Origin: Malacoraja senta | Lineage: Eukaryota | Assembly: GCA_038087875.1 (NCBI GenBank) | Contig: CM075994.1 | Span: forward strand, 3,722,001 to 3,786,000 | Length of the DNA stretch: 64,000 nt | Reading direction: 5' to 3' | In this document: positions 1-64,000 of the stretch, one piece after another | Numbering within the stretch: the first letter of the stretch is position 1 | Layout: each line of letters starts with the position of its first letter | Notes under the pieces: model-generated | What the model saw: only the letters and a program-made list of their open reading frames with translations | Database searches by the model: none | Told to the model about the DNA's origin: nothing | Translations under genes and position numbers: made by a program

Positions 1-19
1 ATTGCACATCTTTCCGCAG

Positions 20-46
20 AGGAGCTTCTACGTTTGAAAAATGAAG
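20..46 (+). CDS. Gene A micro-exon, 27 nt, phase 1/1, (E)ELLRLKNE, coiled-coil-like
   Basis: ctttccgcag|AGGAGC...AATGAAG|gtgaaa; stop-free in phase 1 and in frame with the downstream exons. Confidence 0.65.
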
Positions 47-840
47 GTGAAAAAAAAACAACAAATAATGCAATAGTTTAGTCTAGTTTATTATTGTCAC
101 ATGTTGCTAGGCATAGCGAAAAACTTTTGTTTGCCTGCTATCCAGTCAAATGAAATGACTATACGTGATTACTAACAACCCGTCCACAGTGCACAGATGA
201 AGGAGAAGGGGTACACCATTTAGTGCAATATAAAATCCGATAAGTCGTAACGGAAGGACGGTCAGTTGATTCCCTCAGTCAAAATCAATATGGAACGCTG
301 ACGAAAAAAGAATGGAACCACTATGAATCTGCCTTCTCGAACATTTTCCTGGTACTTTATCGCGCCTTCATAATATACAACATCCTCCGACTGATAAAAT
401 TCAGGATATTTCAGAGATGTCCTAAACTATTGCAAGTTAATGCAACGAAAGCATAAAGATAAGCGAATTATTTGAGAGTCTTGAATGTTGATGGTGAACA
501 ATGACTCAGCATGTAGTGCTGCAGCGTCACGTCTTGGGATCGATTCTAACCTTCGCTACCTATTGTGTTTTCACGTGCTAATCCCCACTTGCTTTGGTTT
601 CGTTATACATCCTAAGGAAGATTTTACTTCGGAGTCACGTGAGTGACTACGTGAAGAATCTGCCAGTCCGCATGCGCGTCATTACGTCTAACGCATGGCG
701 CACGACTGGCTGGCAGGCGCGTCGCTCCTCCAGCGGTAAGTTTCAAAACCAGAAGGTAAGTTTCGAACTTATATTTCAGGTTGTGCTTTTTCTTGCAGGA
801 AGCTCTTTTATAGAGTTCCTGCTGAATGACGTTCGGCTCT

Positions 841-1140
841 GGGAAACCCGGCTGCGAAGACCGCGGGGTATCCCGGCTCCGCGTGGAGAAGCCCTGCTCG
901 GGAAAACCCGGCTGCGGAGACCGTGGGGAAGCCCGGCTCCGCGTGGTGATTCCCTGCTCGGGAAAACCCGGCTGCGGAGAGAGCAGGAAATCCCGGCTCC
1001 GCGTGGGGAACCTTTGCTCAGGGAAACCCAGCTGCGGAGACCGCGGGAAATTCCGGCTCCGCGGGAGGAAATCCGGCTCGGGGATACCAGGCTGCGGAGA
1101 CCGTGGGAAATCCCGGCTCCGTGGGAAGACCCGGCTCGGC
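841..1140. repeat. 60-bp GC-rich minisatellite x5 in the DIRS 5' region
   Basis: Five consecutive 60-nt lines align (ggaaacccggctgcggagaccg...cccggctccgcgtgg). Confidence 0.9.
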
Positions 1141-2209
1141 AGGCCGGATGACTCAGATAAGTTCGGCCGTGAGGGTTCGCTTCCTGCAGTGGGGAACAGC
1201 CTGAGATGATATACTCCAAGAAACGGAGTTACATCAGCGCGGGTCTCGGGGCCCGCAGCAGCGCCTGGTGCAGTGCTGCATTATATCTCCCTCTCTGAGG
1301 AGGGGAGCGTATGGAAGAGGAAAGGAGGGTTCCCCTCCATGGGTACGTCCTCATGTGGAGCATGGATGCGTCCGCACGGCGTTCATCCCACGGAGGAGGG
1401 CTCCATCCTGATATGGTCCGTGGACGGGGCGATATCAGCACAGGTCTTGCCGGGGACCTGCAGCAGCGCCTGTGCAGGGCTGCATTATATCTCCCTCTCT
1501 GAGGAGGGGGGCGTAGGCAGTCAGTGTGTGACTGACTCCAAACTCGGAAGTATGTCCGTGAATCATACTGGAGTGCATGCATGAGGTTCAAGAATTCTGT
1601 CATGGCATCAAGGGTTCCAATATCCACGCAAACAGAGGAGCTGCTGCAAGGAAGAGTTGGCTTCCAGCCTATGGCAGAAAACCAGGAGCCAGAGTTCCCC
1701 TCACATTACAAGCTTGGTAAGCATCAATGACCGCACGTCACATCATTACAGGAACAAAGTGCCGCAGTGAACAGCGCTGTCTGGGGAGACTATGGATGGC
1801 GAGGCCAGCAATGTACAGCCGCCGAATCTTCTCCTTGGAGAAGATCTAGCCAAACAGGTAAAAAACCTGGATGAGGAAGTAAAGCTGTCGGACTAGTCAA
1901 CGTACCTACGACGATCAAAAGCCTCCCCGTTTCGGCGACAACACCCCTACGACCCCATCGGCAGTAAGTGGTTCACTGAAGCTGGTGGCAGCTTGAAAGT
2001 TGATTCTCTGGGCACAGGTCTTTTAGGCCAAGGCCCAAGCCGGCCCTGAGGGAAAATGTGCAATCCACGCACCCCAGCAGTCCTATTCTCCAATTCAAGG
2101 ATGGAATTAGAACATGAGGACGGAAACGAACCTGCATCAGGGGCCTTTAGGCTTACCACAAGACCACCGGTAACCATGGAGGTAGGTGGGTCTGGTTCTT
2201 TCCGAAAAA

Positions 2210-3680
2210 TGGGGTGTGTGGACTAGTTACGAGTTGGTAATAGATTACACTTGTTTTTGCAGGAATGTCGATGGATAACTTCAGATCCGTTTATAACTGA
2301 AAAGATAACATCGGTCAGTTTATGCTGCACAGTATACAAGGATTCCAAATTGAATTTCCTTTAACTCATTGCCATCCATACAATATAAAACAAATTGGAC
2401 ATCTATTCATTCCAAACAAAAAGGTTTGGGTATATAAGCAGATATCCAAACAAGCGAAAGATGGATGGTGTCGGATCACCCTTGATTAACTCACATTCAC
2501 ACGTGCAGTATAGAATTTTGAATTTTTAGAATGGAAAACTTCGTTACTGTCTAACAACTGATTCCATAGGATACTTTATGGCATGCATCGATCTCAAAGA
2601 TGCATACTATTCAATTCCCATTGACATGGTTCACCGGAGATATTTGAAATTTAGCTGGATGGGCAGCGATAGCAGTTAAAGCTTTGCAAAATGGGCTAAC
2701 TTCAGCTCCCAAGTTATTTACCAAATTACCAAGCCAGTGCTGGGGCTGCTCAAAGCTCAAAAGTACATATTTATGGCCTAACTGGATGATATTCTAAAAA
2801 CGCTGAACCTTGCTAAATTAGCAGTTTCAGCCGCAAAACTAACATTTGAGAAATTGCGGTTTCTCATCCACCCAGATAAATTTAAGTTGATACCAACTAG
2901 AGTTATTGATTGCGATTTGCCTTTAACTCTATTAATTGTCTGTGAGTCCGCCCTGGGGCAAGAGATTAGAATTAATGGAAGCTTGTAACAATCTTGTTGC
3001 TTATTCATCATGTGGCCAGTGTAATTGGCAATTTAGTGGCTGTTTTTTCATCTGCGTAATTGGGGCCTTTGCATTATCAGAACTTACATCGTGCAAAGGA
3101 GCAAGCTTTCAAGTACCATGAAGGTCATTGTTAACAGACCCATGCTATTTCCAGCTGAAGCTATAAAGTCACAATGATGGACAAACAGTATTCAGCATTA
3201 CTCCAGTACTCTTGGTCGTTAAACCTTCAGTTATATTTCAAACTGATGCTATTGCTCAAAGAAGGTAAATTACTATCCCATCTCTAGTCACAGAGGCGGA
3301 TGGGATGTGCATGAGTTACCAATCCCTCAGTTCTATGGTATCAACTACCTAAAGTCACTAGGTGCGTTTTATGGGTTAAAGGTTTATTGTGCGAATATGT
3401 ATATCATCACGTAACTCAATGACAACACAGAATGGATGTTGGATCACAAATTATTTAATGACATTGTGGTTCGATGGAACACCAAATATCGATTTGTTTG
3501 CATCTAGTCTCAATCACCAGTTGCAAAAATATCTGGCATGGCGGCCATTCTCAGGGGCAGTGGCGATGGATGCATTCTCGCTACACTGGGGAGGAATGTT
3601 CTTTATGTCTTTCCTCCATTTTGCCTCATCAGTCGGTGCTTGCTTAAAATTCAGCAAGACTCCGCCTCAGGTTTTCTGAC
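2210..3680 (+). pseudogene. DIRS RT / RNase H / methyltransferase-like ORF, frameshifted
   Basis: IDLKDAYYSIPI (~2587), NGLTSAPKLFTK, degenerate LDDIL (~2781), FQTDA (~3236), PNIDLFASSLNHQL...DAFSLHW (3481-3590). Confidence 0.85.
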
Positions 3681-3829
3681 TGGCCCACAGCCATGGGTCT
3701 ACTCATACTGGGAATAATAACAGAGCCTTTATGTCTGTTCCCAAACGCAGAAATATGCTGGTTTACCACGTGACTGGGGAGAACCATCCACTGCATGATG
3801 GTGGATGGTTGTTGGTTTGCAGACTATGA

Positions 3830-4776
3830 GAAGACCTTTCCTGGGGTACGGACTGTCAGGTTGTACGGTAGATGTAATCACTGCGGCCTGAAGACATAGT
3901 ACCAAGAAACAGTACATCTCCTATATCAAGGAATGGGAAGTGTTCTGTTTACAGCCCAATATATCGTATGACACGGTACGTATAAGAGATGTCTTGGAAT
4001 TCCTCTCAAAGCTATATTACACGAGAGATGGAGTTATAGTGCTATAAATTGTGCCAGAAGTGCCTTGTTGTCATACTTCCTGCTGGGGTCGGGACACCAC
4101 GCTGTCGGGTCTCGACCTCTTATATCCAGATTTATGAATGGTATCTTCAACTCAATATCCCCCAGGCCCAGGTACTCGGAGATATGGGATGTTAATGTCC
4201 TGCTGACGCTGCGTCGTCGGTGGGCTCCAGCTACATCCCTGTCCTCGGTCAAAATCACTTACAAAGTGGTCATCCTCATGGCACTGGGTTCAGTGCATAG
4301 CTACGACTGGACAGGATGGTTACATCTGCAAATAATATCATACTTTAGGTTCATGACTTAGTCTTGCAGAGTAGACCGGGGGCGTCAGGTGTCCAACTAG
4401 TTTCACGGCATACCCCATGGACCTTTGGTTGTGTGTGTGGTCACACATCTACAACAGTCATTATGTCACCTAGAGCTTTAGAGGCTCTGAACTAGCAATG
4501 TTTGTTAGTTACAATAAACCTCATACGTAGGTATCAGTATAGACCACCCGCAGGTGACAAAAACGGGTTTTGGCTTGTGCAGGAGTGAACACTGATGTTT
4601 TCAAATCTCACTCCACCAGTGCTGCAACAACATCAGCAGCGATGGTTATGGATGTTTCGCTGGACCATATCCTCGCAGCTGAAGGATGGTCAAACAAGCG
4701 AATTCCCAAATGTGTTATAACAACCCATTGCCAGACCGGGGGTATTTGCCACTCTATTTTTAGGTTCTGTTTATAA
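3830..4776 (+). pseudogene. DIRS tyrosine recombinase, frameshifted
   Basis: YSAINCARSAL, PLISRFMNGIFN..PRPRYSEIWDV, FKSHSTSAATTSAA..HILAAEGWS. Confidence 0.88.
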
Positions 4777-5432
4777 TTCCTCCCGGATGAGAGGGATTCC
4801 TATGATTATCATTTCGTCATTAAAAAGCATCAGCATGTTTACATTTATGTCATGCTTTATTTAATTTCACTCATCCCTGGTCAATTGATGCAGTGTGTGA
4901 CGCATGGATTCGTGTCCACGGCATGAAATCACAGAGCTTTGAAATCTTCACGAAGTCACTCACGACTCCGAAGTAAAATAGTAAGATTAAACGAGAACTT
5001 ACCAGTTTGAAGTTTGGTCTTTATTTTATGAGGAGTTACGATGAGGGATTACGTGCCCTCCGCTCCCAACCCTCTCTCATAAAGGTCAGCTGGTAATTCT
5101 AGTTTCTCGAATCTTACTATATTCAGTTCAACAACTGTTATCTGTGATTTCACACCGCTGCTTTGAAGATTAACGCGCATGCGGGCTGGCGGGTTATTCA
5201 CGTAATCCCTCATCGTAACTCGTACCGAGGTACAGTGAAATTTGATTTATCATACAGTCATACCAAATAAGCAATGATTCAAAATTACATAAAGATCAAA
5301 CATAAAATAAAGATCAAACTTCAAACTGGTAAGTTCTCGTTTAATCTTACTATTAGTTTACTTGGCTAATCTATATCATGCTTGGTGTGGACGGGTACTC
5401 GGGATCTATATGATGACTACGAGAGAAAATAG

Positions 5433-5751
5433 GTAGTTTGGTGTAGTTTAGATATACAACGCGGAAACAGGCTTATCGGCCCAACGAGTCAGCACCCGAC
5501 CAGCGATTCCCGCACATTAACACTATCCTATTACTAGGGACAATATACACATAACGAGGCTAATTAACCTGCATACCTGTACGTCTTTGGAGTGTGGCAG
5601 GAAACCGAAGATCTCGGAGAAGACCAACAGGGTCACGGGGAGAACATACAAACTCCGTACAGACAGCACCCTTAGTCGGGATCGAACCAGAGTCTCCGGC
5701 ATGGCAAACGCTGTAAGGCATCAATTCTACTGCTGCGCTACCTTGCCACCC
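5433..5751 (-). mobile_element. tRNA-derived V/HE1-type SINE
   Basis: Reverse-complement match to the SINE at 11163-11480 (core tgtacggagtttgtatgttctccccgtgac, ctaaac-type tail). Confidence 0.85.
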
Positions 5752-6099
5752 ATAAATAAATAAATAAGTAAATGTGGAATTAGAACTGAGAGCCACGTTG
5801 GGATGAATGGTCTCCTTGTGTGACCTTAGAAAAATATTGAGAGTAGTTTCCGCTTAGTTGTTTACACCGACCATGTGCAATTTTCACGACGAAAGCATGA
5901 AAGAGATCCTTCATTTTGTTCGTGCTAAAAAGTGTAGAGAAGATTACTTCATGATATATGAAAGGCGTGACCTCTATCCATAATGAAAATGACATTACGC
6001 CAAGTACCTGATACCTTTATTACATTTGGATTGTGATTATTTTTGTTATTTTCTTTAGAATTCTATGTTCCTTATTTTATCGTGTTTCTTTCCATTCAG

Positions 6100-6126
6100 A
6101 AATGAAAGTAATCGTCAACAAAACTG
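6100..6126 (+). CDS. Gene A micro-exon, 27 nt, phase 1/1, (E)MKVIVNKT
   Basis: gtttctttccattcag|AAATGA...AAACTG|gtaacc. Confidence 0.65.
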
Positions 6127-6427
6127 GTAACCGTCAAGCCTTTAGCATTCGCTTCAAAAAAACACTTAAATACTAGGTCGGTCCAGAATGTGGATTTTAA
6201 GTTAATAAAATACGTAGAACCACAAGGACGTGAAAATGTCGACGAAAATTGGATTGACTAGCTGGATAACACATGTAGTGCGAATGGTTTGTGAATACAA
6301 TTATCAATCTGCTCCAGAAAGGGTGTTTTAGTTTACGCAGTCTTCTCGCAATCTCAGCTAATATTTCGATTTCAGTCTAATTTTCTCAGCTAACCTAGGA
6401 CATTGACAGGATTATATGATACTTGGA

Positions 6428-7240
6428 TGGTTCAATGGTTCAATGGCCCTTTATTGTCACGTGTACCGAGGTACAGTGAAATTTGATTTATCATATAGTC
6501 ATACCAAAAAAGCAATAAGATTCAAAACTACATAAAGATCAAACATAAACAGCCACCGCAGTGGCGTATGGGAATCCCTAGGGCACATAGCATAAGCGGA
6601 GACACACAGCCATCAGTTCAATGTCCGGGCTACACACCCGCTCCTTCACCGTGATGTGACCAGAGTTGTGCCGACCGCTGTCACTCTCTCTGCAGTCCTT
6701 GTCTGCCCGAACAGTCAGAAAGCCGTCACACACGCACCAAGCTCCGGGATGTCCTCATGGAGCGATTTCCCCGCAAACACTGAGATCACTGCACTCACGG
6801 CATTCTATCCGAGTCCTCACCAGTGCAGGCACCAGTGCAGTCAGCACGTCCATCTTGTTTTTCGGTGATCTCACATTCCCACTGTGATGGAAGGCGAATC
6901 ATTTTTATCCTCTTCCTCTTTTTCTCCCGCGGACGGGTGATCGAAACATTCGCAGTCGGGGCGTTCAAGCTCCCGCAGGCGGCGATCAAAGTCGCCGCAT
7001 CGGGGCGATCGAAGCTCCTGCGGTTGGAGCTCCCGAAGTCCATCCCAAGGGGCCACCAGCTGCACGATGTTAGGCCGCAGAGCGACCGGTGATACGATAT
7101 GGCAAAATTCGCGGGAAGAGATTAAAAAAATACAAAATTAAATATACCATTAAAACATACAAATTAAACAGACTAAAAAGAACAACAAAGAAAGGGTCCG
7201 AACAGTCTTCAGGCGAGCTTGCCACTTACGGCGCAACCCA
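6428..7240 (-). mobile_element. Non-autonomous LINE-related retroposon with GC-rich core and short-repeat tail
   Basis: (gttcaatg)n tail followed by ctttattgtcac; related copies near 33345, 34350, 40805 and 49360. Confidence 0.6.
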
Positions 7241-7629
7241 TTGCAGATGAAGCAACATATCTACATATTCTATGTGCATTTATTCCTTTCATTGAGTGGT
7301 AGCTTCAGCATAGCTGGTTGGTGCGTCTTCTTCAATTTCTGGCGATGTTTGTATTCCGCAAAGGAACTGCTGATTTCCCAGCAATAATTGCAAATACCAA
7401 TACTGTCGATGTTTACACAAAATCGAGATGTGCCGAGTCATGATGCAAATATAACCTATGTCCTCCTGCAAATTTCATATCTGCCATACACGCTCAGTTG
7501 ATCGTGGGCTGTGAACAGGGTGATTCTGCTCCTGCGTTTCGTGTGTTTATGCAGTCTTTTACTCCTGACGATTCCGCAATATTGTTGCAAAATAAATTGC
7601 TAACCTAATTCCAGCTAAACTGTGGGAGA

Positions 7630-8190
7630 TAACCAATTTATCCGCGATTTATTTGTCTCAATGTCTACTTCTGCTCTGTCATTTCCAGTGGTCCAGTATC
7701 CGCACATTCTTTTGCTCTTTATATATCTGTAGAAACGTTTGCTATCCGTTTTTATACTGTTGGCTAACATATCTTCATGTTTCATCTTTTTATCCCTCAT
7801 TTCTCATTCCTCTTTCTGGTGTTTTTTATAACCTACCCAATCTTCTAGGTTCATACTAACCTTTGATATATTATACGCCTTATCTTTTGCGTGTATGCTA
7901 TCTTTCACTTCATTTGTCTGCCACGTCGGACTTTCCCCCCCTTGGTATGTTTCTTCCTCTTTGGGATCGAATAAACGGCGACTTCCAAATTACAGCCCGA
8001 CACTCTTGCTATTTGTGTAGCACCGTCATTCCGGCTAGAGACCCTTTCCAATCAACTGTAGCCAGCTCCTCCCTCATGCCTATTTAGTTACCTTTACTCA
8101 ACAGTAATACAGAAACGTCTGATATCAGCTCCTCCCCCTCAAACTGCAGAATGAATGTTATCATATTGTGATCACTGCCTCCTTCACTTT
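7630..8190 (-). mobile_element. CR1-type LINE ORF2 internal fragment
   Basis: LANSIKTDSKRFYRYIKSKR in ORF 7615-7800. Confidence 0.75.
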
Positions 8191-8875
8191 ATACCCCTCA
8201 TTATTCATGACAGCGGCTTGAACACAATAACACTTACTTATAGAAAGAATTGTCAATACTTTTCACTCCTTCACTGCTCCTGCTATCATGTCTCATCGCA
8301 TTGCATAGATAACAGGAATCGTTCGCCCATAATATATATATATATATATTTTAATTTTTTTTAAAATCTTTTTATTAGAAGTTAATACAATACAAAACAA
8401 TACAGTGGCACCTAATTTTAGGCGCCTACTATGTCATAACGTAATGCATTCTATGTACAACCTCTAGTTTTATGTTTTTGAAAAGGAGGTAAAAATTTTA
8501 AAAAAAGAAAGAAAAAATAGAGAAAGAAAGAGGAAAAATAAATAGTAGAAAATAGAAAAACGTGAAGTGTGTATATAAGAAAAGAAAAAATAGAAAGTAG
8601 AAATAGTAGAAAAATAGTAGAAAAAGACCCTTAAAAAAGAAATTTTCAAATCTTTGTTTGGAGATGTAAATCTATCCACGACCTGACCTGAAATCATAAA
8701 TCAGTAATTCGCCCATAATATAATGGTAATACTGGCATGAAATTAGATGATAACAACTGATTCACATCTGAGATTACATACCACTTAAATCGAGGAGTTA
8801 TATGTTAATCGCCGACTTGAATCACTTTGCAAAAACTTCGTATTCCACGTAATTGCATTAGGTTTTTATCTGCAA

Positions 8876-9440
8876 GTCAAGTCAAGTCAACTTTATTTGT
8901 CACATGCACATACAAGATGTGCAGTGAAAATTAAAGTGGCAATGCCTGCGGATTGTGCAAAAACTGCAGACAGAATAGAACAGAAGCAGTATTTATATGT
9001 AAAAAAAAACAACAATTTTTAAAAGACACAACAGTAAATTAGTACAGTAAATTAGTTCCTGGTGAGATAAGAGTCATCCTCTCTGTTTTCCCAGCATGAC
9101 AGCGGAGACGTTTGCCTGACCGTAGCAGCTCGAACAGTCCGTTGCTGAGGTGGTATGGGTCCCCCATAATGTTGCTGGCTCTGGATCTGCACCTTCTGAT
9201 GTATAGGTCCTGCAGGGGGCGAGTGTAGTTCCCACAGTGCGTTCGGCCGAACGCACTAATCTCTGCAGAGCCTTCATGTACTGGGCAGAACAGTTCCCAA
9301 ACCAGATTGTGATGTTGCCGGACAAGATGCTTTCTACGGCCCCAGAGTAGAAGCACTGAAGGATCCTCAGAGAGACTCTGAATTTCCTCAGCTGCCTGAG
9401 GTGGTAAAGGCGCTGCCTAGCCTTACTCACCAGTCTGCTA
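8876..9440 (-). mobile_element. Rex1/Babar-like LINE 3' fragment
   Basis: KARQRLYHLRQLRKF...FYSGAVESILSGNITIWFGN; (aagtc)n tail. Confidence 0.85.
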
Positions 9441-9818
9441 GCTAATCTCGCAGTAGAACGTGGAAACGTCTACTTTCTGCAATATGGAACCACTTTACAA
9501 GATGAATAGAAATCACAGCAGACCATCGCATCTGACACATGAATATAATTGCGTCTATCATATGTCTTTCCTTGGGAAACAAAAAGTGATTTTTAAACTT
9601 GTTGTCGAAAAGTTCATATTTGCGCAAGTAAATGTCTTTGACCGAAGTCTGGGTAAATGTGACTGTTATCCACATTGGGGGTCGAATTTATGTGTGTATT
9701 TTCCGAAGAGAGATAGCTCACGTCCTTTGCACGTCAGATGATAGGAATGGATTAGTTAATAGTTATGTTCAGACATTTAAACCTGCAACTGTACAATCTT
9801 CGCATTTTTTTTAAATAG

Positions 9819-9848
9819 AAAGCCTGGCAACAGTTAGAAGAAACAAAA
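9819..9848 (+). CDS. Gene A penultimate micro-exon, 30 nt, phase 1/1, (E)SLATVRRNK
   Basis: cattttttttaaatag|AAAGCC...ACAAAA|gtaagt; joins to give LATVRRNK-I-ALKLDP, resembling the usual pre-PRY segment. Confidence 0.75.
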
Positions 9849-11162
9849 GTAAGTGATTTATAATAATTTTGATAGTCATGTTATAGGTGTCCTGTAGCCC
9901 TACGCGACGTAACGAGCAAATATTCAGAGCAGAGATATGTTTTGTGATAGAATGATTAGAATTGGTATTTGAGGATATCCAGTCAAATTATATGGAATAG
10001 AAGATCGTACTGTTCGCTGTCCATCTAACGAGTTCCAAACTGTAGCAAGCGTAGGAATGATTTCGAAGTTCATTTAACCTTTCGTCCCGCTGGCATCAAA
10101 GTAAATTGTTTCTTTGTACGATATCTTAATGGATATTATATTTTTATATATTATACATTCCTATTGATAAATTATGTGTGCGTTGTTCAAATGTCCCTAA
10201 ATTGATTTTATTGTCAGAAGCTTTTAGAAAGCACAAGCTCTTTAATGGTTTTAACTGAAGTTTGTGGGCGCACATTGCTGTTCAGTCGTCGCATCATAGA
10301 ACCATCGGAACTGAGAAGCTGTGAGATCAGTGGGAACCACATGGGGCCTACGCAGAACGTCCCAGCCTTATCAATAGTGTTCTACGTTTACTTGTAGACA
10401 ATCTCACTTCAATTTTATCTATATCTCTTCTTTGTTGATTTTCATTCCAATTTAGTAATCTTCGTTTTGTCACAATTATCCTTTATCACCCTAATGCATG
10501 TTCTGCTATGACCATCCCATAGCGGGCTTATGCCCATCGTCTGACTTCGCTTACCTGCACCAATTGATTGTCCAGTATTGATCCAACAGCGAAACTGCCC
10601 TGAAGGTCTTTAATATGTTGAGTCCAATGTGCCCCAAAGGGACTGTCCTTTACCGACCTAATTGTTTAATCAATACTGGGGTTGTTGATAACCTCTACGA
10701 TTATTATGAGATAGTGTTGGTATGTGATGGTGGGCGGAAGGGGACATAGGGAGCAGGATAGGGTTATGATCTGCAGGTAGGTTGGGGAATGTAGTGATCT
10801 GGAGTGAAATGAGGCGTTTGGCACAGACGCGAGTCTTAAAATTGCATGAAGGATTAATTGACCGAGAATGGTTGCCTGCGCTAGATTCCGGCACACGGCA
10901 CCTTGTCGGATTCCTTCCACTGTCTTTCCTCTGGAGAAATCCTCACATGGATGGTCGAAGCCTGCTTTCGCGCTTGTACCCCTGACCCGCTGTCGGCTAA
11001 ATATATCGAATCCAAAAACGAGGAGGTGAGTTCAAGATGTAGGTTGTACACATAGGTTGTCCGGTATCGCCCGTGCCTTCGATCCACAGAGAACACGGGA
11101 GAAATTCGAAGACATTCGAACGATTGCACAGGTGGCGCAGCGGTGGCAGGTGGAATGCGGTG

Positions 11163-11480
11163 GCGGTCACGGTGGCGCAGCCGTAGAGTTGCTGCCTTGC
11201 AGCGCCGGAGACAAGTGCTTGATCCCGACTATGGGTGCTGTTTGTACGGAGTTTGTACGTTCTCCCCGTGACATGCGTGGGTTTTCTCCGAGATCTTCGT
11301 TTTTCCACCCACACTCCAAAGACGTACAGGTTTGTAGATTAATTGGCTTGGTAAACGTAACATTTGTCCTTATGGGTGTAGGATATTGCTAATGTGGGAG
11401 ATCACCGGTCGGCACGGATCCGATGGGCCAAAGGGCCTGTTTCCGCGCTGTGTCTCTAAACTAAACTAAACGAAACTAAA
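11163..11480 (+). mobile_element. tRNA-derived V/HE1-type SINE, full length
   Basis: ggtggcgcag A-box-like head, V-like core, CR1-like 3' end, (ctaaa)n tail. Confidence 0.88.
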
Positions 11481-11603
11481 TATTGTGGAACATATTTGCA
11501 TGGGTTATTTATTGAATAATGTAGCACATAACAGGTAAATGGTCTGATTTATAGGCACGCCAGTCATGCATTTAATTACATCATATTTTTTTTATTTCTC
11601 TAG

Positions 11604-12124
11604 TTGCTCTCAAATTGGATCCAGCGACAGCAGATCCACGATATTTGATTTCAAACGATTACCTCAATGCTCGGTGGGTTGAGAATCCATGGGATGTCAC
11701 TTCAAGTCAAACGAAATATGCCGGAACGTACCTTATTTGGGGAACAGATGGGTTCATGTCAGGAAAACAGTATTGGGAGATACAGGTGGATGAGGGGACA
11801 GTCTGGTCTGTCGGGGTATCGCCGCGGAAAATGACAACCAGAAAATGGGTTCGAGCTTCAAAAGAAGAACAGTATTGGACTGTGTTGCTCTGGAACATAG
11901 GGAACAATGAGGTGGAAGCAAGGACAATGGGTCACTTCGTCACCATCGTTCAACTTCGCAAGATTGGAATTTACTTAAGCTACGAAGAAAGAAAAGTGAC
12001 ATTTTATGATATCGCGACAGAAAAACCTGTTCACCAATTCGCCGGTCAATTCGAAGGTGTATTTTATCCTGTGTTTAGGTTTTTCTTTGGAACAACCCAA
12101 AATAAATCGTTGACAATTATTTAG
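11604..12124 (+). CDS. Gene A terminal exon: B30.2 (PRY-SPRY) domain, TRIM/butyrophilin-like
   Basis: tttatttctctag| phase-1 acceptor; LDPATA, GFMSGKQYWEIQV, WSVGV, KIGIYLSYEERKVTFYD, FYPVF; open to TAG at 12122-12124. Confidence 0.93.
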
Positions 12125-12324
12125 TACATTTAAAATGTCGCCGGATGGAAGCACACACCGAAGGAAGTGACAAACATTCATTCTTAATTCTCGTTGAATT
12201 GACCAAAGACCGTGACATACAGAGCTGCGAATGAAGAGCTAAAATGGATATTGTTTACGATAGTGCGCCTATTTGTTCGTTTATGCCTATCTGTCATACC
12301 GGTCGTAATTTCATTTACCCTCTA

Positions 12325-13063
<739 letters not shown>

Positions 13064-15421
13064 TAGAGGGTGAATGAAATTACGACCGGTATGACAGATA
13101 GGCATAAACGAACAAATATGCGCACTATCCTAAACAATATCCGTCCGTCTGTCTGTCGGCCTGTCTGTCTGTCTGTTTGTCTCTGTCTGTCTCTGTCCGT
13201 CTGTCTGTCTCTGTCTCTCTGTCTGTCTGTCTGCCTGTATGTCTGTCTGTGTATATCTATCCGTATATCTATGTTTAGATATATTGGTTCTTCTACAGAA
13301 AGGTATACCTTTTTAATGAGAACGGTAGCTGGCCTAAGAAGGATCCCGACCCGAAACGATCCGTGCGCATTCCCTCCCGAGATGCTGCCTGACACACGGA
13401 GTTCCTCCGGCATTTTGTGCTTTGCTCATGATTCAGGCACATGCAGTCCATGTAGCCGCGAAAGGGAGATATTTGTTAATTAAGGATATCAAGTATACGA
13501 AGCTGGGGGCGGGGGGGAGGGGTGGTGCGGGGGCGGGGTAATTTTGTGAAGTGCATTATGAGCTACAATCCAAATAAACCTGGCTAGGGATAATTTAATC
13601 TTGTTTATCGTGCTTCTTTCTGTTTCAAAACTGTTAACATGCATGTAATTTGATATCCTGCGCAATAAGCTAGGGCTTTAGAATATCGAAGCTCAAGTTG
13701 CCTTCTTGAAACTCTTCCTTCTGCTTTTTGTATGGGCAGTTAATTTAGTTATAATTAAAGCACAAGCGATGAAAGCTAATCAATAAATGGAAGTGATATT
13801 TTTTAATTTGTTATTTTTGTATAGTTTCCATTCATTGCCACAATTTATTTTTGTATACTTTCCGTTCATTGCCTTCATCTATTCTTATTGTAACATAAGG
13901 GTTTAATATGACATCCCAAAGTGGCATGTTATAATTTTGATAAGTACGTAACATTACTTGACAAACCGATCTTTCTTTAATGCATTTAGCAATCTTGCAT
14001 TAATAAGCGAGTTCAGTATTCCAAAAAACGCAAGGAATCATGGGATGTGTCAAAGGTTGAACGTTATAAATAAAAATCGTAAGAAGCGCTGTAGATTCAG
14101 TGAGTATAGTTTGGGTTTTATTTTCTTTTTTCAGATGGACACCGGTGGGTAGACCGTGGAGGAAAACCGGGGGGGAGATACCAGGCGGATCGGGGGGGGG
14201 AGTGGAGAGCGGGCGGGCCGGAGGGGGTGGGAGGAGAGACAGGGTGGGGGGAAGACCGGGCGGGCGGGGGGAGACTGGGCGGGCGTGGGGGGGGGGGAGC
14301 CCGGACGGACGGAGGGCGGGGGGAGAGTCTGGGCGGGGTGGCAACCAGCAAGCGCCATGGAACCGCCACTGGACCGTCCCGGTCAACCCCGTCCCCCACT
14401 CGAGTGTTCGAGTGTCCCATCAGCGCCCGGGGGACGCCCGGAGACGTCCGACTGGGCAACGGCCCCAGACCCTGCGCGGAAAAGCGCCAACCCCAGCTCT
14501 CAAACGCCTCTCCCTCCATGCCAACCGACAGCCCGGATCGACAACACCAGCGGCCCCAGATCCTCAGAACCCACAGAACCCACAGATTCTCCACATCCCT
14601 CCCATGTTTGGGAGGTGGCGGACAACCCCCCCCCCCCACACCCCCCCCCCCCCCCCCCCGCCATGTTTTGTAATCCGGATTTTGAAATTCGGTGAAACAA
14701 ATCTATCAAAATCTCCGCTTTCCGCGAGACAGTGGGGGTGTTATTGTTCAGCGCTTGTTAAATGTCTTATTATCAACGTATTATCACGATGTGCCACTAA
14801 TTGTGTTTTGACCTTCATCTCTAACTGAGATTATTCACGGATAATATCTTAAAGCTGCCTGACGTTGGTACAATTACCATTTGAACTGATTGCATGTATT
14901 GATGGATGGGAAAGAGTTAAACGGGTATCGGATTTAAACGGGTCAGGTCATTAAGGGCTCCAGTCCAAGGGCTTCTTGGTTGGCTTGCAGGTAAGTCCCT
15001 CATTCACGGTCACTCACGTTATTTATATTTGTTCCCATCTCTCTCTCTCTCCCTCCTCCAAGGTTGGTTCTTCTGTTTGTTCAGTTTTAGTGTTATTTAT
15101 CACATTGTAGCTTTTGAAAGATCCAAGTGGGTATCAGACGCTTTCTAAGGGCTGAATCGGCCCGTTCGCTAGGCCTTTAATCGCCCGGGCGGCTTAAAAT
15201 CAAACTGCTGTGATTTGATTTAAGGAGATCGAGGCTCGCGATGTTCAAGCCCCGCCGGTCGATTTTAAGCCGTGCCGCGCGATAAAGGCCCCGCAAACGG
15301 GCCGATTCAAACCTCATGATCTGGGGCGGACAAAGCTGCTGTTGCTGGAGTTCGGAGTCGGTCACCAACCAGTTCAGCTCCCGATGCTACCGTCCAGAGG
15401 GCCAACGGCCGAGCCTCGCGC

Positions 15422-15578
<157 letters not shown>

Positions 15579-15689
15579 CGCGCGCACGCGGCCACCAAGA
15601 AACCGTGGTCCCCCAAATCGTGTGTCCCCCCCATGTTTGAGCCCACAGAACCACAGCCAGCGCCAACTCCAGCCCAACCCCGCTCCAAC

Positions 15690-15900
15690 TCCAGATTAAC
15701 TCGCTCCCCGATGTGCCGCTACGGCGACAAGTGCCAGTTCGCCCACGGCATCAGCCGCTACCTCACGTACAAGCCGTACCTTGCACACCACCGGTTTTTG
15801 CCCCTACGGTATCCGCTGCCACTTCATGCACAACCCAAGGAGGAGCGATACCCCAGCCTCGCCTGTGCCAGAGCGCCAGCCGGGGCTCAGCCTCCTCCGG
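15690..15900 (+). pseudogene. ZFP36/TIS11-family tandem CCCH zinc-finger relic
   Basis: CRYGDKCQFAHG, then after small deletions and a frameshift HTTGFCPYGIRCHFMHN. Confidence 0.85.
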
Positions 15901-16968
15901 CCCGGCGATCGAATGTGCCGCGCTGGGGGCTGCCTTCAGCACCGACCTGGAGTTAGAGCTGGTCCGGATTCCGGGCTTGTGGGCTGGGCAAGAGAGGGGG
16001 AGGAGGTTCCTGCTGCCGGCAGCACCACCAACACCAAACACTACCCGCGGCTCCAATCCGAGATAGGTGAGCCGAGGCTTTCGGGCCTGCCCGGTGCGCG
16101 GCAGACGAGTCAGGCCGGCAGGTGTTCTGGTCGTGGGTTCATGCATTTCCGTGCGTTGTCATGAATTTCGGGGGCCAAAGAGAAAGCAATACCAGAAGGG
16201 TTAATTAATTGTTATTATTACAATGCGTGTAATGAACTATCTTTCTTTTTAATGGGCTTCCATATAGCCAAGTTGTAAATATTAGGTAATAGAATAATAG
16301 AAGGTATGACATTAAATGCTAGTGATAAAAAAATGAAACACTTTCCACTGTGGTGACCAACCAAGGCTCATATAGCGTATCGGTGTTGATGCTTTATTGA
16401 TGTGATTCCAAAACCTAATCAGGTCTTGGAGCTGGTTACGCATCGAGATATCGGTAGGTAAATGTAAGTAAATATTTATCGTCGGGGGGAGGTAATTCTC
16501 GTATACGTGCCCAGGATTTGCGGGTTATGCAAGTTGACCCTACCAACACTGCAATTGCCCTAACGATTCCCTCGCGTTTTGCTTCGGAAATGGTTGGGAA
16601 GAATACTTGTCAGGAAAGGTAGTAATATTTAAAGCCCATCCCCCGACGTTAAACAATAGAATGAGTCACCGACGTAATATTTTCATGAGCTGTACCCATA
16701 AAGACGTAACGACTAAATATGCGAGTTGGGATATAGACATTGGCGTGTGCAAGTAAAGGGATATATTGGCAATCTATTTTGGAATAATATAATCAAATAT
16801 TTATCATTCAACCAAATTGCTTGCATTTTGGGGAACCCCTCCGTACATTCAGACGGAACAGAACATAATGAAACTGGTAATTCGGTCCACAATGTCGGTG
16901 CCGAACATGATGCCAGTCTAACCTAATCACCTCTGCTTTCACGTAACCCAAGTATCTCCATTTCCAGT

Positions 16969-17671
16969 TGTGGAAGAAATTAATTTAAATGGAAATTAAA
17001 GGAAAATGAAAAGCAGAAACTTCGCAGGTTTGCTTCAAGATACTTTGTTGCATGATGTCATGGAGAGATTGGCGGCAGTTAACTGCTCACCAGTTCTCTG
17101 ACTTCACAGCAGAATAAGCCAACAGTTATACTGTGCATCAAAAACTTTTGTTTTGTATTAGATGCAACTACACATAAATATACAATCTACTACATTGGTA
17201 TCATTTATCTAATTAGTCATAACATAGTTTTTCGTTTATATCAATCATATTCAATGACAGATGGTTAATACTAGTCAAACACAATGCAAGGCCATCTTGA
17301 CATTATTCTATCTCAACTTTATGTGGACCGCGCCGCCATCTCCTCTCCGAGCCAATCATAAACCCCCATTTACTGCAACGTATCGGCGCTACTAGCGGTA
17401 GGGGGCGCGGGTGGTCTGCTGTAACACACTGCTGAGAGAAACAAGCTTCCTTATCTCCGTCTACCATTTCATGTTTCCATTTACCATCCATCCTTCAACA
17501 CATTCCTACACATGAGGTAATACGTCTAATCATAATTTGCCGATTCCCACAAACCTTTTCTACACATGGTCAACGAGAGATGCCAATTGTCACATCCAAA
17601 CTACCATCCGTTACCTTGTTTAATTCCAAACAAAATTAAGTAAGAAAAGGATGCTATTTTTTTCTTCCGCT
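16969..17671 (-). repeat. ERV 3' LTR
   Basis: Colinear with 28817-29584; begins tgtggaagaaa; degenerate purine tract adjacent (~17673-17684, minus). Confidence 0.9.
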
Positions 17672-18149
17672 GTTCCATCCTTGGTGATCTTTTTGATCAA
17701 CACTTATAATAAGAAAGGATATTAATATTTTCTCCCATTAATCACTTGCAAAAATGGAGGCATATCTGTCCGATTATAATTTTGGTTGAACCCCGGCCTA
17801 GTGTTAGCAAAGGGATACTTCCTTCTGCATATGAAGGCACAAACAGAACCTTCTAATCAGATAAGGACGCTTTTTTTTCTTACAGCAGCGAGTTCACTGT
17901 GTTCTGTGAGAAAGTTGTGAGTTGAATTTCATATTCCCATTTCTGCCTGCATCCTGTTTCTTGTAAATATCTAGATGCCCCTCGTCACCCTCGTATCCTC
18001 TATGATCCCATATAATGTTAATATATTCATAAGTATTTAATGCTACAAAGATAGTTAATAAAGAATATGTCTACTTTTTCAAACTTTATTGTCACTACAT
18101 AATTGTACGGTTCCTTTGTTTCGTTCTCATCGAGGATTCCGTCTGAGTG

Positions 18150-21100
18150 ATGCAGTTTACATCTGGTGGAAGTGTATCCAGTTGTGTTTTTATTTTACTT
18201 TTACTGCTGTCCATGTTGTAAGTAGCGCCAAATATGGTCCTTTCAACCCTAGAAGAGAAATAATCTTTGGTCATTCACCGTACATAAACCTGATTTCTTG
18301 GTTTAAACGGGTGCACACTTCCTTCTGCCGGAGGTTCCTGTGCCTCCTTAACTTCTTCATAGATTTTACCAACTGTTTCACACATGGCTTGAACATATCT
18401 TAAGGATTTTTCATCATTCCTTATCAGCGCTACTTCTCAGGAGTCACTGGGGGTCGGGTTCCTGTTATCATAGGTTACCCCATCAATATCACCTGAGGTG
18501 TTAGGCCCGTGTTTCTATTTTTCTGATTTATCAGGGCACACATCACTACGGGCATGGCGTATGGCCACAACAATCTATTTTGCTGGCATACTTTGGCCAA
18601 AGTAGATTTTATCTCTCCATTTGTTCTTTCTATCATCCCTAAGGACTGTGGTTGATATGGTATATGTAATTTCCACTGGAACCCAAGTGCCTTCGACAAG
18701 TTTTCAACTAATTTACTGGTGAAATTAGTTCCATTGTCATTGTTTATTGCCCTGGTGTTTCCCGAATCTAGAATTATTTCTTTGATTAAAATATGGACTA
18801 CCGTCCTTGCATCATCCGTCCTAGTGGGATGTGTTGCCACGCATCCGAAGAACATATCAACTATGACCAGAATGTACTTAACACCCTTTGCTGCAGGCAT
18901 ATGTACAAAATCAATTTGCAAATTCTCTAAAGGCATTTCAGGTTATGGTAGGTGGTGAAATTTTGCAAGCATCTTCCCTCTATCATTTTGTTGACACACC
19001 AGACATGTTCTTCAAACTTTATTAATTATGACTGATATACCTGGTGCATACCATTGCTGGGACAAAGTGTGTGCCATCCGCCCTTTTCCCATGTGAGCCT
19101 GTACATGGGGTGGGCGAGCCAGGGAAAAATAGGCTCCTGGGCCAAACTACCCGACTATCAGGGTGCACCCAGTTAATGGGTTCTTGATACACCCTGCTTT
19201 ACTCCAGGAATTATTTTCCTGGGGGTGATGCTAGGCTCAGTGCATCTTGTAACTGGGTTACATCAATGCTACTCGGGAGATTTCTTTTTGGTGCAGACTT
19301 AATTTTAACCGCTTGTAATTGCGGGGTTTGCCTGACGGCAATTTGTTTGGCTACAAAATCAGCTGATCTGTTTCGCTTTGGTACTATTTTTTTTTAATTC
19401 TGATTATATGTTTTCTATAAATCTCTGTATGGTGTCCTTGAGACCTCGGTATAAGGCACCCGTAAATAAAATCCATTATTATTATTATTATCATCATCCG
19501 ATGATGTATGAACTTCGCATTTAATAACTGCAATTTTCCGTGGCAATTGAATGGCATCCAATAAATTCAAGACCACTTTATCATGCTTAATTGTCTTTCC
19601 TGTTAATGTGATGAATCCTCTATTCATCTATAACTGCCCAAAGTCATGTACAACCACAGACGCACAGAGAAAATCGATGTAGATATTAACACTTTTATCT
19701 TTTGCCAATATACAGGCACGAGTCAGGGCATACAGACAGCTGCCTGAGCAGGTGTTCGGGATGGCATGCCTCCAGCACTTGGTGTGATGCGACCACGGCA
19801 TATCCTGCTGATAATCTATTGTCGCGAGGTTGGTGTGAAGAGCCATCAGTAAATAAGACCAGGTCAGGTTTATCAATTGGATGACTCTGTATGTCCAGCC
19901 GGGGAGTGACAGTGGCTTCTACAAGCAATAGACAATCATGGTCGCATCCTTCTTCTGGCAGTAGTACAAAGGTAGCTGGGTTTATAGCAGGTGATCGCTG
20001 ATAGGTATAGTTCTGCTGTGATAAAAGGATAACTTCATATCCTGTTCTTTTAGCGGCTGTAAAATGCTGTGTAGCTGCTGAGTTCAATAATAACAACACG
20101 GCATGAGAAACAGTCACTACACACGGATGATCAAGAACGACGGGGATTGATGTTCCTATCATTGTGACCGCTGCCGCTAAAGCTCGCAAGCAGGCTGGCA
20201 TGCCATTTACTACAGCTGGTAAAGCCACGGAATAATAGGCTACCGATCTGTTTTCCCCCTCCAAGTTCTTGAGCCAGGATCCCAGTTGCAAACCCCTTTA
20301 ATTAATTTACATAAAGTTAAAAGGGCTTTTTTAAAATAATTTGGCAATCACAGTACCGCCTTTAGCTTTCTGAACGCCTGGTCTCTTTCTGCAGCCCATA
20401 CTACTCTAGAGGGCTCAGTCTGCCGGGTGGCTGGACGCAATGCTGTATCTAGTTCCCTGTATTCATAGATCCATTGTTTGCAGTAACCCACCATGCCTAA
20501 GAAGGAGAGGATGTCCTTCTTTGTCTTCGGGACCGGGACGTTCTCTATTGCCTTTATTCTATCTTTCCAAGTCTCCCTCTGTCTTCCCGCAGCTGGAATC
20601 GCAGATAATGTAATCTACGCTGGCAGAATTGTTATTTCTTCCAGAGATACTTTATGCCCTCTTCCTGCCAAATCTTGCAGCAAATGGTGAGTCTTCTTTA
20701 CAATTAGGACCTGTCACAGAGGCTCCCAAAAGGTCATCGACGTAGACCTATCTGATAATTGTCATTCCTCATGACCACTTTTCACTGTTGCTGCATATAC
20801 GGCCGGGCTTTCAGAATACGCCTGGGGTAACCTAGTCCAGGAGTATTGTACATCTTTGTAGGTAAAATCAAACAGGAACTGGCTGTCTTTATGCAGGGGT
20901 ATGGAGAAAAAGGGAGAACATAGGTCAATTACTGTAAAAGTGTCGGCTTCCGCCGGTATTGATGTCAGAATAATATTGGTGTCAGGTACTAAAGGAGCAA
21001 TCGGGATTGTTAATAGCTCTAAGGTCTGGGGCAAAACGCCATTCATTAAGTCTTCCCACTTTTGGGATTGGCAGAATGGAAATAGTACACGGACTTTGCG

Positions 21101-21510
21101 TTTTTACTTATACTCCTTGTTGAAATAAAGATATGATGATTATAGCTATCCCTGCTACGGCCTCCGGGGTCAGTCGATATTATTTTAAACATGGCAAAGC
21201 AGCACCCTTTTTTAAAGTCACTTTATGTTCAGGGGCTGAGTGCACTCGCCCCACATGATTCTGATGCTTTGCCCATGGTTCAAAGGGTACTTGGACCTGA
21301 GCCATTGGTAACCTTGACTGATCCTCAGTAGGCGGCTGTTGCTTTTCGAAAATAGTGTCGCATTCCTTTCTGACCCACGTGATATTTCCTTCTGTATCAT
21401 TAAAGAAGCCAATCTGGATCTCTCCTTTTGTCATTGGCAACTTCAAAACATGAATTGACTGTTTGTCCTTCAGCCTTTAAAAAAAAAAAATTATCCTATT
21501 ACTTGCGCAG
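18150..21510 (-). pseudogene. pol: Retroviral pol (RT, RNase H, integrase) with stops and frameshifts
   Basis: VIDLCSPFFSIPL, RLPQAYSESP, YVDD at 20733-20744, LFTDGSS, LQIDFVHMP..DNGTNF..IERTNG, GPY motif near 18235. Confidence 0.93.
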
Positions 21511-21520
21511 TTGCTGGAGG

Positions 21521-22878
21521 TCAATAGACAATAGACAATACACAGTCGACAATTGGTGCAAGATGATCATCCACAATCAGTATCCGTTCCTGCCTTATCC
21601 CCATACCCCCCTTGACTTCGCTCTTTAAGAGTTCTATCGAAATCTCTTGAAAGCATCCAGAGAATTGGTCTTCACTGCCTTCTGACGCAGAGAATTCCAC
21701 ACATTTACAACTCTCTGGGTGAAAAACACGTTTCTCATCTCCGTTCTAAATGGTCTACCCCTTCTTCTTAAACTGTGGCCCCTGGTTCTGGACTCCCCCA
21801 ACATTGGGAAACTGTTTCCTGCCTGCAGCGACTCCAATCCCTTAACAATCTTATAGGTTTCAATAAGATCCCCTCTCATCATTCTAAATTCCAATGTAAA
21901 CAAGCCCAGTTGCTCCATTCTCTGAATATTTGACAGTCCCGCCATCCCGGGAATTAACCCCGTGAACGTACGCTGCACTCCCTTAATAGCAAGCATGGAC
22001 TTCCTCAAATTTGGAGACCAAACATGCACACAAAACTTCAGGTGTGGTCTCACTAGGGCCCTGTACAACTGCAGAAGAACCTCCTTGCTCCTATAATCAA
22101 CACCCCTTGTTATGAAGGCCAACATGCCGTTAGCTTTCTTCACTGCCTGCTGTACCTACATGCTTACTTTCAGTGACTGATACATAGATACATAGATACA
22201 TAGAAATTAGGTGCAGGAGTAGGCCATTCGGCCCTTCGAGCCTGCACCGCCATTCAATACGATCATGGCTGATCATCCAACTCAGTATCCCGTACCTGCC
22301 TTCTCTCCATACCCCCTGATCCCTTTAGCCACAAGGGCCACATCTAATTCCCTCTTAAATATAGCCAATGAACTGGCCTCAACTACCCTCTGTGGCAGAG
22401 AGTTCCAGAGATTCACCACTCTCTGTGTGAAAAAGTTTTTCCTGATGAACAAGGATCCCCCAGATCTCGTTTTACTTCCCCCTTTCCCAACTTGACATCA
22501 TTTAGATAAGAATCTATCTTCCTGTTTTTGCCACCAAAGTGGATAAACTCACATTTATCTACATTAAACTGCATCTGCCATACACCTGCCCACTCACCCA
22601 ACAAGTCTTAGTCACCCTGCAACCTCACAGCATCCGACTCACAGTCCACACTGCCACCCAGCTTTGTGTCATCTGCAAATTTGCTAATGTTACTTTTAAT
22701 CCCTTCATCTAAATCATTAATATATATTGTAAATAGCTGCGGTCCCAGCACCGAGCCTTGCGATACCCCACTAGTTACTGCCTGCCATTCGGAAAGGGAA
22801 CCGTTACTCCCCACTGTTTGCTTCCTGTTTGCCAACCAGTTAACTATCCATATCAGTACCCTACTCCCAATACAATGT
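21521..22878 (-). mobile_element. CR1-type LINE 3' part nested in the ERV, itself interrupted by a short CR1 3' end (~22181-22443)
   Basis: [40 protein letters not shown]; (caataga)n and (tacataga)n tails. Confidence 0.9.
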
Positions 22879-22879
22879 A

Positions 22880-23400
22880 GCTGTGGTCAGGTGTGAATCA
22901 GAAGTGTCTCCCCTCTTAAATCGATTCATTTGATTTGAGAGATGTGCAATATTATTCCTAATCCCGGGACCGCAAAAAACAAATAACGGGTCACTGTTTA
23001 TTTTTCGAGTTTAGTCAACCTGGGGGAGACACTTTCCTGGCATCCCGGATTTGGGAGGCGCGTATATAATGCAGTACAATGCGTTCGCTTATGTTCTAGG
23101 CTGGTTTCAACAAGATACTGTAAATACTGGCCTTTTGAATCGTGTACTCTTTGCAGAGCACAATGGGTTTGATTAATCAATTGCCTGTACGGATTGCTAC
23201 TCAATTGCCAATAATATAGGATGGGCATCTTTTGCCCTTGTTCCTTCTCCTTAATTAAATTTAGCAATTGTTGTGTCTGCATTTGAGGGAGTGCCATAAA
23301 CCTGCCGTCTGCAGTACAGTGTAAGACGGCTCCCAGCTTGCACAGAGCCTGCTTTCCCAGTAACGGGAGTGGGGCTGTTCTAGAGTTTAAACATCTAAAA
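22880..23400 (-). pseudogene. Protease C-terminal remnant plus candidate 2H-phosphoesterase domain
   Basis: PLLGKQALCKLG, then YYWQL...HCTALY (23073-23081) and a second HxS/T candidate at 22938-22946 or 22885-22893. Confidence 0.6.
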
Positions 23401-23439
23401 GGGGCTGGACACCCTATCTGTTGGGCGTTCCCTTGCTGT

Positions 23440-26600
<3,161 letters not shown>

Positions 26601-26734
26601 CACCGGTTTTCTTCCGTCCGCAAATCTCGAAGTCACCTTTCAATTTTTATAGCGCGCTATGGCACCTGCTTTAAATTATTCTACGTCCAGCGTGAGTAAA
26701 TTATCTTCTCCACTATTTCGCCTCACCCCACAGG

Positions 26735-28624
26735 CAATGTTCCTTCCAATTTCAAGTAGTTCGTGTGCGCAGAAATCTTCTATTGTGCAGTTTTTTATGC
26801 TGTTACAAATGTGTGTGCGCACTGAATTTTTGTGCAAATTATATGACCTCGTGAGCTTCTGTTGTAGCAAATTTCAGTATTTCGTTAAGCCATTCAACTT
26901 TAAACCAGCTTGCAGTTCTTTTACGCTTCACACCATTTGCATCCTTTGAATTTGAAATGGTGAATCAAAATTTCTTTCAATAAAAACCTCAATAAGCCAG
27001 CTACAGAATTTCAAATGGTAAACTGTACAATAAAGTCAATATGATTGTGAGATTTTTAGGAATAGATATAAATTATATATTGTATAACTATAATTATTGA
27101 TTTCTACATTTTATGTAACATTGTAGTGTCTATGACATACAGACTCTTGAATGCTTTCGTTTTGCAAATGAAACAGTTCTTTAGTTTAACATTGTAACAA
27201 GCCCCCCTACCCATCTCTCTTCCCCCTCTCTCCTCCACCTCTCCTCCCCACTCTTTCCACCATCTCCCCCTCTCTCCTCCACCTGTCCACTCTCCTCTCC
27301 TCCACCTCCCCTCTTTCCTCCAGTCTCTCCTCCACACCCTCTCTTCCCCCCTTCTCTCCTCCCCCTCTCCTCCTCCTCTCTCCTCCCCCTCTCGCCTCCC
27401 CCTCTCTCTTCTCCCTCCCTCCCCCACCTCTGCCACTCTCTCCTCCCCTCTCACCTCCCCCACTCTCCTCCACCTCCCCTCTCCTCCACCTCTTCTCCCC
27501 TCTCTCCTCCCCCCTCCTCCATTACACCTCTCCCCCCTCTGTCCCACTCTCTCGTCCACTCGTCCCCTCTCTCCACCATCTCGCCTCCAACTCTCACCAT
27601 CTCTCCGCCTCTCCTCCTCTCCCTCCTCCCCGCCCCCTCTCTCCTCCACCTATCACCCTCTCTCATCCTCCCTCTCCCCTGCCCCTCTCCCCTCCCCCTC
27701 TCACCTACTCCTCTCTCCTCCCCCTCGCTCCTGCCCCTCGCTCCTCCCCCTCGCTGCTCCACCCCTCTCTCCTTCCCCTGTCTCCTCCCTCTCTTTTCCA
27801 GCTCTCCCACCCTCTCTCCTCCCCCCTCTTTCCTCCACCTCTACACCCTCTCTCCCCCCTCTACCCCTCTCTCCAAAACCCCTCCCCTTCTCCCCCCCCT
27901 CTCTCCACCTCTCCCCCTCTCTCCTCCTCCCTCTCCCCTGCCCCTCTCCTCCACCTCGCTCCTCCCCCTCGCTCGTCCACTCCCTCTCTCCTCCCCTCTC
28001 TCCTCCCCTCCTCTCCCTCTCTTTTCCAGCTCTCCCACCCTCTCTCATCCACCCAGTCTCTCCTCCCCTATTTCCTCCACCTCTACACCATCTCTCCACC
28101 CCCCTCTACCTCTCCTCCTCTCTCCTCCTCCATCTCCCCTCCCCATTACCATCCCCCCCTCTTCCCCCTTCTCAGCCTCTTCCATCTCCCCCCCTCTCTC
28201 ATTTCCTTTCCTCATTCCCTCTCTCCCTTTCCCCCACCCCTCCCTCTCCCTCCTCTCCAAGGACCAATCCCGTCAATTTAGCGCTGGGTTCCTGCCAACA
28301 GCGCAACTATCTTTGAGGATATCGACCCTGGCCAAAGATCATGGCCCTGGCCCTCCCCCGAGTGAAGCGCAGGGACAGATGCGGCGCCCACGGATCCGAT
28401 TCCCCCGATACCAGTGCGGGCTACAGCTGTCCCAGTGCCGGAACGGGACGCGGATTTTGAAATATGGAAAAAAAAACCATCCGCTATAATTTCTCCGCTA
28501 TCATTTATAACGGCGATTTTTTTTCCGAATTTCAAAATCCTTTGTGCGTACATAAATGTTCTTTGTGCACTGGTTTCAAAACTTGTGTGCGCGCTCACAC
28601 ACGCGCAGCTTAGAGGGAACACTG
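26735..28624. mobile_element. Non-autonomous hAT-type DNA transposon in the ERV leader
   Basis: Imperfect TIRs caatgttccttccaa / ttagagggaacactg; perfect 8-bp TSD cccacagg (26727-26734, 28625-28632). Confidence 0.85.
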
Positions 28625-28794
28625 CCCACAGGCCTATTGACTAAGCGTGAGTCACCAGCCAGTTAATCTAAGTTGCCTGGGGTCTCTCCCTGCTTGCTGG
28701 GAAGCCCCCCCCCCCTGACCCTCTTTCTGTGGGGACTATTTTATCATTCCCTTTTATTTCCCCTTGTATACGTTCGAATCCCGTTTCAATTGGG

Positions 28795-28812
28795 ATCCTG
28801 CCGACTACGACA
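28795..28812 (-). promoter_or_regulatory. Primer binding site complementary to the tRNA-Ser 3' end
   Basis: Minus strand TGTCGTAGTCGGCAGGAT vs TGGCGTAGTCGGCAGGAT recalled for vertebrate tRNA-Ser (17/18), 4 nt from the LTR. Confidence 0.85.
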
Positions 28813-28816
28813 ATTC

Positions 28817-28903
28817 TGTGGAATCAATTAATTTAGATGGAAATTAAAGGAAAATGAAAAGAGGAGACTTCGCAGGTTTTCTTCAAGCGACTTCATTGCA
28901 TGA

Positions 28904-28947
<44 letters not shown>

Positions 28948-29584
28948 TATGGAGAGATGACGGCAGTTAACTGCTCACCAGTTCTCTGACTTCGCAGCAG
29001 AATTAGCCGACAGTTACACTGTGCAGTAACTTCTGTTTTTTGATAGATACAACTATTCAAAAATATACTATCGACTACATGGGTACCAATTATTTTATTA
29101 GACATAGCATACTTTTTTAATGTCAATCTTATTCAACAACAGATGGTTAATAGAAGTCAAACACAATACAAGGGCATATTGACATTATTTCATCTCACCC
29201 TTTAGGCTAACCGCGCCACCATCCCCTCTCCGTGCCAAGCATAAGCCCCCCCCCCTCCCCCTCCCCCCCCCCCCCCCCCCACCATTTATTGCAACGTATC
29301 TACGCTACCAGCGGTAGTGGGCGTGGGTGATCTCCTGTAACACACTTCTGAGAGAAACAAGCTTCCTTATCTCCGTACACTATTTCATGTTTACATTTAC
29401 CACCCACCCTTCAACTCATTCTGAGACACGAGCTAATACGTATAATCATACTTTGCCGATTCCCGCGAACTTCTTCTACACCTGGTCAAAGAGAGATGCC
29501 AATTGTCACATTCAAACACCCTTTCGTTACATTGTTCAATTCAATCAAAATTATGTAAGAAAGTATATATATTTTTCTTCCTCA
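28817..29584 (-). repeat. ERV 5' LTR
   Basis: tgtggaa...tttcttcctca (TG..CA); homologous to 16969-17671 with added (att)n and poly-C. Confidence 0.9.
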
Positions 29585-31399
29585 CCTGTATATGTACATG
29601 CCTCTCTAAAAGCCTCTTAAGTGCCGGAGTCGTATCTGCCTCCAACACGTGGTCAGTCACCCATAACTCTCTGAGTAAATAATTTGTCCTGTACATGTGC
29701 TTTAAACCTAGCCCCTCTCACTTTATAGATATGCTCTCTAGATCTTGAATTTTCCACGCGGGGTAAAACGTTCTGACCTACCTATACCTCTCATGATTTC
29801 ATACGTTTCCTTCAGATCTCCTCTCAAACACTGACGTTGCAGCCAAAACAATCTTATGGTCAATTCTTCATACGCAAATCCCTCTAATCCAGGCAACATT
29901 CTGGAAAACATCCTCCTTCTATTTGAAAAAATACCTATCTGAGATCGTTTGTTTGACGCCTACGTTGATTTACTTTCTGATATAAGGAGGTGGCTCATTA
30001 TTTAAATGTGCTAAAGGTAGAAATATATTTATGTAACAATTTCCCCAAATTTATCCCGCCTCCCCAATGCTTAATAAATCGAAATGTATTTGTTACTTGT
30101 ATTGGGAAATCTAGTATTCACCTCCATTGCACTTTACTTGTATTGGGAAATCTAGTATTCACCTCCATTGCACTTTATCATAAAAATTCAAACAAACACC
30201 GTTTGCATCTTAAAAATCATACCTTTATTCATTTAACCACCAAATGAATATGGGCATAATGGGGAGTTATTGATCTAGAAGAGACCAAAGAGACTATTGA
30301 AAGGTTAATGAGGTTGCATGTGGCGACAAGAAATTCAAGAGACTGCATATAGTAGAATATTAAGGAAAACAAACTGCTAAAGCAATTTAGCGGGCAGAAG
30401 CGTCGATTTATGGAAATGGACCGACGATGTATCGGATGAGGACCGCCTTTGAGACTGCAGACTATTTATCCACAGTATCCCTAAACAAACGTCCCATTCT
30501 ACTTATGTCGGTTAAGGTTTCTATCTGGGATACACAAGAGCAACACTTGCAAATAAACATCCACTTTTCATAAAAACAATGAAACATTTCTTCTTGAGTA
30601 ATAGTATTATGCATTTATAAGCAAAATTACAATTTTCAAGGACACCGTTCAAATTTCATGCAGTTGAGTTATCAGATCATAACTCACCGAACGCTTATTT
30701 CGCGACACTCATTCTGCATTTGTAAAAGATCAATGGAATTATTTTATTTTTAGTGGGCGGAGCAAACAACGCCGCCGAACAATAATGGATTATTCAATAA
30801 ATGATTCATCACTTCAGATGAATTGCTACAGTTCACATGTCATATCGTCATACGTTTCATACTCTCACTGTTACTAATTGCATAATTTGTAACCCTTTCT
30901 TGTCATCGTTACGTGCACGTTACGTTGGCCTTGTACAACTAACATAGCGCGGTTGGCAGTTGGAATAGCGAACGATAAGCAGTAATAGGTTATATGGTCT
31001 CAGGCGCAAGAACAAGAAATAGGTCAGTGCTCTTCAGCGCATTGCTCCGGATCACAATTCGGCAGTCGGCCTACGAACTCTAATATTTTAGCTGGAAACC
31101 TGCAAAAAAAGTAAAGGTAAAAAATAATAAAGTACGGCAGTTCATTCTTGGATATTTGAGTCATTTACCCATTACTATTTACGTATGTCTGATTATTGCT
31201 TGTACGTAGAAAAAGGGCAGAAAAGTTAGTTTGTGGGAACACTACAACCTGGGGTTACAAGTGTGGAAGTGAATCGAAAAATATGGAGAGGAACTATTTT
31301 CGGTGTTTACTTGAGAAATGCTGCTTTTCAAATCCACCGAAGGCGGCTTTTCAAACGTTTACTTTCTTCACCACTTAAAGTCGGCGCTAATTTTATTAG

Positions 31400-31635
31400 T
31401 AAGCGTAGAGGTAGAATTGCTGCCAGAGCACCCGGTTTCGATCCTGACTACGGGTGCTTGTCTGTACGGAGATTGTACTATCTCCAGGGTGACCTGCGTT
31501 GGGTTTCTCCAAAATCTTCGGTTTCATCCCACACTCCAAAGATATACAGGTTTGTAGGTTAATTGGCTTTCGCGGACTCGGTGTGCCGCACGACCCGTTT
31601 ACGCCCTGTATCTCTAAATTAAGCTAAACTAAACT
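31400..31635 (+). mobile_element. Degenerate V/HE1-type SINE
   Basis: Similar to 11163-11480, with ctaaa tail. Confidence 0.75.
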
Positions 31636-32401
31636 AGTAACTGTTATAATGCGAGTGCTGTGTAACTGTTATAATGCGAGAGCGAGTGCGAGTGCTGAGT
31701 GCTAAACTAATAACAGATACAAATGCGAGTGCTGTACGATACGTACATATATTTATACCTTGCAACAATGGTAAAAACAAATGCAATAGTGCAGTCGAAC
31801 GTAGTGTTAAAATTTTCAAAATTTTATGGTGGGTTATTATACAGGAAGAAGAAACTGGCGATAAATTTAGTTTGCGATTTTCGGATGCCTTCCATCTGTT
31901 AATATTTCGGCTGTTTTCGGCATACGTTTTAACCATGTTTGCATAATTATTTAGTTTATTCACGCATCCATTTTCTTCCACACCCTCCTTCACCACTCTT
32001 CCCGTTACATTCACCTTGAGAAGATGCGTAAACTTAACATTCACATTGTTCCTTTCGCTGTGCGAAAAATCGTTTGGAATAACGATCCACACGCTCATTT
32101 TGTGTGAATGCTCAAATCAGTATCAGCGAGTCGGTTCTGCTCATATCATGTAAATGTTACATCTACAGTATAGTGCATATACAAACCGTAAGGAGATTGT
32201 TCCGCATGTAATGGAGAGTGCGGGCAAGGAGGGGCATAATTGAGCATTTACACTGGGAGGGACCAATCGTCATGTATGTTTGAAACAAATTAATGATATT
32301 TATCGAAGAAATTAAAATCAGAAATCCTGCCATCATCACGTTATAGTTTATTTATATAAATTAAAACAATAACAAATATATATTGTTGTTTACTTTGCAG
32401 G

Positions 32402-32417
32402 ATGGATAGTTTCAAAG
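32402..32417 (+). CDS. Gene B putative start exon, MDSFK + phase 1
   Basis: tttactttgcag|gATGGATAGTTTCAAAG|gtaggt. Confidence 0.6.
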
Positions 32418-33344
32418 GTAGGTTCCGAAAATATATAAGACATTTGACAAAGAAATTCGCCAACGTTAATACGGCTAACTACTGGTTGAATATCTTCACC
32501 GATATCAGTTCAATTTACTTTATTGTCACATGCACCAATGTACAGTGAAAAGCTTTCGTTGCGTGCTAACCAGTCAGCAGAAAGACAATACATGATTAAA
32601 ATGGATCATGATTAAAGTGTATGAGGTAATAAGGGAATTTTCGCGCAATAGTGCAAATGCGGTATGAAATTGTGCTCTGCACACTGTCGCTTTCTGTTGT
32701 TAAATAATTCATAGGTAATCATTCCGAGGACGCAAAGACCACAGAGATTTACATCGTCTGGAACTATTCCATTGCAAAAGAAAATATATCTCCACATTTT
32801 CAACGGTATATTATTTAAAAGAAAATATAATTTTCAACAAGCCATGTGAATTTTCAATGTGAGGCAATCAAGTTCCAGAAAGCCCACGAAAGAAACGCTT
32901 TGGCCTCATTAATCACCCTATTATCTAACTGAAACTCACAAGCACCATTTATGTATTCAGTTCGAGTATTTCGTCATAAATGTACACCTATACATCAACA
33001 CATAATATATTTTCCACATTATCATTTAGAGATCTTGCCCCATCACCAATTCGCCTGTAAAGTACTTACACATATTAGCCTTACGATCTTGTTCAAAATA
33101 ACTTTTCTGTATTTTGTCTTCAATTCTAATTAATGCACGATCGAAAATTAAAGATAGCTCACCGCAACTTGCATTCAACATTGTACATTTCTACATTTTT
33201 TACTCGTATCTATATTTCAAATGTATTGAACAAAAGTGTCCTTTCAAGGATTTATTTGACATTTCAGCCTGACAACTATCTCCAACATTTCCTTTTCCAC
33301 TGCATTACCTAGAGTTTCTACCTAGGGCAATTGCATTGCACACT

Positions 33345-35180
33345 TCAAGTTCAAGTCAAGTTTCCTTTATTGTCATTCAGACCTTTCGGTCTGAACGAAA
33401 TTGTGATGCCTGCAGTCATACACAGAACCAATAATAACAAAACATACAATAAACACAAATTAAACATCCACCACAGTGAGTTCACCAAGCACACCCTCAC
33501 TGTGATGGAGGCAAAGTCTTAGTCTCCGTCTCTTCCCTCCTTGTTCTCCCTCTGCGCTGAGGCGATCGATCCGGGCCGAAGATGCCGCCCTCCAGTCCAG
33601 CGGACCTCCGTGGTGATGTCGCCGCCGCCAAAAGCCGGAACGCCGCCTCCGCTCCAAGACGGCCTGCCACAGCATCAGCCCCGGATCTCGCCGTCTCCGC
33701 TCCGGGCCGCTGCCCCAGCTCCGGGCCCCGCAGTCTCCGCGCCCCGCAGTCTCCGCTCCGGACCCCGCTGCACCAGCTCCAGGTCCCGCAGTCTCCGCTC
33801 CGGATCCCGCAGTCTCCGGTCCGGACCCCGCTGCACCAGCTCCAGGCCCTGCAGTCTCCGCTCCGGACCCCGCTGCACCAGCTCCAGGCCCCGCAGTCTC
33901 CGCTCCGGACCTCGCTGCACCAGCTCCAGGCCCCGAAGTCTCCGCCCCGGACCCCGCTGCACCAGCTCCAGGCCCCGCAGTCTCCGCTCCGGACCCCGCT
34001 GCACCAGCTCCAGGCCCCGCAGTCTCCGCTCCGGACCCCGCTGCACCAGCTCCAGGCCCCGCAGTCTCCGCTCCGGACTCCGCTGCACCAGCTCCAGGTC
34101 CCGCAGTCTCCGCTCCTGACCCCGCTGCATCAGCTCCAGGCTGCCGCCGAAAGCCAGAACGCCGCACCAGCAAGTCTGGCCACCGCTGCCTCAGCCCCGA
34201 AGACGGCCAGCCTCCCGTTGGGAAGTCCTGGCTGGCTCTGCCTCCGTAGCCTCGGGGTTGGGCGCAGGATGGAGGCGGCCAGTCCCGCCATTAGGCCTCA
34301 CCGCAGTCTTTTCATCGAATTATTCCGTTATGGCCTCTGCCTGAAGGTAAGTAAGTAAGTAACTATTTTTTTTTATTTATATAGCACTTTTAAATCAAAT
34401 CACGTTGAAGCCAAGTCCTTTACAGAGAAAAAAACTAGATTACCATACATCCATACAACACAAAAAAGAAGAAAAAAAAGACACAATACACCATAGGATT
34501 CAACACGAACGTCCCCCAACAGCAGAATCAACAATTTCCACTGGGAGGGAAGGCACCAAAAAGTCCAGTCCTCCTTCTTCTGCTAGTCCACCCGAGGTCG
34601 GGGCCCATTTGAGGCATCCGCAGCCAGTCGCCACAAGGGCGGACCGATGTTTTCAGGGAAGATGGAACTCCGGCGTCGGGTGAACACTCCTCAGCGGCTT
34701 GCAAATGTCTGGAGCGGCCGCTTCCTCCCCGGACACCGCAGCTCCCGAAATCCTCAGGCCGCGCTGGTCAGAGCCCCGACTCTGGCGATCTCGGATCGCA
34801 GGCTCCGCGGTGTTTTAAATCCAGCGCCGCCCGCGGCCGGACTCCCGCAGCCACAGCTCTTCGGATGTTGGAGTCGGGGGTCGCAGCACTCCGGAGCTTA
34901 CCGCTCGGCGACCCGGGTAGGGCATCGCCCCCTCCGCGATGGTGTCCCAGCCCTGTGCCGCCGCCGACGCTGTAGTACCGGCCGATCCCGGGAGGAAACG
35001 CCGCTCCAGTCTCGAAGGAGAGGACGAAGATGCGACTCGGAAGAAAATCTCAGAAATAAAGTTTCCCCCTTCGTCTCTCCACACCCACCACATAAAAGAA
35101 GACCTCCAACAAACACTTTGTTTTAACAGGACTAAAAATAAAAATAAAAAAGGGTGAAAAGATGGACTGCAGGCTGAAAG
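33345..35180 (-). mobile_element. Two adjacent non-autonomous LINE-related retroposons; the first carries a 42-bp minisatellite (~33745-34140)
   Basis: Tails caagttcaagt and (gtaa)n; unit ccgcagtctccgctccggaccccgctgcaccagctccaggcc. Confidence 0.65.
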
Positions 35181-35329
35181 AACACAGATCAGTCACAGAC
35201 ATGTCTGCCATTAATTCGCTGTTTCAAATGTAATCGTTCGCTTTTCCTGATATGTTAACATATTTATACCGAAATTCCGCACCGCACTTCGGCAATTGGA
35301 AAATAAAATTTCAAATTTGTTTGCCATAT

Positions 35330-36435
35330 TAGAGCAGATGATCTTCATCAAGATGGATGGGGAAAAGTGCAGCAGGATCCTAATCGATTGGGCGGGTGTG
35401 CTGAGGAATGATTGATAGAGCTTAACGGAGAGAAATGTGAGGTATTGCACGTGGGAAAGTCCAACATGGGCATGACCCACACAGTGAATTGTAGGGCTCT
35501 GGGTAGTTTTTTTTAGAGCAGAGGGATCTACGAGAGCAGTTGCGTGGTTCATTGAAGGCGGAGTCGCAGTTAGATTGAGTGGTTCAAAGGCATTTCGGCC
35601 GGTTGGTCTTCATGAGGCGGAGTATTGCTTATATAAGGTAGACACAAAATGCTGGAGTAACTCAGCGGGACAGGCAGCATTTCTCTAGAGAAGGAAATGG
35701 GGACGTTTCCGGTCGAGTCCCTTGTTCAGTCCGATCTGATTCTTCAGACAGATTGAGTATATGTCAGTTTGCACTTGTATAAGATGTTGATGACGCCGCA
35801 TTTAGAATATGGTATTCCGTTTTGCGCACCGTGTTATCGGAAATAAGTTGTCAAGCTGGAAAGGGCGCAGAGAAGATTTACGAAGATGAAGAAGGGTCTC
35901 GACCCGAAAAGTCACTCATTCCTTCTCACCAGAGATGCTGCCCTTGCCGCTGAGATACTCCAGCGTATTGTGTCTATTTACGAGATTGTTGCCGGGACTA
36001 GAGTCTCTGAGCTAGAGGGAGAGGTTGAGTAGGCTGGGACTGTATTCTTGGAGCGCAGAAGGAGGATGGGTGATATTATAGAGTTATACAAGGTCATGAG
36101 CGGAGTGGATCGGGTAGATACACAGAGTGAATCGAGTACCAGTGGACATAGATTTAGGTGAAGGGGAAATTATTTAATAGGAATCTAAGCGGTAACCTTT
36201 TCACACAAAGGGTAGTGGGTGTATGGAACTGGCTGCCATAGGAGGTAATTGAGGCAGGGACTATCCCCACATTTAAGAAACAGTTGGGCATGTAAATAGA
36301 TCGGGCAGGTTTGAAGGGTTATAGACCAAATACGGGCAGGTGGGACAAGTGTAGATGGCACATCTTGGCCGCTATAGGCAGCTTAGGCCGAGGCGCCTAC
36401 TTTCATACTGCATCACTCTATGACTGTGACTCTAT
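35330..36435 (+). mobile_element. Old CR1-type LINE 3' region with small nested repeats
   Basis: aaatgtgaggtattgcac; ttttcacacaaagggtagtgggtgtatggaac; ctctatgact tail. Confidence 0.75.
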
Positions 36436-36813
36436 CAAGATTTATGTGAACTGATTATTTGTGGCAACATATTTATTCATCAGCATAAATTCAATGCTAT
36501 ATTTAGTGTTATATTGCCTTTAACGAGACACGGTTCACAGATTAATATTAAACAAGTATAACATATTATTTTTAGTCAGTACTTTAGTCAATAACTCATT
36601 ATATGAACAGAACTGGTTGAAAATGATCAAATCAGGTCTTTTTACATCCCGATTCAAACCATATAATAAAAAGATTGGTTGAGAAGTTAAGTGCAGATAA
36701 AATTCGATGAGAGCTGTATTGATCATGTAAACCATTTCGTATTTGTACTTCGCTGATTAACTATATCGTTTCGCCATTTACTGACATATGTGCTTTCTTT
36801 TTGCCCGATAAAG

Positions 36814-36837
36814 TTGAGCAACTGGATAAAAATGCAG
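36814..36837 (+). CDS. Gene B micro-exon, 24 nt, (V)EQLDKNA
   Basis: ctttctttttgcccgataaag|TTGAGC...TGCAG|gtaagg. Confidence 0.7.
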
Positions 36838-37779
36838 GTAAGGTAAAATGGTCGTACTATATTTCATTGCTACAAGTATAGTTAATGCAGGACACGAAAT
36901 ACAATGTTATGTGTAATATTCAATTCTGATCCTCCACTTCAAGCGTTCAACAATTTTCAGTTGTATTTTATTCATAAGACCGACGATTTCTATTACACTC
37001 GTATTCGTAGACTTCCGAATCCTTTGGATATGTCGTGATCAATTTGGACTATTGTTCAGAACGGTTGAGCACTGCAATTGACAACACAATCAATTCACAA
37101 CCGTTACATGAATAATTGGTGACATTTGTTGACTACTTTTTATATGGAAACAAATTTAGAAAAAGTAAACGACTTTGCACTCATGATGATCGCCAGCGTT
37201 AAATGAAAGTCGATGGGTGCATCGACCTCATTGTCTCTCTGTAATGGTTTCAATGAGCATTTATGTTATTGCCGTATGGAATAGAACCATTATTTAATCA
37301 CCAAGTACACGTCATTTGCAGGATCAATATATAATATGTTTTACTATTCAGATGTTTACCCCGTGTTATTTAATGGGTATAGGTCTGGAATGTGCGGTCG
37401 ACCCCTTTTCACCTCCCAGGTTTTCGACATAATAAATATCGCGAAATTACTGTAATTTGCCTCTCAGTCTCATTGCAGAAGTGTGTTTATCAAGGACTAC
37501 TCGATCTCCTGATTGCCAAACATTTAAATCATATTCAATACTCATACTGACATTACTGTCCTGGGCCTCCCCCATTGCCAGAGTGAGATCACACGCAAAC
37601 TTGAGGAACAGTAACTCATATTCCGCTTGGGTAGTTCAGTGCCGAACTGTATGGACATAGATCTCTCCAATTTTAGTTAACTGCTAAACCACCCCTCGTC
37701 CCCGCCTCTCTCTTAAGCCTCATCTGGAATCTCATCTGTTTCTGCTCTTCCCTCCAATTCCACCAAAATTCATTTCTCA

Positions 37780-38380
37780 AGTCAAGAATCAAGAATCAAG
37801 AGGGTTTTATTACCATATGTCCCGAAACTGAACAATTACATATTTGCTGCAGCAGCACAACAGATATCTAAATATAGTACACTTTAAACACCATAATAAA
37901 CAACAAAAATAAGTTCAGTATATGTATATAAAAAAAGCAAACAATAAATAATATTGCAAAGACAAAAAACAATGTCCCCAAGGCCATGTTGTTCGGAGCT
38001 TATGAATGATTTAATAGCCTGATGGTTCTTGGGAAGAAGCTGCCTTTGAACCTGAACGTTACCGTTTTCAAAATGCTATACCTTCTTCTCGATGATAGGA
38101 ATACAATGAGAGTGTGGCCAATGAGGTGTGGCTCTCTGATGATACTGGCTGCCATTTTAAGGCAGCGACCCATGCATAACCCTTCGATGGTGGGGGTGTT
38201 GGGAGTCAGTACCCGTGACGGACTGTGCAATATTCACCACGTTTTGCAATCTTCTTCGTTTCTGGGCGTTCGAGTTGCCGAAGCAGGCAATGATGCTCTC
38301 ATATGCAAGTCCATACAGGTTCATGGTAGTTTCGTCGGCATTCCAAATTCCCTTAGTCTTTTAAGGATTTAGAGGAGTAG
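37780..38380 (-). mobile_element. Rex1-like LINE 3' fragment
   Basis: RCLKMAASIIREPH..RRYSILKTVTFRFKGSFFP; (tcaagaa)n tail. Confidence 0.8.
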
Positions 38381-40804
38381 TACCTTCTTGAATCCGAACA
38401 TCTTCAAACCTTTTGTCTCACTCCTTCTGCCTTTCGATCTCTGGTCTTTGTCCAACCACCTGCCTATCACACCCACGTCCTTTCCCCCCAACATCCACCA
38501 ACACCACCAACACCACCAACACCAACACCTGTATACAACGATTATTCCCAGACCCTGTCCTGCACCTCTTGCCTTCCAGTTTCTTTCCTCCTCACCCCCT
38601 CTTCCACCAGCAGTCGGAGGAAGGGTCCCGAAACAAAATATTACCTGCCATTTTCATAGGTTTGCTCCATGACCCGCTGATTTTTCAGCATTGCCGAATA
38701 GCATCTGCAGTTCCTGTTTTGAGGAAATTATGGTAGTTCCACGCTGACATGACAGTGCGCATACAATGACGGAAATGTCAGGAAATTTAGATGCTCTATT
38801 GATATTTTCCGTCCCTCTGCTACGAAATTAGATCACTGGAGATCATCAATAGAGCTAGCATCTGGCGATATAAGCCAATTAATGCATTGGGAAGTATGTT
38901 CTGAGTTGATTAAAATGAGCACATCATAGCCTACCAATACATTTCGATGGAGCAGACTGACTAATTATGCGCGCAGATCCTCTCCTATAACGTTCAAATG
39001 AAATTAAAAGATTTTTATTTCTGTAATACTTTATACCTTTAAAATAATTGAAAACGCCTTTTTAAGTTGAATGCGTGTATTCAATTTTCAATGGTATGTA
39101 TCATTCAAGTGCGCCTCACTGGCGTTTCATCGTCGCACAAACGTCCTTTTTTTCGCCCAAAGGTAGACTTTAAATTGAAGTGCCAGTAGATTGCCCAGCT
39201 GGTCACCGTGCTGATGGTTGGCCTCAACCCATGCTTCCACAGTTGAGACAACATTTTTCTTCTGTGCTAACCAAAAAACGTGCGAAAATTGAGGTTAGCA
39301 GAAACAGAGTATTATTCCATCGAGAACAAACAACTGACATCAATCTACGCATATACAAAGTGCTGGAGTAATTCAGCGGCTGCTCAACACCGAAGATAGG
39401 CACAAAATACTGGAGTACCCCGTCTATCTTTGTGTTTATCTTTGGTGTTTACCAGCATCTGCAGATCATTTCTACAGATCAATCTGAGTAGCTTCTGTTT
39501 ATAGATAAATACAAAATGCGTCAGTCAAAATGTCACAGATCATGTGACGGTTCTGAACGTCGTAATCAGGTTTATACTTATTTTCTCCTGATGTTTATAG
39601 TGCCATGTTTCACATCCGATTCATACGTGGCGACATCTAGGAACTCGCATTTCACCTTCACACCTTCCTAATTTGAAACTATAGCGCGGTCTCCCGCTGC
39701 CTGTTCCTCGTTCCAGTTCTAGTACTTAGTGAACAGCAATTTTGCACGGTAATGGGTTTAGACATTTAGTTATCTTTGTATAGGAAACCTTTTATTTAAT
39801 TTGATGTTTCAGTTGGAGTGGAAAACCGCTTGGTTGAAATGTCATTGACCTAATTTAACACAAAATCGAATTAAAATATATTATTCCAGGTAAAAACTAA
39901 AGATTATTTTTCAGTTCTGATCATTCAGAACGTTCCATTTAACCGATGGAGAATAATTTGAATGTGGTTGCACTTCATGCATAAAAATATCCATGCTTTA
40001 ATTCTGAAGAAATAGTTAGCCGAGAACGCTGGAAACTAAATTATTCACAGGCATTAAATGTTGACGCTGTTACTTTCCTGACCGATTCTTCCAGGCCTAC
40101 TGAGTGTTCCCCGTTTTATCTGCGGTCGTTTGAATGTAATGACTAGTCAGACACTCGGTTACCTAGGATCACGTTTCTTAATATTGCCAAGCGTCGTGAA
40201 CTGGATCTGCTGCCCTAGGGGCAAACTCCTTAACCATCGTCCCAGCCACCCTAGCGCACCTACAGTTCAGTTTAATATATTTTATTCATGGTTTATTTTG
40301 CCTTGGCAAATGTTTGTCCGCGATGACTTAACCCCACTTTTACTTAAATATGATAATCGATAGTCGATATTTTTTGTTTTCTGATAAAAGGAAACGACAA
40401 CGTTAATTGTTTTCCCCGTTCTCAAATCTGAGCGAATCTTTTCGTTTTTACTGAGAATGGTACACCGCAATAAAACGCGAGAAACAGCTCACAGTAGAAA
40501 ATTCCTGACATTCTGAATTTAAGTGAAAGTGCATTGTCGTGTATTGCAGAATTTCTCGGTGTAGGAAGGAACTGCAGACGCTGTTTTAAACCGAAGATAG
40601 ACACATAAAACTGGAGTATCTCAGCAGATTAGACAACACCGCTGGAAAATATGGATCGGTGACCCTTTCGGGTCGAGACCCTTCTTCAGACAAAATCCAT
40701 TCGTTCGTTATCTCACACTGATGAATCCTCAAACGTTGCAAAGTTCTGTCAGCTCAGTTACGTACTTTCGTTCCCATATGTATATTGAATAAAATATATG
40801 TCGC

Positions 40805-41535
40805 CAGATGGCGCCGAACGATGGCTGCCTCGCCAACGGTCTGTCTCGTCTTTTTCCTTCTCTGTTGTTTTTAGTCTGTTGTTAAATGTATGTTTCAGTG
40901 CACCTTTAGTTTTGTATTATTTGGGAGATGGGATGGTGGGGGATACGTTTTGTATCTATTTCCCCGACGGCGATGCAACTTTCTTCAGTGTCATATCTCC
41001 GTCCGCGCTGTGGCCTAACATCGAGGACCTGGCGGCCTCTTGCTGGGGATCGATCTCGGGACTTCCAACCGCGGGAGCCTGCCAACGTTACATCGCGGAG
41101 CTGGCGTCCCTTTGTCAGAGATCGTCCTTGGGAGCTCCAACCGCGGGAGCCTGCGGTCTAAACATCGTGGAGCTCACGGTCCCTGGTTTGGGACCGAATT
41201 CGGTGCCTCCAACCACAGAAGCTTCGATCGCCCGATCGCAGGATCTTCGATCGCCCTGACGAGGGAGTTTCGATCGCCGGCTGCGGGAGCTTCGATCGCC
41301 CCGACTGTGGTTGGTTCGACTGCCCCGACCGCGGGTGAAAGGAGGAAAGAAGATCGCACTTTATTGCCTTCGAACACAGTGGGGAATGTGGTGGAGCCGC
41401 TGTGGTGACTCTAAATGTTAAATGTTATGTAGTTGTGTGTCATGTTGCTTTTTTTGGTATGACTGTATTGCAACTCTATTTTTTGTATGTTGCAAAACAT
41501 ACTTGACTAATAAGATTACGATTACTATTACGATA
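40805..41535 (+). mobile_element. Non-autonomous LINE-related retroposon
   Basis: agatggcgccg head, ttcgatcgcc repeats, (attacg)n-like tail; related to 6428-7240. Confidence 0.6.
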
Positions 41536-41671
41536 TGTGTTCTGGTTATATCGTATAATTCATTGTGTAAGTAAAGTCCCAGCAAATGCTGTTACTTGAA
41601 CTCACGAATATTCAATCGCACCCCGCGATCCGGTCATTGTTCTTGATTGTTTCTCCACTTAATGTTTTTAG

Positions 41672-41698
41672 ATTTGGAAAAACTTATCGCGGAGAGCA
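41672..41698 (+). CDS. Gene B micro-exon, 27 nt, (D)LEKLIAES
   Basis: aatgtttttag|ATTTGG...GAGCA|gtgagt. Confidence 0.72.
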
Positions 41699-41887
41699 GT
41701 GAGTACAGACTTTTATAAACGAATATATTTTGTTGGAGATAAATATTCACAGAAATAAGAATTAAAGTCCAGCAAATTTTACGCGTGACGTATCAATCTG
41801 TTCCATTTTGGTTTTGGTTTATATTACTTTGCGCAACGATCAGAGGAAAGAATGGTTTGATTACTTTTTCTTTTACAATTCTTACAG

Positions 41888-41914
41888 TGAAAAAGATGCT
41901 TGCGAAAGACCTAG
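41888..41914 (+). CDS. Gene B micro-exon, 27 nt, (M)KKMLAKDL
   Basis: ttttacaattcttacag|TGAAAA...CCTAG|gtaatg. Confidence 0.75.
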
Positions 41915-42433
41915 GTAATGTTTACCCTCTAATACTAAATATATTTCAGATTATACTTCGTACATTTTATTTAAAAAAATCAATGGCAGTGTCAAATTTT
42001 CAAAAAACTATTCTTAATGCTCTTAAACGAATAAAGCAAAATGTTCGCATGAAACAAAAGCCCTAGTTTATTTCATCATTATATTCGGTGTTATTAACAT
42101 ATCGTTCCGTTTCCGACTGAGCTAATCCTTAACGCCCGAATCCATGCATTCGTCGCCCATTGGAATTCCATGTTTTTTGTAACCCCCAAAAATTCTGAAA
42201 AATGATATCAATCTCCATATATTTCTTGCCCAATTTTCTGATTGATTCGATACTCGTCGCCTTAAAAGTTAAAGAAGAGATCTTAGAAATTATCTCGATT
42301 AATGTGTTCCATGTAATCATTAGTTGTGTGGACATTCAAATGTTAATTATCGAGGATTTAAATAATTATACTTCAAAAGTGTGCTTCCTATAGATAGCGT
42401 GGTCTGACATTGTGTAATATTTTGTTTCATAAG

Positions 42434-42469
42434 AGATTGAAATTCTGAAGTTAAAGGTTTCGAACGGCG
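42434..42469 (+). CDS. Gene B micro-exon, 36 nt, (E)IEILKLKVSNG
   Basis: ttttgtttcataag|AGATTG...CGGCG|gtaagg. Confidence 0.75.
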
Positions 42470-43936
42470 GTAAGGAAACAATCCATTCTATTGAATTAAA
42501 ATTACGCGGCCGTCTCGCTTCTGCGTTAACTCAGAAAAAAGTATTTGCGTTATTTCCTTCATGATCTGATTCCATTATACCTCGTGTTTGACGCAATTGA
42601 TAATTGGTGTGTATTCCTAATTTCCCTTGGCCTGTCTGAATTGAAAAAATAATTACCTCGTGTAGGGTATTGTTATAATATCGTACGGAATGAAAATATT
42701 GCTACTTTCAGTTAATGTATTTGTATTTCATCTTCAGCGATCCTTTTAAGATTAATGGCCATTAAAATCTATTTGGCATTACTCTGGAGTTATCATTGTA
42801 CACATATTCTGTGTATTAATTTAATATGAGAGACATCAAGAATTGCAAAGTATTGCAAACTAGTTTAGTTCGCTCGAATTCACAACAATGGTTATAATTG
42901 TGATTTGTGCAATGCAAGAGCTGGATAGTTATCAGCGTGTTATTTACAATTTGCTGCTTTCAAAATACATTGAGTACTCTGCCATTGAATGGCTTTGCAA
43001 AACCATTATATATGTACCAATGTACATCAAGAAGTCTGAAACATTTCCTATGAATGACATTTGTTTTAAATTTCCTTCGTATGGGACAACATGTAATAAA
43101 TACGCTGGGACTGGGCAAGGAATAATAGGTATATTAAAAGGAAAATTGCACATATTATCATAATTAACATTAGTCGATCGCTCATCATAATAAAGATGAA
43201 TGCAATTGCAAGTGATGTATATTCTTATACCCATTCCCCATTTAGAGGTGGACGAATAAAGCACATGTCAGAATGACTTTTCGTGGAACTATCGACTCAA
43301 CCATTGCTTTAGGTATCACCAAGTGCCAATTGAAATGTCGGTTTTAGGCAATATACGGAAGCTTGCACCGCACTTTGAGGTCACGGAAATGCCATTGATA
43401 TTCGAAGTATAAACGCATACAGGATGCCACTAGTTATAACGCTAATTAGTCCACTGATATTATTTACCGTCCTCTAAGATGTGTCAATGTGTCACAAGCG
43501 GGCGTATCGCGGTGCAGGGTGGTTGTGTGACACTTCACTGTGGACGTTTGGACTTGAAGTTGATCTCAACCTATTTTGAAAATAAAGACATTGACTAATG
43601 ATGCTCGTATTAATTCGGAGTACAATGCAAAACAAAATTGGAAAGATATAAAGGCAGTAGCTTGATTACGAAATAATACGTATTTGTTTTGGGAAATATG
43701 ATAAAACCAATGTTATTTGCAGGTGATTCTGCGACTTCCATGAAATTGTAGTTTTGGTTAATGTGTAAAAGGTTCGCATTTCATAATTGTTTATTTTGTT
43801 GGCTAGTGCATTCTCCCTAAATCATATTATTATATCCCAATTGGCAATAAAACTTCAATATGATAACTTTTATTTTCTGCAGTTGTCTATATTCTAGATT
43901 GTATTTAATGGTGTCTCAATTCCATACTTTTCACAG

Positions 43937-43954
43937 ATGGCACTACCGATACAG
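43937..43954 (+). CDS. Gene B micro-exon, 18 nt, (D)GTTDT
   Basis: catacttttcacag|ATGGCACTACCGATACAG|gtaaga. Confidence 0.72.
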
Positions 43955-44090
43955 GTAAGATGTAATAAATTATTTAGCAAAGCTGCACATGAACGGATCA
44001 TAAAGTGAAGCGCTCCAGAGATTTGTTGACACTTTTTAATTACAAGAACTAGAAATAAACTTCAGATTACTGACACGGTATCCGCGATAG

Positions 44091-44111
44091 GGGACAATGG
44101 AGAATCACTTG
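44091..44111 (+). CDS. Possible gene B micro-exon, 21 nt, (G)DNGESL
   Basis: ccgcgatag|GGGACA...CACTTG|gtaagt; strong donor, weak pyrimidine tract. Confidence 0.4.
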
Positions 44112-44887
44112 GTAAGTAGGTGATAATCTGGCGGTGAGAAAGGCACAATGCATTGTTGCTACGACAGAGCACAATCTTGAGTTTTTGCTGCCCTTTTCCT
44201 GTGCAGCTCATGCCAGCATTATCATTTGCGTGCATTCACATGCAGAAATCCGGAATTATACCGACCAAACCAGCATGATTTCGAAGTCGGCAATTTTTGT
44301 AGCCCTTTTAGTTTCCGTCAATATGACATCACGTCAATTGGTGCGGATTTGAGTTATTAACGAAATATTATCATCTTGATATCCTGATAATCCAATATGT
44401 TCAGTCATATCAGAAATTATATTATTTCTCTAACGACATGCTTAATGAAGTTATTATTGCAGGCATGACTTGTGATTGCCAGTATTATGATAACTGAGAA
44501 GTTTATGCTTTTGCGCGCCATCCAGTGGATCAAGTGAGTACAAGGGAGTTAAAATAAACAGAATGTAGAACAAAGTGTTGCACTTGCAGATAATATGAAG
44601 ATAATGTGCAGAGACGAAATAGATCGCGAGATAGGGATTTCATGCTTCTGATATTAAAGTATATTTAAGAGTGCGACAATAGTGGGAAATGAACATTTCC
44701 TGAATAGCGGCACATGCTTTCAAACTTTGCAACGGCTGCATGCTGGGAGAGAGGTGTGGTGGGGAGAGGGGGGGGGTCAGATTGCGTAATGGAATGCGTT
44801 GCGTTTTCCAGCAAGCGCTAGCTGTCTTGAGAGCAGCAGTTACTCTGCACTGGATAAGATGCCTCTGCTCGCGCATTAGTAAATTAG

Positions 44888-44914
44888 GATGCCAACGTGC
44901 AATTGTAAAACCAG
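44888..44914 (+). CDS. Possible gene B micro-exon, 27 nt, (G)CQRAIVKP
   Basis: taaattag|GATGCC...AACCAG|gtaagt; strong donor, weak acceptor. Confidence 0.3.
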
Positions 44915-45335
44915 GTAAGTCATTGGACACTTGCCTAATCTCATTACATTACTTGTCTGTAGTTTCAACGTGATTAGATGAGGACAAATGGTTGGTGAAA
45001 TTTATCCTAATGTCCCATCCCTATATATCACCGTACTAATTATGAAAGTGCTTATCAACAGTTGATGTCCGGCAATTTTTCAGCATAGAACAGCAAAATG
45101 AAAACATTTTCCGAATATTTCATAATGTAATGTCTTCACTTCAGAAAGCAAAAAAAATATCTGTTGCCGATTATATTTGCAGTCTGTTTGGGTCTTATCA
45201 GCAAAATCCCTCAGGACGAGATAAAATCAGATTATTCTCAGCGTGTTTGTGAATTGTATATTATATAAATAGAGGTATATGATATTTATAGGATATGTAA
45301 ATAATGTGGTTATATATGTAATAATTGCACTACAG

Positions 45336-45353
45336 GCAGTGACAAAGAAACAG
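45336..45353 (+). pseudogene. Dead copy of the duplicated micro-exon (18 nt, donor GT>GG)
   Basis: cactacag|GCAGTGACAAAGAAACAG|ggaaac, homologous to 50918-50938 including flanks. Confidence 0.7.
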
Positions 45354-45508
45354 GGAAACTATCAACAATATCAGTACATGTATCCTAGATAGTTGCTTGA
45401 ATCATTTGTTTTACGTCGATAAATAATTTATGGTACATAGGTCTCGAGATGTTATACAGTTGAAGAGTGAATACGTATCTTTACTGTGTACGGTTTTATT
45501 AGAATATA

Positions 45509-46330
<822 letters not shown>

Positions 46331-46789
46331 ATTTTATTTTAATATGACTTACAAAATAAGCTTAAGAATGTAACAGCTGCATGATCCATTAAACCACCTG
46401 CAGTCTTTCCTGACATCGGCAGGCGGGAACAAAATAAATTTGTGTAGACGACAAAGAACATAAGGATGTTTTAGACTACGCTGTTCAAACATGTTCAGTA
46501 ATAACATAAATTATATTAATTCTCTAAGGTAACGTGATGCTTAATGAAGTTATTATTCCCGGCTAAACGTGATTGCCAGTATGACGGGAAGTATGTAATT
46601 TTGCATGCGATTCAGTAGATCAAGGGTGCTAAAAGAAACAATGCAGAACAGAGTGTTGCACCTACAGAAAATGTCTAAAGATATAAGTGGAAGGGCTGAA
46701 ACGAAATAGGTCGTGAGATCGGGAATTCATGCTTCATATATGAAAGTCTATTTAAGAGTAGAGTTAAAGCCGGAAAGAACCGGTTCTTG

Positions 46790-47325
46790 AATCTGGCTTC
46801 GGAGACAGACCGTTCGCTATCAGAGAGGGGGATCCCACCAACGGTATCCCACCACTGGCCACATCTTCCCTTTCGGCTTTACGCAGAGACAGCTCCCTCC
46901 GTAATTCGCTGGTCAATTCGTACCTTCCCAACCAAACACACCCTCCCCTGGTACTTTCCCTTGCAACCGCAGGAAATGCTACACTTGTCGCTTTACCTCC
47001 CCTCTCGATTCCATCCAAGGACCCAAGCAGTCTTTCCAGGAGAGGCGGAGATTCACCTGCACCTCCTCCAACCCCATCTATTGCATCCGCTGTTCAAGGT
47101 GCCAACTGCTCTACATCGGTGAGACCATGCGCAGGCTTGGCGATCGCTTCGCCCAACAAATCCGCTCAGTTCGCATTAACCAACCTGATCTCCCGGTAGC
47201 TCAGCACTTCAACTCCCCCTCCCATTCCGAATCCGACCTTTCGGTCCTGAGCCTCCTCCGTACCAGAGTGAGTCCAACCGCAAATTGGAGAAGCACCTCA
47301 TATTTCGCTTGGGTAGTTTACACCC
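46790..47325 (+). mobile_element. Penelope-like element GIY-YIG endonuclease fragment
   Basis: FTCTSSNPIYCIRCSRCQLLYIGETMRRLGDRF..PVAQHFN; a more decayed piece lies at ~37490-37680. Confidence 0.88.
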
Positions 47326-47649
47326 CGTTGCCTGCATCTTCCCGGTCTATTCCTCTCATGATCCTATACAGCTCAAGAAATATCACCCTCATCCGCCCGC
47401 GATCCAAGGAAAAGTGTCCCGGCCTACTTAACATCTGCCTATAGCTCAGACACTCTAGTCCTGGCAACATTTTCGTAAATGTTAGCTTACCCTATAGATC
47501 GTCAAAGTGAAATATATTATATATTGTGTTTGCTTTGAACTGCCAGATACGCATTGATGTCATATTCACAAATTGCTCTAACATAATTTGTTACTTTGCA
47601 ATCGAACGAAATATTCTCCATATAGTTGAAAACATTCTGCCACCCCTTT

Positions 47650-49290
47650 CTTTTTTTTTTTTTCTTTTTTTTTTTAAATTTTTATTTATTAGAAGTACAT
47701 TACATTACAACCACATACATTAGTACTCGTCATTTATATCTTCTTACAATTAATGTACTCCATTTATTTTTTACACTAGAAAAGGAAAAGATTGAAAGAA
47801 AGAAGAAAGTGAAGGAAAAAGTGAAAGTGTAGGAAATGTGACAACAAAAAAGGACGAAGACCCTATAAGAGCAAAATTAAAAACAAAAGAAAAAGAGTTA
47901 AGAAATAGACCCTAGGAAAGAAAGAGAGAGAAAGAGGAAAAAGAGAGAAACAAATATTTTTATGAGCATTACGTAAATGGGACATACCAACTCTTCAACT
48001 ATCATCACCCCTTACCTGACCTCAATTTTTTTTAAAGTACTTTTGCACCCTATGTTTGTAATAATTCTATAAATGCAGACCACGTCAGGTGGAAGTGATC
48101 TGGTTTACCTGCTAGGAGGAGTCTTATCTCTTCTAGGTGTAATGTTTCAAACATATTTGAAATCCACATATTTATAGTTGGTATTGGAGCCTTCTTCCAA
48201 AATTTTAGAATTAGCTTTTTTCCAGTTATTAACCCATAGTCCATTAGTTTCTTTTGAAACACATTTAGTTCTGGACCATCTTCCGTTATACCGAAGATAA
48301 TCCATTCTGCTTTGGGTATCAGTCTTGTTTTAAATAACTTTGTAAAGATTTCAAAAATTTCATTCCAAAATTTTTGAATTTTTTGTACAAGAAACGAATG
48401 AGTGCGCTATGATAGCTTCTTGGGATTGACATTTATCACAAATAGATGATACATTTGGGAAAATTTTATGAATTTTAGTTTTCGATTAATATAATCTATG
48501 TAAAATTTTAAATTGTATTAAAGTGTGTCTTACATTAATCGAGCATTTATGCACGTTTAATAAGTATTCATTCCAACTTTCCTTTGAAATTTTAATAGCT
48601 AACTCTTGTTCCCAGTCTCTTCTGATACCCTCCGTAGATGGTATTTGTACATTTAAGATAATATTATACAAATATGATATTAAGTTTGCTGATTCCGCTT
48701 TTATCTGCATTGCCTCGTCCAGTACATCTACTGGGTTATTATGATGATCTTTTGTATATTTTTTCAAATAGTCGCATATTTGAAAATATTTAAAATATTG
48801 ATTATTTCCGAGTTTATATTTTATTTGTAACTGTTGAAATGAAAGTAATTTTCCAGTTTCATACAAGTCACCAAGCGTTTTAATTCCTAATCTATCCCAT
48901 TGTGTATAAGCTTTATCTATAATAGAAGGATTAAACGAAGGGTTATTGACTATGGGTAATAAAAGTGATAAATTTCTTAATTTTAAATTTTGTTTTATTT
49001 GTTTCCAAATTAGGATTGTACTATGAATAATTGGGTTCTTATTATAATTTATGTTATTCAATTTCATTGGAGAGAGGAGGATCGCTCCAATGTTTCTAGA
49101 GGAGCAATCCTCTTTCTCCATTACAATCCAGTCCACTTGCTGGGCGGAGTTATCCATCAGTGGAATCATATTTTAAATATTTACTGACCAATAATAATAC
49201 ATAAAATTAGGTAGTGCTAAACCCCCTAATACTTTAGGTTTATTCAGATGAGTTTTTTGTATTCCAAGTGATTTATAGTCCCATATACTG
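47650..49290 (-). mobile_element. L1/Tx1-clade LINE 3' end (ORF2 C-terminus and 3' UTR)
   Basis: Poly-T at ~47650; LIQFKILHRLY, CDKC..HSF, GLALPNFMYYYW near 49190-49225. Confidence 0.85.
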
Positions 49291-49359
49291 CCACCCCTTT
49301 CTTTCCATTTTAATAATCATAACCATACTCATATTAATAATCATACTTTAATAGCCACG

Positions 49360-49935
49360 TATGTTTTACAACATACGAGAAATTTGATTTGCCATACAGT
49401 CATTCCATACAAGACACACCAAATACATTTTAACATAAACATCCACCACAGTGACCCCTCCACATTTTTCACTGTGATGGAAGGCGAAAAAAAGTTCAAT
49501 CTCTTCCCTTATTTGTTCTCCCGCGGTCGGGCGCTTCGAACCTTCCGTTGACGGGACGATGTTGATCCCGTAGCCGGTGGTGAAATCCTCCGCGTCAGGG
49601 CTATCAAGCTCCTACATCGGGGGCATGTCAGCTCCCCGCGCCCGGTGATCGACTCCGGGTCGGGGCTGGTCTTCTGTAACTTCGGAGCTTCCCGACGTCA
49701 TGTACCCGAGACTGCGTGCTCCTCGATGTTCAAATCCGCAGGCCGCGGTTGAAGCGTCGATCCCAGGCAAGGGATGGGCTCCGATGGTCAGTCCACGTCC
49801 GCGCGGTGGAGCTCAAAGTCAGTCCTCAGCAAAACCTCCAGCTACATTATGTTAGGACGCAGAGCGACTGGAGATCCGACCCAGAAAACAATCCCATCTC
49901 CGGCAAGATAAGAGATTGAAAATAAGTTCCCCCCA
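49360..49935 (-). mobile_element. Non-autonomous LINE-related retroposon
   Basis: Shares taaacatccaccacagtga and cactgtgatggaaggcg with the copies near 33460 and 6880. Confidence 0.6.
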
Positions 49936-50323
49936 ACACATTTCTTTCCAACCCATTTCTTTCCAGTTCTACCCTGATGCAGATATATTTCTCCAACTAC
50001 CACTGCCCCCTATATTTTACCGTAGGAAATATGAAAGTGATTGTCAACAGTTGATATTCTGCACAATTCAAGCACTGAACAGAAACATGAAAACATTTTT
50101 ACGAATACCTCACATTGCAATGTCTTCATTTCCCAACGCAGAATCGATATATTTGCCTATTACATTTGCAGGCCATATGGCTCTGGTCAGTAAAATCTCT
50201 CAGGATAATTTCATATCAAATTATTGTCAGCGTGTTTGTGACTTGTTTATTATACAAATGGTGGTATATAATATTGATTGGATTTGTGAATAATGTAGTA
50301 TATGTGTTTTAATTACATTACAG

Positions 50324-50344
50324 GCAAAGATGACAAGGAAGCAG
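50324..50344 (+). CDS. Gene B duplicated micro-exon, 21 nt, (G)KDDKEA
   Basis: ttaattacattacag|GCAAAG...AAGCAG|gtacat. Confidence 0.6.
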
Positions 50345-50917
50345 GTACATTATAATCAATATCCGTGTTTATATCATATATATTTGCATGACTCGCTAGC
50401 TCTACGGTAAGGAATAATTTATCGAACATAGGTCTGGAGATAATATATTGTTGAAGATTGGCCACACAGCGTTATTGTGCATTGTTTTATCGGGATTCTG
50501 TACAAAATGTGAAACCAATGTGTAAAACGTATATATATTGTTACTTTAAGATGACTTTCATGTCCCACGGCAATCTCGATGAATTTTCCCGATGCTATTT
50601 ACTGTCTATTTGGCTCGATAATAGACTGCAAAACATTAGACGGAAAACATTAATCGATCATTTTTATTAGTAAAGTTTAATGTTTTATGTGTCATTCATA
50701 ACTGTCACTGTATGTCATGTTGTCACTTGCGAGCGGAGCACCAAGGCAAATACTTGGCCAATAAACGTATTCATTCATTCCAGCAGAATCCCTCAGGGCA
50801 ATAATGTATCAGATTAATTTCAGCGTGTTTGTGACTAGTATATTATACAAACGGATGTATCTGATACTTATTGGATATAGGAACAATGTGTCTACATGTG
50901 TTTTATTTACATTACAG

Positions 50918-50938
50918 GCAAGGGTGACAAAGAAACAG
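50918..50938 (+). CDS. Gene B duplicated micro-exon, 21 nt, (G)KGDKET
   Basis: ttttatttacattacag|GCAAGG...AAACAG|gtaaac. Confidence 0.7.
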
Positions 50939-51343
50939 GTAAACTATCAGAAATACCAGTTTTTACATCTTACTTTGTTACTTGCATTACTAGCTATACC
51001 GGTGGAACGTTGTTCATGGAACATAGGTCTAGATATATAATATTGTTGAAGAGTGAAAACAGAGCTTTGCTGTGTATTATTTTATTAGAATTCTGTATGT
51101 ATTTGAAGCCACCGTGTAAAACGTGTTTCTTTTGTAACGTTAATAAAACTTTCATTTCCCAAAGCAAAATCGATACATTTTGCCGATTATATTTACAATC
51201 TATTTGGGTATCATCCGCAAAATCCCTCAGGACGAGATAATGTCAGATTATTCTCAGTGTGTTCTCAGTTGTATATTGTAGAAAATACGCTATTTATTGG
51301 ATATGTAATCAATGTGGCTACGTGTGTTCTAATTACATTACAG

Positions 51344-51364
51344 ACACAGGTGACAAAGGAACAG
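51344..51364 (+). CDS. Gene B duplicated micro-exon, 21 nt, (D)TGDKGT
   Basis: ctaattacattacag|ACACAG...GAACAG|gtaatc. Confidence 0.65.
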
Positions 51365-52241
51365 GTAATCTATCAGCAATAACGGTGTTTATATCCTTGC
51401 TCGAATCACTAGATTTACACGTGGAGAAATAATTTATGGTACGCATAATTAACAACAAGGTCTGGCGATTAAATACTGTTGAAGAGTGAACACAGCTTTT
51501 ATTTGTTCACTTTAATACGTTAATATGAGTTGCAAATTGAGATTAATTCTGTTTCAGCTAGTGGAGCCATTGAACTACTTGCATACTTTCCTGATAACTG
51601 CAGGCGGGAACGAAACAAATTTGCGCCTGACGACACATTTATGAAGAATGTTTTAAACTCCACTGGTCAAACATGTTCAGTGATACCAGAACATATTATT
51701 TCTATAAAGTAGTGTCATACTAACGATGTTATCATTGCAGGCTAGACTTTTGATTGCCAGTATTATGATAAATGATACGTGTGTGATTTTGCGTGCCATA
51801 CAGTCAAAGCAAGTGCATCAAGTTAAAACAAGAGAGCAAAAAGGAACTGAATGCAGAACAGTGTGTCGCAACTACAGATAAGTGCAGAGAAAAATGTGGA
51901 AGGGCTGAAATGAAACAAATCATTAGATCAAGGAATCATGCTTTCGATATGAACGGATATTACAGAATATGACAACAACGGGCTAGAAACAATGCTTTCA
52001 ATCTTTGGCTCTGATCAGCAAAACTTCTCAGGACGAGATAATATCATAATATTCTCAGCCTATATGTATGTTTTTATATTGTACAAACGGATGTACGTAA
52101 TGGTTATTGGATAAATGAAAAAAAAAAATTGATGCTTCCTATGGTCAAACTTAATCTGACCTGTACATTACACAAATTGCGGTATTAATATTTTTTGGAT
52201 ATGTGAACAATGCATCTACATGTGTTATAATTATATTACAA

Positions 52242-52262
52242 GCAAAGGTGACAAAGAAACAA
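52242..52262 (+). pseudogene. Dead copy of the duplicated micro-exon (acceptor CAG>CAA)
   Basis: tattacaa|GCAAAGGTGACAAAGAAACAA|gtaaat. Confidence 0.65.
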
Positions 52263-52568
52263 GTAAATTAACAACCATGCCATGTTTATATCGTACATTG
52301 TTCTTTGAATTACTAACTTTACATGTCGAGCAATAATTTATGGGACAAAGTTCTGGATATACAATATTGTTGAGGAGTCACGACACAGCTTTCTCGTTGC
52401 TTAATTCAGACGGATATCGTATATATCCCTGCTTATTTTTAAATGACATTTGCCACATTTTGCCTTTTCACACGCAACATCTGCTAACATTTAGAAGTAG
52501 GGAATTTGAGAGTCAGGCTGGAAAGAATTTAATGGACATTGCCCCCCAAAAATCCATGTCTTGGTTAG

Positions 52569-52589
52569 TCGGAGTCCATGGCAACACAG
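52569..52589 (+). CDS. Possible gene B micro-exon, 21 nt, (V)GVHGNT
   Basis: catgtcttggttag|TCGGAG...ACACAG|gttagg; 78-nt intron to the next exon. Confidence 0.45.
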
Positions 52590-52667
52590 GTTAGGAGTGC
52601 ATTCAGTTTAACCACTGGGAAAAGCATAAGGTAAATCATGATTCAGTTTTCGTCTTTTTCACAACAG

Positions 52668-52694
52668 AAGACGAAGCAAAAGATAAAGAACGTG
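52668..52694 (+). CDS. Gene B micro-exon, 27 nt, (E)DEAKDKER
   Basis: gtctttttcacaacag|AAGACG...AACGTG|gtaatt. Confidence 0.72.
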
Positions 52695-53460
52695 GTAATT
52701 ACTTTGGAGCTGTTAAGGTAGCCGCACCTTGTCAGTGATGGACACTGATTTGCGGAAATGCATGTATGTTCACAAGTTCACCAGATATAGGACGAGAATT
52801 AGGTAATTTGGCCCATCGAGTCCACTCCGCCAATCAATCAATCTCTACCTCCTAATACAATTTTCCTGCCTTTTCCCCATAACCCTTGACACCAGTTCTA
52901 ATGAAGTATGTGCGCAGCATAGTTTCTCCAGTGCCAGGCTGGGTCGAATGATCGATCTAATCCGCGAGGCTAGGCATTAGCCCTCAAAAAACAGAAATCA
53001 CTAATTTGAAGGTAAGCATATCCTCATGGTCCTATTTCCCCAACTGAAACCTTCCGTGCTTCTGACATTCAAAAACGATCCGAATGTTCATCAAGTCAAA
53101 AGGAGGATTAGTCCTTTAATGCACTCATTCTTTTTCAAATATTATAAAATTAGCTATTACATGTTTAAGGTTACGCAGTTGTAGATTGGATTAAACAATA
53201 TTTTATGTAAACGCGCGGTATCATTAAATGTACAATTGGATTGTTTGCAGTACTTCATAAATTGATAAAGTATACCAACGTCGCAATGCTAGTGATGCTT
53301 CTAATGCGCATTGATACGTAATCAAAGTCAAAGTCATAGTATCCAATGTTGATTGTTCCATTGTTGTTGTTTACCAGCGAGACATGTAGAATTTATACTT
53401 TAAATTTTACATATAAATACTGAAGTGCAATGAAACTAAAGGTTTGTCTTTCTTTTTCAG

Positions 53461-53496
53461 AGCTCGATAAACTGAGAGAGAGTCTGAGCAATGCAG
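53461..53496 (+). CDS. Gene B micro-exon, 36 nt, (E)LDKLRESLSNA
   Basis: gtctttctttttcag|AGCTCG...ATGCAG|gtggtt; same length and pattern as 42434-42469. Confidence 0.72.
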
Positions 53497-55119
53497 GTGG
53501 TTTCGCTAATCAGAGATGTTTATACATTAATTCATAGAGAGAGAGAGACTCATAGAATCATCGAGTGATACAGTGTGGAAACAAGCCCTTCGGCCCAACT
53601 TGCACATACCGGCCAACATGTCTCAGGAACACTTTTCTTTAAAACAATATTAGTTATAATCGTCGTTCTTCGTTTTGCTGACTGGTTTTCCCATTTCCCA
53701 CAAAATGTTACCTGGTGCAAATAGAACTCTCTGATCGAATGTCATATACTTGTGTGTCGCAATGTTGCTGATTCGTATCTGGTTGTGCCAACCCGATTTT
53801 TGCAAATGCTATGATTATGTTCCCTCCATTAAAAAGGCGGAATCAGCCATTCTTCTCGACCTGTATCTATTTCAACCGCTCACCTCCTTTATAATTAGCG
53901 ACGGCTTTCGCTTGCTTAGCAGTAGATCGTCTCGCATCTCCGCTGCAACAAACACAGATAATTTGATGACCATACTTGAATTCTGTTCCACTCTGTCTAT
54001 TTCTTCAAATTAATACTGTGCTTGTCTTCCACATTTCCCAGTATGTTTTAGCTTCTTTCATGGGCAGTTGGCGAGGGAAATAATGGGAACTAAATAATAG
54101 CATGCACGGTGACACGCGCGTGCACTCAAGCATACGTGTATGTGTTTACTTATGTATGTGTGTCCGAATGCGTGTGTATCTATATATATATGTCGCACAA
54201 GCGCTTCGGTGTGCGTGTTTGTGTGTGCGTGTGCACTCCTCTTCAGTATTGCTGAGTGTTGTTACAAAAATGAACATATTCACGTTATCCTGAAAAGGTA
54301 TGGTTTGTGAATATTACAAAACGTGCTACGTTGTAATGCCCAGTAATTGCAAGTTATGTGCCAAGAAAATACTTTCAGCAAAAATAAGATCTAAACAATT
54401 TCTATGACAACGGGAAGTCAAATCTTGCATTGATTACTATTGCTGCACCAGAACAACTATGTGGCAAAAAATTTCAAACATATTTTTATTTTCTACAACA
54501 GAGGAAATAAGTGGGTGATATTTACAGAGGTAGGAGTTGAAATATCGGAATATTGATATGTAATCCACTATTATTAACTTTGACGAGAACATTTTCTCAT
54601 GGGAAGGAAATTAAAATATCTTTGTAATGTTGAAGTGCGAAACATACGTTAATGTACAAATAATTTTACTGTCCTTGGGAACAATTGGTTTGTTGCAATA
54701 TCGTATCACAAGGTTAACTGGATATTTTGGATATCTGAGATGTAATGAAACCTACTGGGAAATAAAACATTTGCTCGCTGCTGTGTAAACTTTGAAGTTT
54801 CACATATATATACGTCAGTATTATTTTGAGATGTATGGACAAACTTTTAAGCAAGACAGGCAAGTCGTGTGACCGAAGTCAAGTCGGAAGTGCTGTTGTC
54901 TTCACTGCCCGTTCACTGGCTACGAAATTCGATCATAGATTATCGGTACTGGAAAAGCAGATGACTCCAAAGGGTGCACGATAAGTTAAAACAATTATCG
55001 TTACCCATCGATATAAATTATGAATGAGATATAAGTATTTTACGCCGGATGTCATCAATTGAATGCAACTTCCAACAAATTGGAATGGTCATTACCATGT
55101 TAATAATGTTAGAATTAGT

Positions 55120-57393
55120 TGCCAGGAGCAACACTAGCAAGTTTGCGGATGACACAATGCTGGGTGGCAGTGTGAAATGTGAAGAGGATGTTAGGAGGTT
55201 GCAGAGTGACCTGGACAGGATGAGTGAGTGGGCAGATGCCTGGCAGATGCAGTATCTATATAATTACAAGTGTCATCTTGACCCTGTTTGCACTGTGCTT
55301 TGATTTTAGAAGAAACGCTACCACATATGGCTGTGATTTTATGGCCATCTTACTCAGAGTCCTCCTCCTCTGCGCAGACACCGAGGTTTTTTTCACGTTA
55401 ATGAAAAATATAAGACTTATTAGTGTTTTAATAATCTTGAGATTCTCTCTCCTGTCAATCACCGCCATGGAGGCCACGCCCCTTCCGGTGAGAGGGAGGG
55501 GACGATAGCACCCAGAAATGTGTACGTGGCTCAGTCTGTATGCAAGATGGCCAGGGAGAGGTCACAACTCTCTGTCAGAGCTGGGAAACTACAGAACACT
55601 GTGAGTATGCAATGTACTTGTATAAATGAATTGTTAGCCCTCAATGACAATGGAATAAGTTGTTTGGCCTGCCCCGTGCTTGAAACTGCAATGGCAATGG
55701 AAATAAAGTGAAAATGCAATCAGCTGTTTGGCTTGAGCCTGCCCGGTGCTTGAAACTGCAATGGCAATGGAAGTGAAATGAAAATGCAATGAGCTATTCG
55801 GCCTGCCCTGTGCTTGAAACTGCAATGCAATTGGAAATGAAACGAATTGAGTTGTTTGGCCTGCCTGAAACCACTAACTTCGGCTCATAAGGCCCCTATC
55901 AGCCGAGAAACCAGTCCCTTTTCCCCAAAATGCCCAGGTGGAACATTTTGGCCCTAAAGGCCCTTGCCAGGCCAGGAAAAGTCCAGAAACATTGACTTTC
56001 ACTGAGATTTCACTGAGATTTTTTTAAAGAGCACCTTGGACACATCAGGCCTGTACTAGCCCAAGAGTCCCTACGACCCATCAGTAAGTATTCCCCCTGC
56101 AAGTATTAAACCTCACCCCAGTATTTTTCTCCCTTCCTTCATTTGCTCCCTGTGAGATCCAGGCCAGGATAGACTTTCTTCCTTCATTGCTGTGATCTGT
56201 AAAAAAAGATTAATAATTTCTAAAATGTATTCTCCACCCTCCTCCCCCTTCTCTCTCTCACAGAGTCTCTCACCTGTTTTGGGCAGAATTTCTGGCAGTT
56301 TCTGAGCTGCCAGCCCACCAGGCCTGAGTGACTGAGCTGCCAGCCCACCAGGCCTGAGTGACTGATCTGCCAGCCCACCAGGCCTGGGTAACTAAGTTGC
56401 CAGCCCACCAGGCCTGAGTGACTGAGCTGCCAGCCTATGAATCCATTCGGCCCACAATGTCCATACCCCCCCCCCCCACCGGCCATCAATCTTGGAATTG
56501 GTGCAGAGGTGGAATATTGCGTCGCGTCGGGGGACCAGACCTCCCGTGTGAACATGGGACCCAACGGGTCCCATTTAGTCTAGTAATATAGGTAAATGTG
56601 AGGTTATCCACTTTGGCGGCAAAAACAAGGAGGTAGATTATTATCTCAATGGGGTTTGGTTAGGTAAGAGGGAGGTACAGCGAGACATGGGACTTTTTGT
56701 ACACTAGTCACTGAAATTTGGTGTGCAGATACAGCAGGCAGTGAAGAAAGCTAATGGAATTTTGGCGTTTATAATAAGAGGTTTTCAGTATATGAGTAAA
56801 GATTTTCTACTGCAGTTGTATACGGCTCTGGTAAGAACACAATCTGGAGTATTGTGTACAGTTTTGGACTCCTAATTTGAGGAAGGACATACTTGTTATT
56901 GAGGCAGTGCAGCGTAGGTTCACGAGATTGATCCCTGGGATGGCGGGAGTGTCATATGAGGAAAATTGGAAAAGACTTGTCTTGTATTCACTGGAGTTCG
57001 GAAGGATGAGGGGAGATCTTATAGAAACATATAAAATTATAAAAGGACTGGACAAGCTAGATCCAGGAAATATGTTCCCAATGTTGGGCGAGGCAGAACC
57101 AGCGGCCACAGTCTTAGCCATTTAAGACTGAGGTGAGAAAAAACTTGTTCACTCAGAGAGTTGTGAATTTGTGGAAATCCCTGCCACAGAGGGCAGTGGA
57201 GGCCAAATCACTGCATGGATTTAAGAGAGAGTTAGATAGAGCTCTAGGGGCTAGTGGAATCAAGGGATATGGGGAGAAGGCAGGCACGGATTATTGATTG
57301 GGGATGATCAGCCATTATCACAATGAATGGCGGTGCTGGCCCGAAGGGCCGAATGGCTTCACCCTGCTACTATTTTCTATGTTTCTATGTTTC
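55120..57393 (+). mobile_element. CR1-type LINE 3' region split by a Helitron
   Basis: SKFADDTMLGG..WQMQY, resuming at 56584; (ttctatgt)n tail. Confidence 0.9.
55255..56583 (+). mobile_element. Non-autonomous Helitron with complete termini
   Basis: 5' TC, 3' CTAG, hairpin atgggacccaacgggtcccat (56554-56574), inserted between A and T with no TSD; internal tandem repeats including a 30-bp unit. Confidence 0.92.
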
Positions 57394-58362
57394 TAAGATT
57401 CAAGATTCAAGATTCAAGAGAGTTTATTGTCATGTGTCCCTGATAGGACAATGAAATTCTTGCTTTGCTTCAGCACAACAGAACATAGTAGGCATGATTA
57501 CAGAACAGATCAGTGTGTCGATTTTCCGTTATATAAATATATACACACATGAACAAATAAACTGATGAAGTGCAAATAACAGATAATGGGCTATTAATGT
57601 TCAGAGTTTTGACCGAGCCAAGTTTAATAACATGATGGCTGTGGGGAAGTAGCTATTCCTGAACCTGTTCGTTGCAGTCTTCAGGCTCCTGTATCCTCCT
57701 CCTGAAAGTAGCGGGGAGATGAGTGCGTGGCCGGGATGGTGTGGGTCCTTGATAATGCTGCCAGCCTTTTTGAGGCAGCGTCTGCGATAGATCCCATCGA
57801 GGGAAGGGAGGTCAGAGCCGTTGATGGAGTGGGCAGTGTTTACTACTTTTTGCAGTATTTTCCTCTCCAGGGCCCTCAAGTTGCCGAACCAAGCCACGAT
57901 CAGCAACCGGTCAGCATGCTCTCTACTGTGCACCTGTAGAAGTTAGAGAGAGTCCTCCTTGACAAACCGACTCCCCGTAATCTTCTCAGGAAGTAGAGGC
58001 GCTGATGTGCTTTCTTAATTATAGCATCAGCGTTCTCGGACCCGGAAAGATCTTCAGAGATGTGCACGCTCAGGACTTTGAAGCTCTTGACCCTTTCACC
58101 CATCGACCCGTTGATATAAACGGGACTGTGGGTCCCCATCCTACTCCTTCCAAAGTCCTTTCCTGGTCTGAGAACACTAATGGAATTATCATGGGCTCTG
58201 ACCTTCCTTCCATGGAGGGGATTTATCGCAGTCGCTGCCTCAAAAAGGCTGGCAGTATCATCAAAGACCCACACCATCCTGGCCACACAATCATCTCCCT
58301 GCTACCTTCAGGTAGAAGGTACAGGAGCCTGAAGACTGCAAAGACCAGGTTCAGGAATAGCT
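57394..58362 (-). mobile_element. Rex1-like LINE 3' fragment followed by an inverted homologous piece
   Basis: KKAHQRLYFLRRLR; RCLKKAGSIIKDPHHPGH appears on both strands; (ttcaaga)n tail. Confidence 0.85.
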
Positions 58363-58659
58363 ACGTGTGGAAGCAAAATGAGTGTCCATAAAATTGAAGA
58401 ACGATCCATCAGGTATTTTGTGGCGTCCATATGGGGTAAGAACAAGTAGAAACTTGACGAGTAATGCAAACATAATGATCTTCCCCATTATTAAAGCCGA
58501 GATTCGTCTTTCCGTATTTATCTGCCGCTTTGATATGCTCTTGCTGGACGATCAATTCTGCTGCTAGTGAAGCTGCCAATGGCAGCGATAAAGACTCAAT
58601 TCCTAGTCACCTTATAGCGGGACCGTAACTTAAAAGCTAATTAAATGGCAGTAACAGTA

Positions 58660-59850
58660 AAAGCAAATAGCAATAACAGGATCGGTCCGAGTCAGCAAGG
58701 ATTTACAAAGGGGAAATCAAGCTTGGCTAATCTTCTCGAATTTTTTGAGGATGTAATTCGGAAAATGGGCAAGGGAGAAACAGTGGATGTAATTTACCTG
58801 GACTTTGAGAAAGCATTTGATAATATCCCACATAGGAGAATAGTGGGTAAAATTAAGACACATAGTTTTAGAGGAAGGATCCTGTCTGCCAAAATTGGTT
58901 GGCAGACATGATACAAAGGGTAGGTATCAACGGGTCCCTTTCAAAATGCAGGCAGTGACTACTGGGGTACCGCAAGGCTCGGTGCCTGGATCGCAGCTAT
59001 TTACAATATACATGAATGATTTAGATGACGGGATTAAAAGTCACGTTAGCAAATTTGCAGATGACACAATGCTGAGTGGGAATATGACTGTGAGGAGGAT
59101 GCTATGAGGATGCAGGGCGACTTGAACGGGTTGGGTGAATAGGCAGATGCATGGCAGATGCAGTTTAATGTGGATAAATGTGAGTTTATACACTTTGGTA
59201 GCAAGAACAGGAAGGCAGATTATTATCTGATTAGGTGTCATTGTACATCACTCACCGAAAATAAGCATCAAGGTACAGCAGGCAGTGACTGAAGCTAATG
59301 TTGGCCTTCATGGTAAGATGAGTTGAATATAGGAGCCGAGAGGTCCTTCTGAAATTGTACAGGGCCCTGGTGAGACCACACTTGGTGTATTGTGTGCAGT
59401 TTTGTACTCCAAATTTGAGGAAGGACATTCTTGCGCTTTCGGCCGTGCAACGTAGGCTCACAAGGTTAATTCCCGGGTTAACTGGACTGCCACGTGTTGA
59501 AAGAATGGAGCGACTGGGCTTGTATACACTGGAATTTAGATGGATGAGGTTCAAAGGTTCAAAGGTTCAAAGGTTCTTTATTAGTCACATACACCAATTG
59601 GTGTAGTGAAATGCGTATTGCCATTGCAGCACATAAAAAAAGAAAACAACATAACAATAATAAAGAAATTTAACATAAAATTTGAGAAGCGATCTTATTG
59701 AAACATATAAGATTATTAAGGTACACAATGATTAGGGTACATAAGATTATTATGGGATTGGCCACGCTAGAGGTAATAAACATGTTCCCGATGTTGGGGG
59801 AGTGTAGAACCAGTGGCCACAGTTTAAGTATAAGGGGTAGGCCATTTTGT
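58660..59850 (+). mobile_element. Decayed CR1-type LINE RT with a small nested insertion (~59548-59682)
   Basis: SQQGFTKGKS..LLEFFE..YLDFEKAFD; GVPQGSV; KFADDT. Confidence 0.88.
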
Positions 59851-62800
59851 TGTCTGGTGTATATTGTCTATTTCTATAAGACGTATTTGAAAGCTGGAAT
59901 GATTGCAATGTCTACTATCTGAGTACACGGATATTAAGCTGTATATCTTGGAATAATCAGTAACTTCCCCAGAACTGACTGCAGCCTGACCTGAGAATTC
60001 GCAATCAGGTAGTGTCGTATACACATGTTTGCAATTTGATGATTGTCATCAACATTGGTGAGCCATCTTAATTAATGTTAGCCTTAACTTCAGCTGACAA
60101 GAATTTATATTAATTCAACGAAGACCCCTTCACGTCAATCGTGGTTACTTTTTCATTGTCTGGAATTAAGTTGGTAATAGTTCTATTGACGAGAGTTATA
60201 TTGATACCGGCAGAAGAAGAATATAACACCGTTGATCAGGATAAGGCAACTGATCTATAATGAATAGATTATTGAGACAGCTCCCGTCATTAGGTGGTTT
60301 TGCTGCAAATATTCGAATCGTGGACAATCGTGGATCCTGCTTGGATCTGTTTATTACGTCTAGGAACTACATGGGCAATGTTTTCGATTGTTTTCTTGGA
60401 GGTTTTAATTTTACCAAAGACGATAGGTAGAGTCGAGTATTGCCATTCGAGCCTTTGTGTGCCTGGGTCACACACACTTGCTATATCTCTGGATATCTGA
60501 TATTCTTATTCATCAATGCAATTGGATTGAAATAGCGGGATACCTCACAGAACGGCCAACACTATCAATATGAACATCCGAGCTAACGATCAAGCATGAA
60601 ATCAGGACTGTGCGTGATTTTTTTTAACTCCGTGCGTTTTCAAGACGTCGAATCCTACGGACCGCCTCTGACCCATTACCTATTTCATTACAATACGTGT
60701 TAAAATTCAAATCTTCGACCTGGGCTTTTTATTATGAAATAGTGTACAAACACATGGAATCGCGTGGATATGTCTTCGGAACATCTTTGGAACACCGGGC
60801 ATTATCCCTTCCAGCCTTACGCACTTGCCACATCTCTCAATATTCACATGGATAGTATATCTGCAGCGACAGCATCGCGAATATTAGCTCTGCATTTTCA
60901 CACCATATCCAGCCATGTCTGATCCTTCGAGTCTCTGATCTTTCGGTCAGAGATTGGGAAATTAGTATGCAGGATGGAAATTTCACATTTTCAAATGTAC
61001 CAACACGTATTGAGGACAATAATGGTGTGAATTAGTGAGCAATGAACGCTGGACTGAAAAACCATATGCAATGGGAAAACGAAATTCAATATAAATGGTT
61101 GTTCATTGTAATATTTGAGAGAAAACAATTTAGAGCAACAATAGACTGGCAGACTTACCACTTTCGTTACTTAAAAATTAACAGGTATAGCATGCAGCCT
61201 TTCTTCGGATCAAGTGTATCCATTCCAGTTATTATTTCATTATATTCTCACTGAGCGGCTTCCAAATCAAATTCCCCCCAATGAGGAGACCAATACTCCA
61301 CGTAGTATTCTAGATGTTGCATCACCAATGCCAGATGTAAATGCAATATAACTGCCTCACCCGTGCAAATAATTATAAACGCAACGAGTCAAGTATTCAA
61401 TTTAATTTCTAATTATTGCTTATCAGAGCACCATGTGTTTGTGATCTGCAGAACGACATCTAGATTGAGTCTCACTATTCACACAACGTGTCCTTTTTGG
61501 TTGCATTGTCAAAGTAGGAAGATTCGTACTTTTGAATTATTAATCTTATATAGCCAAATCAATGCCAATTAATTTTGCCCTCTGCATAATTTACGGACTT
61601 TCCGACTTATCCTTGTGCAATTTGCAAATTCACCAACAATGCATTCGATGAGTTTATCGACGCCGTTTTGATCAATGGGCAACAGTTTGAGGATCCAGCA
61701 TAGATCGCCTGGCAACACACGTTATATCCACACGTTCCGGCGAACACGAGCACTTTACCACTAATCTCTGCGTAATCTCTGCCCCAGTATATTCACATGT
61801 CTATGTCAAAACTATTTTACACCATCAGCTCTTATTTTTTTGCGGAAATCTTTGCTAATTCACTTTATCATTTTTACATTAAACTACGATTAAAAGCATA
61901 GATCGCTCAGAATACAAGACACGAAGGACCCAGAAGGGGTGCAGAGAATATACAGCGGTTCAAGACATTGAGTTGCTAACGTATACTGAAAGAGCGTTCA
62001 TTTTTCTCCTGCTTCAAAGAAACAAATATACCGTTGACATTTTACAAGGGTGTAGATAATCATGGCGGAAACCGCTCATGCAAATATGACACAATTCGCA
62101 AGGTTGGCCAGAAAGTGCAAGAGATTGGGCCTGGTAGGATTATTCCACAAAGAATTGCGCTCACATGCTCCTGTTGGTTTCGAATGTACTTTGTTACTTT
62201 TTGATTATATGCTTCAGGTGGATAGATCATTTCTGAGTGAAGGAAACCTCAATTTTAATCAATTAGAAGTCATGAGCTCCTGTGAAAACAATGTGTTAGC
62301 GGAATGAACCATAAGAATTGACTTTGATTCGCGTTATGTTGCCAAGATGTTATCAGTTGCTCATGATCAGTTTTGCAAAACTCGAGCTGGGCTCTTTTGA
62401 CTGAGTACCACTGTAATTGAGACATGAATGTTTCTGCCAAGTCGATGGGTTAAAGAGTAATTAGGTTTAGTAGATAAAATGTGTGAGTGGTTGTTAATAT
62501 TCCGAAACAAAGGCACTGCCAGATAGCCTCAAATGCAGTGGCTGGCTTACTCTTCTCATTTACAAGTTTAGGTGAAGTGGAGATACTACATTTTATTGCA
62601 TTCACTATCATAGTCAATACGAAACAATACGTTAGACTAAAATAGGTATCTTGTCGTGTTTTAGGATTATTGATGCGGTGTCTTGAAGACACTCGTTCCT
62701 ATTTATAACTGATTATCCGATTGTTGGCTAATTACATGAATAGAACTGCTGTCCTTAATTTGGGGGGGGGTGCATTCTTGACGAGATCTTGAAATCTAGC

Positions 62801-62929
62801 AACCAATTAGGGTTTTAAATGAATTACGTCAGCAAATACAACGTTATATTTTTCCATCCCATTCTAAAGATTTATATATATATATATATATAAGTGCTTG
62901 TATTTATATTCTGAGGATTACCGTCCTGT

Positions 62930-64000
62930 TTCCATTATTCTGGATTGTTTTTGAGGCTGTGACAAGTAAAATGGACGAAGGAGAGCCAGTGGATGTACTG
63001 TATCTGGACTTTCAGAAAGCCTTTGATAAGGTCCCACAGGAGATTATTGGGCAAAATTAGAGCACATGGTATTGGGGTAGGGTATTGACATGGACAGAGA
63101 ATTGTTTGGCAGGAAATAAAGAGTAGGGATAAACGGGTCCCTGTCAAAATGGCAGGCAGTGGCGCGTGGAGTGCCGCAAGTCTCGGTGCTTGGGCCGCAA
63201 CTAATAAAATATATGAATGATTTAGATTTGCAGATGACACAAAGCTAGGTGGCAGTATTAAGAGCGAAGAGGATGCTAGGAGGTTGTAGGGTGACTTGGA
63301 CAGGTTAAGTGAGTGAGCAGATGCGTAGCAGATGTAGTATAATCTACATATATAAAAGGTGATGCACTTTGGCGACAAGAACAAGGAGGCAGATTATTAT
63401 CCCAATGATGTCAGATTATGAAAAATTGAAGTGCAACGAGACCTGGGTCCTTGTACACCAGTCAGCGATCGTAAACATGCAGGTACAACAGCAGGGAAGA
63501 AAGCTAATGGCATGTTGGCCTTCACAAGTTGAGGATTTGTGTATACGAGTAAATAGGTCCTTCTGCAGTTGTACAGGGCCCTGGTGAGACAACTTCTGGA
63601 GTATTGCGTGCAGTTTTGGTCTCTTAATTTGAGGAAGGGCATCTTTCCTATCGAGGCAGTGCAGCGTAGGTTCCAGACGTTAATCACCGGGATGGCGGGA
63701 CTCTCATGTGAGGAAAAATTGGAAGGACTGGGGTTGTATTCACTGGAAGTAAGAAGGATGAGAGGGTTCCGTATTGGAACGTATACAATTATAACAGGAC
63801 TGGACAAGCTAGATGAAGGAAAAAATATCCCAATTTTGGGGGAGTCCAGAACCAGGGGCCACAGACTAAAACTGAAATGCGAAAAAACGTTTTCACCCAG
63901 AGAGCTGTGAATTTGTGGAATTCTCTGCCGCAGAAGGCAGTAGAGGCCAATTCACTTGATTAATTTAAAAGAGAGTTAGATAGAGCTCAAGGGGCAAGCG
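62930..64000 (+). mobile_element. Decayed CR1-type LINE RT/3' region, running off the window
   Basis: [39 protein letters not shown]. Confidence 0.88.

Follow-up and report, generated by a model that had tools for sequence, protein, structure and literature searches.

From position 32401 of the 64,000-nucleotide stretch of Malacoraja senta DNA analysed here (the window), a series of minute open segments bounded by AG and GT raises the question of whether such pieces can form a gene, and of what that gene would encode. The original prediction read them as a hidden gene that would end in a B30.2 exon beyond the window. In our analysis, the segments are probably the opening exons of the coding region of a giant headless coiled-coil gene, termed gene B, or of a tandem pair of such genes, and we consider the structural reading of gene B likely. 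No description of such a gene was found in open-licence PMC and bioRxiv literature.

Results

Exons of gene B within the window

All segments of the original prediction lie on the plus strand, and their spliced frame is open as first written. The predicted 16-nt ATG exon, the putative first coding exon, is present at 32401-32417 (17 nt between AG and GT, 16 nt counted from the ATG at 32402) and ends in phase 1. Its generic splice scores, calculated with position weights, are 10.6/10.2, while its acceptor (15.5) has the top locus-trained score among the ATG-start candidates listed. Since this exon has an acceptor, a 5′ non-coding exon upstream is implied. The stretch 30000-33000 is not depleted in CpG (observed/expected 0.98-1.12 per kb) and may contain the gene B promoter, a weak hint, since the mean ratio over the exon flanks of the entire array is 0.92.

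The ten exons described as well-formed are all present; the acceptors at 42434 and 51344 are weak, and that at 36814 is AAG. The 24-nt phase-1 exon at 36814-36837 (acceptor 3.9, donor 12.1) carries no substitution among the listed differences from the DNA contig of another species (20 differences in 275 nt). The 27-nt phase-1 exon at 41672-41698 is the first of a 27-27-36 module common to gene A, the gene upstream, lies in blocks 68-74% conserved in five paralogous places, and is followed by a 27-nt phase-1 exon at 41888-41914; the blocks around the 36-nt phase-1 exon at 42434-42469 (acceptor 2.1) are 72-78% conserved, likewise in five places, and that around the 18-nt phase-1 exon at 43937-43954 (acceptor 7.5, donor 11.3) is 72% conserved in three. 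Three 21-nt linker exons follow as tandem copies, at 50324-50344, 50918-50938 and 51344-51364 (acceptor 3.3 for the last), with exon-plus-intron units ~70-76% alike. The last two are an AG/GT-bounded 27-nt phase-1 exon at 52668-52694 and a 36-nt phase-1 exon at 53461-53496, from which the array runs on past the window to C18:4,422,414. When paralogues of 52480-53560 were sought, matches to a dispersed repeat drowned out any others.

The comparison with the minus strand and with shuffled sequence, proposed as a check along with the original prediction, supports the view that these symmetric phase-1 micro-exons belong to a hidden coding gene: between 36001 and 54000, in-frame, stop-free AG/GT candidates number 8 on the plus strand and 1 on the minus strand, against a mean of 1.31 (sd 1.02, maximum 4) in 100 dinucleotide shuffles. 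By contrast, the three weaker exons, at 44091-44111 (21 nt, acceptor 1.5), 44888-44914 (27 nt, acceptor -0.8, outside the paralogue matches) and 52569-52589 (21 nt, acceptor -1.0), all plus-strand, are indistinguishable from chance, weak-acceptor candidates being 6 on plus and 7 on minus.

Further features, all plus-strand, go beyond the first account, as do ~650 kb of additional array. Two are dead tandem copies of the 21-nt G/K/D/T linker exon, one that has lost its GT donor (45336-45353) and one with no AG acceptor in register (52242-52262). A third is a 28-nt family exon at 54502-54529 that has strong splice sites and breaks the frame, with an early stop; its paralogous copy (L079) is 27 nt long and open. 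Same-species DNA contigs differ from the assembly at 0-1 positions and show no gaps over 36.7-45.5 kb. Four sequencing runs covered the introns of 36700-45490 evenly, as DNA would, showed no exon-exon joint, and are uninformative about expression.

Extent and composition of the array

The window exons are the 5′ tip of ~257-281 phase-1 exons spread over 670 kb. Candidates of 27 nt number 65 on the plus strand against 4 on the minus strand, those of 36 nt 34 against 1, and a locus-trained model at score 14 returned 313 against 17, the training seeds being from the plus strand. Exons of 27 nt (140/257) and 36 nt (69/257) dominate, those of 21 nt are few (7/257), and the median intron is 1.3 kb. 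Phase-1 symmetry holds for every exon, and nearly all end in G. None of the strongly scored 21-36-nt candidates of in-frame length contains a stop. Family exons of 26 nt at window-projected positions 64527, 347415 and 511837 break the frame; frame-breaking indels amount to ~5 among ~310 exons, and such exons, if retained in every transcript, would cut the product short. Start-like ATG exons are about equally common on both strands (31 vs 29), so that an ATG scan cannot count genes. Two copies of a 51.5-kb block surround the assembly gap at C18:4,235,005, and 5/5 of the exon-flank pairs compared are 100% identical; the block was treated as an assembly duplicate and one copy was dropped from all counts.

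The dN/dS ratio is 0.31 in 9 duplicated exon pairs and 0.46 over all 20; values below 0.5 show that the duplicated exons of gene B are under purifying selection. Database searches, which were weak and limited to proteins of <=2,000 aa, gave no counterpart. The stalk of the Narcine protein P0004 had no match at E<=1 among 2,204 longer candidates, a 43-aa candidate internal exon had no match either, and the exon peptides, compared with 154 proteins, showed generic coiled-coil likeness only, gene A relatives aside. Pfam scanning of 92 of the 433 candidate frames of >=85 aa in inter-exon gaps returned retroelement, zf-CCCH and phostensin matches, with one sub-threshold TUNAR.

Exon order and heptad register

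The product had been pictured as helix, linker and helix, which is too small: the array predicts a coiled coil of ~1,700-2,700 aa, with 5 prolines in 2,398 aa. In the genomic exon order the hydrophobic power at 3.5 residues is 0.53, compared with 0.27 +/- 0.03 (maximum 0.34) in 50 exon-order shuffles, which shows statistically that selection holds the exon modules in heptad register. Neither a 27-nt exon (9 aa) nor a 36-nt exon (12 aa) makes up a whole number of heptads, whereas a 36+27-nt pair is exactly three. The suggestion that length could change combinatorially thus stands as far as the frame is concerned, which stays open, but skipping a single 27- or 36-nt exon shifts the heptad register, and the order of the exons depends on heptad phase, which makes unrestricted combinatorial skipping unlikely. 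At the coiled-coil rise of 0.148 nm per residue, the rod would be about 250-400 nm long. Its N-terminal exons are charged and contain no hydrophobic signal peptide, and the ATG exon opens directly into the stalk. With neither signal peptide nor transmembrane exon, the product would be cytoplasmic.

Gene A and its family

The predicted kinship with gene A is borne out by the phase-1 27/36-nt exon modules that gene B shares with the gene A family, including the 27-27-36 arrangement. Gene A (plus strand) has 27-nt micro-exons at 20-46, matching residues 180-187 of P0004, and at 6100-6126, with a counterpart in a paralogue at C18:5.70 Mb, then a 30-nt micro-exon at 9819-9848, the last one ahead of the terminal phase-1 B30.2/SPRY exon at 11604-12124 (PF00622, E 1.1e-11). 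That exon is 65% identical to Narcine XP_069775385.1, and 14/30 predicted gene A exons match RefSeq Narcine P0004 colinearly. Isoform X3 of the Narcine relative lacks a 9-aa block corresponding to one 27-nt exon. Among solved chains, the B30.2 of the family is nearest to BTN3A1 (E 5.8e-34, vs 4.2e-28 for TRIM21). In the C5 paralogues, the 19 kb ahead of the B30.2 exons contain no evident 27/36-nt array.

The 3′ end and the B30.2 exon

The terminal B30.2 exon of the gene A family was not found in gene B. The contig of the array carries many B30.2 exons. The scan of C18:3.582-4.276 and 4.300-4.510 Mb (904 kb, leaving out the 24 kb of C18:4,276,001-4,300,000 and the gap at 4,235,005) revealed none except that of gene A, the sole match to the subfamily profile, and so lends no support to the B30.2 exon expected beyond the window. 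An ordinary B30.2 at 4.559 Mb received 104 bits from this profile. Genome-wide protein searches, in which 150 of ~700 candidates were scored, found only five subfamily B30.2 exons, none of them ending this array; none came to light close to the array or to its paralogous 5′ ends, which lie at 5.0 and 5.9 Mb.

A candidate terminal exon of 9 codons and a stop, single-copy in the genome, lies at C18:4,425,045 with AATAAA 217 and 254 nt in. About 2 kb past it, and ahead of the next assembly gap, is exon 1 of a gene which we take to be nurim-like (its ICMT/NnrU-like leads are below 0.9); the sequence between the last micro-exon and this gene is gap-free and holds no B30.2. Phostensin_N (Pfam) is found beyond it at C18:4.494 Mb, and nurim and phostensin follow each other in this order in the mammalian MHC-I region as well (PMC4753418).

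The reported absence of Ig, transmembrane, RING and B-box exons was reproduced: Ig-motif frames were 0 in the 904 kb (the motif is present in 17/160 control proteins), no TM-like exon occurs in 12.2-32.4 kb, 10 longer non-repeat frames in 18-32 kb had no Pfam match, and neither the 92 scanned frames nor the relatives P0004 and P0011 had a RING or B-box match in Pfam.

Discussion

The cartilaginous-fish family of gene B probably derives from a butyrophilin/TRIM-type gene with a coiled coil and a B30.2 in the MHC class I framework region. It has probably grown by tandem duplication of exon-plus-intron blocks; the exons, with their phase-1 symmetry and nearly always a final G, can be duplicated or lost without a change of frame. 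Gene A has kept the B30.2 head, and none was found in the assembled sequence for the array that starts in the window, which would give a headless rod of ~1,700-1,900 aa if there are two genes or 2,500-2,700 aa if there is one. An ESM Atlas cluster of 1,579 aa (SPRY 100%, score 0.88) counts against a headless product, as it would indicate that long relatives do have a B30.2.

Close to an even question is whether the array consists of at least two headless genes in tandem, with gene B stopping near C18:4,169,011 and a paralogue filling the remainder. At that same near-even level, we see gene B with ~180-197 exons (1,700-1,900 aa) and the paralogue with ~77-84. The exons at window-projected 320-390 kb form a series whose order is paralogous to that at 580-700 kb, an acceptor at 447011 leads into a 10-codon frame, a stop and AATAAA, the exon type before it is the one before the final terminal exon, and it is followed by a patch rich in CpG and by linker-like exons of 21 nt. 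However, the terminal candidates are not significantly alike (294/500 shuffles reach their score), none of the candidates for a second ATG exon is convincing, and exons of the pre-terminal type are also seen inside the array, where further exons follow. A single 670-kb unit of ~280 exons of 18-36 nt is more doubtful; it would encode an MHC-linked, lineage-expanded ruler of ~2,700 aa (~400 nm), free of globular domains and with its B30.2 head lost, in which the skipping or duplication of register-preserving 36+27-nt modules adjusts the length.

It is improbable that the window holds a decaying 5′ part in which the frame-breaking exons are included, the product being ~100-120 aa or degraded and the rest served by other promoters or relics. 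The 28-nt exon at 54502, the 26-nt exon at 64527 and the two dead copies would fit decay, and assembly indel errors seem rare in the same-species contigs. Against this, the strong candidates are stop-free, dN/dS indicates constraint, such indels are few, and both of those with a comparable homologue (54502 and one in gene A) lie in homopolymer runs, as is typical of assembly error; symmetric exons can moreover be lost one by one through skipping. Slightly less probable still is a soluble stalk with free exon skipping and a B30.2 exon in unread or unassembled DNA. Gene A and its Narcine, Scyliorhinus and Callorhinchus relatives, with isoforms 9 aa apart, have this layout, and the last three exons of the array resemble the last modules of gene A, but the gap-free stretch up to the nurim-like gene, the genome-wide searches and the heptad constraint on exon order argue otherwise. 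A membrane butyrophilin or BG protein, with Ig and TM exons upstream and the micro-exons as cytoplasmic tail, is very improbable despite the BTN3A1-like B30.2 of the family, the MHC-type synteny and the small heptad exons of BG tails: the searches for Ig (904 kb), TM (12.2-32.4 kb) and Pfam domains (10 frames in 18-32 kb) were empty, and the 17-nt ATG exon is asymmetric, so that a phase-1 TM exon cannot read through it. Chance AG/GT pairs in intronic DNA account for the three weak exons; for the whole set they are refuted by strand bias, dN/dS, shuffles and heptad order, and hardly merit any credence.

Among known systems, the closest are unstudied chondrichthyan proteins with a coiled coil and a B30.2, annotated as 'zinc-binding protein A33-like' (Narcine XP_069775384-90), 'TRIM39-like' (Scyliorhinus XP_038672306-10) and 'TRIM58' (Callorhinchus XP_042191566-8). 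They have the exon modules of gene A, and 9-aa blocks account for most of the differences between their isoforms, with 6 aa occurring as well. Pfam finds SPRY/PRY alone in them, without RING, B-box or Ig, and their stalks of 50-280 aa bear a head, in contrast to the 1,700-2,700 aa without a detected head in gene B. Butyrophilins such as BTN3A1 also have a heptad stretch ahead of the B30.2, but only few heptads, with Ig domains and a TM; in gene B no Ig, TM or B30.2 was found, nor the RING and B-box that precede the coiled coil in TRIM proteins. Chicken BG genes, as described in PMC4046983, are MHC-linked butyrophilin relatives whose long coiled-coil tail of 13-36 small exons has no B30.2 after it, and whose soluble tail form, the zipper protein, regulates actin-myosin. 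On that description they carry Ig-V and TM and use 21(24)-nt exons of about one heptad each, whereas gene B has 27/36-nt exons, completes heptads only in pairs and has roughly ten times more exons. By analogy with the zipper protein, gene B might tentatively be a coiled-coil scaffold or spacer, bundling with itself or with B30.2-bearing relatives. Schistosoma MEGs likewise have coding regions of nearly all tiny symmetric exons with possible skipping variants; according to PMC4350168, all have signal peptides and high dN/dS and seem restricted to flatworms, unlike gene B, which has no signal peptide, purifying selection and an order-dependent heptad phase. There is no homology between them.

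The array fills much of a 2-Mb block on what is likely the MHC chromosome, where ORF-based annotation is blank or mislabelled TRIM. If expressed, gene B would be an extreme test of micro-exon splicing, with hundreds of consecutive exons of <40 nt. Exon length would set the rules of coiled-coil evolution here, frame symmetry permitting any change and heptad register picking the survivors. Our findings suggest that the design seen in chicken BG, a micro-exon heptad tail without B30.2, either arose independently in cartilaginous fish or is as old as they are.

Results

Micro-exons of gene B inside the window

Gene B, the putative micro-exon gene studied here, has its putative first coding exon at 32401, an ATG exon whose acceptor is the best among the ATG-start candidates listed for its 5' end. 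The ATG exon and the ten main exons of the original prediction were found at the sites implied by its peptide, and they splice into a frame without stop. Moreover, in-frame stop-free candidates between 36001 and 54000 amount to 8 on the plus strand, 1 on the minus strand and 1.31 ± 1.02 (maximum 4) in 100 dinucleotide shuffles, which is more than chance. The three weaker exons are unsupported, as their acceptors score 1.5 or less and equally weak candidates number 6 on the plus strand versus 7 on the minus strand. The 21-nt linker exons arose as tandem duplicates in which exon and intron were copied together, with a similarity of about 70-76%. Two additional copies, at 45336 and 52242, have each lost a splice site; thus both exon birth and exon death have occurred within the window.

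The closest protein matches of the window come from rays and sharks, pointing to a cartilaginous fish, probably a skate or ray. It also contains, at 15,650-15,950 (plus strand), a broken CCCH zinc-finger remnant over two frames (PF00642, E 2.8e-6), which resembles a ZFP36-type pseudogene. Between gene B and its upstream neighbour, gene A, decayed pieces of pol/integrase-like LTR-retroelement sequence, interrupted by stops and shifts of frame, occupy 18,400-23,500 (minus strand).

Extent of the array

The window exons are only the beginning of an array that runs far past the window. Sequence was read continuously at 3.582-4.276 Mb and 4.300-4.510 Mb of C18 (contig CM075994.1), with samples elsewhere in the 1.94-Gb genome; positions beyond 64,000 are window-projected (C18 position minus 3,722,000). 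Between 32,000 and 440,000, strong AG/GT candidates of 27 nt number 65 on the plus strand versus 4 on the minus strand, those of 36 nt 34 versus 1 and those of 24 nt 10 versus 3, while the remaining lengths within 15-42 nt give 0-9 per strand. A locus-trained exon model returned 313 plus-strand versus 17 minus-strand candidates at score 14, a count biased towards the plus strand, from which all 137 seeds came. With overlaps resolved and one copy of a perfect 51.5-kb duplicate removed, the array comprises 281 exons (2,669 aa) at score 14 and 257 exons (2,458 aa) at score 16, the last micro-exon being at 700,388. In the score-16 set, 140/257 exons are 27 nt and 69/257 are 36 nt long, the final base is G in 231/257, and 346 of 32,896 ordered exon pairs would create a stop codon at the junction.

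The 51.5-kb block is present twice around an assembly gap (C18 about 4,183,500-4,286,600), with identical exon flanks, and is probably a false duplication. At 631,000-651,000 (sequence pieces L096-L098), one 36+27-nt (three-heptad) module was recently amplified in tandem six- to sevenfold. The array also holds a 132-nt phase-1 candidate exon (piece L057:4791-4922, plus strand) with a very strong acceptor, which is not coiled-coil-like and had no match in a database search. CpG is little depleted from -20,000 to 700,000 (0.54-0.96 in 20-kb steps, and 0.92 in the sequence flanking the exons) and is about 0.44-0.55 outside both array ends; this base composition suggests a large germline-hypomethylated domain.

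Copies of the 41.6-42.5 kb exon cluster, 67-78% identical, are found at C18:5.02 (minus strand), 5.92 and 5.97 Mb and on contigs C4876 and C4996, and three further places carry a copy of the block at 43.9-44.3 kb; some of these places, present as identical pairs, may be assembly duplicates. Further arrays at C18 5.0-5.2 Mb (minus strand) and 5.68-5.97 Mb (plus strand) (pieces L064-L066, L079 and L080) contain a paralogue of gene A, with a B30.2 that is 70% identical, then gene B-like 5' ends, plus a minus-strand paralogue. The micro-exon cluster on C18 spans more than 2 Mb.

Ends of the gene and synteny

The absence of Ig and TM exons was borne out: the Ig motif, present in 17/160 control proteins, has 0 matches in 904 kb, and no exon resembling a TM segment lies between gene A and 32401. 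The B30.2 exon predicted 3' of the window was not found: a subfamily B30.2 profile of eight sequences matches gene A only in all continuous sequence, stops being read through. When the whole genome was searched with two distinct B30.2 queries, both gave the identical five subfamily exons (C18:3.73 and 5.71 Mb, three on contig C5) among the 150 candidates scored for each. Leucoraja XP_055510696.1, a relative of the C5:17.44 Mb exon, shows by eye a hydrophobic, signal-peptide-like N-terminal stretch, so that this family branch may be secreted.

A terminal-exon candidate at 703,045, 3' of the last micro-exon, has a strong single-copy acceptor followed by 9 codons that end in a stop, and it carries two AATAAA. 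A membrane-protein gene, presumably nurim, begins with a GC-rich exon some 2 kb further 3', ahead of the next assembly gap; one of its later exons gives ICMT/NnrU-like leads only. Thus the last array gene has no room for a B30.2 exon. Phostensin follows 3' of the nurim-like gene, at C18:4.494 Mb. As the bat MHC-I region likewise has nurim then phostensin on the same strand (PMC4753418), the locus probably lies in MHC class I framework synteny. With a second possible end at 447,011, the array may be one gene or two.

Coding evidence and heptad order

dN/dS is 0.31 in nine exon pairs from one block duplication and 0.46 across all 20 pairs tested, some of which are not independent. Joined in genomic order, the array product contains 5 Pro in 2,398 aa, and the hydrophobic periodicity peak at 3.5 residues reaches 0.53 in that order versus 0.27 ± 0.03 (maximum 0.34) in 50 exon-order shuffles. 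Hydrophobic residues occupy positions 2, 5 and 9 in 36-nt exons and position 4 in 27-nt exons, so that a 36+27 pair forms three heptads; skipping a single 27- or 36-nt exon throws the heptads 2 or 5 positions out of register.

Gene A, of the same design and ending in a B30.2 exon, served as positive control. By the gene B method 30 exons were predicted, and 14/30 have colinear matches in Narcine XP_069775384.1. Narcine isoform X3 lacks a stretch of 9 aa that corresponds precisely to a single 27-nt exon, and 9-aa steps also occur among the relatives from Scyliorhinus (460/451/442 aa) and from Callorhinchus (230/221/218 aa). All these relatives are RefSeq models, which usually rest on RNA reads.

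Discussion

The micro-exon feature of gene B is real. Against the gene stand the searches with the XP_069775384.1 stalk and one internal candidate exon, which found no gene B protein record, and family-like exons of frame-breaking length at 54502 (28 nt with an early stop; paralogue 27 nt) and at 64527, 347415 and 511837 (26 nt each). Gene A also holds one such exon. Contigs from the same species match the assembly in neighbouring sequence, and assembly error is therefore not established for these exons.

Gene B would work like the heptad tail of butyrophilin genes and their chicken BG relatives, but BG exons are 21 nt long, whereas a single skip of the 27/36-nt exons shifts the heptad register. 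Free combinatorial skipping, as proposed, is unlikely: relatives skip single 9-aa blocks, so that some variation is tolerated, but the exon-order signal argues against free shuffling as in Schistosoma micro-exon genes (MEGs). With no Ig motif or TM-like exon found, gene B does not belong with butyrophilins or BG; with no RING or B-box hit in the 92 frames scanned against Pfam, it does not belong with TRIMs; and it has no signal peptide, which sets it apart from MEGs (PMC4350168). By descent it belongs to a chondrichthyan coiled-coil plus B30.2 family, whose B30.2 is nearest to BTN3A1, and the ESM Atlas offers, as a lead only, a cluster of long coiled-coil plus SPRY proteins (score 0.88). The state without B30.2 may be particular to gene B or its lineage.

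Our work shows that the modules are symmetric in phase 1, that the array grew through duplication of blocks, that its exons are under purifying selection and that their order is tied to heptad phase. Gene B would be expressed, and its product would be a cytoplasmic rod of 250-400 nm acting as a scaffold. Its best functional analogue would be the zipper protein of chicken, a BG tail in soluble form, which controls actin-myosin interaction (PMC4046983).
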